Source of the DNA: an uncultured Spirochaetia bacterium
GTDB taxonomy: Bacteria; Oederibacteriota; PGYV01; Palsa-1178
DNA length: 64,000 nt
Reading direction: 5' to 3'
Assembly: GCA_964565765.1 (NCBI GenBank)
Contig: CAZMGF010000008.1
Coordinates: 4,910-68,909 of the forward strand
In this document: piece after piece, positions 1-64,000 of the stretch
How the letters are laid out: every line of letters begins with the position of its first letter
Position numbering within the stretch: position 1 is the stretch's first letter
The notes under the pieces: generated by a model
The model's database searches: none
What the model was told of the DNA's origin: nothing
The model's input: only the letters and a program-made list of their open reading frames with translations
Made by a program: the position numbers and the translations under genes

Positions 1-1
1 C

Positions 2-619
2 ACCGTTACACCGTCATTTACACTTACTCCTTCCATAACGGGAACACTTACAGCAGCGCCATATTTTTCTTTTACATCAACACAGACAGCAGCGCCTTTA
101 TTTACAAATACGCCCTCTTTGACAGCGGGAGCCACAGGAACCGCCACGACAATTTCATCCTGCACAATTACACAGACGGAGACAATTACCGCCGTATTTA
201 CAGCCGCACAGAGCGAGACGCCTTCATTTACAATAACGCCGTCAGGTACTCCGGCACAAACTTTTACAGCAACTTTAACCCCTCAAACAACCATGACAGC
301 AACACCCGGGCCGGACTTGCTGGTTTATCCGGACCCGTATGATCCGGGGGATAATTTGCCGATGCATGTATTATTCAACTGCACTGCCGGAACCGTCTCA
401 ATAAAACTACAGTTCTGGTCAAGGGGATTCAGGCTGATAAGGCAGTATGAAGCGCCCGTATCAGCGCCGGATCAAACCCGGGGGAAAATAGACCTGAACA
501 GTTCCATTTTTGAAAATTTTTCCAACGGAATTTATTATCTTACGGCAGCTACAACGGACGGCGGGTCCTGGCACACGGCTTCAAAAATAAAAATGTTTGT
601 TGTTTTAAGGAAAAAATAG
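2..619 (+). CDS. C-terminal fragment (5' end lies outside window) of a secreted surface protein with a Thr/Pro-rich linker and a T9SS-type (FlgD-Ig-like) C-terminal sorting domain
   Basis: The reading frame is open from nt 2 (TVTPSFTLTPSITGT...), and the tracked M at 119 is a TTG. The C-terminus VYPDPYDPG...VSIKLQFWSRGFRLIRQ...NGIYYLTAATTDGG...KIKMFVVL fits the YPNPF...IYD..G.LV...GVYFY...K pattern of T9SS type-A CTDs. A TP-rich linker precedes it. Confidence 0.6.
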   Translation, partial: TVTPSFTLTPSITGTLTAAPYFSFTSTQTAAPLFTNTPSLTAGATGTATTISSCTITQTETITAVFTAAQSETPSFTITPSGTPAQTFTATLTPQTTMTATPGPDLLVYPDPYDPGDNLPMHVLFNCTAGTVSIKLQFWSRGFRLIRQYEAPVSAPDQTRGKIDLNSSIFENFSNGIYYLTAATTDGGSWHTASKIKMFVVLRKK

Positions 620-749
620 GGCGCAGGCCCGTGGATTTTTATTATTGTGTATTCTCTTTATTGGATGTAAACTATTTATATACAGGAAGCGTCAAAACAA
701 CGGAAGGTAAAAAATATTTTCGGCAGCTTAGCCGGAGGAGGCAGAGTTA

Positions 750-1400
750 ATGAAAAAGAATATCTTTGTTTTAACAGCGGTTCTATTCTTTGCGTCTTTC
801 TTTCAGGGTATTTTTGCGGAGATACAGGCGGGCTTTTCAATCGGAACTGAAGGGGTCCAGAATTTCTATCTGGGAGTAAGCGAATACAACAACATCCCGG
901 TCGCGCAGGTAGCGGCTTTAAGGGACAGGGGCATTCCGGACGAGGAAATGCCCGTGGTTTTCTTTATGGCAAAAAAAGCGGCCATCTCCCCGGAAAAGAT
1001 AATTATCTGGAGGACAAGAAAACATATGTCCTGGGCGGCTATAGCCGGACGGCTTGATCTTGGGCCGGAAGTATTCTATGTCCCTGTAGGCGGGCCGGTA
1101 ACAGGAGGGATTTACGGCACGACGTATGGATATTTCGATATCAGGCACAAGAACAGGTGGAACAGGATAAAACTGGCTGACACGGATATTATCAATTTTG
1201 TGAACCTCAGGTTCATGTCCGAGCATTACGGGTACAGGCCTGAAGAAATAATAAGGCTGCGCGAGACCGGAAAACCGTTTATCGCGATACATAACGATAT
1301 CAGGGTAGAAAGGGTAAAGACGTACGGCCAGGATTTCCATCACTGGCGCGACCACCAGAATGACCAGAACAACCACAGGGAAGACAAACACTGGAATTGA
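750..1400 (+). CDS. secreted hypothetical protein (N-terminal signal peptide)
   Basis: A strong SD (ggaggagg) lies 7 nt upstream of the ATG. The N-terminus MKKNIFVLTAVLFFASFFQGIFA is a signal peptide. The overlapping minus-strand ORF 918..1574 is judged spurious. Confidence 0.55.
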   Translation: MKKNIFVLTAVLFFASFFQGIFAEIQAGFSIGTEGVQNFYLGVSEYNNIPVAQVAALRDRGIPDEEMPVVFFMAKKAAISPEKIIIWRTRKHMSWAAIAGRLDLGPEVFYVPVGGPVTGGIYGTTYGYFDIRHKNRWNRIKLADTDIINFVNLRFMSEHYGYRPEEIIRLRETGKPFIAIHNDIRVERVKTYGQDFHHWRDHQNDQNNHREDKHWN

Positions 1401-1416
1401 AGGTAATATAAAAGCA

Positions 1417-1451
1417 AAAGGCCCCGGGCAACCGGGGCCTTTTGCTTTTTG
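1417..1451 (+). terminator. rho-independent terminator
   Basis: aggccccgg-gcaa-ccggggcct stem-loop followed by tttgctttttg, immediately after the stop at 1400. Confidence 0.7.
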
Positions 1452-1547
1452 CGCGGGCGAAAGGTTATAAATACCTTTTAATAATCCGGGTTTTTTGTTA
1501 AAATTGTTACCTGGCTCAAAACAAGCAATTCTCACAAGGGAGATGGC

Positions 1548-2330
1548 ATGACTGACACCGGTACGGATAAACACAGGGCCTGGGAAGAAACACAGCTTCA
1601 GTGGGACGATACCGATTTTCTGGCCAAAACGGCAAGCGCTCTCATGAAAAAGAAATGGCGGCGCCTGAACAGGAAAGTGCTGGAAATAATCAGCGCTGAG
1701 GTCGTTGGCAGCACTGAATATCCCGACCTGCTGGACATAGGCGCGGGCAGGGGGGATTTTTACGACATGGCCAGGGACATGGTAAGGGGTTATACCGGAA
1801 TTGAGCCGTCACATCAGATGTTAAAAGAAGATGTTAAATCGGATAATTATATTTTAAAAAGGGGGACGGGAGAGGACCTTGCCGATGAGAATATGTACGG
1901 AGTCTGCCTTATAAAAGAAGTACTGGATCATTCCTATGACCCTGAAAAAGTGATTATGAACTCTTACAGGGCCCTTAAAGAAGGCGGAATAATAATAGTC
2001 ACACTTACCAACAAGGATGCGTTTTATAAGCTGATTTTCAAAAATTACGCAAAAAAACTTGAAATAGAGCACAGGGACCATCTTTATAATTTTTGCCCTT
2101 CTGAAATAGAGGCTCTTTTTAAAAAAGCCGGTTTCAGCCGTGAAAAAACATATTCCTTCAATTATATTAAAATGCCGAAGCTCCTTGAGAATATTTTCGG
2201 AAGCCTGCCTGAAAAATTTGTATTCTGGTTCATGGATGTTTTTGATGCATTAATGTCCGTTATGCTTCCGGGAAAAGGCGGCGGATTTATTGCCGTGGCA
2301 AGGAAAGGCAAAAAGGCGGGCCAAATATAA
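1548..2330 (+). CDS. class I SAM-dependent methyltransferase
   Basis: Motif I LLDIGAGRGDF matches the (V/L)LD(I/V)GxGxG signature. The ATG is preceded by the SD aagggaga. The stop overlaps the next start (TAATG). Confidence 0.7.
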   Translation: MTDTGTDKHRAWEETQLQWDDTDFLAKTASALMKKKWRRLNRKVLEIISAEVVGSTEYPDLLDIGAGRGDFYDMARDMVRGYTGIEPSHQMLKEDVKSDNYILKRGTGEDLADENMYGVCLIKEVLDHSYDPEKVIMNSYRALKEGGIIIVTLTNKDAFYKLIFKNYAKKLEIEHRDHLYNFCPSEIEALFKKAGFSREKTYSFNYIKMPKLLENIFGSLPEKFVFWFMDVFDALMSVMLPGKGGGFIAVARKGKKAGQI

Positions 2331-3484
2331 TGAGAATTGGAATAGACGCGAGGATAATTTTTAAGCGCGGGGTCGGCCGTTATATAGAAAATCTTGTTAA
2401 AAATCTCCTGAGCCTGGACAAAAGCAACGAATATTTCATATATCTGGACAGGAGGTCCAGCCTGAATGAATATATTACCGCGAAAAACGCCAGGCTAATC
2501 AGGCTCAATACCGACAACGCCTATATATATGAGCAGTTCATGCTGCCGGCTCAGGCCGCGATAGACAGGATAGACGTGCTTCACGGAACGGACAACACGC
2601 TTCCGCTGGCGAATCCTTTTTATCACGGAAAAAAAATAGTGACGATCCATGACACTATGTATGTCAGGCCCATTAATAAAGCCATCGCGAAGCCGACCTT
2701 AAAGCAGCGGGCGATAGACATATACAACAAGACAGCGATTCCGCTCTCCGCCAGGACAGCCTCGGCCGTAATTACGGTATCTGAATATTCAAAGAGCGAT
2801 ATAATAAAGTATACGGGCGCCAGAGAAGATAAGGTATCGGTCATTTATGAGGCCGCCGACAAAAAATATACCATGATAAACGACGAAAAAGGCATCGCGG
2901 CTATAAAAACCAAATATTCAATAACAAAACCCTTCATACTTTTAAGCGCTGCCTCGGACACAAGAAAAAACACCATACGCGCGCTTGAGGCCTTCAATAT
3001 TTTTAACAATATGACGGAGTTTAAATACCAGCTTGTAATTACTTCCATAGGAAAAAAAGAAATGGAAACGACCAATATAGCCGAAAAAATAAAGGAACTA
3101 AACCTTGAAAAGTATATTATAATAACGGAATACGCGCCGGAAGAGGACATGATACTTTTGTATAATTCCGCTTTTATTTTTCTCTTCCCGTCAATATGGG
3201 AAGGGTTCGGCCTGCAGGTTCTGGAGGCTTTTTCATGCGGGCTGCCGGTCGTGACCTCCAATAACACATCGCTTTCCGAGGTGGCATCCGACGCGGCCAT
3301 GCTCATTGACCCTTTTTCGGTGGAGGATATTGTAAGGGGCCTGGATGAGGTTGAAAAAAGCGAGGCAAAAAGAAAGTCACTGATTGAAAAAGGAATGAAA
3401 AGGGCGGCTGAATTTTCATGGAAAACAACCGCGCAGGAGACACTGAAAATATATGAATCAACAGCAGCCAATAAAGGCAGGTAG
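2330..3484 (+). CDS. glycosyltransferase family 4 (GT-B, group 1)
   Basis: N-terminal MRIGIDARII...GVGRY, and the C-terminal EGFGLQVLEAFSCGLPVVTS, which is the E-x7-E/EGFG motif of retaining GT4 enzymes. Confidence 0.8.
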   Translation: MRIGIDARIIFKRGVGRYIENLVKNLLSLDKSNEYFIYLDRRSSLNEYITAKNARLIRLNTDNAYIYEQFMLPAQAAIDRIDVLHGTDNTLPLANPFYHGKKIVTIHDTMYVRPINKAIAKPTLKQRAIDIYNKTAIPLSARTASAVITVSEYSKSDIIKYTGAREDKVSVIYEAADKKYTMINDEKGIAAIKTKYSITKPFILLSAASDTRKNTIRALEAFNIFNNMTEFKYQLVITSIGKKEMETTNIAEKIKELNLEKYIIITEYAPEEDMILLYNSAFIFLFPSIWEGFGLQVLEAFSCGLPVVTSNNTSLSEVASDAAMLIDPFSVEDIVRGLDEVEKSEAKRKSLIEKGMKRAAEFSWKTTAQETLKIYESTAANKGR

Positions 3485-4982
3485 CACAGGAACGGCAATT
3501 ATGTACCTGGCGGTATTTGCGGGTATAGTTTTAAGGTTTGCCATGCCCGGGCTTAAACCGTTATCGCCGCAGGAGGCCTCTTTTGCGGGCTTATTCGCCG
3601 GCAAAGGCTTCCTTGAAGGGTTATTCACTTCGCTGGCCGTAAACCATCAGCCGCCGCTTTTTGATATTTTAACATGGATAATGACCTCGATTTTCGGGGT
3701 TTCCGAGTTTTCCCTGAGGTTTTTGCCGGCTCTCTTCGGGTCCGCGGCTATTTTTGTGGTGCAGAAAATGACGCGCAGCTTTTACTCGGAAAGGGTGTCA
3801 ATTCTCGCGGTCTCACTTTTTGCCCTGAACCCTTTCCTTATTTCAATATCCCGTTCCTGCAGTTTCGCGTCCCTTTTTCTTTTGACATCGCTGTTGATGG
3901 TTTATTATTTCATGCTTTCCGTAAAGTACAACAGCTTCGTAATGGGGCCGTTCATATTCTGGTCAATCGCGGGAATATACACGCACCATAACACTCTGCT
4001 TCTGCTCGCGGTTCTTAACGCGGTGCTTTTTTTAAGGTACAGGGAGGAAATAAGGATAAATTTATGGATAAGATCGCAGATATACATATTTTTGTCATGG
4101 CTGCCCCTTTGCGTTTATCTTTTTAAGGGAATTTCAGCCGGGGTTTATCCGTGGGAAAATCAGGCCATGCTGCCTTTATTGTTTTACAGGGAAATGCTTC
4201 TTGGGCCGGAGCTGGGATTTAACGCGGTAACAATCCTGTTCATGCTTGCCGCTTCATTTTTTTTGCTGGTTGGAACCGTTACATTAAGGAGCATTAAGGA
4301 AAAAAGGATGACCGACATCATGATAATTACCGCGGCCATACTTCCGGCCGTACCATGGATTGAGGAAATTATAAGAAAACAGCCATATGGCCCGCAGGCG
4401 ATGGCGCTCTCCGGCGCGCTTATGCTGATATTAATAGCCGTGGGCGCGTCACATTTGTCCCGTGATGGAACAGTCCTGTTTTCAGTGATTACGGTTGTTT
4501 TTTATGCCTGGGCCGCGTTTGTTTATTTTTACCAGCCGGCAGGCGCCGCTGATGTAAGGAAGGCTTACACAGAGATATCTTCGCAGTACAGGGCAGGGGA
4601 CATTATATTTAATACCGACCCGGAAAATTATATTACTTTTCAATTTTACAATTCGCATATGAACGGAAAAAACATGCCCGACAGGCTGCTCGCCCCTGTC
4701 CCCGAGTTCAAAGGCAGTAAAGCAGTAAGGGATATATGGAGGGGCATTAAAAATTTTCTCCTTGAAAAAACAGGAATTGCTGTGTACGCGGGTTACGACA
4801 GGAACATTATTCCGGAGGATATGATTGAAAATGAAATTGCGGGAACCTCAAGGGTATGGCTGCTTTGTCCAGGCGGCGGCGCCGAAACTGACAGGCCGTG
4901 GATAAAAAAACATTTCAGGGAAGCCTCAAGAAAGAACGCCGGTGGAGCGGACATTATTCTGCTGGAAAAGATATATAAGTAA
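3453..4982 (+). CDS. polytopic membrane glycosyltransferase, ArnT/PMT-like (GT83/GT39 fold)
   Basis: More than 10 predicted TM helices. KPPLFDILTWIMTSIFGVSEFSLRFLPALFGSAAIFVV resembles the KPPL...FG.SEFA.RLPSAL.G loop-1 signature of ArnT/PMT_2 enzymes. The start overlaps the GT4 gene by 32 nt. Confidence 0.65.
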   Translation: MNQQQPIKAGSTGTAIMYLAVFAGIVLRFAMPGLKPLSPQEASFAGLFAGKGFLEGLFTSLAVNHQPPLFDILTWIMTSIFGVSEFSLRFLPALFGSAAIFVVQKMTRSFYSERVSILAVSLFALNPFLISISRSCSFASLFLLTSLLMVYYFMLSVKYNSFVMGPFIFWSIAGIYTHHNTLLLLAVLNAVLFLRYREEIRINLWIRSQIYIFLSWLPLCVYLFKGISAGVYPWENQAMLPLLFYREMLLGPELGFNAVTILFMLAASFFLLVGTVTLRSIKEKRMTDIMIITAAILPAVPWIEEIIRKQPYGPQAMALSGALMLILIAVGASHLSRDGTVLFSVITVVFYAWAAFVYFYQPAGAADVRKAYTEISSQYRAGDIIFNTDPENYITFQFYNSHMNGKNMPDRLLAPVPEFKGSKAVRDIWRGIKNFLLEKTGIAVYAGYDRNIIPEDMIENEIAGTSRVWLLCPGGGAETDRPWIKKHFREASRKNAGGADIILLEKIYK

Positions 4983-5117
4983 TCCTCCGACACGCCCGTC
5001 CTTCGGCAAGCTCAGGATGGCCGGCGGTACTTAAAAAAAAATAATCTCCTGACAAAAAAATATCCCGGAAAAGTCAAGAAAAAAAATATTAATTTTATTT
5101 ATCAGAATTTATTCCTG

Positions 5118-5145
5118 TTGACAAAAAGCCTTTAAGTATTAAAAT
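5118..5145 (+). promoter_or_regulatory. sigma-70-type promoter (TTGACA-N16-TAAAAT)
   Basis: ttgaca at 5118-5123 and taaaat at 5140-5145. The tracked ATG at 5151 is too close to this -10 element. Confidence 0.45.
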
Positions 5146-5150
5146 TAATA

Positions 5151-5606
5151 ATGTTAGATTTGTGTAACATAAAAGGGTGGTGCCTCGTGGAAGAAAAAAA
5201 TCTTTCAGCCGCAATGGAAGATTATATAAAAACAATATATTCGCTGGAAAAGCGCAACAAGGTGGCCAGGGTCTCGGAGATAGGAAGGATGTTAAGCGTA
5301 AAAAAAGCGAGTGTTGTAGCCGCGGTTTCCCTTCTCCAGAAAAATGAATTCATAAAACACGAACGTTATGGTTTTATAACCCTGACCGAGCGGGGGATGT
5401 CAACCGCGGAAAAAATAGCGCATAAGGGCAGGGCCCTTTTTGAGTTTCTCACCATTGCCCTTAAAATAGACGATGAAAAAGCCAGAACTGAGAGCTGCGG
5501 AATGGAGCATTTTATAAGCCCTGAAACAGCGGAAAAAATGATTCAGCTTACAAGGCAGCTGGCTCCGAAACCGGTTAAAAAAGTTATGGCAAAGGCAAAA
5601 AAATAA
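5151..5606 (+). CDS. DtxR/MntR-family metal-dependent transcriptional repressor
   Basis: MEDYIKTIYSLEKRNKVARVSEIGRMLSVKKASV... matches the DtxR N-terminal HTH, followed by the ...EHFISPETAEKMIQL dimerisation region. The true start is probably GTG 5187 (SD aagggtgg) or ATG 5211, because the 5151 ATG abuts the promoter -10. Confidence 0.8.
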   Translation: MLDLCNIKGWCLVEEKNLSAAMEDYIKTIYSLEKRNKVARVSEIGRMLSVKKASVVAAVSLLQKNEFIKHERYGFITLTERGMSTAEKIAHKGRALFEFLTIALKIDDEKARTESCGMEHFISPETAEKMIQLTRQLAPKPVKKVMAKAKK

Positions 5607-5737
5607 TAAAGCGCGTTAAGCGCGCCGCAACAAACACGTCTGATCCAAATAAAATGTAAATACCAGCGCGCGCCGGGCAGCCTGTAAAAATATTTATAGC
5701 GCGTCTGCCGGATAAAAATTTCAGTGGGGGGGGGTTG

Positions 5738-7153
5738 ATGAAAAAAATTATATCAGCGATTGTCCTGTTTTTATATTCGGGATGCTCAATATGCTGTGGA
5801 GTTACATTTGACGAAGCGGCGGCTAATATGCTCAGCAGCAGCCCTTCGATAAAAAGCAGCCTGATGGAATTTTACGGGTCAAAAGCGGCCCTTTCAAGGG
5901 AAACGGGCAACAGATACGACCTGCGGTTCAACGCGGCATACAGCTATGGCGCCGGGTACACCGGAAGTACAATAACCGGTGACAACGGGAATCTGAATTC
6001 TGGCATAACGGAAAATCTGCCAACCGGAGGAAACATATCCGCGAATATTTACGGCTTTAATAATACCCCGCAGACGGGCTCCAGCCTGAATGATAACGCG
6101 TCTATCAGCATATATCAGCCCCTTTTGCGGGGGTTGATCGGGCTTACGGCCGACAACAACATAAAAAATGACGAGTTCGCCCTGGAGATGTCAAAAGAAA
6201 GCCTCAGGGATATTGTGACAGCATCGGTTGGAAATTTGAAAAAATATTTTGTCCTGATATACAGGCAAAGGCAGTATCTGGCCCAGAATACGCTGGCTAT
6301 AGAATACGCCAAAAATACCCAGGAAAAAGCAAAGGGGATTTTAAGCGCAGGAGAACAGCTTGAGGCTAAGGCTTTTTTACTTTCCAGGCAGGCACAGCAG
6401 GCGGGCTATGAAAATAATGTCAAAAGCGCGTGCGAAGATTTTTTGAATTACGCCGGATATGACGCCGGCGACTGGGATTCATTGACAATAGATTCTTCGG
6501 CAATGACAGAGGATGCTTATGTGCCGGCGACGCTTACCGCCGAGCTTGAAACAGCGCTTGTGGAGGCGCAGCCGCAGGTGGCGCGGGCCAGGATTCAGTA
6601 TGAAAACACAAAACTCTGGATGGACCAGGCGGGATTTTCCGAGCTTCCGCAGCTGGACCTTAACGCGTCAATGCAGCTTGGCGGATACGGCAGCACATTT
6701 CAGGATTCAATGAAAATAATGACGCAGGGCGGTGAAAAATATTATTCAGCAGGGTTGAATTTTTCTTTTGACATACCAAACAGCGGCCAGGTTTTTGACG
6801 AAAAGTACTGGGAAGCAGGGTATGAAAGGGATCAGATGAACTATAAGAACATTAAAAACAGCTTCAGGCGACTTGTAAGGGACGCGTGGAGAAACGTGCA
6901 GCAGGCTTTTGAAGCGTATGAAATGAGAAAAGAAGCCGCGGAAACATATTTGAAAAGGCTGGATATGGTAAAGGATGGATTTAACGCGGGAGCCATAAAA
7001 GTAAGGGAAATGGACCTTTCCATCAACGATGCCGCCGGGGCGCTGGCAAATGAGGCGGATGCGTATTATAATTACATAGCCGCTTTAAGCGACTGGAACC
7101 GCCTGAGCGGGAAATATGAGGGGGTTTTTAATCAATATATGAAAGACAAGTAA
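5738..7153 (+). CDS. TolC-like outer-membrane efflux protein (OMF family)
   Basis: Signal peptide, then VTFDEAAANMLSSSPSIKSS...YDLRFNAAYSY (the OMF N-terminal signature), and two alpha/beta repeats. The track start 5735 is TTG; the ATG is at 5738. Confidence 0.7.
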   Translation: MKKIISAIVLFLYSGCSICCGVTFDEAAANMLSSSPSIKSSLMEFYGSKAALSRETGNRYDLRFNAAYSYGAGYTGSTITGDNGNLNSGITENLPTGGNISANIYGFNNTPQTGSSLNDNASISIYQPLLRGLIGLTADNNIKNDEFALEMSKESLRDIVTASVGNLKKYFVLIYRQRQYLAQNTLAIEYAKNTQEKAKGILSAGEQLEAKAFLLSRQAQQAGYENNVKSACEDFLNYAGYDAGDWDSLTIDSSAMTEDAYVPATLTAELETALVEAQPQVARARIQYENTKLWMDQAGFSELPQLDLNASMQLGGYGSTFQDSMKIMTQGGEKYYSAGLNFSFDIPNSGQVFDEKYWEAGYERDQMNYKNIKNSFRRLVRDAWRNVQQAFEAYEMRKEAAETYLKRLDMVKDGFNAGAIKVREMDLSINDAAGALANEADAYYNYIAALSDWNRLSGKYEGVFNQYMKDK

Positions 7154-7290
7154 AAATTTAAAATTCAAAACCAAAAAGTACAGCTTAAAACCGGATAATT
7201 GACAACAAACCATTGCTGTATAATTTGTAACTTTAAAAATTTGCAATTGTAATTTTTGGTTTTGACTTTTAACTTTTTAATTTAAAAGTC

Positions 7291-9255
7291 CTATTTATAT
7301 ATCGTCGATTTTATCGTAAGCTCCACCCTGCGGTTTTTTTGACGGCCTTCTTCCGTTGCGTTATCCGCTATCGGAGAGAGTTCGCCGTAGCCCTCGGTGC
7401 GTATCCTGTTCTCGTCGTAGCCCAGAAGATTTACCATGAAAAACTTCACGGCATCGGCGCGCGCTTTTGATAATTCCTTATTGTCCTTATAGCGTATCCC
7501 ATGGGGCTGTATATTATCGGTATATCCGGCGACCAGTATGTCTGATTCGGGGTTTTTGTCTATTACGTCCTTCATTGTTTTTAAAACCGAATAAGCGGAT
7601 ATCTTGACGTTCGCCCGGCCGAGGTCAAAAAGCGCGTCGGATGAAAAGGTGAGTTTTATTTCCCTTAAAAGTATGACTATCGCCTGGGGCTTTGTCATGG
7701 CCTTATTGCCGACAGAATCGACAGTCATCAGGCTGTAATAATATAAATCGCCTGTCTGTACATATTTGTTGTTTATTCCCTTGCCGTCCCATATATATGA
7801 AATAGGCGGGTCGTTTTTTCCGGAGGCCGTAAAGAATAATTTTTTATTGTAATCCCATATTATGAACTGCCAGGAGGCGACTTTATTCCTGTCCTGCGCG
7901 TAAAATGAGAAAGTGGCGGGTATTATCAGGGAATCTTTTTCACCGGGCTTTAAAAGCTTCGGATCCGCGTCGATTGTCATTGTGGGCGGGGTGTTGTCTA
8001 TTTCCACGTTGACCCTGTTGGATTCAGAAGTCCCGTTGTCATATTCACATGTTATTGCGGCCTGGTATACACCGTCGGGCTGGACCTTACCGTTAATTTT
8101 TCCGTCCCAGACAATGGATTTTGAAAGTTTGTCAGCCACGGGAAGCGAGGCCAGGAGTTTTCCCGACGGGTCGAAAATATTAAGCTTAATGGACCGCAAC
8201 TGTTCGGGTGACTTTACCACGGGTATGAAATAAGCGTAATCAAGTATTTTGTCGTTGTTCGGCGAGAAGACAGGCGGCGTTACCTTAAGTTTTGCCGGAG
8301 GCGTGCCCCAGCCGTAAACAAGCGAGAGCCTGTTTGTAGGGCCCAGGTCCTCATAATTTACAAAAGCGTAATCAACCTCAAACCCTGACTTGCGGAAGCC
8401 GAGCCCGAAGGTGGGCTGGTCGAAGGCTCCGGTCATATAACCGAAGCGCAGGGCGAACATATCATAAAACCAGTATTCAAATCCTATTGAATAAAGAGGG
8501 TCATAATCAGGATTAATTTCAGCCTGCGCCGATATCAGAAGCGATCCGGACCACATTTTCATTTCGTCTGAAAGGCCGAAGTTTATAATACGCGGCGGGT
8601 CAAAGGCAATGTCCTGCATTTTAAGATCGGAACCCAGGTTTGTCATATCGGCGCCCAGGCGCAGGTAGTTCCCGTTTGATATTGTCTTGTAAAGGAGCCC
8701 CATATCAGTTGTGATGTTTGAGCCGCTGAACGTGTCAATATTTTGTGAAGTGTACTTGATTGTCGCGCCCGCAGAAAAATTTTCCTTGAAATCCAGCGCG
8801 TAGCCGGCTGTCACTTCATAATCGAAAGGTGCGAATTTCTGGTTGAACTGGGAAAAATCCACAGTTTCAAGAAAGGAGGGATCATAGGACTGAAGCGAAC
8901 CGGTTCTTGTCAGCTGATCTATCTGGAACCAGGCAAGGGCGACCCCGAACTTTCCTGTATCAGACCCCGGAACCGGCATGACCATGTCCAGATGCTCGTA
9001 GTTAATATTCTGGAACCAGTCAATATGCGTAAACTGGACCTCATAACCGGTTATTGAGGACATTCCAGCGGGATTATAGTAAAGGCCGTATGTGCCGTCT
9101 GATACGGCGGTAAAAGCCTCGCCCATCCCGACTGCGCGCGCGAACGGGGGAATTTTTGTAAAATTTTCGCTGGTTGTGCCGACAAGTTCAGCGCCGGCGC
9201 GGATAAACACAGCTGCAAAAACTGTTAAAAACAGAATGATCAGAATTCTTTTCAA
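7291..9255 (-). CDS. OmpA-family outer-membrane protein: N-terminal FadL/PorV-like beta-barrel, internal FlgD-Ig-like domain, C-terminal OmpA peptidoglycan-binding domain
   Basis: Signal peptide; AVGMGEAFTAVSD...YYNPAGM barrel motif; FSPNNDKILDYAYF...IFDPSGKLL...WDGK (FlgD-Ig); C-terminal ...ILVAGYTDNIQ...LSKARADAVKFFMV...NRRVEL (OmpA_C). The start codon is TTG. Confidence 0.7.
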   Translation of the reverse strand: MKRILIILFLTVFAAVFIRAGAELVGTTSENFTKIPPFARAVGMGEAFTAVSDGTYGLYYNPAGMSSITGYEVQFTHIDWFQNINYEHLDMVMPVPGSDTGKFGVALAWFQIDQLTRTGSLQSYDPSFLETVDFSQFNQKFAPFDYEVTAGYALDFKENFSAGATIKYTSQNIDTFSGSNITTDMGLLYKTISNGNYLRLGADMTNLGSDLKMQDIAFDPPRIINFGLSDEMKMWSGSLLISAQAEINPDYDPLYSIGFEYWFYDMFALRFGYMTGAFDQPTFGLGFRKSGFEVDYAFVNYEDLGPTNRLSLVYGWGTPPAKLKVTPPVFSPNNDKILDYAYFIPVVKSPEQLRSIKLNIFDPSGKLLASLPVADKLSKSIVWDGKINGKVQPDGVYQAAITCEYDNGTSESNRVNVEIDNTPPTMTIDADPKLLKPGEKDSLIIPATFSFYAQDRNKVASWQFIIWDYNKKLFFTASGKNDPPISYIWDGKGINNKYVQTGDLYYYSLMTVDSVGNKAMTKPQAIVILLREIKLTFSSDALFDLGRANVKISAYSVLKTMKDVIDKNPESDILVAGYTDNIQPHGIRYKDNKELSKARADAVKFFMVNLLGYDENRIRTEGYGELSPIADNATEEGRQKNRRVELTIKSTIYK

Positions 9256-9371
9256 ACTTCACCCCGGATCAGATTCTTTGTAATATTTTATGCTATTAAT
9301 AATGAAATATCAACTATTAACAGGATGGTCCGGGAGCCATACAGAGAGCCGGAGGAAGGCGGTTTTATATA

Positions 9372-9400
9372 TTGACAAAGCGTTTCAGCGGGGTTAAAAT
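9372..9400 (+). promoter_or_regulatory. sigma-70-type promoter (TTGACA-N17-TAAAAT)
   Basis: ttgaca at 9372-9377 and taaaat at 9395-9400, 43 nt upstream of the cNMP-binding gene. Confidence 0.5.
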
Positions 9401-9442
9401 ATTGTTATTACGGGTAATTAATGGCAAAAAAGGCGGTGGATA

Positions 9443-9850
9443 ATGGCTGATGATTTTTCAATGTTAAGAAGCGCCCTTCAGAAAGTTGATTTCTTTTACT
9501 CATTGAATATTATGGACCTGGATGCCCTCATAAAGGCCCTCAAGAAAAGAAAAGCAAGGGCTGGAGAGGTCATTATAAAGCAGGGAGAAATAGGGGATAA
9601 ATTTTATCTGATAGGCTCCGGCGCTGTCAGCGTATCAATAAACAACAAAAAAGTAACGGAACTAGGCGACGGCGACTTTTTCGGGGAAATGGCGCTGGTG
9701 ACGGACCTGCCAAGGACCGCGACCATTACCGTGCTTGAGCCGACGGACCTTTTCCTGCTGTATAAAAAGGATTTTAAAAAAATATTATTGTCAAAACCAA
9801 AAATAGCCCACATTATCAATGAAGTTTTAGAGCAGAGAAGAAAAAAATAA
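9443..9850 (+). CDS. stand-alone cyclic-nucleotide-binding (cNMP) domain protein
   Basis: GEVIIKQGEIGDKFYLIGSGAVSV...GDGDFFGEMALVTDLPRTATITV matches the CAP-family cNMP-binding beta-roll with its phosphate-binding cassette. There is no HTH or other effector domain. Confidence 0.8.
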   Translation: MADDFSMLRSALQKVDFFYSLNIMDLDALIKALKKRKARAGEVIIKQGEIGDKFYLIGSGAVSVSINNKKVTELGDGDFFGEMALVTDLPRTATITVLEPTDLFLLYKKDFKKILLSKPKIAHIINEVLEQRRKK

Positions 9851-9944
9851 AGCAGATTTTCCGGCAAATCCATAAAAATAACCGATAGATATAAACCGTT
9901 TAACATGTTTTTTAATATTTGTCAAAAAACGGGAAGGAGAAAAG

Positions 9945-11732
9945 ATGGACGCGACGCAGGTTAAAGAAGGGGAAGCGATAAACCGTATATTTGAAGGGCT
10001 GGACCAGACTGTCAAGGACGCGGTTATGGGAGCCATTGAATTTTTCAGCAAGGAAAAGTCGGAGAACGGCAACAAAATTGAGGATGTGGTAAAGGTCAAC
10101 AAGCTGCGCAACGCGTATAATTCGCTGGTGAGCGCCCTTGTCAATGAAAGGATGAACAGCCTCAATAAATTCCAGGAGCTCTTTCTATGCACCGGGGCCA
10201 TCGCGGATGTGGTCGATATAGGCGGAAATAAAATAACGCTTATGGATCCCGCTGTTTACGCCAAATTGTTCGAGGACTTCTGGAAAAAAGACGGCAACAA
10301 CCCTTTCATCTCGTCCGTATTCTCTGTAACAGATAAAATGAAGGCTCTGGCCGAGGGAAAAATAGAACTCATCGACACCTCCGGGAAAAGAAAATCAAAA
10401 AAATCCGACGATAAAGTTGACCCCAAGAAATTAAAGGCTTCGCTGGAATGGAAGAAAAACGACAGCTTAAAGGCAGGGGCAAACCTTACAAGGACCCTTG
10501 GCTCATACCTTGACAAGATGATGCAGATCGACGGCATAAAGCTTAAAACCTTAAAGTTAAATTATGACGGGTTGAACACTTATTTTAACATCCTGGGCAA
10601 AGGGGCAAAAATCTCGCCGGAAGACAAAAAAATGAAGGACGCGCTGGCCGCCCGCTCCGATATGATGGCAAAGGCGCTGGCTGATTTTACAAAACTTTAC
10701 GCTGAAACATTCACACGCGCGGCCGAAGCAGTCGATTCAATAAAGGAAAAAGTTGACGACATAAAACAAAAAGAAATTGAAATAATCAAGGCCTCATCGG
10801 CTGTATCCCTCGAGGAGAACAGCGCCGTTGATTCCTTTACATCAGAGCACTCAGATATAATCAAAAGGGATATCTCCATAATCAATTCGTTCATTGTAAG
10901 CGCGTCGGAAAAATCATCCAACAGGGTGCCTTATTCGGGCGCGAGAATCCTGCTTAATTCCCAGATACCGGACCTTGCCAGGGCCAATGACTCCTATTTC
11001 TGCACGCCCGGCGCGGTTATGGAATCGCTTAAGAAAATATGCTCCATACATACCAACGCGTTCCCCAAGGATGAGGACGGCAACTATATGATACCGCCGA
11101 TATTGATTGAGCCCATCAGGAATTATGTTGATTTCCTTGAGGACCGCTTTATTATGGGGTTTGTGACCGGAGAGCCGGGCAAAAAAGGGGCGAAAGTATC
11201 CTTTTCGCCGATAGATTTCCAGATTATGAAAGCCATCGGCATGTATCTTGCCAAGGACCCGATATACGATTACCGCGGCGAGATAAACGAAGGCACATTC
11301 ATGGGAGATTACACCGGAAAGATCGAAAAAACCGCCCAGGTAAAATGGACCGGCCAGGACAAGAAAATGAACATGGTCATATCAAGCGAGCTTGTTGACG
11401 CTGCCTCCCGTGATGATGCGGTCATCAATTACATGGATTTTGTATTCAACTGCCTTAACGGCCTCGGGCCGCCGCCGAAAATGTCAAAGAGGCGCATCAA
11501 TATACTGCTCAGGTACGCCACGATTTATTCCGTGGAAAATAATGTAAGGCTCCTTCTGCAGTATGTGGCCCAGTCTGAACCCACGGAAGTGCGCGACACC
11601 ATAATGAAATACACCAACAGGAGCGCGGACGCGGGCAGGGAAATGGTCAAAAAGATAATCAAAGAGGACGCGGTAGTGCAGAGGGTGCTGGGCAACAACC
11701 CGGACATGGTATGCGCGAAAATATTCGTATAG
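9945..11732 (+). CDS. large hypothetical cytoplasmic protein (595 aa), no recognisable motifs
   Basis: Strong SD ggaaggagaaaag before the ATG. No signal peptide or TM. Co-directional with the cNMP gene 94 nt upstream, with no intervening terminator. A terminator follows. Confidence 0.5.
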   Translation: MDATQVKEGEAINRIFEGLDQTVKDAVMGAIEFFSKEKSENGNKIEDVVKVNKLRNAYNSLVSALVNERMNSLNKFQELFLCTGAIADVVDIGGNKITLMDPAVYAKLFEDFWKKDGNNPFISSVFSVTDKMKALAEGKIELIDTSGKRKSKKSDDKVDPKKLKASLEWKKNDSLKAGANLTRTLGSYLDKMMQIDGIKLKTLKLNYDGLNTYFNILGKGAKISPEDKKMKDALAARSDMMAKALADFTKLYAETFTRAAEAVDSIKEKVDDIKQKEIEIIKASSAVSLEENSAVDSFTSEHSDIIKRDISIINSFIVSASEKSSNRVPYSGARILLNSQIPDLARANDSYFCTPGAVMESLKKICSIHTNAFPKDEDGNYMIPPILIEPIRNYVDFLEDRFIMGFVTGEPGKKGAKVSFSPIDFQIMKAIGMYLAKDPIYDYRGEINEGTFMGDYTGKIEKTAQVKWTGQDKKMNMVISSELVDAASRDDAVINYMDFVFNCLNGLGPPPKMSKRRINILLRYATIYSVENNVRLLLQYVAQSEPTEVRDTIMKYTNRSADAGREMVKKIIKEDAVVQRVLGNNPDMVCAKIFV

Positions 11733-11789
11733 CAATAAGGTAAAAGTTAAAAGGCAGAACCAATAAGTACAATTATAAAGTGTAAATTA

Positions 11790-11828
11790 AAAAAAAGGCC
11801 CCGCGAAAACGGGGCTTTTTTGTTTTTA
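11790..11828. terminator. bidirectional rho-independent terminator between convergent genes
   Basis: gccccg-cgaaaa-cggggc stem-loop flanked by an A-run (5') and a T-run (3'). Confidence 0.7.
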
Positions 11829-11881
11829 AACGTACGTTTTCTGCAGGGGCCGACTTATATGCCTGCCTTATTTTATATGTA

Positions 11882-13207
11882 TCATATAAATGCTCCGGTA
11901 ATTAAAATTACCGCCGTTCCAAAATTAATCATATTATAAACAATTGTATTTTTCTTCTCAAAAAATAATCCGTTGAAATATATCATGGCCGCCGTGATTG
12001 CCGCCACTGCAATTTTTACAGGCAAACCCGCGGCGGGCGCTGAAATACATGACCCCGCGATATAAAGCAATAAAAGAGCGGCGCTGTTTTGAAACGGCAA
12101 TAAAAACCTTCCGGGCCATTTTTTGATGATAAAACGCAGGCAAACGATAATACCAAAAGCAGCCGTAAAACATATTGATAAAGGCGCGCACGCGATTGCC
12201 GTGAAGACGCCGAGCGGAACCGCCATGGCGCTGCCTGAGGGTATTTTTTTTTCAATTGAGCAATAAAGCGCCATAAAAAGCGCCAGAAGGCAGGCGGAAA
12301 AAATAAGATAAGGGTCAAAAGGCCCGGTAAAAACAGGGGCTCCCGCGGCATGGCGCGAAGCAATAAAGCCGGAGAAGACGGCCGCTGCATAAACAAGAGA
12401 TGAAGGCGAAAAAAAGAGCGTGAGAAACCTGTTAAATTCTTTTTTGCCGTAATGCAAGTAATGTAAAACAAAGAGGAACGGAACCAGAAAAAGAAATATC
12501 ATGACTGAAATCCTTGATATGAAAGTATTCACTATTGCAGGTCCGAAAAAGAAGGCATGGACAAGGGTGTTAAATCCGGCCGGGTCAAACGGGAAAACAG
12601 GAAGAAGTATTAATACTGGAAAAGCCATTGAAGATACTGCGAGAAAATAGAGCATAAAAGAGCCTGCAGCGGACCTTAATACAGAGCCTGTTTTTATGAA
12701 AATATAGGAGCCGCAGAGGATGAATCCCGCAAAGACCTCAAACCTTATACCCGGGCATACTGAAACATCGCAGAACGGGTTGAAAAAAAGGAGAATGGCT
12801 TTTGTATAGCCCTCGATCGTATAAATATAATCTATCCTGCAGCCGCCGGGAAAAGCCGCAAAAATGTCAAAAAACGGCACAATAATTATCCAGCCGTAAA
12901 ACAAGAGCAGTATTTTTATTATTTTGACTGGCTTTTCCCCGGTGGCCGCTTTTATTGCAACGGAAAGGGTTATAAAAAGGGTGAGCCACTCCAGGTTAAA
13001 GAGGACAGCCATCTGCATTATTGTGGTCCTTATGAAAGCCACATTGAGCATAGTACGCGGCGGCTCGAGGAGCCCCTCAAAAAAATTCCTGGCAAAGGCA
13101 ATTGTCAGGATAAAGACTGTGAATTTGGCCGGAGTCAGCCCGTAATTTTCGGAAAAATTTATGAAATTTTTAATTTTATTTTCAATGCTGCCCAATTTTA
13201 TTTTCAT
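11882..13207 (-). CDS. polytopic integral membrane protein (function unknown; last gene of the pilin-like operon)
   Basis: At least 10 hydrophobic segments. The start overlaps the stop of the upstream Wzy_C gene (ATGA). Confidence 0.55.
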   Translation of the reverse strand: MKIKLGSIENKIKNFINFSENYGLTPAKFTVFILTIAFARNFFEGLLEPPRTMLNVAFIRTTIMQMAVLFNLEWLTLFITLSVAIKAATGEKPVKIIKILLLFYGWIIIVPFFDIFAAFPGGCRIDYIYTIEGYTKAILLFFNPFCDVSVCPGIRFEVFAGFILCGSYIFIKTGSVLRSAAGSFMLYFLAVSSMAFPVLILLPVFPFDPAGFNTLVHAFFFGPAIVNTFISRISVMIFLFLVPFLFVLHYLHYGKKEFNRFLTLFFSPSSLVYAAAVFSGFIASRHAAGAPVFTGPFDPYLIFSACLLALFMALYCSIEKKIPSGSAMAVPLGVFTAIACAPLSICFTAAFGIIVCLRFIIKKWPGRFLLPFQNSAALLLLYIAGSCISAPAAGLPVKIAVAAITAAMIYFNGLFFEKKNTIVYNMINFGTAVILITGAFI

Positions 13208-14964
13208 TTTACCGGGCCCTGCGCGTTAAAAATAGCCGTGCTGCCGCTGTTAACCACGCCCGGGTCTATGGTAACGGCCCTTTCAAGCTGGGCCTGCGCC
13301 TCTTTTTCACGGCCCATGGCGGAATATGACCTGAAAAGCCCGAGATGGGCCGCGGCAAGGTCCGGACAGCAGCTCAGGGCGCTTTCAAAATACTGCGCCG
13401 CGGCAGCATAATTTTTTTCATAAAGGCTGATGGAAGCTATATTGTACAGGATGTCAGGGGAATACGGGAAATAAGCCAGGGCGCGTTTGTAAGTTTCAAT
13501 TGAGGCAGCTGTGAACCCGGCTGATGATAAATAATTGGCGTAATATTCAAGGGCATAATAATTGTCGGGCTCCAGCTCAATGCTCCTGGAAAAATCAGAA
13601 AAACCCGACGCTCCTTTTTCCATGGCTTTTTCAAGGTAAAAATCAGAAGAAGCGGCTCCGGGTTTAATAAAACACATGTATATAACTGCCGGAACCGCCA
13701 GGATTAAAGCCGCCGCGCGCTTAATGTATCCTGGTATTGTAAAAGAGCTGCCGCCGGAATATCCGGCTCCAAGCGAGGCTGTCAACCCGGCTGCAATGAA
13801 ATATATTGCCGAAGAAGGGAACGAAAACAGTGGAAAATTAAAGAATGATTCGCATATTAAGAATATAAAAGCTGAAAAAAGGGCCGCGCCGAAGATATAA
13901 TCTTCAGCAGGCACGGTTTTTGACGACAGGCGGCCGAAAGAAATTGCCGTTGAAAACACAAATGCCATAAAAAGCAAAAATCCGGAAATGCCGGTCTCAC
14001 AGAGAAGCTGCAGGTAATCATTATGTGAATAAGACGAGGTTACATATGTGAAATTATGATTATTATTGATAAAATTTGCCTGCTTTTGGGGGTTAAAGCG
14101 CCTGAAAGCTCCGGCTCCGGCGCCGAAAAGCGGAGAAGCCTTAAATATATCAATGGAGGCAAGGGCCGTTAAAAGCCGGTTCTTTACCTCGGGAGAGCCC
14201 GAAGAAAAACCGTTAGCGCCGCGAGATGCCGCGTTTTTTATTGCCCCGGAAAATCCGGGAATAAAGCATATTAAAATAAAAGCGGCGCAGATAAAGGCGG
14301 CCCTTTTTTTATTCAGCCTGATTTTAAAGCCGCTGGAAAAGAAATACCAGGCAAAGGCGGCAAGAGAAATTAAAAGCGATATAAGGACACCGCGCGACGA
14401 GCACATGATAAGCGCGGGAACCGAGAGTGAAAGATTTACCGACGCGATAAGGCGGAGCGGCCCCGGATAATAGAGGGAAAAAAGCATGACAGGAACAACG
14501 GCGGCAATGAACTCGGCGAAAAAAATGGGGTTCCCGAAGGAAGAATAGGGCCTTGTTATCCCGAGAAAAGAATATTGATAAATTCCGTATAGGAGAGCCG
14601 GCAATATTACTATATTAAGAAAAAGCGATATTTTTCCGGCGGACAGGTTTGAATAAAACGCGGTAAAAAAAAGGAGCGGGGAGAAAAACAAAAGGCCGTA
14701 ATAAAAAGACGGGTGGTTCCATGAAAAAAGCAGCCTGGCCGATGAATAAAGGTAAAAAGCCGCGGCAAAAATGGATGGGAATGAAAAGCGGGTTTCGCCG
14801 CGCGCAAGAAAAAGAAGGACAAGGGTGATAATTCCGGCAGTAAATACTCCGAGTGCCTTCGGGAGCTGGTAAGCGTCGTACATATAAGGGCAGAAAATTA
14901 CAAGGCAAAATACCGCCGCGAGCAGGAGCAGGTTAAACGCGCGGCCCGGTAAAATTTTAGCCAT
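13204..14964 (-). CDS. O-antigen ligase-like (Wzy_C/PglL family) membrane protein with C-terminal TPR repeats
   Basis: Multi-TM. YSHNDYLQLLCETGISGFLLFM matches the conserved Wzy_C loop H..YL..L.E.G. The C-terminal ~150 aa are TPR-like (YYANYLSSAGF...YKRALAYFPYSPD...YAAAAQYFESAL). The probable start is the ATG at 14964 (MAKILPGRAF...), 7 nt after the upstream gene's stop; the tracked start 15084 would overlap that gene by 113 nt. Confidence 0.65.
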   Translation of the reverse strand: MAKILPGRAFNLLLLAAVFCLVIFCPYMYDAYQLPKALGVFTAGIITLVLLFLARGETRFSFPSIFAAAFYLYSSARLLFSWNHPSFYYGLLFFSPLLFFTAFYSNLSAGKISLFLNIVILPALLYGIYQYSFLGITRPYSSFGNPIFFAEFIAAVVPVMLFSLYYPGPLRLIASVNLSLSVPALIMCSSRGVLISLLISLAAFAWYFFSSGFKIRLNKKRAAFICAAFILICFIPGFSGAIKNAASRGANGFSSGSPEVKNRLLTALASIDIFKASPLFGAGAGAFRRFNPQKQANFINNNHNFTYVTSSYSHNDYLQLLCETGISGFLLFMAFVFSTAISFGRLSSKTVPAEDYIFGAALFSAFIFLICESFFNFPLFSFPSSAIYFIAAGLTASLGAGYSGGSSFTIPGYIKRAAALILAVPAVIYMCFIKPGAASSDFYLEKAMEKGASGFSDFSRSIELEPDNYYALEYYANYLSSAGFTAASIETYKRALAYFPYSPDILYNIASISLYEKNYAAAAQYFESALSCCPDLAAAHLGLFRSYSAMGREKEAQAQLERAVTIDPGVVNSGSTAIFNAQGPVK

Positions 14965-14971
14965 AAACGGA

Positions 14972-16522
14972 TTAATACGTTGGAACAGGCGTCGGGATAA
15001 GGAATGTAAACTCGCTGAATGAAAGTATCTGCACGCTTGACCCGGTGACGCCAAAAAGATTTGAGTTGCTGTTGTAATAAACATAAAGAGACGGCGTGTC
15101 GTTTACCGTATCCAGCCATAGCCTGCTGTTTTCCCCCAGATAAACCGTGCCGTATATGCAGACATTGGAATTGTTCGTGGAAGCGCCGCTGCGTACCCCG
15201 CCTATTGTAAGGTCGCCGTTGGTATATAAAAGGCCGCAGTGTTTTACATTTGAAAGATAGCCGGGTGTGCCTGTTGTAAAGTGAAGGCCGTCCGACGATT
15301 GCGGCAGGTAAAAGTTGGTGGGTGTCGGCACATTATATACCGTTGAGTAATTGCTCTGTGATGACGGGGTAAAGGTTGCGTAATGATATGTGGAGCCGGC
15401 GCTGGGGTTGTCGCCTATTAATCTTAGAGGCCCCATAACTATAACAGTTCCGTAAGTAAGATACTGGTTCGTGCTGTTTGTATAAAAGGCAATGGTATTT
15501 GCCGAGGTGTAAGTAGTGCCGCAATATGTGTTGCATGGCGAGGTCCGCACAGGCAGGCCGTCGGTGGTATCTATAAAAAGCACGCTGCCCGCGCTGTTTG
15601 CCATAGAGGTTATTGTCACGGCATTTGCCTGTGTTATTTTGGACATGGGCCAGCCAACCGGACCGAAATAGGTATTGTGGGCCTTTGCATAATTTCTGAA
15701 ATAATCAAAATCAATATCAGGTGCCGCGGCCAGGGATGAATAAGGATGCGCATGCGCGGTGGGGCTCATGTCATCGTATGTCTGGCCAAAAACAAGCGTT
15801 GAGCCTGTCCTGCCGGAATTGTATGAAACAGCGGTGTAAATGGAACCCATGGCATAAACCTGCGGCATCCAGGGCTGGTGGCCGTTAACCACATTTCCTC
15901 CCGCAACCTGTATCTGCCTGATCCTGCAGTAAGCGTCGGTTGTATTGGCTGAATATATATCACCCCAGAAAAATTCCGCCGGGTCCGCGTCGCTCCCGTT
16001 AGTGTCATAGCACGTGTCTATCATTCCCTTTGATATAAGCGGCCCGCCAAGGCCGGTCTTTTGTATTACAGCGTAAAAATCCCCTACGCAGGCTGTAATC
16101 GTAGTCATAACTTTTATGCCTATTGTACGGCTGCCATTAATATCCTGCCTCGGCTGCGTCGGGTCGGAAAGGACAGTGTAAAAAAGATTGCCCTGGGCAA
16201 TGTGAATTTCATAAGTCCCGAGGCTGGTCGTAAACTGGGTGCTGTAGTTTTGATATGCCGGAAGAGTGCTGGCGAATGTGTACCAGTTGTTGTTCTGTTC
16301 AAGTTTGTATATGCACTGCTCAAGTGCAAGTGAGGCAATCTCCTGTTTCTGCACAATGCAGCTGCCCTTTACAAGGAACTGCTGGTTGTACCTGAAAAGA
16401 AAGACAAGGGAAGCGCTCATTATGGCCAGCGTCCCGGCAAGAAGCAGTACGGTCGGCAGGGTCTGCCCCTTTTCTTTTACCGCGCTTTTTTTAACAGCTG
16501 TTTTCTTTTTTATAATGGCCAT
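14972..16522 (-). CDS. pilus-associated large minor-pilin-like protein (PilX/GspK-like N-terminal TM, lacks Glu+5)
   Basis: N-terminus MAIIKKK...KGQTLPTVLLLAGTLAIMSASLV is a single hydrophobic helix following a basic segment. It shares the MAII(K/R)K N-terminus with the 882-aa pilin. The rest is a Ser/Thr/Asn/Tyr-rich extracellular domain. Confidence 0.45.
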   Translation of the reverse strand: MAIIKKKTAVKKSAVKEKGQTLPTVLLLAGTLAIMSASLVFLFRYNQQFLVKGSCIVQKQEIASLALEQCIYKLEQNNNWYTFASTLPAYQNYSTQFTTSLGTYEIHIAQGNLFYTVLSDPTQPRQDINGSRTIGIKVMTTITACVGDFYAVIQKTGLGGPLISKGMIDTCYDTNGSDADPAEFFWGDIYSANTTDAYCRIRQIQVAGGNVVNGHQPWMPQVYAMGSIYTAVSYNSGRTGSTLVFGQTYDDMSPTAHAHPYSSLAAAPDIDFDYFRNYAKAHNTYFGPVGWPMSKITQANAVTITSMANSAGSVLFIDTTDGLPVRTSPCNTYCGTTYTSANTIAFYTNSTNQYLTYGTVIVMGPLRLIGDNPSAGSTYHYATFTPSSQSNYSTVYNVPTPTNFYLPQSSDGLHFTTGTPGYLSNVKHCGLLYTNGDLTIGGVRSGASTNNSNVCIYGTVYLGENSRLWLDTVNDTPSLYVYYNSNSNLFGVTGSSVQILSFSEFTFLIPTPVPTY

Positions 16523-16535
16523 ATTTTCCCCTTCT

Positions 16536-17204
16536 TTAATTGTAATAATAACCCGCCGAGTGCATGCGTTTTACAACGATTGTTTCCTGCGTAAATACTG
16601 TCAGCGGCGGCTGCGCCGCGAATACCCATTTGGAGAAGCGCGCCCCGACATTTATTACCGTGGCGTCCTTTGAATCGGCGTAATCAAAGCTTATCGAGTC
16701 CAGGTTTGCCGTAAGTGTAACGGTGGTGTAATATGTATTGGCGGTCACAGCGGAATTATTTGTCATATCCGTGCCTGGCAACACCTGCGGGTAAACCGCG
16801 AGAAGGTGGGAGCCGTACTGGAAAAGCTGTATCGGCGAGCCGGCGGCGCCGACTGTTGTGGTGCTTGAAGACTGCCCGGCGCAGCCGCATTTTGACTGCG
16901 TGGTGGTGATGTAAACCTGTTCAGCTATTATGGCCTCAATATATGAGTTTACAGGCTCCCCGGTGTCATACCTGGATATGGCGATTGTGGCCCCCTGGCA
17001 CTGGGTTATAAGCTTCCTTATTGTAAGCATTGTCACCCTTGATTCGCTTTCAAGGGCGATCCTTGCCGAGCCCATCTGCCACATATAATTGCCGTTCTTC
17101 AGCAGGGTAAAGATACCAACGCTTAAAATGGAAAGCAGCCCCACGGAAATCATGGCCTCTATCATTGTAAATCCTCTTTTGCCTTTTTTACCGGATAAAC
17201 TCAT
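16536..17204 (-). CDS. type IV pilin / pseudopilin with prepilin-type N-terminal cleavage/methylation motif
   Basis: MSLSGKKGKRG-FTMIEAMISVGLLSILSVGIF is a class-III signal peptide, with cleavage after G and Glu at +5. Confidence 0.75.
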   Translation of the reverse strand: MSLSGKKGKRGFTMIEAMISVGLLSILSVGIFTLLKNGNYMWQMGSARIALESESRVTMLTIRKLITQCQGATIAISRYDTGEPVNSYIEAIIAEQVYITTTQSKCGCAGQSSSTTTVGAAGSPIQLFQYGSHLLAVYPQVLPGTDMTNNSAVTANTYYTTVTLTANLDSISFDYADSKDATVINVGARFSKWVFAAQPPLTVFTQETIVVKRMHSAGYYYN

Positions 17205-17227
17205 TTTATCCCGCCTTTAATAAAATT

Positions 17228-19876
17228 TTAATATGCGGTCCATGTCCCGAGCGCGCCCGATATGTTCTGCCCGGTAAGTGAAGAGGTGCCGACAGCGATG
17301 GAAGGCAGCACCTTATAATATTTAGCCACGGTTTTTGTCATGTTAAGCGGCGTGCCGGTGTAAGAAATAAATGAATAATAGGCGTAAATGTCGTATGTGG
17401 TATTTACAGGGACTCGTATGGTGAAAGAGCCGTCACCCTGCCCGGGGAAGCCGTAGCTTGGATAAATCATCCTGGTGTGGCCGGAATACTGCTGGTAAAC
17501 AGTGGTGAGGTCATAGTGGTAATCTGAAGCGTGAATTGTGACGGAAGAAGGGTATATAACAACGTTCAACCCCTGTGAAACATTCTGGCTGTCCATCTGG
17601 ACATTGCCGCTCAAGCTGACGTATATCGGGACCACCTTGAAATTTGTATTTATGGCCGTGCCGCCGGCGGTTATCACAAGATTGTGCCATTTGCTGTCTG
17701 ATGTGACTGGATAAGTTATGCTGTATGAGGTTGTGTCAATGGTTATCGCAGCCTGATAACCGGAGCCCACGGGTATGCCGGTTATTAAATAGTAGCCCGT
17801 AATAGAGTCTGAATAGGCGTCGCTGCCGACATGATTGCCGCCGCTGTCAAATGCCTGGACAAAGATACCGCCCATGGGCAGGCCCGTGATGCCGTTCGTT
17901 ATTGTGCCCGACATGGAACCCGCCTGTGTGAGTGTTAGTGTCCCGGCGTTTGTAATGGCTCCGCCCGGTACGGAAGCAAGGCTCTCGGATGCCGAAGTGT
18001 AGCCGGGCATGCTTGCCTTTAAAGTATAATTGGTGCCTGGAACGGCATTTGTAAAATTAAACGCCCCGCCGTTGGTTGGAACCGAGTCGCCGGCGGAATC
18101 GCTCAGGTCAACTTCGGCGCCGGAAATATAATTGCCGAGAGAATCCTTGACAAAACCGGTCACAATAGCGGTTGATCCGGTTGTGGCTGTAAGTGTGACA
18201 ATAATTGAAACTGTACTTGTTGTTGACATGGGAACAATTACGCTGGCGTAATAAAGTACACTGTTATAGGTAAGGTAACTGATAACTGTAGTGGTGGTGC
18301 TGGCTGAACAGTTAATATTGCTTATAGTGAACGAGCCATTGGTTCCAACTGTTGCCATTGCCGACATGCCGTCAAGAGAGGAAACATTGGCGCCCACCGC
18401 GAAATAAACAGGCGGAGTAGCTGTCGGGGTTGCCGTATATGCGGGTGTGTTTGTCGCTGTGAAAGTGGGCGGGCAGGAGTAATAATCCACCTCAAGCCAG
18501 GCAGAGTCAATATAGGCGGCGGTTAAAAACCCGGGGCTGACCTTGAAAAATACTCCAAGATTGTTTACTTCGGACCAGTTCCACGTGGTATATATTGAAG
18601 CAATATCATAAGTGAATGTGTTCCAGTTCCATGCGGCAAGTGTGAAAGGCGAGCCTGTAAAGTACGTGGATGTTGTTCCGGTCCAGCCGCCGGCGTTGTT
18701 ATACCAGTTGGTACCGCTGTTTTGAGTAAAATTGAAATTGCAGGCAACGCTGCCGAACAGCCCCGCCTCGCCGTAAACCTTGAACCTGACGTCGGAAATG
18801 CAGGTATTTGCCGGGGAAGAAGAATTGTCAAATTCGGAATAAAGCATTTGATTGGTGCCGGACCCCTGTGAAGCGGAATTGCCGTCGCTTGCGCCGTGTA
18901 TGTATGTGGGGTTGGACCAGTTCTGGGTCTTTCCAGACATGGCGCCTGTGGCGTAAAGTATAAGAGTGGTGACAGCCGGAGTCGGAGTGTTTGTCGGCAC
19001 CAATGTCAGGGTAGGAGTCGGCGTCTGAATTGGAACATTTATCAAAGCAATTCCAGACACCTGGCAGCCGTTAATCTGCGGGCATGTTATGTTTATTCCG
19101 GTAACAGAAGTTACGGTTTCAGAAATGGAGACAGGGTTTGAGGTATAATTTGTGGGGGAGAGGCCGGGGCCGTCAGCGTATAAAGTATACGAGCCGGGAG
19201 GAACATTGGATATTGAATATGCCCCTGTGCTGCTTGCGGTTCCTGTGTATGCCGAGTATCCGACAATATGAACAATGGCGCCGGGCGCGGCCGAAGTTCC
19301 CGAAGAGTTTGATTTATAAACCGTCCCTGAAATTGTGGCGCCCGTCAGGTTCAGGGTTTTGTCCGAAAGATATGATGTTAGCCTGCTGGTTTTTGTAACT
19401 CCGTTGGACATATAAGTAACTATTGAGGTCAGCTGTTTAATGTCCGGGTTTGTAACGGTAAGGGAAGAGGCAGGCAGCCCTTCAAGGTTCCCGTTCCCGT
19501 CCTCCTGGGCCCATTCAACGCACGAATACACTTTATAAATCATCTGTGTGGTACCCGATGTTACGGTTACATAATGGTAAGTGTCATAAGCGCTTGTCCC
19601 TGTGGCGCATGTCTGAAGCGGGGTAAGATTGGTGAAATTTGAGTCAGGCAGGCACGAATCAGGGGTAGGCGGAAGGTTGTTAAATCCCTTGGATTTCAGG
19701 TAATCAAGCTGCTGCGAACACAGGGAGAGTGAGTATTGTTTTTGCTGGGAAATAAGGGAGTCTTTGTAAAGGCTTGTCATAAGGTTGACCGAGGCGACTA
19801 TCATAAATGTAATTACAACAGTCGATATAAGTGTTTCAATGTAAGTGAGTCCGCGGCTCTTCCTGATAATTGCCAT
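17228..19876 (-). CDS. giant (882 aa) prepilin-type protein with carboxypeptidase-regulatory-like/Ig-like beta-sandwich domains and TP linkers
   Basis: N-terminus MAIIRKSRG-LTYIETLISTVVITFMIVASV is a prepilin motif with E+5. Internal GATISGTVYKSNSSG...YSISNVPPGSYTL and GFVKDSLGNYISGAEVDL... resemble CarboxypepD_reg folds. TP-rich linkers include IQTPTPTLTLVPTNTPTP and TNTPAYTATPTATPP. Confidence 0.65.
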   Translation of the reverse strand: MAIIRKSRGLTYIETLISTVVITFMIVASVNLMTSLYKDSLISQQKQYSLSLCSQQLDYLKSKGFNNLPPTPDSCLPDSNFTNLTPLQTCATGTSAYDTYHYVTVTSGTTQMIYKVYSCVEWAQEDGNGNLEGLPASSLTVTNPDIKQLTSIVTYMSNGVTKTSRLTSYLSDKTLNLTGATISGTVYKSNSSGTSAAPGAIVHIVGYSAYTGTASSTGAYSISNVPPGSYTLYADGPGLSPTNYTSNPVSISETVTSVTGINITCPQINGCQVSGIALINVPIQTPTPTLTLVPTNTPTPAVTTLILYATGAMSGKTQNWSNPTYIHGASDGNSASQGSGTNQMLYSEFDNSSSPANTCISDVRFKVYGEAGLFGSVACNFNFTQNSGTNWYNNAGGWTGTTSTYFTGSPFTLAAWNWNTFTYDIASIYTTWNWSEVNNLGVFFKVSPGFLTAAYIDSAWLEVDYYSCPPTFTATNTPAYTATPTATPPVYFAVGANVSSLDGMSAMATVGTNGSFTISNINCSASTTTTVISYLTYNSVLYYASVIVPMSTTSTVSIIVTLTATTGSTAIVTGFVKDSLGNYISGAEVDLSDSAGDSVPTNGGAFNFTNAVPGTNYTLKASMPGYTSASESLASVPGGAITNAGTLTLTQAGSMSGTITNGITGLPMGGIFVQAFDSGGNHVGSDAYSDSITGYYLITGIPVGSGYQAAITIDTTSYSITYPVTSDSKWHNLVITAGGTAINTNFKVVPIYVSLSGNVQMDSQNVSQGLNVVIYPSSVTIHASDYHYDLTTVYQQYSGHTRMIYPSYGFPGQGDGSFTIRVPVNTTYDIYAYYSFISYTGTPLNMTKTVAKYYKVLPSIAVGTSSLTGQNISGALGTWTAY

Positions 19877-20010
19877 TAAATCATCCCTTTTCCGGTTATT
19901 TAAAGACTCTCCTTATAATAGTATACTTAAGAAAAAAACTTTTGTCAAATATTTTAGTAAATATCGATCATGCACTTTTTGAAACCGACGTTTCATAAAT
20001 AATGGCAAAA

Positions 20011-20787
20011 TCAGTATTTTTTCAGAACAGTTTTTTTAAATATCCACATTAAAGATGCAAAAAGAAATACTATAATGCAAAAGAGCTGGGCGTCAGAAAT
20101 TAAATGATGAATTTCGTGATACCGGAAAAACTCAATAAAAAATCTGGCTATTGCATAACACGCTCCGGTAAGCAGTATAAGTTCTCCGCGGTAAACAACG
20201 GATTTTTTCATGATATAAAGCAGGATGAGGATAATCAGCCACGCGCACGACTCATAAAGCTGTGCCGGGTGGAGTGGGACGTTTCCAAAAACAGTATAGG
20301 CATAAGAATAAGGGGAATAAAATGTCCCGAAAAAGTAATTTTTGGGAGACGGAATGCCGGGGCAACAGCCGTTAAAAAAACATCCCAGCCTCGCGAAGAT
20401 ACCGCCTGCCGCAAGGGAAAATGAAAAAATATCGGCCGCCTGCCAGGGGTCTGTCTTTAATAATTTAGCCGCAGGGAAAGCGCAGAGGGCCGCGGCAATG
20501 AGCCCCCACCATAATGAAACCTGGCCGAAGAGCGAAAACGACAGCCCCTTCTCATGGTTAAAAAAACCTTCAGCTACATAACCGTAACGGCTCGCAAGCG
20601 TGAACGGAACGAACAATATAAGGGCAAACAGGATTATCCGGTCCCGGAATTCTTTCGGGTAAGGTTTTAAATTATAAAAAAGAAGGAGAAACCCGGCGAT
20701 GATGCCGGCAAAATTCAAAATCCAATAGCTCCGTATTGTCAGCTCGCCGATGTAGCCAAGAATTGGATAGATAAAACCACCTCGCAT
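20011..20787 (-). CDS. lgt: prolipoprotein diacylglyceryl transferase
   Basis: ARLGCFFNGCCPG and HPAQLYES match the Lgt signatures (R.GNF.N.E..G / HPTQLYE). About 7 TM helices. Confidence 0.75.
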   Translation of the reverse strand: MRGGFIYPILGYIGELTIRSYWILNFAGIIAGFLLLFYNLKPYPKEFRDRIILFALILFVPFTLASRYGYVAEGFFNHEKGLSFSLFGQVSLWWGLIAAALCAFPAAKLLKTDPWQAADIFSFSLAAGGIFARLGCFFNGCCPGIPSPKNYFFGTFYSPYSYAYTVFGNVPLHPAQLYESCAWLIILILLYIMKKSVVYRGELILLTGACYAIARFFIEFFRYHEIHHLISDAQLFCIIVFLFASLMWIFKKTVLKKY

Positions 20788-20812
20788 ATAATTTTATACA
20801 TTATATCATAAA

Positions 20813-21640
20813 TCAGGCTAATTTGAAAAAGAGGGCGGCGTATATAAACATCAGCGCGAAGACAATTGCTTCATTTACTTTCCCCTTGCGCATTATTATA
20901 TAAAAGGTGGCCCCTCCAAGTATTATGGAAGGCGCTAGCATGAGCGCGCTATGTAAAAGCAGCGGCACCAGCAAATACGCCGCGTATGCCAGCGACGCTG
21001 TGACAAACCTCCCTTTTTCAGGGCCGAAAATGGTCATAAGGGTCATTACGGAATATTTTTTGTCCCCTTCGTAATCATTAACATCTTTTGTGTTGAAGGC
21101 CATGAATAAAAGGGCGGTGAAAACAGCTATGGCGGCAAATGGAAGCTTTGAAAAGATGCCGCCAGCCAGCAGATAACCCAGTACAAGGGCAAGGCTGGTT
21201 GAAAATGCTATAAGCAGTGTATTGACTGGAAAATATTTTTTTAACCTGAAAGGGGGGCAGGAATAAATCCACGCGGCCACGTGGATTGCAATTACTGCTA
21301 TTAACACAGGTATTGAAACTGCAAGCGAAAGGGAGACAGATGTCGCTAAAAGGAAAAAGAAGGCGTACAAATATCCACGCTGTGTAACGCCGGTTATGTT
21401 TAACGTATTGCCCTTATTGTTAACAGCGTCTATGGGGGCGTCATATATATTATTGAGAATAAGGCTGGCGGCAAATAGGATGTTTATAAGGAAGAACCCT
21501 TCTATTAATAACAGGGCATGAAGCGTAGAAGAGCACATTTTTATTGCCATATCATATCCCGCGCAAAAGACAGCGGTGTAATATATATGACGTGAAATGC
21601 GGAGAGAGGACAGGAACGCTTTGATATTTTTCATAGCCAC
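20813..21640 (-). CDS. UbiA-family membrane prenyltransferase
   Basis: First Asp-rich motif NNIYDAPIDAVN (N..YD...D) and second motif KDVNDYEGDKKY. About 8-9 TM helices. Confidence 0.6.
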   Translation of the reverse strand: MAMKNIKAFLSSLRISRHIYYTAVFCAGYDMAIKMCSSTLHALLLIEGFFLINILFAASLILNNIYDAPIDAVNNKGNTLNITGVTQRGYLYAFFFLLATSVSLSLAVSIPVLIAVIAIHVAAWIYSCPPFRLKKYFPVNTLLIAFSTSLALVLGYLLAGGIFSKLPFAAIAVFTALLFMAFNTKDVNDYEGDKKYSVMTLMTIFGPEKGRFVTASLAYAAYLLVPLLLHSALMLAPSIILGGATFYIIMRKGKVNEAIVFALMFIYAALFFKLA

Positions 21641-21833
21641 CTTTAATATGAATTTTCGTAATTATACCATAAATTTTCGCCTGCCCGCCGAAGCCATTCA
21701 GGGCGAAGGCGGGTGTGCAATAATATCTTGAAATCTGACAAAAAATCTATTATAATCAAATAGAGGGAATGTTATTGGTATATTTGCGTCTGCAAATTTA
21801 CCGGCATTCAAAAAACTTTATAAAGGACAACTG

Positions 21834-24554
21834 ATGAAAAAAATGATAATGAAAGCAATTAAAAGCCTCGCGGCAATAAGTTTTATCATCCTATTAATGT
21901 ATATACCGGCCGCCGCCACCACAAGCGCGGTGACAGTTGTGAGCATGACACCTTCCAACCCGAATCCGGGCGATATGGTTGCTATCGTGGTAAGCTATTG
22001 TGCCCAGGCTTATGATGACACGCGTATTATGCTTGCTGTTTCACAATATAATATGATACAGGCAAACAACACGGCCGGACAGACATTTAAGGTTGATGAA
22101 AACGGGACAGATGTCGGCGGCACTGGGGCCGGGGATTCTTCCGTCAACGGCGGTTACAATACAAATGACAATCCTTCAACCGCGCAATGCTACACATTGA
22201 CCTTTAATATAAACATCCCGACGACATTTTCGGGCGGCGGGACCTATTATATTGTTGTGGGAGCAAGATCATATTACACGGCGCCCGGCGCGGGGAACAT
22301 TGATTCGCAGAATTATCTGCAGTTTACCCTTCCGCTTCCTCCGCCATCCGCTTCTATAACCAAAACAGCCGAAGACACCCCCGAATTCCCGGGAGAAAAC
22401 ATTCTTTATACTATTAATTACACATTTGTTAATTCAACCACTTTTACAATAACAGACACAGTACCGCCAAACTGCACACTTGTGAGCCAGAGCGTCGGCG
22501 GTACAAGCACGGGAACCACTCCGGGATCTACCCTTACATGGGCAATTGGAAATACGGCACAACAAAAAACAGGAAGCGTATGGTTTGTAGTGAATATAGG
22601 GGCGGGAGCGGCTTCATCCACAATACATAATACGGCGAACTGGACCACGGTGGAAATACCGGCGGGAGGTTCAAGCGGAGATGCGCCTGTGGTTGTCGGG
22701 CCTGCCGCGTTTACACTCACGAAATCAGAATCAGAGGCCACGGGAGTAATAGGCGACACAGTTACGTATGCATTTGATTTCCAGGCAGGAGGTATGTTTT
22801 TTAACTCATATGATACTTTTGATACCACCAATGAATCAAGTTTGTTTACAGCGGTCAGCAACGGAGGGCCGGGATACCCGGGCACATGGACATGGGAAAG
22901 CGATGGAAACGGCGGCGGTTATGTTTATTCACCGCAGCAGGGAACAGGGCCAACCAACACCCATTATCCCCATTATCTGAGGAACACACCGACTAATTTT
23001 TGTTTTGGAGAGATAGAGGCTGATATACAGATACAAAATGGAACAACAAACTGGGACGGCTCATTAACATTCAGGGATAACGGAGTGGCCGATAATTGTG
23101 TTGCGTACGGTGTTGGAATTTCGCAGGATAACAGCCCGGGATATTTATTCATTCAAAAATCAGTTCCGGGATATACGCCTTTAGTTGCTACTACCGCGAT
23201 TCCATTTACAATAAACTTTAATCAATTCTATACTGTAAAAGTGCTTGTCACAGATGCGGGAAATGGAGCAGTTGAGATACAGGCCAGTGTTTGGCCGCAG
23301 GGGCAACCCGATCCAATGGCATGGTATCTTACATATATTGACACACCCGGACCCACAAATACAGTTATACCAGCCTGTGGCCAGGTCGGTTTTCAGGGGT
23401 GCCCGTATAATCCAGATGTCTTTGACAACCTGAAAATATCAGAGTCTGTTCATACGAACCCGCGTTTATTTGACACAATACCCACCAGCATTACATATTC
23501 CGGCGGGACACCGGCGAGTGTTACGGTTAATTCAGCGCCTGTTGTTTCCAACGGCGTGGTATCGTGGAACATCACAACGCAGCTGAGCAGCATGGTATAT
23601 CACTATGAGTGGTACGGGATAATTAATTATTGCGGCACCATTCCAAATACGGGATCCTTTATCGCGGATAACGGCTTTGGCACTGTTAATTCCAACACTG
23701 TAAGCCTCAGCGTCCCTGTCTGCCCGCAGACAGCCACATTTACCCCGACTTATACAATTACAAACACATACACTGTGACCTCAACTTATACACCAACGGT
23801 AACCATGACAGTGACAATGACGCAGACGCCTTCTCCTATAATACCTCAGTTTACCCTTTCAAAGGCTGAATCAGAGACAACGGCAAATATCGGCGATACA
23901 GTGACATATACAATAACCTATAATAATACCGGGCTCATCGACCTGACAAACCTTGATGTCTGGGATACAGTGCCGGCGCAGCTTACTGATATAACAACCA
24001 TATCACCCGCCGGTGGAAATTACAGCGCGGCTACAGGGCTGGTTTCATGGGTATTGGCGGATGTGCCTGTATCCGGATCCGGCACCATGGTATTTTCAGG
24101 GGTTGTTTCCAATAATGTAAATAACGGACAGGTCATGCCAAACACCGCTTACGGAACGGTTGTGAGCGGACAAAATACTGTGGTGTCAAATACCGTCAAC
24201 CTGACCGCAAGCGTGCCGGAACTTCAGCTCACGCCTATAATGAATTATCCCAATCCTTTCGGCGGCGGGCCGGATACTACAACAATAGTTTTCGGGCTGA
24301 CCGTTCAGGCTGAAGTTGATGTAAAATTTTTTACAATATCAGGCGAACTTGTCAGGACAATGACATATGACGAATTAAAAGGGCAACTTGTGGCCCCGCA
24401 GACGGACACACAGAAAGGCACCAATAAGTTCATATGGGACGGAAAAAACGACAGCGGCAACAGGCTGGCCTCCGGAGTATATTTTTACAGGGTAGAGGCG
24501 AAAAGAGGAAACGAAAGCGCCCATTACATTTCAAAGCTGGCTATTTTAAGATAA
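21834..24554 (+). CDS. large secreted adhesin-like protein with DUF11-type repeats, TP linker and T9SS-type C-terminal sorting domain
   Basis: Signal peptide. Repeated units LTKSESEATGVIGDTVTYAFDF and LSKAESETTANIGDTVTYTITYNNTG (DUF11-like). TP-rich stretch TPTYTITNTYTVTSTYTPTVTMT. C-terminus NYPNPFGG...ISGELVRTM...WDGKNDSGNRLASGVYFYRVEA...KLAIL is a type-A CTD. Confidence 0.7.
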   Translation: MKKMIMKAIKSLAAISFIILLMYIPAAATTSAVTVVSMTPSNPNPGDMVAIVVSYCAQAYDDTRIMLAVSQYNMIQANNTAGQTFKVDENGTDVGGTGAGDSSVNGGYNTNDNPSTAQCYTLTFNINIPTTFSGGGTYYIVVGARSYYTAPGAGNIDSQNYLQFTLPLPPPSASITKTAEDTPEFPGENILYTINYTFVNSTTFTITDTVPPNCTLVSQSVGGTSTGTTPGSTLTWAIGNTAQQKTGSVWFVVNIGAGAASSTIHNTANWTTVEIPAGGSSGDAPVVVGPAAFTLTKSESEATGVIGDTVTYAFDFQAGGMFFNSYDTFDTTNESSLFTAVSNGGPGYPGTWTWESDGNGGGYVYSPQQGTGPTNTHYPHYLRNTPTNFCFGEIEADIQIQNGTTNWDGSLTFRDNGVADNCVAYGVGISQDNSPGYLFIQKSVPGYTPLVATTAIPFTINFNQFYTVKVLVTDAGNGAVEIQASVWPQGQPDPMAWYLTYIDTPGPTNTVIPACGQVGFQGCPYNPDVFDNLKISESVHTNPRLFDTIPTSITYSGGTPASVTVNSAPVVSNGVVSWNITTQLSSMVYHYEWYGIINYCGTIPNTGSFIADNGFGTVNSNTVSLSVPVCPQTATFTPTYTITNTYTVTSTYTPTVTMTVTMTQTPSPIIPQFTLSKAESETTANIGDTVTYTITYNNTGLIDLTNLDVWDTVPAQLTDITTISPAGGNYSAATGLVSWVLADVPVSGSGTMVFSGVVSNNVNNGQVMPNTAYGTVVSGQNTVVSNTVNLTASVPELQLTPIMNYPNPFGGGPDTTTIVFGLTVQAEVDVKFFTISGELVRTMTYDELKGQLVAPQTDTQKGTNKFIWDGKNDSGNRLASGVYFYRVEAKRGNESAHYISKLAILR

Positions 24555-24570
24555 AATATTTTTTAAATTA

Positions 24571-24620
24571 AAAAAGCCGGAAGCAATGCAAAAAAAGCGT
24601 TGCTTCCGGCTTTTAATTTC
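24571..24620 (+). terminator. rho-independent terminator
   Basis: gccggaagcaa-N13-ttgcttccggc stem-loop (11 bp) followed by ttttaattt. Confidence 0.7.
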
Positions 24621-24631
24621 AACGGAGCCTT

Positions 24632-25006
24632 ATGAAAATAATTATAGACGGCTACAATCTGATGTACCGCATGGAACTCTCCGGCTCACTTGAAAAAAAG
24701 CGGGATGAGATGCTTGAGTCTCTGGCGGAGTTTTTGTCCGTCAATCCCAATGACATGACCGTTGTTTTTGACGGCAGAAACAATCCCTCCGGCCACAGGG
24801 GCAAAGAGGTTAAATACGGCATTAAGGTCTGCTATTCGGCGCGCGGTGAGATAGCCGACGACTATATAATGGAAATGATCACAAAACGCACCGGGAAGGC
24901 AAAGGAATACCTTATAGTATCATCCGACAGGATGATAACTGATTTCGCGAAAAAGAATTTTATGAAAACAGCGTCAAGCGACCAATTTATTGGATATCTG
25001 GAATAA
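24632..25006 (+). CDS. YacP-like NYN-domain ribonuclease (Rae1/YacP family)
   Basis: MKIIIDGYNLMY...VVFDG...GEIADDYIMEMI matches the YacP pattern (L.VDGYN.I...VVFDA...GETADDYIE). Confidence 0.75.
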   Translation: MKIIIDGYNLMYRMELSGSLEKKRDEMLESLAEFLSVNPNDMTVVFDGRNNPSGHRGKEVKYGIKVCYSARGEIADDYIMEMITKRTGKAKEYLIVSSDRMITDFAKKNFMKTASSDQFIGYLE

Positions 25007-25029
25007 ATTTAATTTTATAAGAATTCCCC

Positions 25030-25078
25030 TTGACATTTCCCCGTCTGTGATATATATTTAGTTTGCCTAACTATTAGG
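25030..25078 (+). promoter_or_regulatory. sigma-70-type promoter (TTGACA-N17-TATATT) with overlapping palindromic operator CCTAACTATTAGG
   Basis: ttgaca at 25030-25035, -10 near 25053-25058, and a perfect 13-bp palindrome at 25066-25078 at the predicted transcription start. A related motif occurs upstream of the second marR at 33005-33025. Confidence 0.5.
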
Positions 25079-25105
25079 TAATAAAATAATTTGAGGTATT
25101 AATCT

Positions 25106-25546
25106 ATGGAGAAAAAAACAGAAGAAATAATGGAAGGTATCAGGGGTATTTCATTTTTCTTCCGTAAAAGAAAAAGCCACTCCTTTTTCGGGCCTGGAGC
25201 CAGAGATATCACAATCTCCCAGCTTGACCTCATGGCCTACCTTTATGAGCATAAAAGGGTAAAAATGAGCGACCTTGCAAAACATACCGGCGTCAAGATG
25301 CCCTCCATGACAGATACTATAAGCAGGCTCGTTGATATGAAAATGGTAAAAAGGGAACACGATGAAGAGGATCGCCGCACAGTCTGGGTCTCCATTACCA
25401 AAGATGTGGAAAAAATGGTATGCAAACACATTGCCCAGAAGAATGATGAGATGTCGGAGCTTATGGATGTTTTGACGGAACAGGAAAAAACAATGGTTAT
25501 AAACATACTCGCGAAACTAAAAAATAAACTGGAAAGGGTGCAATGA
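25106..25546 (+). CDS. MarR-family transcriptional regulator
   Basis: Winged HTH ...ISQLDLMAYLYEHKRVKMSDLAKHTGVKMPSMTDTISRLVDMKMVKREHDEEDRRTVWVSIT... Confidence 0.85.
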   Translation: MEKKTEEIMEGIRGISFFFRKRKSHSFFGPGARDITISQLDLMAYLYEHKRVKMSDLAKHTGVKMPSMTDTISRLVDMKMVKREHDEEDRRTVWVSITKDVEKMVCKHIAQKNDEMSELMDVLTEQEKTMVINILAKLKNKLERVQ

Positions 25547-25547
25547 G

Positions 25548-26132
25548 ATGAAAAAGACAACAATTATCCTGATGATCTCGCTTTTTTTAGCGGCTGTTGC
25601 CGCCGCTGATTCGGAAAAACTTATCTTTACGGAATACGGGGTTTCATACGCGTCGGTCCTGACGCCTTCAATAATTGCCAATAATTCCACCGGCACTTTT
25701 GACACCGCCGCTTTTGATATAAAAGTTGGAGCTTCATTTCTTGACAGATGGGCTGAGGCATATGTGGGGGCCGGTTTCCAGGCCTTTATATTCACCTCAA
25801 ACTCACAGGAAAACTATTCCTTTTTCCCGCTTTACGGCGGAATCAAGGCGAATATATGCCCGGACTGGACTGTTTATCCGGACATTATATTCGAATACGG
25901 AAGGGCCATTTCAAACATACGTTCGCAGTATATGACGGACATGGGGCCCATGAACAGGGACAACGCGTGGCTGGCCGATTATTACAGCTTCGGTGCGGGC
26001 ATAAACTGGAAGATAGAGGACATCGCCATTCTTGGATTAAAAATTGAAAGGCCATCATATTCAAACCTGAACAAGAGTTACGGGGAAATACAGGTAATCA
26101 AAGCCGGCATCACATGGCAAATATACTATTAG
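25548..26132 (+). CDS. small outer-membrane beta-barrel protein (OmpW/OmpA-barrel-like), function unknown
   Basis: Signal peptide, alternating hydrophobic beta-strand pattern, and a C-terminal aromatic (..GITWQIYY). Lies between marR and the OMF gene. Confidence 0.45.
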   Translation: MKKTTIILMISLFLAAVAAADSEKLIFTEYGVSYASVLTPSIIANNSTGTFDTAAFDIKVGASFLDRWAEAYVGAGFQAFIFTSNSQENYSFFPLYGGIKANICPDWTVYPDIIFEYGRAISNIRSQYMTDMGPMNRDNAWLADYYSFGAGINWKIEDIAILGLKIERPSYSNLNKSYGEIQVIKAGITWQIYY

Positions 26133-26149
26133 GACAAGGAGAAAATAAA

Positions 26150-27751
26150 ATGAGAGACTCTAAAATTTTGAAACCAACAACACACGTTATTGCGGCCATG
26201 TTTGCCGTGATATTTTTTACAACGGCGCTCCTTGCGGACGATGTCACGCCCACGGCGCAGCCCGCTGTAAAAAAGATACATAAGGTTAAAAAAGCAAAGC
26301 CGGTTGCGGCAACAGCCACGCCTGTTGCCCTGACGCAGACTGCGGCTCCGGAAGCTGTAACGCCTGCGGCATCACCAGCCTCGGTTACACAGGGCGCGGC
26401 GCAGAGTATTTCAGCATCCGCGATTGCTATCGCCCAGCCCTCAGTTCAGGTGGCAACTTCTTTGACATTTGAGGACTGCTATAAGATAGCCGCGGAAAAG
26501 AACCGCGATTTTAAAATAGCAAATCTTGATAAAACAATTTCCGAAGCCGAGCTTTCAAAGGCAGTGGCTTCGTTCGGGCCTTCAATAACATTATCAGGGT
26601 CATATGAACCTGAAAACGTGCAGGCTCCGCTTGTGATACCATACGGTTCGCCGGAATATGGAATATTCGCGGGGCTTTATCAGTCAGCAGGAATAACTCT
26701 GACAGCAGGGTCTCCGCTTTCACTTAGCCTCTATCCTTCATATTATTATATGTCGCGTGTAACGCTTACACAGCCGTTGTTCACATTTGGAAAGACATAT
26801 TTTGGTTTCAAGATGGCCGATGAAGCTTACAAGATAGCACAGATTAATTTCAAAAAGGCAAATGACAAACTTAACCTTGACGTTATAAACGCTTTTTACG
26901 GCGCACTTATCGCCCAGGAAATGGCAAACACACTTGAGGAAACAATGAAAGCCAACGAAGAATATTTAAGGATAACAAAGACAAAATATGACAACGGCCA
27001 GGCTTCCAATTTTGACGTCCTTCAGGCGCAGGTGCAGTATTCCAATTCCATACCAGACTACCAGAGGGCCGCTGACGGCGCCAAACTTTCGCTGGAATCA
27101 CTGAAAAACACACTCGGAATACCGCTTGACCAGCAGATACAGCTTTCAGGAACACCGGAATACAAGAAGCTGCAGTTTACATATGAAGAGCTTAAGAAAA
27201 AATTTGAGGACAACAACAGCGACAGGCAGATTACGGAACACGCGGCAAACCTGGCCGGATTTCAGAAAAATCTCCAGGAAGCAATGTTTCTTCCGAACAT
27301 AGCCCTTACCGCGAATTATAATTACACTTCAAGCGACCCGGCATTTCATCACGAGGCGTGGGACTGGCAGTCTTCATGGGACGTGGAAATCGGAATGCAG
27401 TGGAGCCTTTTTGACTCCTTCAAGAACGTGGCGTCCATGAAAGAGGCCAACGCGAATGATGAAAAGGCAAAGCTCAACAAGGAAAACGCGGACAACATGC
27501 TCACAATAGAGCTTGATTCACTTTACACATCACTCACACAGAACGGGCAGATAATCGAGGCCGCGGACGACCTCATAAAGACCGCTGAAGAGGGCTACAG
27601 GATAGCCAAAGAATCATACAAGAACGGGCTCATCCAGTCCGTCGACCTTTTAAACGCCGAGACGCAGATGCTGCGCGCGAAGATGAATTACCTCAACGCG
27701 CTCTTCAACTACATCACCACGGCGCAGAAGCTCAAGGATTTTGTAAACTAA
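26150..27751 (+). CDS. TolC-like outer-membrane factor of the RND efflux system
   Basis: SD aggaga before the ATG at 26150 (tracked start 26114 has no SD). Signal peptide. LTFEDCYKIAAEKNRDFKIANLDKTISEAEL is the OMF N-terminal repeat. Coiled-coil and beta-strand alternation throughout. Confidence 0.7.
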   Translation: MRDSKILKPTTHVIAAMFAVIFFTTALLADDVTPTAQPAVKKIHKVKKAKPVAATATPVALTQTAAPEAVTPAASPASVTQGAAQSISASAIAIAQPSVQVATSLTFEDCYKIAAEKNRDFKIANLDKTISEAELSKAVASFGPSITLSGSYEPENVQAPLVIPYGSPEYGIFAGLYQSAGITLTAGSPLSLSLYPSYYYMSRVTLTQPLFTFGKTYFGFKMADEAYKIAQINFKKANDKLNLDVINAFYGALIAQEMANTLEETMKANEEYLRITKTKYDNGQASNFDVLQAQVQYSNSIPDYQRAADGAKLSLESLKNTLGIPLDQQIQLSGTPEYKKLQFTYEELKKKFEDNNSDRQITEHAANLAGFQKNLQEAMFLPNIALTANYNYTSSDPAFHHEAWDWQSSWDVEIGMQWSLFDSFKNVASMKEANANDEKAKLNKENADNMLTIELDSLYTSLTQNGQIIEAADDLIKTAEEGYRIAKESYKNGLIQSVDLLNAETQMLRAKMNYLNALFNYITTAQKLKDFVN

Positions 27752-27787
27752 AAGTATGGATAATAAACGGGCAATACGGAGGGTTAA

Positions 27788-28714
27788 GTGAAGAGGACCT
27801 TTGATAAAAACGCGGTGCAGCATGCTGTTTTTGCGGCAGTCGTAATAATTGTATGCTTTATGCTGGTAAACTGCGCGAAAAAAGAGAAGGAAACTTCTTA
27901 CAGCGTCTCGGTTTATACCCTTGAAAAGCAAAAAGTTCCCCATATGATAACGGTTCAGGGGATACTTGAGGGCGATCCACAGGTGAAGGTATATCCGCAG
28001 GTGGCTGGTAAGTTCGTTAAAAACGCGGTTCCCGAGGGGGCCCGTGTGAATAAGGATGATGTTGTGGCTTATGTTGACCGCGACCAGATCGGATACAAAT
28101 ATGAGCTCGCTCCGGTAAAGGCGCCGATAGCCGGCGTTGTCACGAAACTGTATTTTATCGACAGGGGCGGCAAAGTGGACCAGCAATCTCCCGTGGCCGA
28201 GGTGGCCAACGAGGACAATATAAAGGTTGTATTTAATATAGGACAGGATGATCTTTTGAAGGTGAAAAAGGGGCAGAGCGCTCTTATATATTACGCCAAT
28301 GATTCGGCGCTTGCGGTATCCGGGACAGTTTCGTCGGTTCCGCCGGTTGTCAATATGGATATAATGGCGGGCACCATAATAGTGACTGGTTCCAATAAAT
28401 CAAAAATATTAAAAATAGGCATGTCGGTAAATGTCAGCATATTGACAGGTGTAAAGGAAAGTTATTTAATCCCTGAAAAGGCGATCCTTCAGAGTGATGA
28501 CGGGTTGTATGTGTTTGTTGACGCAGGCGGAAAAGCGGCCAGGGCAAAGGTTATTACCGGATACAGGTTAAATGATATGATAGAAATAGAAGGGCAATTT
28601 TCCGACGGGGACAGGATTGTAATCGACGGGAACTCGGGCCTATCTGACGGGGCCTTGCTGAATATAACAGCGGCGCAGGACCGTGAAAAACCGGCGGGCG
28701 GCGCACAAATTTAA
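27788..28714 (+). CDS. RND efflux periplasmic adaptor (membrane-fusion protein), copy 1
   Basis: N-terminal anchor, then the biotinyl/lipoyl-like hairpin EGDPQVKVYPQVAGKFV...DVVAYVDRD, beta-barrel and MP domains. Paralogous to 28782 and 33510. Confidence 0.7.
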   Translation: MKRTFDKNAVQHAVFAAVVIIVCFMLVNCAKKEKETSYSVSVYTLEKQKVPHMITVQGILEGDPQVKVYPQVAGKFVKNAVPEGARVNKDDVVAYVDRDQIGYKYELAPVKAPIAGVVTKLYFIDRGGKVDQQSPVAEVANEDNIKVVFNIGQDDLLKVKKGQSALIYYANDSALAVSGTVSSVPPVVNMDIMAGTIIVTGSNKSKILKIGMSVNVSILTGVKESYLIPEKAILQSDDGLYVFVDAGGKAARAKVITGYRLNDMIEIEGQFSDGDRIVIDGNSGLSDGALLNITAAQDREKPAGGAQI

Positions 28715-28781
28715 ATATTTTCAATAATCAATAATTATTGATTATTTTTTTTGCAAATCAGGCTCAAGAAGGCGGGACAAA

Positions 28782-29690
28782 ATGAACAGCACAAGGACAA
28801 CAATAAAAAACATAGTAATCATAATTTTGATAATACTTGCATGTATTATGGTGTTGAGAATAATCGCCAGTATAACAAGGAACAGTAAAAAATCCGTTGA
28901 GCTTATAAACAACGCAGGCTCTGTAAAAGCCGTATTTTCAAAGGTGCCCCATTATATTTCCGTGCAGTCCGTTGTCGAGGGCGACCCGCAGGTGAAGGTT
29001 TATCCGCAGGTGGAAGGAAAATTTGTCCGCAACGCGGTGGTTGAGGGAACAACAGTAAAAAAGGACCAGCCGCTTGTTTACATTGACAGGGACCAGGTGG
29101 GGGAAAATTTCGAGTATGCCGTTGTGTACGCGCCGGCGGCCGGGTTGGTGACGAAGTTTTATTATACGGACAGGGGCGCGATGATAAATCCGGAAAACGC
29201 AGTCGCTGAAGTGGCTGACGGGGAAAATATAAAAACAGTATTCAGCGTTAATCAGGAAGACCTTATGCTGCTTAAAAAAGGGCAGAAGGCAAGGATATCC
29301 TTTATAGGCGATGATTCAATTTCTGTGGAAGGCGTGGTTGAGCTTGCCCCGCCTGTAATTAATGAGGACACAATGGCAGGCTCCATTGTTGTTAAGGCCC
29401 CGAACACCGGCGGAAAAATGAAAATCGGCATGTCGGTGAATGTGGACGTGCTGACCGGCGAGACAGAATCAATCCTGGTGCCGGAGCAGGCCGTTCTGCT
29501 GGGGGACAACGGCGCGTATGTTTATATTAACGACAACGGCAAAGCTAAAACAGTAAATGTTGTCATGGGATACAAACAAAATAATGATGTTGAGATATCC
29601 GGGCCCGGGCTTAAGGCAGGGGACGAAATAATTACCGACGGAAGTTTCAAGCTTTCAGACGGCGTAAAAGTGAGCACAATTCTCAAATAA
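28782..29690 (+). CDS. RND efflux periplasmic adaptor, copy 2 (tandem paralog)
   Basis: Same architecture and motif (EGDPQVKVYPQVEGKFV...PLVYIDRD). Confidence 0.7.
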   Translation: MNSTRTTIKNIVIIILIILACIMVLRIIASITRNSKKSVELINNAGSVKAVFSKVPHYISVQSVVEGDPQVKVYPQVEGKFVRNAVVEGTTVKKDQPLVYIDRDQVGENFEYAVVYAPAAGLVTKFYYTDRGAMINPENAVAEVADGENIKTVFSVNQEDLMLLKKGQKARISFIGDDSISVEGVVELAPPVINEDTMAGSIVVKAPNTGGKMKIGMSVNVDVLTGETESILVPEQAVLLGDNGAYVYINDNGKAKTVNVVMGYKQNNDVEISGPGLKAGDEIITDGSFKLSDGVKVSTILK

Positions 29691-29771
29691 AGAGCGTGAT
29701 AAGCAGAACTTGAACAAAGCAGTTTTTGTTTCTTTAAAAAATGATAAAAGAACACATACAGGAGTGAAATA

Positions 29772-32700
29772 ATGAATATAGCGGGATTGGCGATAAAAAG
29801 GCCGGTTTTAATAGTAATGATGGTTGTCACTATTATAACCCTTGGCATTATAGGTTTAATGAATCTTCCGGTTGACCAGTTTCCTGACATATCATTTCCT
29901 ACGGTCAATGTAACGGTATCATATCCGGGCGCGTCGGCAGAGGAGATGGAAACGCTTGTAAGCAAACCCTTTGAGGACGCTTTCGCCACGCTTGAGGGAA
30001 TTGACACAGTGAGCTCGACCTCAATGGAAGGCGCTTCTTTTGTAAGCGCGCAGTTTAAGCTGGGGTTTGATGTAAAGTACGCCGAGGCAAATGTCCGCGA
30101 CAAGGTCACAGCAGTAAAGCCGCTGCTGCCAAAAGACGTAAACGAGCCGGTCATCTCAAGATTTGCTTTCACTGACATTCCAATACTATTTTATTCCGTA
30201 GAGGGCAACAGCGACCAGACATCAATCAGCGAATTTATTGAGGACAAGCTTCAGCCGCAGATAGAGCAGGTTGAGGGGGTTGCCTCGGTTTCAATAATGG
30301 GTGGAAGGAAAAGAATAGTAAAAATTACAGTGGACAAAGCGCTGCTTCAGGCGAAGGACCTTAATATAAATTCCATAATTGGCGCGGTAAATTCCAGGAA
30401 CCTTAATTATCCCGTAGGCGTTGTGGATGGCCCCATAAAGGATATGACCTTCAGGGTGGTCGGCGAATTTAAGGATTTAAAACAAATAGAGGATATGCCG
30501 GTCACCTCCTCAGGCGGAAAGATAGTCAGGCTCGGGGACATTGCAAAAGTGGACTGGACCATAGAAAGGGAAACTGAAATACTTCATGTTAATAAAAGGC
30601 CGGCAGTGCTCTTCGCAATTTTTAAACAGTCCGGCACAAATACGATTTCCGTAGCCGATAAAGTTGAAAGCAGGCTCAAACAGCTTGAAAAAGACGGGGT
30701 TATCCCCAAGGACCTGAAGATCAAGTCGGTCATAGACATGACCGGAGGCATCAGGCGCAGCACCGAAGGCGTTGAGGAAAACATGCTCCTTGGCGCGCTG
30801 CTTGCCGTATTAATTGTTTATCTCTTCCTTGGAAATTTCCGTTCCGCCATAATCACGGCCGTGGCGCTGCCGAATTCAATACTCGGGGCGTTTTTTCTGA
30901 TTTACATTTCCGGATTTTCAATAAATGTCATAACCCTCCTTTCCCTGTCGCTTGCCGTCGGGCTGCTTATAGACGATTCCATAGTTGTGCGCGAAAATAT
31001 ATTCAGGCATATAGAGATGGGCATGGACCCGAAAGAGGCCGCGGAAAAAGGGACCAACGAAGTCGCGCTTGCGGTAATTTCCACAACGCTTTCAATAATG
31101 GCAGTGTTCCTGCCTATATCATTTTTAACAGGCGTCATAGGGCAATTTTTTAAGCAGTTCGGGTTTACCGTGGCTTTTGCCCTGGGCATATCACTGCTTG
31201 ACGCCTTTACTACGGCCCCCATGCTTTCCGCCTACTGGTACAAAAAAGAGGGCAACAAACCGAAACAGGGATTTTCCAAACTTATGCACGGCCTCTCGCT
31301 CAAATGGAACGATTTCTACGAAGAACTTAAAAAAATATATATTGATATATTAAAATGGGCTCTTGCGAGGAAGAAGATGGTTATTATAACGGCTGTAGGG
31401 CTGCTTGTTTTCAGCTTATGCCTTGTGCCGTTTATAGGCATGGGATTTATGAACCAGAACACGCCTGTCATGACCATAAGTTTTGAAACTTATCCCGGCG
31501 CCCATGTAACAAACACAGCTTTTTATATGGGCAAGGTGGAGGATTTTATATCCAAACTGCCGGAAGTTGACACTTATTATGTAGACGCCGGAGGCTCTTC
31601 CGGGCTTTTTGGTTCGTCCGGCAGCAACGGCAATATAGGCACTATCATGCTTTCACTGGTGCCGGTAAGCAAAAGAAACCTTTCACTCGACCAGATATCA
31701 CAGAAAATAAGGGACTATGTAAGGAAGCAGAGAATCGACAGTTTTGTAAACGTCACAACAGGCTCGGGCGGCGGCGGAGGTAATGAGGATTTTTCAACGC
31801 CCCTGCTCGTAAAGATATACGGATATGATTTAAGCGCGCTTGGAAAACTCGGCGCGCAGGTGAAAAGAATAATGCAGGAAACTCCGGGCACGGCCGACGC
31901 GGATATGTCGCTTAAACCAGGCAAGCCTGAAATGGTGCTGCGGGTTGATCCTGTAAAATCGGCGACGCTTGGAGTTTCAACAAACGACGTGGGAGAGCTG
32001 CTCAGGACCCTGATTGCCGGTGAGGCAATATCAAAATACCGCAGGGGAGAAAAAGAATACGACATTACTATGGAATTAAACGACAGGAACAAGCGTGTCC
32101 CTGATGATATAAAAACAATACTTATAACGAATCAGGCGGGAAAGAAAATACCGCTTTCCGCGGTGTGTTCTTTCACATATTCCTCGGGCCCTGTTCACGT
32201 GGACAGGGAAGATAAAATGAGGATAGTCAAGATTTCAGCGTCGCTTGCCCCTGGATATTCCGTTATAGAGGTTAAAAATAAGATTGAGGCAAGGCTGAAA
32301 AAGGAACTTGTCATGCCGGCGGGTTACAAATATACCTTCGGCGGGCAGAGCAAGGAATTCATGGATATGGGGCTTCAGATGGCAGGCGCCATGCTGCTGG
32401 CGGTGCTTTTTATGTATATGATACTGGCGTCGCTTTATAATTCCTTTACTCAGCCGCTTATACTTATGACCGCAGTGCCGCTTGCTTTGATAGGCGCGTT
32501 CATAGGGCTGCTCATCACGGGCTATCAGCTTGACCTGTTCGGTTTTATAGGGCTGCTCATGGTGCTCGGACTTGTGGCGAAAAACGGGATCCTTCTCCTT
32601 GATTTTACCAACAAAATGAGGGATGAGGGCATGAGCATAAGGGAAGCGCTTATGCACGCGGCGCCTATACGTTTAAGGCCGATTTTGATGACAACTTTTG

Positions 32701-32912
32701 CCATGATATTCGGGATGCTCCCCATAGCGATGTCGCTGGGCGAAGGGGCCAAAGGCAATGAGTCGCTCGCCGTGGTTGTAATCGGCGGATTAATAACATC
32801 AACATTCCTTACGCTTGTGGTCGTGCCGGTGGTATATGAATGGGCGGAATCACACAGCCTGCCCAAACCAAAAGATTTTTTAAAGTCAAAAACGAGGAAA
32901 AAAACAAAATAA
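29772..32912 (+). CDS. RND efflux transporter permease (AcrB/CzcA superfamily), 1046 aa
   Basis: 12-TM, two-large-loop architecture. Conserved TM4 region SLAVGLLIDDSIVVRENIFRH and the C-terminal half MTAVPLALIGAFIGLLITG. Confidence 0.9.
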   Translation: MNIAGLAIKRPVLIVMMVVTIITLGIIGLMNLPVDQFPDISFPTVNVTVSYPGASAEEMETLVSKPFEDAFATLEGIDTVSSTSMEGASFVSAQFKLGFDVKYAEANVRDKVTAVKPLLPKDVNEPVISRFAFTDIPILFYSVEGNSDQTSISEFIEDKLQPQIEQVEGVASVSIMGGRKRIVKITVDKALLQAKDLNINSIIGAVNSRNLNYPVGVVDGPIKDMTFRVVGEFKDLKQIEDMPVTSSGGKIVRLGDIAKVDWTIERETEILHVNKRPAVLFAIFKQSGTNTISVADKVESRLKQLEKDGVIPKDLKIKSVIDMTGGIRRSTEGVEENMLLGALLAVLIVYLFLGNFRSAIITAVALPNSILGAFFLIYISGFSINVITLLSLSLAVGLLIDDSIVVRENIFRHIEMGMDPKEAAEKGTNEVALAVISTTLSIMAVFLPISFLTGVIGQFFKQFGFTVAFALGISLLDAFTTAPMLSAYWYKKEGNKPKQGFSKLMHGLSLKWNDFYEELKKIYIDILKWALARKKMVIITAVGLLVFSLCLVPFIGMGFMNQNTPVMTISFETYPGAHVTNTAFYMGKVEDFISKLPEVDTYYVDAGGSSGLFGSSGSNGNIGTIMLSLVPVSKRNLSLDQISQKIRDYVRKQRIDSFVNVTTGSGGGGGNEDFSTPLLVKIYGYDLSALGKLGAQVKRIMQETPGTADADMSLKPGKPEMVLRVDPVKSATLGVSTNDVGELLRTLIAGEAISKYRRGEKEYDITMELNDRNKRVPDDIKTILITNQAGKKIPLSAVCSFTYSSGPVHVDREDKMRIVKISASLAPGYSVIEVKNKIEARLKKELVMPAGYKYTFGGQSKEFMDMGLQMAGAMLLAVLFMYMILASLYNSFTQPLILMTAVPLALIGAFIGLLITGYQLDLFGFIGLLMVLGLVAKNGILLLDFTNKMRDEGMSIREALMHAAPIRLRPILMTTFAMIFGMLPIAMSLGEGAKGNESLAVVVIGGLITSTFLTLVVVPVVYEWAESHSLPKPKDFLKSKTRKKTK

Positions 32913-32928
32913 GCCGTTTTAAATTTAT

Positions 32929-32957
32929 GGGGCGCGGGAAACCGCGCCTTTTTCTTA
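32929..32957 (+). terminator. rho-independent terminator
   Basis: ggcgcgg-gaaa-ccgcgcc stem-loop followed by tttttctt. Confidence 0.7.
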
Positions 32958-32976
32958 TATAACCCCTGAAAAAAAC

Positions 32977-33025
32977 TTGATTTATTACCGGATTAATTAT
33001 ATACTTAGCCTTGCCTAAATATTAA
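32977..33025 (+). promoter_or_regulatory. sigma-70-type promoter (TTGATT-N17-TATACT) with operator-like motif TTAGCCTTGCCTAAATATTAA
   Basis: Promoter hexamers at 32977-32982 and 33000-33005. The downstream motif shares TTAG..TTGCCTAA.TATTA with the first marR promoter region. Confidence 0.45.
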
Positions 33026-33051
33026 CCCTTACTAATGAAAAGGAGCCTGAT

Positions 33052-33513
33052 TTGGATAAAAAAAAGGAAGCAGAGGCCATATTCAACCACATAGTGGACA
33101 TAGTGCGCGCGGTCAGGTCAAATAAAAAGATAGAGATATTCCGCGGCGGAATGGAAAAACTTACTTTCGCGCAGATAGTCGCCTTATATTTTCTTTATGA
33201 TTCATCCGGCATGACAATGGGGGAACTATCAACATGCGCCAGCGTTAAAATGCCTACTATGACGGATATCATGTCAGCGCTTGTAACAGATGGTTATGCC
33301 GCAAGAAAACATTCCGAAAAAGACAGGCGCAAGGTAATTATGACCCTTACAGAAAAAGGAAAGAAGCTTGTTGAATATAACAGGGGCATCGGCATTGATT
33401 ATATTGAAAAGTTCATGTCCAATTTAAACCATGTGGAACGCGGGATAGCAAATGTGCTTGTGAAAAGGACAAAGGAAATCCTCACAAAAAGATTTGAGAA
33501 GGAGAAAAAATGA
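33052..33513 (+). CDS. MarR-family transcriptional regulator (second copy)
   Basis: ...FAQIVALYFLYDSSGMTMGELSTCASVKMPTMTDIMSALVTDGYAARKHSEKDRRKVIMTLTEKG... Confidence 0.85.
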   Translation: MDKKKEAEAIFNHIVDIVRAVRSNKKIEIFRGGMEKLTFAQIVALYFLYDSSGMTMGELSTCASVKMPTMTDIMSALVTDGYAARKHSEKDRRKVIMTLTEKGKKLVEYNRGIGIDYIEKFMSNLNHVERGIANVLVKRTKEILTKRFEKEKK

Positions 33514-34406
33514 AAATAGAATCCGTAAAAAAATGGGCCATGGCCGCGCTTGTTATATTTCTGGCCGCGGCTGTATTCTGGATAGTTGTGAAGCTGTTAA
33601 AATCCTCCGCAAAAGTGGAAGAGAAGGTGATAAAAGTTTCCGGCATCAGGGCGGAGTTGAAAGATATAAATGAGACTGTTGTAATTCAGGGAATTGCCGA
33701 AGGCGACCCCCAGATAAAAATATACCCGGCTGTTTCAGGAAAATTTGAGCGTGTGGCGGCAAAAGAAGGAAGTTCCGTAAAAAAAGACGACACTATACTT
33801 TTTATAGACCGCGATATCGTCGGCATGGATTTCCAGCTGGCACCCATAAAATCGCCGGTAAACGGTATTGTTACAAAAATTTATTACTCCGACAAAGGGG
33901 CCGCGGTTTCACCGCAGAACCCTGTGGCTGAAGTGGCCGACCCGGACAATGTGAAAGTCATCCTGCATACCGGGGAAGAGGAAATGGTAAAGGTAAAAAG
34001 CGGCATGTCCGCTGAAATAAAGCCGGTATATGGAGAAGCGGCGCCGGTAAAAGCTTCTGTATATTCCTGCACCCCTTTCATTGACACTGATACAATGTCC
34101 GGCACCATTATAGTAAAAGGAAGCAACCCCGGCCGCGGGATAAAACCCGGAATGTCGGTGGAGGTTACGATTAATACGGCAGTGAGGAAAAGCATAATGC
34201 TTCCTGAAAGCGCGGTTTTAATGGGCGAGGGCAAGGCATATGTTTATGTCAACGACAGCGGGAAAGCAAAGAGCGTTGATGTTGAGCTTGGATATATGGC
34301 GGGTGATGAGGTTGAGATAAAAAGCGGCATTACCGAAGGCGCGGACGTGGTTACCGATGGAAATTTTAAGTTGAGCGACGGCGCCAGAATCAGCGAAGAA
34401 AAATAA
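33510..34406 (+). CDS. RND efflux periplasmic adaptor, copy 3
   Basis: EGDPQIKIYPAVSGKFE...DTILFIDRD, the same architecture as 27788 and 28782. The start overlaps the marR stop. Confidence 0.7.
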   Translation: MKIESVKKWAMAALVIFLAAAVFWIVVKLLKSSAKVEEKVIKVSGIRAELKDINETVVIQGIAEGDPQIKIYPAVSGKFERVAAKEGSSVKKDDTILFIDRDIVGMDFQLAPIKSPVNGIVTKIYYSDKGAAVSPQNPVAEVADPDNVKVILHTGEEEMVKVKSGMSAEIKPVYGEAAPVKASVYSCTPFIDTDTMSGTIIVKGSNPGRGIKPGMSVEVTINTAVRKSIMLPESAVLMGEGKAYVYVNDSGKAKSVDVELGYMAGDEVEIKSGITEGADVVTDGNFKLSDGARISEEK

Positions 34407-34423
34407 GAGGAGCACTTTAAATC

Positions 34424-37400
34424 ATGAATATCGCGGAGATGGCAATAAAGCGCCCCATATTTGTCATAATGATAGTGGCGTCTATAATAACACTCGGGTT
34501 GATCGGTTATACCTCCATGGGCGTTGATATGCTGCCCGACATTGAATACCCGACAATATCAGTGACCACTGTTTATGCCGGAGCTTCCGCGGAAGAGATA
34601 GAAAATCTTGTTACAAAACCACTTGAGGACGCGCTTGCCGTTGTTGAGGGGCTCGACACACTTTCTTCCACATCTGATGAATCGGTTTCTGTAATAACCG
34701 CGAAATTTAACCTTGGCGCGGATGTTAAATACGCCGAGACAAGGGTGCGCGACGCCGTAAATAAGGCGAAATGGAAGCTGCCTGACGACGCCAAGGAGCC
34801 CTCTGTCGAGCGTTTTTCAGCCGCCGAATGGATACCGGTCATTGCCATGACAGTAAAGGGGAACCGGGATCTTGCGGGCCTAAAAGAAATAGTTGACGAC
34901 AGCATAAAACCTGAAATTGAAAAAATAAAAGGTGTCGGCAGGGTTGACCTGTGGGGCGGCCGCGACAGGGCGGTAAAAATAACAATAAACAAATCGGCTC
35001 TTTTCGCCAGGATGATATCATTTAATCAGGTAATAGAGGCAATCGACAGGGAAAACCTGAACATACCCGCGGGTTCCATTGAAAACACAAAAAGAAGCAT
35101 TGACGTCCGGGTAAAGGGAAGGTTTGACTCCATTCCTGAGATAGAGAATGTTTCAATGAAGGCCGCAAACGGCGCAATTGTCAGGATAAAGGATATAGCA
35201 AACGTAACTTTTGGTTTAAAGGATGAAGAACGGCGCACCAGGGTGGATGGTGAGAACGGCCTTATTTTCGGGGTATACAAACAGTCCGGTGAAAACAGCG
35301 TTGAAATAGCAAGGATAGTAAAAAGTAAAATGAAGGATATAAACGCGAAGCTGCCCCCGGGAATAAGGTTTGATGTATTCAGGGATCCGACACATTACGT
35401 CGAACAGTCCATAGAGGGGCTGCAGGGCGACATCCTGATAGGCGCGCTATGCGCCATAATCATAGTATGGCTCTTTCTCGGCTCATTCCGCTCAACTATT
35501 ATAACGGCAATTGCCCTTCCAAATTCTCTTCTTGGCGCCTTCTTTTTCATCAATGCCGCCGGATTTACAATTAATATGATGGTGCTTCTCGCCCTCTCGC
35601 TTTCAATAGGGTTATTAATAGATGATTCCATAGTTGTCCGTGAAAATATTTTCAGGTACATCGAAGGCGGTATGGACCCGAAAAAGGCGGCTGTAAAAGG
35701 GACAAACGAAGTCGCCCTTGCCGTCATCGCCACGACTGCCTCTATTATGGCCGTCTTCATACCGATATCATTCCTGCACGGCGTTGTGGGGCAATTTTTC
35801 AAGCAGTTCGGTTTTACAATAGCCTTTGCCCTTACAATTTCACTCATTGACGCCTTCACAACAGCTCCAATGCTTTCGGCCTACTGGTGGAAAAAAGAAG
35901 ACTCCGGGAAAAACACAAAAGGCGCATCATCGGTTTTTCATGCCATACATGAAAAATGGGAAGAAATTTATGAAGGCATAAAGGAAGTTTATACACAGCT
36001 ATTAAACTGGGCCCTTGACCATAAAAAAAGCGTGATATTCGGGACGCTCGGGCTTCTGGCCGTATCCGGGCTAGCTGTCATGTTCATAGGTGTGGCATTT
36101 ATGCCCGATTCCGATTACAGCGAGATAGAGTATACAATTGAATGCAGGCCGGACGCCACCATCGACGTTGTGGACGCAAAATTAAAAATGGTCGAGGCAT
36201 ATTTAAAGACCGTACCCGACATAGAGGAGTATTATGTTGTGGCAGGCGGTGAGGGAAGCAGGGGAACGGCAAGTAAAAACGTGGGCTCTATTTTCGCCAG
36301 GATAAAAAAAGGGGGCAGGAAATCCACGCCCGCAGGACTTGAGGAGTACAAAAAGATAAGCGCTATAATAGGAAAAGACGCCCTTTTAATCCTGCAGGAC
36401 AGCGGTTCCGGCCAGGTGCTGTCGGGCGGCGGCGATACATTCGCGATAACAATAAATATAACGGGTGATGATATAAAAGTTATTGATTCCATTGCGGACT
36501 CCATCAAGAAAGAGGCGGAAAAGACACCGGGTGTGGCCGACCTGGACACATCTTTCAGGCCGGGTAAGCCCGAGATATCTGTAAAGGTTGACAGGCTCAA
36601 GGCGTCAAAACTCGGCCTTTCCACATACGAAATAGGAGAGATTCTTAATATGCTCATTAATGGGAAGGAAATCGCCCAGTACAGGAAAGGCGAAAAGGAA
36701 TATCCGATAATAATGCAGCTTCCTGAAAATGAAAGGCAGGAGATAAATTCACTGAACGACATAATGCTCACAAACAGCGCGGGGTTGAAAATACCCCTTT
36801 CAGCCGTCGCCAGATTTGAGTTCGGCTCAGGGCCCGTTGAGATAAAAAGGGAAAATAAAAAGAGGATAGTCAAGGTTACCGGAAATGTCAGGGAAAAATA
36901 CTCACTTGGCGATGTTGTGAACGCCCTTAAAAAAAATATAAAGCAGAATGTAAAAATACCTTATGGATATGATTACAGCTTCGGCGGCCAGGCCTCACAG
37001 CTTAACGACACCATAACCGAGATGGGCACCGCCATGCTTCTGGCCCTGCTTTTTATGTATATGATACTTGCCTCGCTTTATAATTCCCTGGTGCAGCCGC
37101 TTATACTTATGATATCCGTGCCTCTGGCAATTATCGGGGCGTTCCTAGCCCTGCTTGTAACCGGGCAGCAGCTGGACCTGATGGCCATGATAGGTATTTT
37201 AATGGTGCTCGGCCTTGTGGCGAAGAACGGCATACTTTTGATAGATTTCACAAACCAGAAAATAGCGCAGGGGATGAGCGCAAGGGAAGCGCTGACACAC
37301 GCCGGCCCGATACGCTTAAGGCCGATTCTTATGACAACTTTTGCCATGATTTTCGGTATGCTGCCTCTCGCCTTTGGTTTTGGAGAATCGGTAATAATGG

Positions 37401-37537
37401 CAAAGACAATGCCGATTGCAGTAATAGGAGGGCTTCTTACATCCACATTCCTTACCCTGATTGTGATACCGGTTGTTTATGAGTGGGTTGAAAGAAGAAA
37501 AGTTAAAAAAGGCAAGGCTCTGAAATACAAAAAATAG
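34424..37537 (+). CDS. RND efflux transporter permease (second pump), 1037 aa
   Basis: Paralogous to 29772..32912 (SLSIGLLIDDSIVVRENIFRY, ISVPLAIIGAFLALLVTG). Confidence 0.9.
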   Translation: MNIAEMAIKRPIFVIMIVASIITLGLIGYTSMGVDMLPDIEYPTISVTTVYAGASAEEIENLVTKPLEDALAVVEGLDTLSSTSDESVSVITAKFNLGADVKYAETRVRDAVNKAKWKLPDDAKEPSVERFSAAEWIPVIAMTVKGNRDLAGLKEIVDDSIKPEIEKIKGVGRVDLWGGRDRAVKITINKSALFARMISFNQVIEAIDRENLNIPAGSIENTKRSIDVRVKGRFDSIPEIENVSMKAANGAIVRIKDIANVTFGLKDEERRTRVDGENGLIFGVYKQSGENSVEIARIVKSKMKDINAKLPPGIRFDVFRDPTHYVEQSIEGLQGDILIGALCAIIIVWLFLGSFRSTIITAIALPNSLLGAFFFINAAGFTINMMVLLALSLSIGLLIDDSIVVRENIFRYIEGGMDPKKAAVKGTNEVALAVIATTASIMAVFIPISFLHGVVGQFFKQFGFTIAFALTISLIDAFTTAPMLSAYWWKKEDSGKNTKGASSVFHAIHEKWEEIYEGIKEVYTQLLNWALDHKKSVIFGTLGLLAVSGLAVMFIGVAFMPDSDYSEIEYTIECRPDATIDVVDAKLKMVEAYLKTVPDIEEYYVVAGGEGSRGTASKNVGSIFARIKKGGRKSTPAGLEEYKKISAIIGKDALLILQDSGSGQVLSGGGDTFAITINITGDDIKVIDSIADSIKKEAEKTPGVADLDTSFRPGKPEISVKVDRLKASKLGLSTYEIGEILNMLINGKEIAQYRKGEKEYPIIMQLPENERQEINSLNDIMLTNSAGLKIPLSAVARFEFGSGPVEIKRENKKRIVKVTGNVREKYSLGDVVNALKKNIKQNVKIPYGYDYSFGGQASQLNDTITEMGTAMLLALLFMYMILASLYNSLVQPLILMISVPLAIIGAFLALLVTGQQLDLMAMIGILMVLGLVAKNGILLIDFTNQKIAQGMSAREALTHAGPIRLRPILMTTFAMIFGMLPLAFGFGESVIMAKTMPIAVIGGLLTSTFLTLIVIPVVYEWVERRKVKKGKALKYKK

Positions 37538-37569
37538 TTTTACGTATATTATTATAAAGGGGTTTTTAA

Positions 37570-38133
37570 TTGGGAAAAAAATATTTTTTAACGGGTCTTT
37601 TTTTTCTGCCCGCGCTTGTTCTGTTTTCCGGCTGCGCCGCGCTTATGCCCGAGTCCGGAGCGGCAAAAGTGGATTACATTAATGACGATAATTCAGGCGT
37701 GCAGATATGGACGCTTATAAACAACGAACTCTCCAATGATGAATACAACGTTTCCACAAGTGATTTTAGGCTTGGAGTCGAAAAATACGCAAGGGCAAAA
37801 GAAGACGCGCGTTATTTTCTAAAACTTGAGTATAAGGGAAAGGAGTGGCTGCTCATATCCGGAAAGGAAAGCCTTGTCCTTTATATTGACGCGGACCGAT
37901 TTGTGTACAAAGACTGTTCCGAAGAGAGGCAGTCCGGCGAATATGATGTCCATGAAACACTGCTTTATGAAATTGACGACAAAATTATACTTAAACTTGC
38001 GGGCGCCGGCAGGATAAAGGCGGTAATAACGGGTGAAAAAGGGTCGGTTACGGTTTATTTCAGCAGAAGAAATATTATGAACATAAAAGAATTTTACGAT
38101 GAGATAGTCATGGCGGTTAAAGAACCGTTTTAG
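37570..38133 (+). CDS. hypothetical lipoprotein
   Basis: Lipobox LVLFSGC after a signal peptide. No other recognised motifs. Confidence 0.55.
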   Translation: MGKKYFLTGLFFLPALVLFSGCAALMPESGAAKVDYINDDNSGVQIWTLINNELSNDEYNVSTSDFRLGVEKYARAKEDARYFLKLEYKGKEWLLISGKESLVLYIDADRFVYKDCSEERQSGEYDVHETLLYEIDDKIILKLAGAGRIKAVITGEKGSVTVYFSRRNIMNIKEFYDEIVMAVKEPF

Positions 38134-38140
38134 TCGTAAA

Positions 38141-38734
38141 TTAGGTGGAATTTTTTCTTTTTTGCTTTAGCCTGTCCAGTAAAGAATACGAACACCCGCA
38201 ATAATCCTGTCTGTATAAATCATGTTCTTTGGAGAGTATGATTGATTTTTTGAAGCCGTCCTGCTTTTTGAAGTTTGATTCCAGGTATTTAACCCCGTGT
38301 TTTTCCGCGGCTTCCTTCCCGAGGCGGTTTATCAGGGCAGTATCCTTGTGCGGTGAAATTGTCAGGGTAGTGGCAAAAATTTCAATTCCGAGTTCCCCGG
38401 CTTTTTGCGCCGATTTGTCCATTCTCATTTTAAAACAAACTTCACACCGCTTGCCACGCTCAGGCTCATTGGCATAAGGTTTGCATATTTTAAACCATTC
38501 TTCTATGTCATAGGGTACGTTTGAAATATTTTCTGTTGAAGTTTCACGGGCAAGCTTTTCCATATCTTTGACCCTTTTATAATACTCATCACGCGGGTGT
38601 ATGTTGGGGTTGTAAAAAAATGTGACAGGTTCATAGCCGGCGTCACGCAGGGCATTTATAGTATGTGTGGCATCCGGCGCGCAGCAGACGTTTAAAAGTA
38701 TTTTCAAAAAAGGCTCCTTGTTTCGGGCCGCCAC
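38141..38734 (-). CDS. queH: epoxyqueuosine reductase QueH (DUF208 family)
   Basis: N-terminal ...ILLNVCCAPDATH...FFYNPNIHPRDEYYKR and the C-terminal Cys pair ...DYCGCSYSL match the QueH Cys-cluster signature. Confidence 0.7.
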   Translation of the reverse strand: MAARNKEPFLKILLNVCCAPDATHTINALRDAGYEPVTFFYNPNIHPRDEYYKRVKDMEKLARETSTENISNVPYDIEEWFKICKPYANEPERGKRCEVCFKMRMDKSAQKAGELGIEIFATTLTISPHKDTALINRLGKEAAEKHGVKYLESNFKKQDGFKKSIILSKEHDLYRQDYCGCSYSLLDRLKQKRKNST

Positions 38735-39019
38735 AGGGGGCGGCCCCTACGGTAAATTGTGGAACAAAAACATTTTACGGACTGGCGCAAAAAATGTAAA
38801 CCACTTTTTATTAATTATAACTTGCTTTTCAATATTCATCTGCTATATATATTAATAGAACCTCTGAAATTTAGAGGCTAAGGGAAAGCCGGCAAGTACC
38901 AGAAATGGTAAAAACTGTCGAATGCTTTCCCTCAAAATGTAGCAAGTGTGTAATATAAGGCAGGCGAAGAAAGCCTGCCTTTCGCATTTATAGGCATGTA
39001 AAATAAATAAAACAATAAC

Positions 39020-39049
39020 TTGACAAACCCTATAGACTTTGTTATATTT
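39020..39049 (+). promoter_or_regulatory. sigma-70-type promoter (TTGACA-N17/18-TATATT) upstream of the Rrf2 regulator
   Basis: ttgaca at 39020-39025 and tatatt near 39044-39049. A TTGTT-N4-AACAA inverted repeat follows at 39053-39066. Confidence 0.5.
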
Positions 39050-39098
39050 ATATTGTTGATAAACAAGATGGACAATATATAGTAAACGGAGGCTTTAA

Positions 39099-39569
39099 AT
39101 GAAAATAACATATAAAGGAGATTACGCAATAAAATCTCTTGTATATCTGGCGGCAAGATATATCAGGGAGCACGGGGCTGAATCTTACAGCCAGATACAG
39201 GAAATTTCAAAGGATCAGGATATACCTGAAAAATTTCTTGAGCAGATATTATTGAGCCTGAGGAACGCGGGATTTGTAAGGAGTCTCCGCGGGAAAAACG
39301 GCGGTTACACAATAGCAAGGGATCCTGAAGAAATAAAACTCGGGGACATTATAAGGCTTATGGACGGTCCGCTTGCGCCGATTGCGTGCGTGAGCAGGTC
39401 GGCATATCAGAAATGCGACTTTGAACCGCGCTGTGTATTAAAGCCCATCTGGGCCAGGGTCAATGACGCCATAAGCGGAATTGTGGACAATATAAATTTC
39501 AGGCAGCTGGTGGAGATGGAGAGCCAGATGAAGAAAAAGTCTATTGAGGAATTTGTTTATCAAATTTGA
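39099..39569 (+). CDS. Rrf2-family transcriptional regulator (IscR/CymR-like)
   Basis: MKITYKGDYAIKSLVYLAA...SYSQIQEISKDQDIPEKFLEQILLSLRNAGFVRSLRGKNGGYTIARDPEEIKLGDIIRLMDGP matches the Rrf2 HTH. Confidence 0.85.
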   Translation: MKITYKGDYAIKSLVYLAARYIREHGAESYSQIQEISKDQDIPEKFLEQILLSLRNAGFVRSLRGKNGGYTIARDPEEIKLGDIIRLMDGPLAPIACVSRSAYQKCDFEPRCVLKPIWARVNDAISGIVDNINFRQLVEMESQMKKKSIEEFVYQI

Positions 39570-39747
39570 TCCGCCTCCGTGCGTTTAAGCTTCGGCGGAT
39601 GAAAGAAAAGGAGAATTAAAATGGGAAAATTGAAAAGAATGCATGAATGCCTGATATGGGTGAAGGATGATTTTATGCGCAGGCGAATGTGATATACGCC
39701 GGGGATGATTTAATAAAAAATTAAAAATAAAAAAAGGAGAAACAAAA

Positions 39748-41022
39748 ATGGTAAATTATAAATTTGAAACTTTACAGCTTCATGCGGGACATGTGCCTGA
39801 CAGGGAGACACACTCAAGAGCGGTGCCAATTTATCAGACTTCGTCATACACATTTGAGGACACAAACGACGCAGCCGACCTTTTTGCCCTGAAAAAATTC
39901 GGCAATATTTATACCAGGCTTATGAATCCCACAACCGATGTACTTGAGAAAAGGGTAGCTGCTCTTGAAGGAGGAGCGGCGGCACTTGCTTTTGCCTCAG
40001 GCATGGGGGCCATTACCGCGGCAATACTCGGGCTTGCATCAAAAGGTGATGAAATAGTCGCGGCGTCAAATCTTTACGGAGGCACGGTTACACTTTTTGC
40101 GCATACTCTGCCGAAACTCGGCATAAATGTTGTATTTGTGGATGCTAAAAATCCGGAAAATTTCCGGAAAGCAATCACGGCAAAAACAAAGGCTCTTTAT
40201 GCGGAAACTTTGGGCAACCCTGAACTTAACATTCTGGATATTGAAGCTGTAGGTAAAATAGCCAGGGAAGCAAATATTCCGCTGATAGTGGATTCAACAA
40301 TGACGCCTCCGTCAATTTTAAGGCCTCTTGAACACGGCGCGGACATTGTTATCCATTCGCTTACTAAATATATGGGGGGCCACGGCACATCCCTGGGCGG
40401 GATTGTTGTTGATTCCGGGAAATTTGACTGGTCAAATGGAAATTTTCAGGATCTTGTAAATCCGGATCCGTCATATCACGGAACTAAATTTTATGAGACA
40501 TTTAAAGGGCTAGCGTATATAATAAAGCTAAGGGTTTCAACGCTTCGTGATACCGGATCGGCATTGAGCCCTTTTAACGCTTTCCTGATTCTTCTTGGAA
40601 TCGAGACGCTTTCTCTTCGCATGGAAAGGCATTGCGAAAACGCTCTTAGGACAGCAAAATGGCTGGGCTCGAACCCAAAAATCAGCTGGGTGAATTATCC
40701 GGGGCTTGAATCATCACCCTCTTACGGGCTTGTGAAAAAATATCTTCCCGGCGGCGCCTCAGGCATGATAGCCTTTGGAATAAAAGGCGGGGTTGAAGCC
40801 GGAGTAAAATTTATCAATAGCGTCAAATTGCTCTCGCACCTGGCAAATATAGGCGACGCAAAGACACTTGTGATACATCCATGGACAACCACACATCAGC
40901 AGCTTTCAGACGCTGAGAAAAAAGCGGCCGGTATTACCGAGGATTTCATAAGGCTTTCCGTTGGCATTGAAAATGTTGATGATATTATTGCGGATATCAG
41001 CCAGGCACTTGATAAAATATAA
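39748..41022 (+). CDS. metY: O-acetylhomoserine aminocarboxypropyltransferase (sulfhydrylase), PLP-dependent
   Basis: [13 protein letters not shown]...[43 protein letters not shown] is the canonical MetY N-terminus. The PLP lysine region ...[11 protein letters not shown] is present. Confidence 0.9.
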
Positions 41023-41034
41023 GGAGGTTATACA

Positions 41035-41973
41035 ATGGGAAGAATATTTGAGGACATCACAAAGACCGTGGGAAACACGCCGCTTGTCAGGTTAAATAAG
41101 CTCGCAAAGGACACAGCAGCCAAGCAAGTGCTTGTAAAACTTGAATCATTTAACCCGCTCTCAAGCGTCAAGGACAGGATAGGCGTCGCGATGATAGAGG
41201 ACGCCGAAAAAAATGGAAGGATTAAACCCGGCGATACATTGATAGAGCCCACCAGCGGCAACACCGGGGTGGGGCTGGCTTTTACCGCGGCCGCAAAGGG
41301 CTACAAACTTATCCTGACCATGCCCGAGACAATGTCAATTGAGCGCAGGCAGCTCCTGGCCATACTGGGTGCGCAGCTTGTGCTCACACCGGGCTCTGAA
41401 GGCATGAAAGGGGCGGTGGCAAAGGCCGAGAGTCTTAGCAAGGAAACGCCAGGCTCTATTATTGTCGGCCAGTTTGACAATCCGGCAAATCCGGAAATCC
41501 ACAGGAAAACCACGGCTGAAGAAATATGGAAAGACACGGATGGCGGTGTTGATATTTTTGTAGCAGGTATAGGCACTGGAGGTACTATCACCGGCGTCGG
41601 CGAGGTTTTGAAGAAAAAAAATAAGGATATAAAAATAGTGGCCGTAGAGCCGGATGCATCCCCTCTGCTCTCAACGGGCCAGGCCGGGCCCCATAAGATA
41701 CAGGGAATCGGCGCCAATTTTGTTCCGTCAGTACTTAACAGGAGTGTTATTGACGAGATAATCAGGGTAAAAGATACAGACGCAGGCGAAGTATCAAGGG
41801 CGCTTGCAAGGCAGGAAGGAATACTGGTTGGCATTTCAAGCGGCGCGGCAGCATGGGCGGCAATTGAGCTGGCAAAGAGGCCGGAGAATAAGGGGAAGAC
41901 AATAGTGGCGCTTCTGCCGGATACAGGAGAGAGATATCTTTCAACGTGGCTGTTTAAGGATATTATTGTATAA
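41035..41973 (+). CDS. cysK: cysteine synthase A (O-acetylserine sulfhydrylase)
   Basis: [20 protein letters not shown]...[25 protein letters not shown]...[10 protein letters not shown]. Confidence 0.9.
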
Positions 41974-42072
41974 ATTTAAAAATTAAAAAAATTATTATAA
42001 TTTGCAATATATTGTGCTATAATTTTTTTCATAAGCACGGTATAAACAGGTTAAAGGAGCAAAACAAAGTAA

Positions 42073-43266
42073 ATGGATAAACCCCCAAACGATTCAGTGG
42101 GTATTGTAAAAACCCAGACCTTTACTTTCGCGGAACCGTCCAATGAAATGGTTTTGGAAAAAGGCGGAAAGCTCGGACCCATAACATTAGCCTATGAAAC
42201 CTACGGAACCCTTAACAAAGAAAAATCCAACGCCATACTTGTATGCCATGCCCTATCCGGCAGCGCGCACGCGGCAGGGTATTATACGGAAGACGATATA
42301 AAGGATGTGAAAAAAAACACCGGCTGGTGGGACCTTATGATAGGCCCGGGCAAGCCGATGGATACAAACAAATATTTTATAATCTGTTCCAATATAATAG
42401 GAAGCTGTTACGGATCCACGGGCCCTTCATCAACGAACCCGGCCACCGGCAAAGAATACGGCATGTCTTTTCCCGAAGTCACCATTCCCGATATGGTAAA
42501 GGCCCAGAAGGTGCTGATGGACAGCCTGGGAATAGAAAAACTTGTAAGCGTAATTGGCGGTTCCATGGGCGGAATGCAGGCCCTTGAATGGGCGCTGCAA
42601 TTTCCGGACGTCCCGAAGTCAATAATAGTAATAGCGGCCTCTGCCGCGCTCTCTGCGCAGGAAATTGCCCTTGACGCGGTTGGCAGGAACGCGATTAAAA
42701 TTGACCCTGACTGGGACAATGGCAACTATTACGGCAGGGGCAAGAAACTGCAGGGGCTGGCCGTCGCAAGGATGGTGGGCCACATATCATACCTTTCCGA
42801 AGAGGGGATGGAAAAGAAATTCGGCCGCAGGGTTGAGGATCCGGCCATGGCCGCCGCGATGTCGGAGTTTGAGAAGAAATTCGAAAACGGTTTTGCCGTC
42901 GAAGGTTATCTTGCACACCAGGGGAAAAAATTCGTCGAAAGATTTGACGCCAACGCCTACCTTTATGTGACAAAAGCAATGGACTATTTCGATGTGGACA
43001 ATAAATACGGCGGCGGCTCGCTGAACAAGGCCATGAAGAGGATAAAGGCTGAAGTGCTCATGGTTTCTTTTACGTCGGACTGGCTCTTTTCGCCGGCTCA
43101 GGCCAAGGAAATTGTGCAGGCTTTGACACTAAACAACAAGGATGTTTCATACATAGAGATAAAATCAATACACGGCCACGACGCGTTCCTGCTTGAAAAA
43201 AAGACCATAGCCGAAAATAAAATTCTCGGCCAGGCCTTTAAAAACTTTTTGATACACATTAAATAG
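42073..43266 (+). CDS. metX: homoserine O-acetyltransferase
   Basis: LAYETYGTLNKEKSNAILVCHALSGSAHAAG...GWWD.MIGPGKPMDTNKYFIICSNIIGSCYGSTGP and the nucleophile motif GGSMGGMQALEWA. Confidence 0.9.
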   Translation: MDKPPNDSVGIVKTQTFTFAEPSNEMVLEKGGKLGPITLAYETYGTLNKEKSNAILVCHALSGSAHAAGYYTEDDIKDVKKNTGWWDLMIGPGKPMDTNKYFIICSNIIGSCYGSTGPSSTNPATGKEYGMSFPEVTIPDMVKAQKVLMDSLGIEKLVSVIGGSMGGMQALEWALQFPDVPKSIIVIAASAALSAQEIALDAVGRNAIKIDPDWDNGNYYGRGKKLQGLAVARMVGHISYLSEEGMEKKFGRRVEDPAMAAAMSEFEKKFENGFAVEGYLAHQGKKFVERFDANAYLYVTKAMDYFDVDNKYGGGSLNKAMKRIKAEVLMVSFTSDWLFSPAQAKEIVQALTLNNKDVSYIEIKSIHGHDAFLLEKKTIAENKILGQAFKNFLIHIK

Positions 43267-43281
43267 GGACCGGAGAAGAGA

Positions 43282-43944
43282 ATGTACAAGGAAATTTACC
43301 TGAAGCACACATATGAAGAGATTGTAAGGATGATAGAGGATAATTCCCGCGTGCTTGACCTTGGCTGCGGCGACGGCGAGCTGCTTGAGCTTCTTTACAA
43401 CAGAAAAAACGTATACGGCCTCGGGGTCGATATAAACACGGAAGAAGTTTTGAAATGCATAAAACGCGGGGTTTCTGTCATCCAGGAGGACATTGAAGAA
43501 GGCATTTATAAATACAAGGATCAGGCATTTGACTATGTAATTCTTTCAGAAACTCTTCAGGCCGTTAAAAGGCCAGACCACGTTATGAACCAGATACTCA
43601 GGGTCGGCAAAAAGGTAATTGTTTCGTTCCCGAATTTCGCATATTATAAAATGAGGCTGCATATATTATTTAAGGGAATTATGCCCAAATCAGAGATACT
43701 TCCATTTGAATGGTATAATACACCAAATATACACCTTCTCTCAATCAGGGATTTTAAAAATTTCTGCAGGGCCAACTCCATAAAACTTCTTGAGGAAATT
43801 TATCTTGTCGGAACGCAAAAAAAAGTGAAAAATTATTTTGGCATGGAAAACATGCTTGCTGAAGAGGCCATATTTTTGATACAGCGCACACCGCAGGAAA
43901 AGATAACATTAAAGGAAGTCATTGTAAACGGCGTAAAAAAGTAA
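43282..43944 (+). CDS. metW: methionine biosynthesis protein MetW
   Basis: VLDLGCGDGELLELL...GLGVDI...C..RGVSVIQEDIEEG. Immediately follows metX, as in metXW operons. Confidence 0.85.
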   Translation: MYKEIYLKHTYEEIVRMIEDNSRVLDLGCGDGELLELLYNRKNVYGLGVDINTEEVLKCIKRGVSVIQEDIEEGIYKYKDQAFDYVILSETLQAVKRPDHVMNQILRVGKKVIVSFPNFAYYKMRLHILFKGIMPKSEILPFEWYNTPNIHLLSIRDFKNFCRANSIKLLEEIYLVGTQKKVKNYFGMENMLAEEAIFLIQRTPQEKITLKEVIVNGVKK

Positions 43945-44074
43945 CAAAATATTCCACAAAACGCCAAATATCGGGGAAATATCTTAAAAATACCAAAAAT
44001 CTTGTTATTCCTTTGAAAATAGGGGTTTTTTCGTAAAAAAACTGTTAAAAGCCTTAAAAAATGGCATTTTTTTA

Positions 44075-44103
44075 TTGACCGGTTATTGATTGTATGTTAT
44101 AAG
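44075..44103 (+). promoter_or_regulatory. sigma-70-type promoter (TTGACC-N17-TATAAG)
   Basis: Hexamers at 44075-44080 and 44098-44103. The leader carries a terminator-like hairpin at 44131-44158. Confidence 0.4.
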
Positions 44104-44173
44104 ATTGCAAAACACAATATATGGTATAAAACGCGGGGAGAAACGCGTAATTTTTTCTAAGGAGGAGGGTGGA

Positions 44174-44722
44174 ATGAAAAAAGTATTGATTTTGGCAGTG
44201 ATTGTTTTTGCTCTTGCTTTTTCGGCAATAGCGGCAACGGACGCAGTCGGGCAGAAACCGGAATGTGACAATGTGGTGAGCGCCAATGTCTGGCCCTATC
44301 TTGGGGCATTTTTCAATCTCGGTTATGAAAGGGATCTTGTGGCGAATCTGTCGGTAAGGGTAAGGGGCGAGTACTGGGGATTGAGCCAGGGCGGATTTAA
44401 TCTGGGCGGATATGGAATTGACCTGTTTTACCATCCGATGGGAAAAGGGCTTGACGGCTGGTATTTCGGGCCGAGGTTTGACCAGTGGATTGTTTCGTAT
44501 TCCGGCAATGGTACGACAGGCTCGGGTTCTTTGTACTGGGTAGGCGCGCAGGCGGGATACAGGTGGATATTTGACGGAGGATTTGAAATGGCGGTTTCAC
44601 TCGGAGCGCAGAAAAACATAGCGGCATCAATAACATACAATAATTCTACAACAAATGAGACGCCGCCGTTCAACGCGATGACGCTGCCGGTATTTGACTA
44701 CGACCTTGGATACGCGTTCTAA
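44174..44722 (+). CDS. small outer-membrane beta-barrel protein
   Basis: Strong SD ggaggagggtgg. Signal peptide MKKVLILAVIVFALAFSAIAA. Amphipathic beta-strands, with C-terminal ...DYDLGYAF ending in Phe. Confidence 0.55.
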   Translation: MKKVLILAVIVFALAFSAIAATDAVGQKPECDNVVSANVWPYLGAFFNLGYERDLVANLSVRVRGEYWGLSQGGFNLGGYGIDLFYHPMGKGLDGWYFGPRFDQWIVSYSGNGTTGSGSLYWVGAQAGYRWIFDGGFEMAVSLGAQKNIAASITYNNSTTNETPPFNAMTLPVFDYDLGYAF

Positions 44723-44760
44723 CAGGGAATTTTAATATATTAAAAAACAGGAGGAAGTAA

Positions 44761-45033
44761 ATGACGAAATCGGAAATGATCCAGGCAATCTCGGACAAGG
44801 CAGGAGTTGCAAAGAAAGATGTTAAGAAAACGGTTGAGGCTTTCACGGAAGTTATCATCTCTACGCTCAAGAAAGAGAAAAAAGTAAAGCTCCCGGGGCT
44901 CGGAATCCTTGCGGTAAAGCACCGCAAAGCAAGGATGGGAAGGAACCCGCTTACAGGAGAGGCCATCTCAATCCCGGCAAAAAAAGTTGTAAAAATGAGG
45001 ATAGCAAAGGATCTGAAGGCGTCGGTCCTTTAA
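44761..45033 (+). CDS. hup: HU-family nucleoid-associated DNA-binding protein
   Basis: MTKSEMIQAISDKAGVAKKDVKKTVEAFTEVI...GLGILAVKHRKARMGRNPLTGEAISIPAKKVVKMRIAKDLK (90 aa). Confidence 0.9.
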   Translation: MTKSEMIQAISDKAGVAKKDVKKTVEAFTEVIISTLKKEKKVKLPGLGILAVKHRKARMGRNPLTGEAISIPAKKVVKMRIAKDLKASVL

Positions 45034-45049
45034 TAAATAATACAGGCAA

Positions 45050-45085
45050 AAAATGCCCGGCTGAAAAGCCGGGCATTTTTTTTGT
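45050..45085 (+). terminator. rho-independent terminator
   Basis: atgcccggc-tgaaaa-gccgggcat stem-loop followed by ttttttttg. Confidence 0.8.
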
Positions 45086-45233
45086 AAGACAAAAACTCAC
45101 AGAAACTTGATAGTAGAGAGGAGATTTCCTAGAAATAGGTGGATTTTTCATGTTTTTTGCATTAAAATTAAGGCATATGGCGCATTCAAACATTCATAAG
45201 GGAAATCTGAGAGCGTTTTACGCAGGGACAGCC

Positions 45234-47549
45234 ATGCTGATTATGTCTGTCCTTATATTTTTTTGCGCCCCGGCTTCCATATTTGCCGATGATACCGTAA
45301 AAAACGATATTTTAAGGTCTCCCGGCGCAAGGGCCGCGGGTATGGGCGGCGCTTTTACCGCAGTAGCCGACGATTACTCCGCATTTTTCTGGAATCCTGC
45401 CGGACTTGTTCTTGACAATCACATATCAGCCACCCTGCTCTATGATTCCATATTTACGAACAAAGAAAACAACGGCGGTTTTAATTACACCCTTCCGGTT
45501 TATGACAATTACACCGCGGCTTTTTCATATATAAAATCCACATATGATTCATCCGGCTATGAGGATGACACCCTATATTTTACCGGCGCGGCATGGCTTG
45601 ACGATGAAAAAAAATACGCCCTGGGCGGCAGCTTCAAGTTTATGAACACCAGCATTTCAAATTATAATGTCTACGGCAGGACCGGAAGCTTTGACCTGGG
45701 AGTAATGGTGTTTCCGGACATGCTGGAGAAAAAAATACGCTTTGGTTTTCTTGCGCAGGACCTGAACGCGGTTATGATGTGGAACAACGGCATCAATCAG
45801 AATATACCCTACCTTTTTAAAATGGGCTCAAGCTACACATTCGACCAGACGGCGGTTGTGGATATGGACATAAACCTGCTCCAGAGCGAAGCCAGCAGGT
45901 ATTACAGCAGAATGGGGCTCAATATAGGCGGAGAAAAATGGTTTATGAACAGGATTGTCGGCAACTTCGGTCTCAGGGCCGGATTTGCCTGGAGCGAGGC
46001 CTTTAATCCCGACTATAATTTTACCTTCGGCATGTCATACAGCAGGGAGGATTTTGAATTTGATTACACTTACGCCCCAGGAGTTGAAAGCCTGGGGGAA
46101 ACGCACAAGCTGAGTTTTACATACTATTTTGGTTCCAGGGAATCGCTTAAACAGGCGGAGCAGGTTACTTCAACGGCTCTGGAGACGGCGCAAAAATCCG
46201 TTACAATATCGGCTGCCGCTGATATGGCCCTTGTTGTGGAAAAATTCAAAAACATGGATATGTCAATTACTTCAAAATATTTTTCTCCGAATAATGACGG
46301 CGTTATGGACAGTGTTGATTATATTTTAAGAAACAACCCTCCTGACTCTAAAGGCATAGACTGGTCATTTACGGTTGCCAACTCCAAAGGAGAATCAATC
46401 AGGAATTTAAAGGGGACAGGCGCGCTGCCTGCTTTCTTTACCTGGCACGGCGACAACAACGACGGAATAACCCAGGCTGACGGGGATTATACCGCCACCC
46501 TTTCAGTGAATTACTCCGGCGCTGAAATATGGAAAAAATCAAGGGTGGTGACGCTCGATAACACCGCGCCGGCGTTTGATATGACGGTCTCGCCCAAGGT
46601 TTTTGCACCTTCAAAGAACAGCTCGGTCAAGGAGCTTTCAATCGACCTTAAGACAAAAGCCGAGGATATAAAATCCTGGCAGCTGGTAATTGTGGACGAC
46701 CAGAAACATTCAATCAGGAAAATGTCGGGCGACGGTTTTACCGCCAAGCTTTCATGGGGAGGCAAAGACGCGCTGGACAACCCAGTAAAGGACGGCAAGT
46801 ACTCCGCGGATATGACCATGTATGATTACGCGGGCAACAATTATTTTGTATCAGAGCCTTTCACCGTTGACACCAGGGTAGCTGAGATAAAGATAAAGGC
46901 GGATCCGAAAGCATTCGTTCCGGCAAAGGGAAAAACGTCATTTACGGTTGATTTCTCGGAGCCCCAGCTTGTAAAGTCATTTGATTTTGAGATACTGGGA
47001 GCGGATAAGAAACCGTTAAAAGTCTTTGCCGGCAGGACCGCGGCTTCAAAAAAGATTGTATGGGACACAGGCGGCGAAAAACCATCGCCGGTAAGGCAGG
47101 GGGCCGCGTTCACATACAGGGTAACAGTTCAGCAGAAGAACGGTATGAAAAACACGGAAGAAGGAATAATACAGACCGCGCTGCCTGAATTCAAGGACGC
47201 GGGTATTGAACTTACTCTGGCGGCCATTGATTTTGCCGCGGGAGATTCAACCGTGCCCGCTGACGAGAACAGCAGCTTAAACCAGGCCACTGAAGCGGTG
47301 AAAAAATACGCCAAAGAATATTATCTTTATGTAAAGGGATATTCCACCGATGCCGGAGGTCCGGATGCTGATATTAAATTATCAATCGCGCGCGCTGAAG
47401 CGGTCCGCGATTATCTGGTGGAGGCCGGCGTGCCGGAATCCAACATTTACGTGGCAGGTTACGGCGACTGCACCTATGGCGGAAACCTTTCAAAAGCAGA
47501 GCTTGCAAAGGCCGGAAAAAGGGTCGAAGTGGAACTGCTGACGAAGTAG
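45234..47549 (+). CDS. OmpA-family outer-membrane protein: FadL/PorV-like beta-barrel, FlgD-Ig-like domains, C-terminal OmpA domain (paralog of 7291..9255)
   Basis: Signal peptide MLIMSVLIFFCAPASIFA begins at ATG 45234 (SD aggga); the tracked start 45150 is upstream. AAGMGGAFTAVADDYSAFFWNPAGL barrel motif. FSPNNDGVMDSVDY (FlgD-Ig). C-terminal ...LYVKGYSTDAGG...LSIARAEAVRDYLVEAGV...RVEVEL (OmpA_C). Confidence 0.7.
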   Translation: MLIMSVLIFFCAPASIFADDTVKNDILRSPGARAAGMGGAFTAVADDYSAFFWNPAGLVLDNHISATLLYDSIFTNKENNGGFNYTLPVYDNYTAAFSYIKSTYDSSGYEDDTLYFTGAAWLDDEKKYALGGSFKFMNTSISNYNVYGRTGSFDLGVMVFPDMLEKKIRFGFLAQDLNAVMMWNNGINQNIPYLFKMGSSYTFDQTAVVDMDINLLQSEASRYYSRMGLNIGGEKWFMNRIVGNFGLRAGFAWSEAFNPDYNFTFGMSYSREDFEFDYTYAPGVESLGETHKLSFTYYFGSRESLKQAEQVTSTALETAQKSVTISAAADMALVVEKFKNMDMSITSKYFSPNNDGVMDSVDYILRNNPPDSKGIDWSFTVANSKGESIRNLKGTGALPAFFTWHGDNNDGITQADGDYTATLSVNYSGAEIWKKSRVVTLDNTAPAFDMTVSPKVFAPSKNSSVKELSIDLKTKAEDIKSWQLVIVDDQKHSIRKMSGDGFTAKLSWGGKDALDNPVKDGKYSADMTMYDYAGNNYFVSEPFTVDTRVAEIKIKADPKAFVPAKGKTSFTVDFSEPQLVKSFDFEILGADKKPLKVFAGRTAASKKIVWDTGGEKPSPVRQGAAFTYRVTVQQKNGMKNTEEGIIQTALPEFKDAGIELTLAAIDFAAGDSTVPADENSSLNQATEAVKKYAKEYYLYVKGYSTDAGGPDADIKLSIARAEAVRDYLVEAGVPESNIYVAGYGDCTYGGNLSKAELAKAGKRVEVELLTK

Positions 47550-47636
47550 CCCAAAAAGCCGTTGATTTTAATATGGCACAATATTATAATTAAAGCAAAG
47601 AAACCCGCAATTTGAGGGGTTAAAGGAGCCTGAAAC

Positions 47637-49160
47637 TTGGATGGAGAAGAAAAGAAGCTTTATATAAAGCTTGCTTATGGATATTACCAGAATAAGGAAT
47701 ACAAAAAGGCCCTTGACCTCTATGAGAAAATATACAAGGCCGACACAGAAGATTTTAACGTTTTGAATATGCTCGCGGACACCTATGTAAAACTTAACAT
47801 AAAGGACAAGGCCATTGAGGCCTATGTTTCCACGATATCCATTCTTGAACGCAAGGATCAGCATGAAAAAGTGATAAAACTCTGCAAGAAAGCCGCAAAA
47901 GTTTTTCCTGACGACCAGCGTGTAAAATCGAAACTGAAAAATTCCATCAGGGTGATGATAAATGAAGCTGAAAGAAGGACAACGGCCCATGAGTACGCCG
48001 AGGCCCGTTTAATATATGAAAATCTGGCCGAATTTAACAGCGATGAATATCCGATCAATGTGAAAATTAAGGAATTAAACGACGAGGAAGCGGCCTATAC
48101 CGCAAGGTCAAAAAGGCAGGAAGAGTCAAAAAGAGCCGAGGCTCCCCAGGATTCACAGAAGGACCTGATATCCAAATTTGACAGGATGGCGCAGAATTAT
48201 ATTTTAAACGGCGACTTCGACGGCGCGGTTGAAACTTATATAACGGCCCTGAAGCTGGCTCCGGGAAACGAGGACCTGCGCGCAAAGCTGCATAAAGTTT
48301 ACCTGACAATTGCCCAGGAGTCACAGGGCGAGAAAGTATGGGAAAAGCTTGATAAAAATCCAAGGGATAAAATGGAAGAGGCAAAGCGTAAGGCAATGGA
48401 GGAGCGGCAGGCGCAGATAATGAAAGAAGAAGAGGAACGCGCCAGAAAAATGCTGGAAGAAGAGGCAAAGCTGCAGTCCGAATATGAGGCGCAGGAACTG
48501 GCCATTATACAGGCCGCGGCAGACGAGTTAAAGCACAAGCTTGAAGAGGCGCAAAAGACGGAGAAGCTTAAGGAAGAGGAGATACAGAGGATAACACGGG
48601 AGCAGGAAGAGAAAAAACGGGAGCTCCTTGAGAAATTAAAAAAGGAAGCCGTTGAAAAGTTCAACAGGCAGAAGGAAGCCATCAGGGCGCAGGTTGCCTC
48701 AGCGCAGCAGGAAAACAAACCTGAGACGGCCGGCGATGAAAAGATTTTTGCCCCGAGGCAGGTTTCCACAGCCGACCTTATGGATAACCTGAAAAAAGCC
48801 TACGAAACCCCGAAAGTCGGCTTCCAGGAGCCTGAAGCTGAAAAGATAAGGCAGGAAATTCAGGAAAAGGCAAAGGATATCCCCCAGGCAAAGGCACCTG
48901 AAGAAGCCGCAAAAAAGGAAGCCGTGGAAGACAAAAAGGAAGAAACCGCCGGCGGCGTGGAAAATCCGGCGCATCATATTGAAGAGATACTGGTCAACGA
49001 CGAGACCCTTGATTCACTAATCACCATGTCGTACATATATATAAACCAGGGGGTTTATAAGGAAGCAATGCGTATTTATAACAAGCTTTCTGAAAAATAC
49101 AACGACAACAGGGAAGTAAAGGGGATACTTGAAGAGATAACCAAAAGGCAAGGTTCCTGA
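47637..49160 (+). CDS. TPR-repeat protein with a central highly charged (E/K/R-rich) coiled-coil region
   Basis: N-terminal TPR-like helices (YGYYQNKEYKKALDLYEKIYKAD...). A central ~150 aa are EEEERARKMLEEEAKLQSEYEAQELA.... The C-terminus is TPR-like. TTG start with SD taaaggag. Confidence 0.55.
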   Translation: MDGEEKKLYIKLAYGYYQNKEYKKALDLYEKIYKADTEDFNVLNMLADTYVKLNIKDKAIEAYVSTISILERKDQHEKVIKLCKKAAKVFPDDQRVKSKLKNSIRVMINEAERRTTAHEYAEARLIYENLAEFNSDEYPINVKIKELNDEEAAYTARSKRQEESKRAEAPQDSQKDLISKFDRMAQNYILNGDFDGAVETYITALKLAPGNEDLRAKLHKVYLTIAQESQGEKVWEKLDKNPRDKMEEAKRKAMEERQAQIMKEEEERARKMLEEEAKLQSEYEAQELAIIQAAADELKHKLEEAQKTEKLKEEEIQRITREQEEKKRELLEKLKKEAVEKFNRQKEAIRAQVASAQQENKPETAGDEKIFAPRQVSTADLMDNLKKAYETPKVGFQEPEAEKIRQEIQEKAKDIPQAKAPEEAAKKEAVEDKKEETAGGVENPAHHIEEILVNDETLDSLITMSYIYINQGVYKEAMRIYNKLSEKYNDNREVKGILEEITKRQGS

Positions 49161-49219
49161 AAAAATCCTCCGAAAAAATCCAGCCTTAAGCTGACCAAAA
49201 AAAGCAATACGGGGTAATT

Positions 49220-51223
49220 ATGGACAAGTTCATGTTAAATACCAAATACAAGCCTGCCGGCGACCAGCCCGGCGCCATTGAAAAACTTGCCGGAAAAATA
49301 AAGACCGGCGAGAGATTCCAGACACTTCTCGGGGTCACCGGATCCGGAAAAACATTCACAATGGCAAAGGTGATTGAGAAATTAAACAGGCCGGCGATAG
49401 TTATATCACACAACAAGACGCTTGCCGCTCAGCTTTATATGGAGTTTAAGGAGTTTTTTCCTGAAAACGCCGTGGAATATTTTGTTTCATATTATGATTA
49501 TTACCAGCCGGAAGCATACATTCCACACAGGGACCTGTATATAGAAAAGGATTCCGCAATTAATGACGAACTTGAGAGGCTGCGCCTTTCGGCCACACAC
49601 AAGCTTTTAACGCGCAGGGATGTGGTCATTGTGGCCTCGGTTTCATGCATTTACGGCGTGGGGTCGCCGGAATACACAAAGCAGATGAGGCTTTACGCCG
49701 AGGCGGGGGACACGCTTTCAATCAATGAACTTTCGGCAAGGCTGACTTCGCTGCAGTATACGCGCAATGAATTTGAGTTCACACAGGGGATTTTCAGGGT
49801 AAAAGGGGACATTGTCGAGGTTTTCCCGGCATATTCCGTTACTGCCTTAAGGCTCGAATTTTTCGGCGACACCCTTGAAAAAATATCCGAAATAGACCCG
49901 GTTTCAAAAAACACCATCGCAGTTATGAAAAAAACAGCCATATACCCGGCAACGCACTATGTTATGCCGGAAGAGATGCTGAAAAAAGGGATAGAAAATA
50001 TAAAAGCCGAGCTTGAACTGAGGCTGAAGGAACTGGACGGAAAAACCGTTGAGTACGAAAGGCTGAAAACAAGGACAAATTACGACATCGAGATGCTTGA
50101 AGAAATGGGATACTGCAAGGGCATAGAGAATTACTCAAGGATAATGGAAGGCAGGAAACCCGGTTCTCCGCCGTATACCCTGCTTGATTACTTCCCCGAA
50201 GATTACCTGATGTTCATAGATGAATCACACGTCACCATACCGCAGTTCCACGGCATGTTCGCAGGGGATTATTCAAGAAAAAAAAACCTGGTGGACTACG
50301 GCTTCAGGCTGCCGGCGGCTTTTGACAACAGGCCTTTAAAATTTGAAGAATTTGAAAAAAAAATCCGGCAGGTTGTTTTTGTATCCGCAACGCCGGAAGA
50401 TTATGAACTTGAAAAAAGCGGAGTTGAAAACATTTCCGAGCAGATAGTCAGGCCCACAGGGCTGGTGGATCCTGAAATAACAATAAGAAAAACAGCCGGC
50501 CAGGTGGACGACCTGATGGCGGAGATAAAAAAGCGCGCTGAAATAAACGAGCGTGTTCTTGTCACGGTGCTTACAAAAAAAATGGCGGAATCACTGACGG
50601 AATTTCTTAAGGAACGCGGAGTCAAATGCCGCTACCTGCACTCGGACATCGACACCCTGGAGCGTATACAGATAATACGCGAACTGCGTGAGGGGAAATT
50701 TACAGCGCTCATCGGGATCAATCTTTTAAGGGAAGGGCTTGATATTCCCGAAGTATCCCTTGTGGCAATCCTGGATGCCGACAAGGAGGGGTTCTTAAGG
50801 TCGGAGACTTCCCTTATCCAGACCGTCGGCAGGGCAGCCAGGCATATTAATGGGAGGGTAATAATGTACGCTGATGTCATCACAGGCTCCATGAAAAGGG
50901 CCATAGATGAAACCGGCAGGCGCAGGGAAAAGCAGGTCAAATACAACAGGGAAAACAACATCACGCCGAAATCAATACAAAAAGAGATAAAGCAGATAAT
51001 GGGCTCGGTTTATGAGATGGACTATTTTACAGTGCCTCTATCCGGCGAGGAACAGGACTACCGCTATAAGGACGCCGCGGACCTTATACGCCAGCTTGAG
51101 GCGGACATGGTGAACGAGGCAAAGGCCCTTAATTTTGAAAAAGCCGCGAAGCTGCGCGACAAGATAGAGGATATTAAGGAAGGCGGCGTAAGAAAGCAGA
51201 AGAAAAAGAAGTATAAATTTTAG
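49220..51223 (+). CDS. uvrB: excinuclease ABC subunit B
   Basis: YKPAGDQPGAIEKL...QTLLGVTGSGKTFTMAKVIE..., helicase motifs, the beta-hairpin region, and the C-terminal UvrC-interaction domain. Confidence 0.95.
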   Translation: MDKFMLNTKYKPAGDQPGAIEKLAGKIKTGERFQTLLGVTGSGKTFTMAKVIEKLNRPAIVISHNKTLAAQLYMEFKEFFPENAVEYFVSYYDYYQPEAYIPHRDLYIEKDSAINDELERLRLSATHKLLTRRDVVIVASVSCIYGVGSPEYTKQMRLYAEAGDTLSINELSARLTSLQYTRNEFEFTQGIFRVKGDIVEVFPAYSVTALRLEFFGDTLEKISEIDPVSKNTIAVMKKTAIYPATHYVMPEEMLKKGIENIKAELELRLKELDGKTVEYERLKTRTNYDIEMLEEMGYCKGIENYSRIMEGRKPGSPPYTLLDYFPEDYLMFIDESHVTIPQFHGMFAGDYSRKKNLVDYGFRLPAAFDNRPLKFEEFEKKIRQVVFVSATPEDYELEKSGVENISEQIVRPTGLVDPEITIRKTAGQVDDLMAEIKKRAEINERVLVTVLTKKMAESLTEFLKERGVKCRYLHSDIDTLERIQIIRELREGKFTALIGINLLREGLDIPEVSLVAILDADKEGFLRSETSLIQTVGRAARHINGRVIMYADVITGSMKRAIDETGRRREKQVKYNRENNITPKSIQKEIKQIMGSVYEMDYFTVPLSGEEQDYRYKDAADLIRQLEADMVNEAKALNFEKAAKLRDKIEDIKEGGVRKQKKKKYKF

Positions 51224-51295
51224 GCAATTGTAAAGCCCCAATTAATAAGGTATAATTATTTTTTAAGGAAGAGACAACGCTGTAATAATGAAAAT

Positions 51296-51601
51296 ATGGA
51301 GGATATTATGAGCGCGCATACGGCATCAGGCGTACAAAAAAACGCCGCAATAAGGGAAAAAATGAAGTTTTCAGCCGGGCTGACTTCCATGGTCAACTCC
51401 TATGAAAAGAAAGCCATGCAGATAAAATGTTTTTTTAACGGCATTGAGACTTCAAAGGGCATAATGGGGCTCATGGTCGACCTGACAAATGTCAGGGATA
51501 TTTTCAACATCCGCATAGAAGTCACAGGAGCCGGCAGCCCGGAGCTCTGCGCCGTTGAGGCGGAAAAAGTCATGAAAGGGCTGGAAGAGTATTTCGCCTG
51601 A
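51296..51601 (+). CDS. small hypothetical protein (101 aa) between uvrB and uvrC
   Basis: Intact ORF with an ATG and the SD-like sequence aaaatatggaggat. No recognised motifs. Confidence 0.4.
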   Translation: MEDIMSAHTASGVQKNAAIREKMKFSAGLTSMVNSYEKKAMQIKCFFNGIETSKGIMGLMVDLTNVRDIFNIRIEVTGAGSPELCAVEAEKVMKGLEEYFA

Positions 51602-51641
51602 GAATTTTTATCAGTATGCAATTTAAGAGCAGGGAGAATTA

Positions 51642-53429
51642 ATGGATAAAGACAAGCTCTCCAGCCTTCCTGAAAAGCCGGGGGTTTATATTTACCGCGA
51701 CGGCGCCGGCAAAGTGATTTATATAGGCAAGGCAAAGGTCCTGAAAAACAGGGTCAGGTCCTATTTCGGGGAAGGAAAGAAGGACTTAAAGACAGAGCAG
51801 CTTTCTTCCCGCGTGGCGGATATAGATTTTATTGTTACAGGCAATGAACTTGAAGCTTTTATACTTGAAAACAACCTCATCAAGGAACACAAACCAAAAT
51901 ACAACATCCTGCTTAAGGACGACAAGTCTTATCCGTATATAATGCTTTCAATAAACGATGTTTATCCCGGAGTTTATATAACACGCGACACCAAAGACAG
52001 GTCAAAAATATACTTCGGGCCCTATTTTTCGGCTGACGCGAAAAAAGTGGCCGCACTGATTTACAGGATATTTAAAATAAGGCAGTGCACCCTCGACCTT
52101 TCCGGAAAACCGCCCGGGAGGCCATGTATATATTATGACACGGGTTTGTGTACGGCGCCATGTGTGAGGCTAATTGGCGCCGGAGAATATATGTCCGCGG
52201 CGCTCAAGGTCAAAGATTTTCTCTCCGGGGAATACGCGCCGGTAATTGCCCTGCTGCAGGGCGATATGGAAAGGTTATCGGCGGAAAAAAAATATGAAAA
52301 AGCCGCTGAAATCAGGGACGATATAAAATCTGTCGGGGAAATAATGAAGGAACAGAAAATGGTGATACAGGGGGAAAAGAACATGGATGTGGCCGGATAT
52401 ATTTACAGGAACGGAGCCTATTATTTTGGCGTCTTTAACATAAGGCGCGGCAGGCTCACCGGCAAAACAATCAATATTTTCAGGGAGATGCCCTTAAACG
52501 AAAACCCCCTTGAAATTTATCTTTCGCAGTATTATTCCAGGAACACATTAATGGCGGACGAGGTTATACTCCCATCCGGCGCGGTGGACGAGGAGATAAT
52601 ACAAAGGTATGTTTTCAAGGGCAAAAAAATAACAGTGACTTTTGAGGAACCGGGCGGGAAGCTCCTCGGGATGGTTGAAGAAAATCTCAGGGAAAAGGCG
52701 TCATCCGAGGAAAAATTTGAGAAGAAAAAAATGGATGTTAAGGGCGAATACCTGGCGCAGATGCAGGCGCTGAAGGAATCGCTGAACCTTGAATACATGC
52801 CCGAATGCGTGGAAGGCATCGACATTTCACACTCTTCGGGGGATAATATGGTCGGGTCGCTTGTGGTCTTTAAAAACGGCGAACCCGATAAAAAGAATTA
52901 CAGGCACTTTAACATCAAGACCGTGGGGCAGATAGACGATTATGCCTCAATAGACGAGGTTGTTGAAAGGCGCTATTCAAGGCTGAAGGCGGAAGGTGAA
53001 TATTTTCCCGATTTAATACTAATTGACGGCGGCACAGGCCAGGTAAACGCGGCAAAAGAGGCCCTGAACAGGGTAGGCGTGGATATTCTGCTCCTCGGGC
53101 TGGCAAAGGAGCGGGAAGAAGTATTCAAACCCGGAGGCGGAGAGCCCGTGGCTGTAAGCGAAAAGGGCAGGTTCCTGTTGATGAGGGTGCGCGATGAGGC
53201 CCACAGGTTCGCCAATTCATTCAGGAAAAAACTGGCAAACAGGGATCTTAAGGAGTCGATTTTTGATTCCATAAAGGGTGTCGGTGAAAAAACAAAATAC
53301 AGGATATACAATGAGTTTAAGGATTTTGAGGAGCTTGCCTCGGCAATAGAAAGCGGCGATGAAAGGGCCTCGTTCCTCGGAAAAAAACAGAGGGAATCGG
53401 TATTAAAGACAATTAAAGAAAGGAAATGA
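51642..53429 (+). CDS. uvrC: excinuclease ABC subunit C
   Basis: N-terminal GIY-YIG (PGVYIYRDGAGKVIYIGKAKVLKNRVRSYF), a UvrB-binding region, and C-terminal RNase H-like and HhH domains. Confidence 0.95.
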   Translation: MDKDKLSSLPEKPGVYIYRDGAGKVIYIGKAKVLKNRVRSYFGEGKKDLKTEQLSSRVADIDFIVTGNELEAFILENNLIKEHKPKYNILLKDDKSYPYIMLSINDVYPGVYITRDTKDRSKIYFGPYFSADAKKVAALIYRIFKIRQCTLDLSGKPPGRPCIYYDTGLCTAPCVRLIGAGEYMSAALKVKDFLSGEYAPVIALLQGDMERLSAEKKYEKAAEIRDDIKSVGEIMKEQKMVIQGEKNMDVAGYIYRNGAYYFGVFNIRRGRLTGKTINIFREMPLNENPLEIYLSQYYSRNTLMADEVILPSGAVDEEIIQRYVFKGKKITVTFEEPGGKLLGMVEENLREKASSEEKFEKKKMDVKGEYLAQMQALKESLNLEYMPECVEGIDISHSSGDNMVGSLVVFKNGEPDKKNYRHFNIKTVGQIDDYASIDEVVERRYSRLKAEGEYFPDLILIDGGTGQVNAAKEALNRVGVDILLLGLAKEREEVFKPGGGEPVAVSEKGRFLLMRVRDEAHRFANSFRKKLANRDLKESIFDSIKGVGEKTKYRIYNEFKDFEELASAIESGDERASFLGKKQRESVLKTIKERK

Positions 53430-53439
53430 AGCAGGCGAA

Positions 53440-54834
53440 ATGATAATTAAAACCATCAGGTCAAAAGTAGTGCTCTATTTTCTTGGAGCGTCCGCGCTTG
53501 TAATAGGGCTGTATGGCTTCATGACCTATGAGCTGCTCCGGGGGAACCTTGAATCCGAAATGGAAAACAGGCTCACCACCGCCGGAAAAATAATAGCGCA
53601 GGCAATTGACCCTGCGGATGTGAAATATATCGGGCTTAAGGGGAAAATATACCTTTCATACAGGGAGAAATTAAGGAAATTGAGGGAGATAACGGAAGTA
53701 CGGGATATTTTTATCCTTGGAGGGGACAGAAAAGTGCTGTTATCTTCCCTTGATGAAAATGAGAAGTTTTATATTAATCTGGACAGCTTCGAAATTGAAA
53801 AGGCTTTCAGGGGAGAGACTTCATCTTCACCGCTTTATCAGGGGGCGGGAAAGCTTTATTATAAGACCGGGTATGTTCCTGTCGGCAGCGCCGGAACGAT
53901 CGCGTGCGTTGTGGGAGTTGAGGCAAGCGTCAAATATACCAGATATTTAAGCCAGTACGGCTCTACGCTGGGGACAATGGGAATTATCAGCCTGGCCCTT
54001 GCCCTTGTGATGTCGATGCTGATTACCGGAGGAATTGCCTCAAGGATAAATCTGCTCAGGAAAAAGGCTGAAGAAATCGCCAGAAGGAATTTCTCGGAAA
54101 ATATAACCGTTGAGGGTGAGGAGGAAATATCGCTGCTTGCGGCAACGCTCGATTCCATGAAAAAAGAGCTGAAGGAGTATATAGAAGACCGGGAAAAAAT
54201 GGCGTCAGTCGGGGAATTCTCCGCGGGGGTGGCCCATGAAATAAGAAATTCCCTGGGCGCCATATCAGGATACGCCGAACTTATAAGGGAAAGGGAAAAA
54301 GACGAAAAAACAAAAAAATTCGCCGGGGATATTGTCTATAACTGCATGAAGATGAGCGAGTTTCTCAATAATTTTCTGACATACACAAAGGAATTTACTC
54401 CGGAATTTTCTCTTGTTAAAACGGCGGAATTGATAAGCGAAACAATTTCCGAGCTGCCTGAAGCGGCCGGAAAAGTTATAATTGACAGGTTTTCCGGTTC
54501 GGAGGCTTCGGCAAAATGCGACCCTTACCTTATAAAAAAGGCGCTTTATAATATAATAATAAACGGATATCAGGCGCTGGATAAACCGGATGGAAAGGTT
54601 GAGATATTTTTGACAGCCGAGGGAGACAGAAGCGTAATTGTAATAAAGGACAACGGGGCCGGCATGGGGCCGGAAGAGCTCTCCAGGATATTTCAGCCGT
54701 TTGTTACCGGAAAAAAAGAAGGCACCGGGCTGGGTCTGGCCATAGTTTATCGTATAATAAAAGAAATACATAAAGGCGAGATATACGCCGCAAGCGAGGC
54801 CGGCAAAGGGTCGGAATTCGCGGTAAAAATATGA
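53440..54834 (+). CDS. sensor histidine kinase (two TM helices, periplasmic sensor domain, HisKA, HATPase_c)
   Basis: TM1 at aa 10-30, a ~150-aa periplasmic domain, then TM2. H-box SVGEFSAGVAHEIRNSLGAI. N/G boxes ...NGYQAL...DNGAGM...GTGLGLAIV. Confidence 0.85.
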   Translation: MIIKTIRSKVVLYFLGASALVIGLYGFMTYELLRGNLESEMENRLTTAGKIIAQAIDPADVKYIGLKGKIYLSYREKLRKLREITEVRDIFILGGDRKVLLSSLDENEKFYINLDSFEIEKAFRGETSSSPLYQGAGKLYYKTGYVPVGSAGTIACVVGVEASVKYTRYLSQYGSTLGTMGIISLALALVMSMLITGGIASRINLLRKKAEEIARRNFSENITVEGEEEISLLAATLDSMKKELKEYIEDREKMASVGEFSAGVAHEIRNSLGAISGYAELIREREKDEKTKKFAGDIVYNCMKMSEFLNNFLTYTKEFTPEFSLVKTAELISETISELPEAAGKVIIDRFSGSEASAKCDPYLIKKALYNIIINGYQALDKPDGKVEIFLTAEGDRSVIVIKDNGAGMGPEELSRIFQPFVTGKKEGTGLGLAIVYRIIKEIHKGEIYAASEAGKGSEFAVKI

Positions 54835-54849
54835 GACGGGGATGGTAAA

Positions 54850-56175
54850 ATGAGGGATATATTAATTGTCGAGGATAATGACGGCTTGAGGGAGGTTCTT
54901 AAAGAGGCCCTTTCAACCCCGGAAAACACCGCAGAGACGTCTGAAACAGCCGAAGAAGCACTTGAAAAGATAAAGCAACAGACATTTGATATGGTGATAA
55001 CCGACCTGAAACTTCCCGAAGCGGACGGAATGTCAGTGCTTGAAGCCGTAAAAAAGATTTCGCCTGAAACGGAAGTGATAGTAATCACAGCGCACGGGAC
55101 CGTTGACAGGGCCGTTGAGGCCATGAAAAAAGGGGCGGCGGATTTTATCACAAAACCCTTTTCAATAGAGCAGATAAGGATGCAGGTGGCAAGGATACTC
55201 GGCGCCAGAAATCTGAAGGAAGAGAACATTTATTTAAAATCAGTAATGGAGCGCAGGATAATAGGTTCCGGCGGCAGATTAAAAAGCGTTATGGAAACCG
55301 CTTCAAGGGCCGCCGACAAGGACGCCACCGTGCTTATCACCGGGGAATCAGGAACCGGAAAAGAACTTATAGCGGAAGAGATACACAGGCGGTCAAAGAG
55401 AAATAATTTTCAGATGGTAAAAGTTAACTGCGCGGCGCTATCCCCCGGGCTGCTTGAATCGGAACTTTTCGGCCATGAAAAAGGTGCGTTTACGGATGCT
55501 TATACACAAAAAAAGGGGCGCTTTGAACTTGCCGACAGGGGGACAATATTCCTTGATGAAATAGCGGAATTGCCGCAGCCGCTGCAGGTAAAAATACTCC
55601 GCGTTATACAGGAACGTGAGTTTGAGCGCGTTGGCGGCGAAAAGACCATAAAAACGGACGTACGTATAATAGCCGCCACCAACAGGGACCTGAAAGCCAT
55701 GGTAAAGGAAGGGGCTTTCAGGCAGGAGCTTTACTACAGGCTGAATGTGGTGGAAATAAATATGCCCCCGCTGCGCGAGAGGAAGGAAGATATACCGGAG
55801 CTTGTGGAATATTTCATAAAAAAATACGCGGAATACGACAATTACAGGGTGAAAGGCATAACCAAAGAGGCGCAGGACGCGCTTTTGTTCTACGATTATC
55901 CAGGCAACATAAGGGAACTTGAAAACATAATACAGCGTGTGCTTGTATTGTGCGGCGGCGATATGATAAACGACGGGGACATTCCTTATGAGCTTAAAGC
56001 CGGAAAACCCGCTGAATCCGGAAAAGACGGGCTGGAGGCGAAAGTCGCTTCATTTGAAAAAAATATGATCCAGAAAGCCCTGGATGAAACGAAAGGCAAC
56101 AAGGCAAAGGCCGCCGAACTGCTCAGTGTGAACAGGGTCACCCTGCTGGCAAAAATAAAAAAATACGGGCTTTAA
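54850..56175 (+). CDS. sigma-54-dependent response regulator (NtrC family bEBP: receiver, AAA+ domain, Fis-type HTH)
   Basis: Receiver ...FDMVITDLKLPEADG. Walker A VLITGESGTGKE. GAFTDA loop (variant of GAFTGA). C-terminal HTH KAKAAELLSVNRVTLLAKIKKYGL. Confidence 0.9.
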   Translation: MRDILIVEDNDGLREVLKEALSTPENTAETSETAEEALEKIKQQTFDMVITDLKLPEADGMSVLEAVKKISPETEVIVITAHGTVDRAVEAMKKGAADFITKPFSIEQIRMQVARILGARNLKEENIYLKSVMERRIIGSGGRLKSVMETASRAADKDATVLITGESGTGKELIAEEIHRRSKRNNFQMVKVNCAALSPGLLESELFGHEKGAFTDAYTQKKGRFELADRGTIFLDEIAELPQPLQVKILRVIQEREFERVGGEKTIKTDVRIIAATNRDLKAMVKEGAFRQELYYRLNVVEINMPPLRERKEDIPELVEYFIKKYAEYDNYRVKGITKEAQDALLFYDYPGNIRELENIIQRVLVLCGGDMINDGDIPYELKAGKPAESGKDGLEAKVASFEKNMIQKALDETKGNKAKAAELLSVNRVTLLAKIKKYGL

Positions 56176-56192
56176 CAATAAAGGAGAAAATA

Positions 56193-56918
56193 ATGAAAAA
56201 AATGGCACTGGTTTTATCCGCATCGCTTATCACTCTTTTTCCCGCGCTTTATGCCGGGGAAAATCCCGGATTTGAGGCAAAAGCCAGGGAGTATTCCGCA
56301 CAGCTGGAAAAAAAGCAGTCGGAGTATCTGAGGGTAAAATCCCGTTATGAGCAGATGTTGAGGCGTTTAAATGAACTCAAGGAGCGAACCAAGAAAAATC
56401 CTGTGGCCTCTTTTATTAATTCCATGAAGATGGACTATTACCTTAAAGCGGGTAACAGCGCGGGGTATAAAATTTACGTGCTCAACAGGCAGATCAAGGA
56501 ACTTTCGGGTGAGTGCTTTACTTATGATTCCCTTGTTGCCGGTGACCTTACGAAAAAATTCCAGGATTGTATTGAAAATAAATGCGGGGAGGCGCAGCGG
56601 ATATATGACGAAAGGGAAAAGTGGACCGCCATGGCGCTCGGGACCGGAGAGGCCCTTGTATTTGATATTGATGTAAAGGGCATGCTTGAAGGGATGAGTC
56701 CGGAGGCAAAAGAGGACCTAAGGCAATACCTGAAAAAGAAAATGGTGCAGATAGAAGAAAGAATATATATGCTCAGGGAAGAAAAAGAGATAAATACCGC
56801 CGCCGGGAAAAACGGCATAAAAACAGCATCCGAAACGGTTAAAAAATCAGGGGAAGAAATGGCAAAGTTTTTGAGGATGGAAAAAGAGGCGAAAAACATA
56901 CTGGCTTCTATTAAATAA
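56193..56918 (+). CDS. secreted hypothetical protein (signal peptide, coiled-coil-rich), co-transcribed with the HK/RR pair
   Basis: MKKMALVLSASLITLFPALYAG signal peptide. Starts 17 nt after the RR stop. Confidence 0.55.
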   Translation: MKKMALVLSASLITLFPALYAGENPGFEAKAREYSAQLEKKQSEYLRVKSRYEQMLRRLNELKERTKKNPVASFINSMKMDYYLKAGNSAGYKIYVLNRQIKELSGECFTYDSLVAGDLTKKFQDCIENKCGEAQRIYDEREKWTAMALGTGEALVFDIDVKGMLEGMSPEAKEDLRQYLKKKMVQIEERIYMLREEKEINTAAGKNGIKTASETVKKSGEEMAKFLRMEKEAKNILASIK

Positions 56919-56920
56919 GG

Positions 56921-56955
56921 ACAGCCCTGCCAGCATCGCAGGGCTGTCGTAATTC
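56921..56955 (+). terminator. stem-loop ACAGCCCTGC-N7-GCAGGGCTGT: operon terminator and/or bEBP upstream activating sequence
   Basis: Perfect 10-bp inverted repeat 2 nt after the stop of 56193..56918. The 3' flank is only weakly U-rich. It lies ~105 bp upstream of the sigma-54 -24 element. Confidence 0.5.
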
Positions 56956-57038
56956 ATTCACCGCTGTACGTTTTTATACTATAAAATCCCGGATTGTAAA
57001 ACCACCCCGTTATTAGCCATATTTATATGGGCATATGC

Positions 57039-57054
57039 TGGCACGGCTATTGCT
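57039..57054 (+). promoter_or_regulatory. sigma-54 (RpoN) -24/-12 promoter
   Basis: TGGCACGGCTATTGCT matches YTGGCACGrNNNTTGCW exactly, including GG-N10-GC spacing. It sits 38 nt upstream of the ATG at 57092 (SD aaaggagaa). Confidence 0.8.
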
Positions 57055-57091
57055 TACTATAATGATGTAGAAAGCAAAAAGGAGAATTTAT

Positions 57092-57463
57092 ATGAGGCTG
57101 AAATTGATATCAATAGATGAAAAACAGCTGAAAGATTACTTGGTGCTTGTCCAGAAAATAAAGAGCATTCCGCCCGATAAAACCTCTGATATGGCCGGAA
57201 AAATATCAAGAATAAGGGGAAGGGCCGGAAAGAACGCCATTTACCGCAGTCTTATAGAATCCAATTTAAAGAATGTGGTTCATGTGGCCTCGAAATACAG
57301 GGGGGCCGGAGTGACATTTGCCGCTCTTATTGCCGCCGGCAACAGGGCATTGATAGCGGGCATAAAGGGATTTGAACCTGAAAAAGGCGAAAATTTTAGC
57401 GAAGCCATAAACTGGCAGATCGAAGGCGCGGTAATGGACTGTGTTGTTGAGGCTAAAAAATAG
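57092..57463 (+). CDS. 123-aa protein homologous to sigma-70 regions 1.2-2.2 only (truncated sigma / putative sigma mimic)
   Basis: LIESNLKNVVHVASKYRGAGVTFAALIAAGNRALIAGIKGFEPEKGENFSEAINWQIEGAV aligns with sigma-70 [61 protein letters not shown]. The upstream IPPDKTSDMAGKI resembles region 1.2 (LTREGEIDIAKRI). The protein stops after region 2.2, with no regions 2.3/2.4/3/4. Confidence 0.6.
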   Translation: MRLKLISIDEKQLKDYLVLVQKIKSIPPDKTSDMAGKISRIRGRAGKNAIYRSLIESNLKNVVHVASKYRGAGVTFAALIAAGNRALIAGIKGFEPEKGENFSEAINWQIEGAVMDCVVEAKK

Positions 57464-57506
57464 GCCGGCCGCATGGCCGGCATTTGAAAAACAGGAGATG
57501 GTAAAA

Positions 57507-59252
57507 ATGAAAAAAAGAATTATTTCGGCGCTCATACTGATGCTGGCAGTGGCGGCTTTTAGTTATTCTGCAACAGGAACAGCGGTTATAAGCCCTGCTT
57601 ATCTCGCGCCGTCAGCATACCGTCCTACTATCACCATAACTTATAAAACCGCCGGCGTTACAATGGTTGCGGGCGCGGTGGAGTTGCAGATAAATTCAGC
57701 CTTTCCGCTTCCAACCACAGTAACCACAAGCGCCGGCGCTATAACAGCGGTCATAATGATTAACGGAACCACCCCCACTGACGTGCCGCAGTCTGATATA
57801 ACCATTAACGGATATACCGTTACGATAAATTCATTAAACATACAGCCGGTTGATTCACTGATTATAACCTACACCGGGGCAGGAACAGGCGAATTTGTCG
57901 GGCCGGCGGCAACCGGCGCGTATCCTTTTAATGTATCCGAGGAAATTTCATCAACCGACCTTAATTTTACAGGCCTTGGTTCCCAGCCGGTTATTTATGT
58001 CACAAATATGGTAATTACCAAAACAACAGAAAGCAGCCTTATAGAGGCGGGCAATACAGTTACATATGTAATTTCGTATCAAAGCAATGAAGCGAATATG
58101 AATTCTGTTTCAATAACGGACTCAATGCCTCAGGGGCTTTTGATACAAAGCGCGCAGCCGTCTTCGAGCAGTTATAGCGGCAATATATATACATGGAACA
58201 TTGGAAGCGTTGCTACAGCAGGCAGTTTGTCAAGCATCACAATAACGGCTGTGGCGCAAGCCGGGATTGCGGCATACGGCTTTACCTCGACCAATTACGC
58301 CACTATTTCAGCCAACAGCAGCATAACAGGATCAAATGGAATGGCTGTTTCAAGCACAGTAAACGTCAGCGGAGCGGTTCTTACATCTTCAATTACAGCT
58401 TCACCCGATTCTGTTGTATCAGGCGGGCAGATTACTGTTGTCATGAATGTAAGCAATTCCGGAAACTATGGGGCGTCAAGCGTCGCTCCATCGACACTTT
58501 CATTATCCGGCACCACAGTGGCGACATTGCTAAGCGGACCCGTACCTTCATCTGTTTCAGGTATTGAACCCAACGCATCGGCTTCTTTTACGTGGATATA
58601 TACGGCAAATAATCCTGGAATGACAAATTTTACGGGTTACTCCAGGGGATATGACAACGGGCAAGTATTGTCTTCAGGAACCGCTGTTAGCGGCAATATT
58701 TCGGTATTAAACCCGACCCCGACATTTACATTCACCTTAACAAGCACACCCACTCCGCAGAATACAAATACTTCAACCGGAACATTTACACCTGTGCCGC
58801 CGACGGACACGCCGACCCCTCAATATACAAACACTCCCGCTGTCACAAATACACCGGCAGTTACCGATACACCGGCGGGGACCGCGACCACGGTTCCGGG
58901 CCAGACAAGTTCTCCGACAGCGGTTTCAACGGCCCCGCTTACAACGCCGACGCAGGTTCCAACAATTACTGTAAAAGCCGTAACCGACAGAAATTATATT
59001 AATCTCAGCAACGGCGACAGGGCCGCTATTATTTACAAAGTTGAAAGCGACGGCGACAGCTGGATAGATATATATAATCTCAGCGGCGAGCTTGTAAAGC
59101 ATTATGTAAGAGAGCCGCTTGCCGCCGGACAGCATACAGTTTACTGGGACGGATCAAACGATGACGGCAAAAAAGTCGGGCAGGGAATGTATTTTATAGT
59201 AATACACCAGCCGGGCGGGGTAACAACAAAGAAACTTATTGTAATAAAATAG
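57507..59252 (+). CDS. secreted DUF11-repeat surface protein with long TP linker and T9SS-type C-terminal sorting domain
   Basis: SD aggag 9 nt before ATG 57507 (signal peptide MKKRIISALILMLAVAAFS; tracked start 57441 is upstream). DUF11-like ITKTTESSLIEAGNTVTYVISYQSN. Linker TPTPQNTNTSTGTFTPVPPTDTPTPQYTNTPAVTNTPAVTDTP. CTD ...IYNLSGELVKHYVRE...VYWDGSNDDGKKVGQGMYFIVIHQ...KKLIVIK. Confidence 0.7.
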   Translation: MKKRIISALILMLAVAAFSYSATGTAVISPAYLAPSAYRPTITITYKTAGVTMVAGAVELQINSAFPLPTTVTTSAGAITAVIMINGTTPTDVPQSDITINGYTVTINSLNIQPVDSLIITYTGAGTGEFVGPAATGAYPFNVSEEISSTDLNFTGLGSQPVIYVTNMVITKTTESSLIEAGNTVTYVISYQSNEANMNSVSITDSMPQGLLIQSAQPSSSSYSGNIYTWNIGSVATAGSLSSITITAVAQAGIAAYGFTSTNYATISANSSITGSNGMAVSSTVNVSGAVLTSSITASPDSVVSGGQITVVMNVSNSGNYGASSVAPSTLSLSGTTVATLLSGPVPSSVSGIEPNASASFTWIYTANNPGMTNFTGYSRGYDNGQVLSSGTAVSGNISVLNPTPTFTFTLTSTPTPQNTNTSTGTFTPVPPTDTPTPQYTNTPAVTNTPAVTDTPAGTATTVPGQTSSPTAVSTAPLTTPTQVPTITVKAVTDRNYINLSNGDRAAIIYKVESDGDSWIDIYNLSGELVKHYVREPLAAGQHTVYWDGSNDDGKKVGQGMYFIVIHQPGGVTTKKLIVIK

Positions 59253-59606
59253 GCTGCATATTTTGGATCAGTATAAACCGGGGTTTTGCATCATGATATT
59301 AATGAATGTTTGATAATTAAATCTATTCAACATGGTCCTGGATTAACTGTTTAACTAAAATCAACATAATTCACTATTTTCCACTTTTACTTTCACGTTA
59401 AACCAATTTATTTTATGGTTAAACTATCCTGTGTAGTTATTTTGTTACCCACCCAAAAATTGCTTTATCATGTATCCATGCTATAGTCTAAATAAGGGAA
59501 AATTTTAAGCGTTTAAACAGGAGCCTATATTAATTTAAAACGTTTTCAATAAAAACGCTTTCGGGGAATTAATATTAATGTTCGAAATTTAGGCGGGAGT
59601 TTTATC

Positions 59607-62417
59607 ATGGGGAAAATATTATCGAACTTAAGTCGGGCAGCTGCCATTTTTATCTTCCTGTTTGTCGCTACGGCTGCCATAACAGCATTTACAAACCCCG
59701 GATTTGAAACCGGGACACTGGCTGGCTGGACAACAAATATATCCTACGGCGCAAATGTTGTATACGACCCGAATGTAACAATCCAGACTCACGGCGCGGC
59801 ATGGCACACACAGGGCACTATTTGCGCCGCTCCTTTAATCTGCCTTGATATGGTTCATACCGGAACCTACGCCGCAATGCTGGATTCCGGAAGGGGTGAT
59901 AATCCGGTCAGGGATTACGCACAGATACAGCAGGCAGATATAGTACCGTCGAACGGGAATTCATGCCTCTCTTTCTGGTTCGCCGCGGTTTTATCCGGCT
60001 ATCATTATCTTGACTGGCTAAATAACAACAACGGCTCGCCGAATGACGACGCTTATGTTGTGGTTGATGTGCTTATAAACGGTGCGGTAGTCGCGAGCCA
60101 GCGTTTCAATTATTTTACAATGCTTAATCAGCTTGTTGACGATGGGGCTGATCCTGCTGGAGGCCCGGAACCGGTGGTGAGCGGAGCGGGAAATTTGAAT
60201 GTATGGAAACACCTGCCATGGACGCAGTTTTATATCAATCTTGCCGCGTACGCCGGCCAGCAGGCCACTGTAAGGTTTACCGCCTATTCATGCGACCAGA
60301 GCGGCCACAGCTGCATAGGCTATCTTGATGATGTAAGCTGGTCCGCATGCCCGGTTGTAAATATGAACCTGGCAAAAACAAACAGCCCTACCGGAACGGT
60401 CCACAATGGCGGGACAATAACATACACCCTGGCCTATTCATTGACCGGGACGGCGGGTGTACTGGGTGTAAACATTTATGATACATTTCCGTCAGGCACA
60501 ACATACGTAAACAATTCGGCTGGAAGCACGCCTTTTTATCCGGTTGTAAACGTTACCGCAGCGGGCATTAACTGGAACCTTGGATACCTGGCCCCCGATT
60601 CTTCAGGGACGCTGACTTTTAAAGTAAAGGTCAACACTTCGTGCACCGGGGTAAGCAATACCGCCTCTGAAACGGATCTGGAGACGGACGGGATAATATC
60701 AAATACTGTTTATAACTGGATAGACGGCTGCACGCCGACATTTACGGTTACAAGGACATATACCCCCACCTCCACTCCTACCGCAACAAAAACAGTTACA
60801 AAAACAATAACAGCAACCTTTACACAGACATATACACCAACCGCGACGCCGACTTTTACATTTACCGACACTTACACACCGACATATACGCAGACATACA
60901 CACCAACGGCCACACCAACTTTTACATGCACCAGGACATTTACGCCTACTTTTACACAAACATTCACACCGACCGCGACCCCCACTTTTACCTATACAAA
61001 TTCCGATACTCCTACAAGGACCGTTACAGCAACAAATACGCTGACAATTTCCAAAACAATAACTCCAACCCTTACAGCAACGCCGACAGACACGCCGACT
61101 TTTACTGCAACACCCACTTACACATATACATTGACATTTACTCCGACATTTACAGGAACATTCACTTCAACATTCACATCAACTTACACGGCAACGCCGA
61201 CTTTTACCCAGACCTATACAGCGACGTATACGCTTACCGCAACCCCGACTTTTACATCCACAAAGACTTCAACTATGACCTTCACAAGAACGTCCACGCC
61301 GTCTTTTTCGCCGACCGCCACCGCAACCCCCACAAGCACAAATACCGATACGTCGACGTTTACTTTCACCAGGACATACACTTTCACATTTACTACGACT
61401 TTTACGCCTACAATAACAGACACATTTACAGCGACACCTGTAAAGACAACCACAACCGGATACCTTGTAACGGTAAAAATTTACAATGAAGCCGGAGAGG
61501 TTGTAAGGACAATAATCCAGTCGCAGACAACTTATCTGCTTACAGGAATTATTACAAGTGTAAATGGAAACACCGGAGCCAATATCTTTTCAACCGGGGA
61601 AGTTTTTACAGTGACTTTACCGGGAGCGGGGCCGGGCGGCGCGGACATGACAACGTCATGGGACGGTAAAACAGACGCCGGCCAGCCTGCGGCATCCGGC
61701 ACCTACTACCTTGCGGTGGATGAAACAGACACATACGGTCATGTGACTGATATAACAAAAACCATTACCCTGATCCAGGATTCCACCTACATTCAGCTCA
61801 ATATATTTAACAGCGCCGGCGAACTGGTGAGGAAAATTACAGATTATAATTTTATCTTCCCGCCTGATTTTTTATCCGGCACTGCCGCGCTGGGGGTAAT
61901 TATGAATGTTCCGGCCGTTATAACAACCAAGGAGGCCAATTTATCGCCGGTTCAGGTAATGTTCGGATCACAAACCGGGGACTTCATGCTGTGGGACGGC
62001 AAGAACAATAGCGGTATTTCAGTGAGCAGCGGAGTATATGAAATGCAGATTGTGGTAAAAACAGAGTCCCTGCTCGCCGTAGTGGCTTCCAAGAGCGTCA
62101 CCGTACTTGAAAACAATGATGTTTTTATAGGTGAAATAAAGGCACTGCCAAATCCATATATGGGTTCCGGCAACGGTATAGAATTCAGATGGACGTCCAA
62201 TGAAACCGGCAATATGAGCATAACCATTTTTAACATGTCAGGCGAGCTTATACGGATCCTTAACACAAAACTTGAGAACGGCTCGATGAAATGGGACACG
62301 GCAACAGCATCAGGCAATCTGGTTTCAAACGGGCTCTATATAGCGGTACTTCAGGGAATATCCGGCGGTGGAAACATAGCAAGATTAAAGGTAAAAGTCG
62401 CGATAAACAGAAGATAG
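59607..62417 (+). CDS. large secreted adhesin-like protein: N-terminal beta-sandwich/DUF11 region, ~245-aa Thr/Pro/Phe/Tyr tandem-repeat linker, three FlgD-Ig-like domains, the last a T9SS-type CTD
   Basis: Signal peptide. [28 protein letters not shown] (DUF11-like). The repeat region spans [20 protein letters not shown]...[13 protein letters not shown]. Ig domains [13 protein letters not shown]...[18 protein letters not shown]; [13 protein letters not shown]...[18 protein letters not shown]; [14 protein letters not shown]...[10 protein letters not shown]...RLKVKVAI. Confidence 0.7.
60730..61465 (+). repeat. intragenic low-complexity tandem repeat encoding (T-x-T-P/F/Y-T)n linker; the unit [12 protein letters not shown] recurs about 3 times nearly identically
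   Basis: The DNA-level near-repeat acatatacaccaaccgcgacgccgacttttaca recurs at about 60826, 60889 and 60952. Spurious ORFs appear on both strands across this region. Confidence 0.8.
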
Positions 62418-62518
62418 ACTGCCTTGCGGTGTTATTTCTTTTTGCCTATATTAAAAGCAACCCCCTGTGTTAAAATATAAGTCAAATAAATCATATTTTT
62501 TATACTCAGGGGGAAACC

Positions 62519-63277
62519 ATGGCCATTAATAAAAGAACAGCGGTTATAACAGGCGGTGCGCAGGGAATTGGCCTGTGCCTTGTCAGGGAATTTCTTAAGG
62601 CAGGTTATTTTGTGGCGGCGGCGGACAATGACAGCGAGGCCGGCGCAGAGTTGAAAGCATCTGTAAAAGAGGCTAAAAACTTCCTTTATCTGGAGTGCGA
62701 CGTTTCTTCTGAAAAGGAAGTTGAACAATTTATAAAAAGTGCCGCGCGGAAATTTCATGGCATAGATGTGCTTATTAATAATGCCGGCATTGGCATAAAC
62801 AAGCCTGTTACGGAACTTACGTTAAAGGAGTGGAACCGCGTCATCGGCGTAAATCTTACAGGAGCTTTTTTATGCGCCAAGCACGCGGCCGGACATATTG
62901 GAAACAACAACGGCTGCATAATTAATATAGCATCAACCCGGGGCATTATGTCCGAGAAGAATACCGAGTCATATTCCGCAAGCAAGGGCGGGATAATAGC
63001 GCTTACCCATGCCCTTGCGGTAAGCCTGGGGCCGAAAGTGCGCGTCAACTGTATAAGCCCGGGATGGATAGAAGTATCCAACTGGAAGAAAAAGAGCGCC
63101 GTAAAAAATGTAATCCAATCCAGGGCCGACAGGCTCCAGCATCCCGCGGGCAGGGTGGGCACACCTTATGACATAGCGGAAGCCGCCCTTTTTCTTGCTT
63201 CAAAAAAGGCAGGGTTTATAACAGGGCAGAATTTTATAATTGACGGCGGTATGACAAAAAAAATGATATATGTATGA
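62519..63277 (+). CDS. SDR-family NAD(P)-dependent oxidoreductase
   Basis: TGGAQGIGL (TGxxxGxG), NNAG, and the catalytic S...YxxxK (YSASKGG). 252 aa. Confidence 0.9.
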   Translation: MAINKRTAVITGGAQGIGLCLVREFLKAGYFVAAADNDSEAGAELKASVKEAKNFLYLECDVSSEKEVEQFIKSAARKFHGIDVLINNAGIGINKPVTELTLKEWNRVIGVNLTGAFLCAKHAAGHIGNNNGCIINIASTRGIMSEKNTESYSASKGGIIALTHALAVSLGPKVRVNCISPGWIEVSNWKKKSAVKNVIQSRADRLQHPAGRVGTPYDIAEAALFLASKKAGFITGQNFIIDGGMTKKMIYV

Positions 63278-63380
63278 TATTATAATAACAAATTTTCAAT
63301 ACAACTTGACATTGCGCCCGGCGTGGGTGTATAAGTAAGCTGTGAAGCGTTGAATTTTTCAGGCAGTAAGGGGGATCAAA

Positions 63381-63788
63381 ATGAAAACCAGCACAATATT
63401 ATTTTACGGCGGTAAAATAATAATATCTTCAGCCATTGACACGCCCGATGGCGAAATAAAATGGGGAAAGCCTTTTATAATATTAAACAGGGATTCCGGC
63501 GCCGGGGAGATCGGAGGCGCAATTATAAAAAACCTGATGTCTCCCATAGAATCGGTCGCCTCTCCCGCAGAAATACTGAAAGAAACAGGCTTTAAGTCCT
63601 GGGATGATTTTTCCTCTAAAAATATGATGCTTTCCGCGGAACTTAAAGGGGATAAAATAGTCATTCACCCATATTTTTCGGCACCCGGAGGCGAATATTA
63701 CGCAGTACTCAACAGGGATAAGGAGTCCGGCCTTGAGCCGTATGAGCTCGGACACGCCGTCATAAAGTCCCTTGAGTATTGTGGTTAA
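63381..63788 (+). CDS. hypothetical protein (135 aa)
   Basis: Intact ORF with SD taagggggat. No recognised motifs. Confidence 0.4.
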   Translation: MKTSTILFYGGKIIISSAIDTPDGEIKWGKPFIILNRDSGAGEIGGAIIKNLMSPIESVASPAEILKETGFKSWDDFSSKNMMLSAELKGDKIVIHPYFSAPGGEYYAVLNRDKESGLEPYELGHAVIKSLEYCG

Positions 63789-64000
63789 TGCGAAAATCCC
63801 TGATAACCACTATTTTTAATGATTAAGATACCCGGTCAAAAGCCCTAAAAACAAGCAAAATAATATTGACATAAGTCTCAAAAAGTGTAAAATGTACCCT
63901 TGCTTTAAATATACAGCCGGAAATCATGAAATTTAAGGTACATCCTTGGTTTTCCTGATTTATAAGCATAAAACCGCGCGAAGGTTTGATTTTTTTTATA

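Follow-up and report, generated by a model that had tools for sequence, protein, structure and literature searches.

The late sigma factor gp55 of phage T4, which operates together with gp33 and gp45, is sigma-R2-like and lacks a sigma4 domain; it recognizes a −10-like element (PMC7892883), and its full activity requires accessory proteins (PMC7892883, PMC2988020). In the SigO-RsoA system of Bacillus subtilis, the functions of a sigma factor are split between the polypeptides encoded by two side-by-side genes (PMC7826278); the pieces of this system are ECF-like, and RsoA carries a region-2.3-like segment of ~9 kDa (PMC7826278, PMC10141391). Sigma-derived domains also occur in regulators that are not sigma factors, i.e., in PhyR, where a degenerate sigma-like domain captures NepR (PMC4551977, PMC4814048). 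Finally, in the Rrp2-RpoN-RpoS cascade of Borrelia, an NtrC-type activator works with sigma-54 to turn on RpoS, with a link to surface proteins (PMC3037356).

The gene described here lies in a 64-kb stretch of DNA (the window; 64,000 nucleotides) and encodes a protein of the sigma-70 family that consists of sigma domain 2 only. Each of the near systems with which we compared it, taken as a family, has at least one defining feature that it lacks. Group-1/2 sigma-70 factors (SigA/RpoD, RpoS) share with it colinear homology that begins at region 1.2 and extends through the whole of the 2.4 helix, the five-helix fold, and the sigma2 residues Y394, L404, I405, G408, N409, L412, F427 and W433 (numbering of Escherichia coli sigma-70 throughout). 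Unlike these factors, the window protein is 123 residues long and basic, conservation is lacking at D403, Q406 and E407, an invariant Glu stands in place of R436, and sigma3, the 3.2 linker and sigma4 are missing; sigma4, with the region 4.2 helix-turn-helix (HTH) and the contacts to the β-flap and the −35 element, is absent since the protein ends at residue 123. The predicted fold resembles that of T4 gp55 in being of the sigma-R2 type without a sigma4 domain, however, the long H4-H5 helix-loop-helix, the C-terminal sliding-clamp-binding tail and the acidic docking triad are found in gp55 only, the protein described here is cellular and not viral, and no sequence-family link between the two is seen in Pfam or PHROGs.

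The distinction from SigO-RsoA is drawn from the published descriptions of that pair: the sigma2 domain is whole and group-1/2-like here, and the HTH partner encoded in related loci is not recognizably a sigma4 domain and is missing in the lineage of the window. No SigO or RsoA model is found among the best 25 NCBIfam matches of the 123-residue protein. PhyR likewise uses a sigma-derived domain, in its case a degenerate one that serves in regulation (PMC4551977, PMC4814048), but mimics ECF sigma2 plus sigma4, carries a fused receiver domain and is controlled by phosphorylation, whereas the present protein is sigma2 alone, unfused and apparently controlled through sigma-54-dependent synthesis; there is no Response_reg match in the protein and no NepR-like neighbor. 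The regulatory setting resembles that in Borrelia, where an NtrC-type activator and sigma-54 also stand upstream of a sigma-70-family gene tied to surface proteins, although the target there is full-length RpoS. An initial annotation of the locus, which held that no sigma-54-controlled device of this kind was established knowledge, had overlooked this cascade (PMC3037356); what is new here is the truncated, sigma2-only architecture, not sigma-54 control of a sigma gene as such.

A complete, isolated sigma domain 2

The open reading frame opens with the first ATG that follows a stop codon; as initially annotated, it has its own Shine-Dalgarno sequence (Table 1). The encoded protein matches Pfam Sigma70_r2 with an E-value of 1.6e-4 and 21.8 bits, which is slightly below the gathering cut-off of 24 bits, and among the NCBIfam models it matches RpoS (6e-14), RpoH (1e-12) and Firmicute-type RpoD (1e-11), in each case confined to the N-terminal, region 1.2-2.x part of the model. 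The alignments to the RpoH and RpoD models begin at residue 12-13 of the protein, corresponding to region 1.2; the Pfam model Sigma70_r1_2 gives no match, and region 1.2 is thus assigned from these two colinear alignments alone. No match to the Pfam models for regions 3 or 4 is obtained. The similarity to sigma-70 from region 1.2 onwards that the initial annotation had recognized is therefore confirmed by the NCBIfam models and, below its cut-off, by Sigma70_r2, with regions 3 and 4 absent as expected, but the hit that it had also expected from Sigma70_r1_2 did not materialize.

A profile built from the family aligns with the SigA, RpoD and RpoS chains of the PDB at E-values from 2e-16 (SigA) to 1e-12, and the alignment to SigA/RpoD reaches ...ADQA, i.e., the end of the 2.3/2.4 helix. 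The AlphaFold2 (AF2) model (pLDDT 84.7, pTM 0.80) has five helices, the last of which, residues 102-122, is the 2.3/2.4 helix at which the protein ends. The best Foldseek matches of the model are sigma2 domains without exception (TMq 0.65-0.76), and the alignment to RpoS extends over 111 columns. Because the profile reaches ...ADQA and helix 5 coincides with the 2.3/2.4 helix, the entire sigma1.2-sigma2 domain is accounted for, and what the gene encodes is a whole sigma domain 2 on its own, covering regions 1.2 to 2.4, whose ancestor was a group-1/2-like factor of the sigma-70 family. This is at variance with the earlier view that the protein stops immediately after region 2.2 and lacks regions 2.3 and 2.4 as well as 3 and 4: the 2.3/2.4 helix is present though diverged, while sigma3, the 3.2 linker and sigma4 are indeed all missing. 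Ordinary sigma2 domains are acidic; the window protein has a pI of 9.7, and the median for the family is 9.2.

Relatives are annotated publicly as 'hypothetical' or carry an automatic sigma70/32 label, the libraries of Pfam, NCBIfam, PHROGs and PADLOC contain no dedicated model for the family, and full-text searches of the literature yielded no account of a sigma2 protein that stands alone. A first search retrieved 19 clusters (90% identity) of 123-129 residues that are 45-93% identical to the window protein, an exhaustive profile search added ~20 further representatives (at 50% identity) of 120-134 residues, all ranked before ordinary sigma factors, and a profile word-search gave 40 clusters at 90% identity. 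Overall, ~50 clusters share the same ends and a uniform length of 120-134 residues. Two proteins of other architecture were also noted: P0022 consists of three sigma2-like domains in tandem, and in P0045 a sigma factor bears an additional sigma2-like tail. The named host genomes of the relatives belong to candidate division FCPU426 and Candidatus Goldbacteria, which one paper regards as a single phylum (PMC7031533), the contigs deriving from peat or bog samples, and the sigma2-only protein is retained at this length throughout the Goldbacteria/FCPU426 candidate phylum. Compared with the relative at locus L001, the window gene shows a dN/dS of 0.12 with dS saturated, and compared with that at L011 a dN of 0.10 with dS beyond correction.

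These data bear on the possibility that the gene is a fragment or pseudogene of a sigma factor, or a chance reading frame, for which one could cite the Sigma70_r2 score slightly under the gathering threshold and the substitution of several consensus sigma residues. The identical size range and ends of ~50 clusters, the dN/dS of ~0.12 and the conservation of promoter and neighboring genes all speak against it, and no remnant of sigma3 or sigma4 exists in any frame: when the C-terminal halves of RpoD, FliA and a 289-residue relative served as tblastn queries, the 64-kb window gave no match. A frameshifted or truncated sigma is ruled out by this lack of sigma3/4 coding potential together with the uniform lengths and the purifying selection, so that the fragment reading is refuted and its residual probability is practically nil. 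The conclusion of the initial annotation that this is a long-diverged, distinct protein is upheld, since two of the checks that it set out, a search for a disrupted full-length sigma and a search for orthologs of the same short form, came out in its favor, and the next reading frame is, as it stated, unrelated, encoding a secreted DUF11/CLIPPER + FlgD_ig protein.

A viral source was considered and rejected: IMG/VR contains no relatives of the protein, the fold matches in BFVD are ordinary full-length phage sigmas only, and the sole PHROGs family matched is the generic sigma family phrog_351. A link to anti-phage defense was likewise discarded, as the matches to PADLOC and to the NCBIfam model MzaA cover the same residues and represent sigma homology of a generic kind.

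The sigma-54 promoter and the conserved cassette

The gene is preceded by a consensus sigma-54 promoter, to which the initial annotation had already drawn attention. The motif TGGCAC-N5-TTGCW has a single exact match in the 64-kb window, where 0.07 are expected, and the match (TGGCAC-N5-TTGCT) is the one in front of the sigma2-only gene. The more relaxed GGCAY-N6-TGCT is found exactly once in each of 19 family-bearing loci, at a distance of ~40-60 nt from the cassette's first ATG and always directly upstream of it, even where the family proteins are only ~33% identical; the promoter is thus kept in every relative. The spacing between the −24 GG and the −12 GC is correct, and a regulator with a Sigma54_activat domain is encoded 0.9 kb upstream. 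Because the promoter is conserved across the 19 related loci, sigma-54 dependence of the cassette is well supported by comparison.

Table 1 Features of the sigma2-only locus (positions in the window)
Feature	Position	Strand	Basis or remark
Sensor histidine kinase (HAMP/HisKA/HATPase_c)	53440..54834	+	ORF; HisKA/HATPase_c in orthologs
NtrC-type response regulator (REC + Sigma54_activat + HTH_8)	54850..56175	+	Pfam
241-residue protein, signal peptide and predicted coiled coil	56193..56918	+	Last gene of the histidine kinase-response regulator unit
GC-rich hairpin, 11 bp, 8 G-C	56920..56948	.	Directly after the gene for the 241-residue protein
Conserved block TGTmCGTTTTTatAC ... GTAAAACCAC, imperfect inverted repeat	56965..57005	+	Alignment of upstream regions of the window, L011, L019 and L001
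Sigma-54 (−24/−12) promoter TGGCACGGCTATTGCT	57039..57054	+	Transcription start expected near 57065
Shine-Dalgarno sequence AGGAG	57080..57084	+	7 nt before the ATG
Stand-alone sigma1.2-sigma2 domain gene	57092..57463	+	123 residues, pI 9.7, five helices, no sigma3/sigma4
All-GC hairpin, 7 bp	57464..57481	.	Right after the stop codon of the sigma2-only gene; no T-run on the + strand
Secreted CLIPPER/DUF11 protein, 581 residues	57507..59252	+	Pfam; orthologs in every locus

The regulator upstream is of the NtrC type (Pfam Sigma54_activat, 8e-72; Response_reg, 2e-28; HTH_8, 1e-13), and its adjacency makes it the presumed activator of the promoter. The conserved block with an imperfect inverted repeat is located 35-90 nt upstream of the −24 element and is a candidate enhancer (UAS) for this activator. 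The 241-residue protein that follows the regulator has no Pfam match, but orthologs of 194-242 residues occupy the same position in related loci; synteny of the histidine kinase, the NtrC-type regulator and the 241-residue protein with the cassette is seen in the FCPU426 loci as well as in L015, and a histidine kinase/NtrC-type pair precedes the cassette in most loci for which upstream sequence exists. The hairpin at the end of this unit probably terminates the upstream transcription unit. The second hairpin, behind the sigma2-only gene, is not conserved in L011 or L001, and whether it acts as an attenuator or as an RNA stabilizer is uncertain. Structured RNAs in the leader and intergenic regions were considered and rejected, as there is no credible Rfam match: over positions 56000-60000 the sole match is snoR113, which is far below threshold (E-value 0.69, 20 versus 47 bits), and a spacer of L001 that had been suspected to be a riboswitch has none.

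Downstream, and probably co-transcribed with the sigma2-only gene, lies the gene for the secreted protein, which comprises a signal peptide, a DUF11/CLIPPER isopeptide-type domain, a CARDB-like region, a Thr/Pro linker and a C-terminal FlgD_ig/Por-tail-like domain. Its orthologs of ~530-590 residues align over the full length with 32-57% identity, and it differs from the window's other DUF11 proteins. In every locus the CLIPPER gene follows the sigma2-only gene, either directly or past the gene for the mid protein (see below), and the invariant core of the cassette consists of the sigma-54 promoter, the sigma2-only gene and this one orthologous CLIPPER/DUF11 protein.

Around this core the loci differ. 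In L008, L013, L015, L016 and L017, two further genes overlap or abut the sigma2-only gene: upstream, a gene for a protein of 60-77 residues with sub-threshold, generic HTH signals, and downstream, a gene for a novel helical protein of 215-266 residues, here called the mid protein. The small HTH protein was considered as a detached sigma4 domain and rejected, since its matches are limited to HTH_17, ANT and NUMOD1, all sub-threshold, without Sigma70_r4. No relation of the mid protein to sigma3/4, to known anti-sigma folds or to any solved fold is seen; it has a conserved acidic N-terminal helix (S.DD..EIFG). In L005, the HTH gene is reduced to a 3' remnant, and in the clade formed by the window, L001, L011 and L019 the cassette contains neither the HTH nor the mid gene; in the window itself, the CLIPPER gene is separated from the promoter by the sigma2-only gene alone. 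The fuller cassette occurs in all examined lineages outside the window clade and is presumed to be ancestral. In the lineages with HTH and mid genes, the downstream genes encode proteins of 1140 to >3000 residues and are separated by gaps of 70-105 nt, whereas the operon of the window lineage is composed of two genes.

A shared target motif for the sigma2-only protein was sought and none was seen: there is no common candidate promoter motif upstream of the downstream surface genes or of other DUF11 genes, the genes at 59607 and 21834 have ordinary sigma-A-type promoters, and an ordinary promoter of the sigma-A type, with an extended −10, precedes the gene that follows the CLIPPER gene.

Conserved and altered sigma2 surfaces

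For a residue-by-residue comparison, 52 family members were mapped onto E. coli sigma-70. Y394, L404 and N409 are unchanged in all 52, and I405 (51/52), K/R385 (51/52), E381 (50/52), F427 (49/52) and W433 (49/52) are nearly so; G408 and L412 are further residues of group-1/2 sigma2 domains that are retained, as are, largely, the region 2.1 residues E381, N383, L384 and K385. Position 419 (Phe in sigma-70) is aromatic in 44 of the 52 and position 430 (Tyr) in 43, and among the aligned sequences inspected a non-aromatic residue at 430 is confined to the clade without HTH and mid genes, while proteins of the L005 or L017 type have Tyr there. The N-terminal motif MxLKL..I(D/E)EK.LKDY is conserved in the family. 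The signature of the family is a Glu in place of R436, which is present in every member; furthermore, position 437 is Gly and position 441 Asp or Asn in 45 of the 52 each.

Sigma-70 docks on the β′ clamp helices of RNA polymerase through D403, Q406 and E407. T4 gp55 binds with acidic residues of a helix (E70, D74 and E77) in the positively charged clamp-helix groove (PMC7892883). In the family described here, the position of D403 is acidic in only 14 of the 52 members (Ala in 18, Lys/Arg in 9), that of Q406 is Lys or Arg in 25, and that of E407 is Ala in 25 and Glu in 19. Compared with the conserved docking motif D-L-I-Q-E-G-N of region 2.2, the window protein keeps L404, I405, G408 and N409, but has Ala at all three of positions 403, 406 and 407. 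Canonical docking on the clamp helices is not assured, because acidic residues of the type used by gp55 and sigma-70 are lost. The argument for core binding that the initial annotation took from region 2.2 is consequently weaker than claimed, and its proposal of a sigma competitor is possible but unproven, since the acidic docking residues of sigma-70 and gp55 are not conserved. In addition, the HTH gene and the gene for the 215-266-residue protein that overlap the sigma2-only gene elsewhere point to a multi-part specificity factor and not to a simple competitor.

A similar picture is obtained for the determinants that read the −10 element's non-template strand (Y430, W433, W434, Q437 and T440), of which the window protein has W433 (its W108) only; Y430 is replaced by Ala, W434 by Gln, Q437 by Gly and T440 by Met, and R441 by Asp. 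E. coli FliA has the same Gly at 437 and Asp at 441, so these two changes need not mean that −10 reading is lost. The invariant N409 and the near-invariant W433 are hard to account for without contacts to polymerase or DNA, and we infer that the protein acts on transcription through sigma2-type surfaces.

Candidate modes of action

The mechanism that we favor, tentatively and with less than even confidence, is that of an ancestral multi-piece sigma-like factor from which the window protein derives; here it would occupy or modulate the polymerase's sigma2 site without initiating transcription. A signal perceived by the histidine kinase would activate the enhancer-binding protein, the sigma-54 polymerase would then fire the promoter, and the sigma2-only protein and the surface protein would be produced together, the former working via the β′ clamp helices and the non-template DNA strand. 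Where the fuller cassette exists, the sigma2 protein is translationally coupled to the HTH protein and the mid protein, and the three together would probably constitute a multi-piece specificity or loading factor resembling a sigma. In the window lineage, the cassette has neither partner and the protein lacks the aromatic residue that stacks on A(−11) (Y430 is Ala), and for this reason the protein most likely survives there as a non-initiating occupant or modulator that would shift the allocation of RNA polymerase while the sigma-54 operon is on. In its favor are the sigma2-type surfaces that are partly kept in the family, the shared absence of both partners and of the aromatic residue at 430 in one clade, and the precedent of T4 gp55, which lacks sigma4 yet docks on the clamp helices (PMC7892883). 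This reading is close to the competitor initially proposed, although its premises are weaker. Against it stand the three Ala residues in place of the region 2.2 docking residues, positions often occupied by Lys or Arg in the family, the basic character of the protein, and the invariant Glu at 436 and Asp/Asn at 441 on the face that meets −12/−13 DNA; nor is the mid protein related to sigma3/4 or any solved fold, and the generic matches of the small HTH partner all remain sub-threshold. The constant pairing with the CLIPPER protein is not explained by it, nor by any of its rivals.

A possible alternative, to which we give about one chance in four, is that the protein still initiates transcription as a minimal or split sigma, binding core and melting a −10-like element as T4 gp55 does, with upstream recognition either dispensable or provided by the HTH and/or mid protein, which the window lineage would then encode elsewhere. 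The locus would then form a cascade from two-component system to sigma-54, to the small sigma and on to surface-protein genes, comparable with Rrp2-RpoN-RpoS; such a cascade from sigma-54 to a sigma for surface lipoproteins is already known (PMC3037356), and gp55 and SigO-RsoA, a pair in which sigma2 and sigma4 reside on different polypeptides (PMC7826278), are precedents. The retention of W433, of the aromatic residues at 419 and 430 and of most of region 2.1 is in agreement with initiation, as are the FliA-like residues at 437 and 441 and the translational coupling to the HTH partner. However, the window lineage lacks both partner genes as well as the aromatic residue at 430, the clamp-helix acidic residues are gone, and the protein ends at helix 5 without a helix-loop-helix or clamp-binding tail of the gp55 type; the promoters in the window offer no help either, with no common motif ahead of the downstream surface genes and a sigma-A-type promoter in front of the gene that follows the CLIPPER gene. 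The docking residues are lost or reversed in charge, whereas the protein strictly retains its fold and other surface positions, among them the universal Glu at 436 and the conserved N-terminal motif; this would fit a decoy that makes no contact with polymerase and titrates a binder of sigma2, such as an anti-sigma or a factor of the Crl/RbpA/GcrA type, according to the logic of PhyR-NepR. Mimicry of sigma factors has been established as a mechanism (PMC4551977, PMC4814048), and the mid protein, with its acidic N-terminal helix, could be such a partner. Such a decoy is nevertheless unlikely, in that the window cassette has no anti-sigma-like gene, the mid protein is unlike known anti-sigma folds and absent from the window lineage, and N409 and W433 are easier to account for by contacts to polymerase or DNA.

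The remaining proposals concern polymerase that has already been started by sigma-54. The protein may be a free sigma-R2 module loaded in trans on such polymerase and, with the HTH partner, part of a new kind of split sigma or of a Q/AlpA-like loading or antitermination device for giant surface-protein operons, which we likewise hold to be improbable. Somewhat more doubtful still is an operon-specific elongation or antitermination device in which sigma-R2 contacts are made in trans on sigma-54-started complexes. It could operate by two routes: engagement of the clamp helices and of a −10-like non-template sequence would create a promoter-proximal pause, onto which the HTH protein loads in the manner of Q or AlpA, or occupation of the NusG/RfaH site would promote read-through of the very long surface-protein operons. 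The position of the sigma2-only gene at the head of the operon, the huge and closely spaced downstream genes in the HTH- and mid-bearing lineages, the small, HTH_17/excisionase-like partner and the fact that the clamp-helix site is common to sigma-R2 and NusG (PMC7892883) fit this proposal. It is a reading wholly by analogy, however, and the two-gene operon of the window, which has no HTH gene, encodes a protein that is nonetheless under strong purifying selection; the leaders, although generally AT-rich, contain no conserved −10-like pause element, and the acidic docking residues are gone.

The architecture of the family and its regulation appear solid from the comparison of related loci, and they are unusual: the only sigma factors without the −35-reading half that we found described are phage T4 gp55 and one split, ECF-like pair of Bacillus. 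A conserved cellular protein that consists of sigma domain 2 only would serve as a natural experiment, showing of what the domain is capable on its own, be it competition for the clamp helices, DNA melting, polymerase pausing or the decoying of a partner, and its small size should suit heterologous biochemistry even though the host is uncultured. If the protein is loaded in trans, the chemistry of a sigma-70-type domain 2 would have been grafted onto sigma-54-initiated transcription. If any of these roles is true, the protein would represent a new regulatory device that joins two unrelated sigma families, and would provide a handle on the control of surface proteins in an uncultured phylum.

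Sequence elements around the sigma2 gene

The stop codon of the sigma2 gene, which encodes the stand-alone sigma1.2-sigma2 domain protein, is followed immediately by a perfect 7-bp all-GC hairpin (GCCGGCC GCAT GGCCGGC) that lacks a T-run. It is not present in either of the two related loci compared, L011 and L001. In the window lineage alone, it could determine how much regulator mRNA there is relative to surface-protein mRNA.

Upstream of the sigma2 gene, three of the related loci (L001, L004 and L014) carry a MITE-like palindromic insertion of ~200 nt with the arms GGTACTGGCGGAAAACCCC ... GGGGTTTTCCGCCAGTACC, positioned ~90-330 nt from the gene and flanked by a 242-aa gene and the sigma-54 promoter. 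At this element the sigma2-CLIPPER block of L004 meets a different upstream context, consisting of DsbD/thioredoxin genes and a ribosomal-protein/rpoA cluster, and the junction stems from a rearrangement or else from chimeric assembly.

Stepwise loss of the small HTH partner gene is documented by its 3' remnant, found upstream of the sigma2 gene and downstream of its sigma-54 promoter in the related loci L005, L006, L007 and L012; in L005 it matches the gene at 50% identity over 34 codons. Two further relatives, L003 and L008, carry the sigma-54 activator gene as a pair of ORFs (221 and 187 aa in L003, 209 and 253 aa in L008), which could represent inactivation in some populations or sequencing error.

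Coordinates of features in the window and in related loci
Feature	Sequence	Position	Domains
AcrB-type RND efflux pump gene	window	29772-32912	Pfam ACR_tran, ~1e-269
AcrB-type RND efflux pump gene, in tandem	window	34424-37537	Pfam ACR_tran, ~1e-269
Large secreted protein genes	window	21834-24554, 45150-47549, 59607-62417	DUF11 and/or FlgD_ig (and CHU_C/OmpA)
Hairpin	window	57464-57481	
Repeat family D3	window	58716-61393	
Conserved non-coding region	window	59380-59606	
Conserved non-coding region	L001	12440-12624	
MITE-like insertion	L001	~7670-7910	
Small HTH gene 3' remnant	L005	7895-7996	
Split sigma-54 activator gene	L003	5569-6912	
Split sigma-54 activator gene	L008	5469-6795	

Secreted proteins and efflux genes of the window

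The linkers of the three other large secreted proteins consist of Thr/Pro-rich repeats, including repeat family D3. The gene at 21834 has an ordinary TTGAAA/TATAAT promoter and lacks a sigma-54 site. A conserved non-coding region of ~190 nt precedes the 936/967-aa DUF11/FlgD_ig/CHU_C gene and contains repeated GTTAAAC motifs and a sigma-A-type promoter (TTGCTT, 16 nt, and the extended -10 TGCTATAGT/TATATT); it is retained in L001 despite the intervening insertion of a TonB-dependent receptor gene.

The two AcrB-type genes share 70-74% nucleotide identity over the detected repeat stretches and are each preceded by similar genes, indicating a duplication of the efflux operon.

Sigma2-like modules in other proteins

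The exhaustive profile search also returned P0022 (386 aa), in which a single polypeptide comprises three sigma2-only-like domains in tandem, and P0045 (984 aa), a full-length sigma followed by an additional C-terminal sigma2-only-like domain ending in '...FRIEGFMEDFL'. These domain layouts suggest that sigma2 modules, free or repeated, occur outside the sigma2-only family as well.
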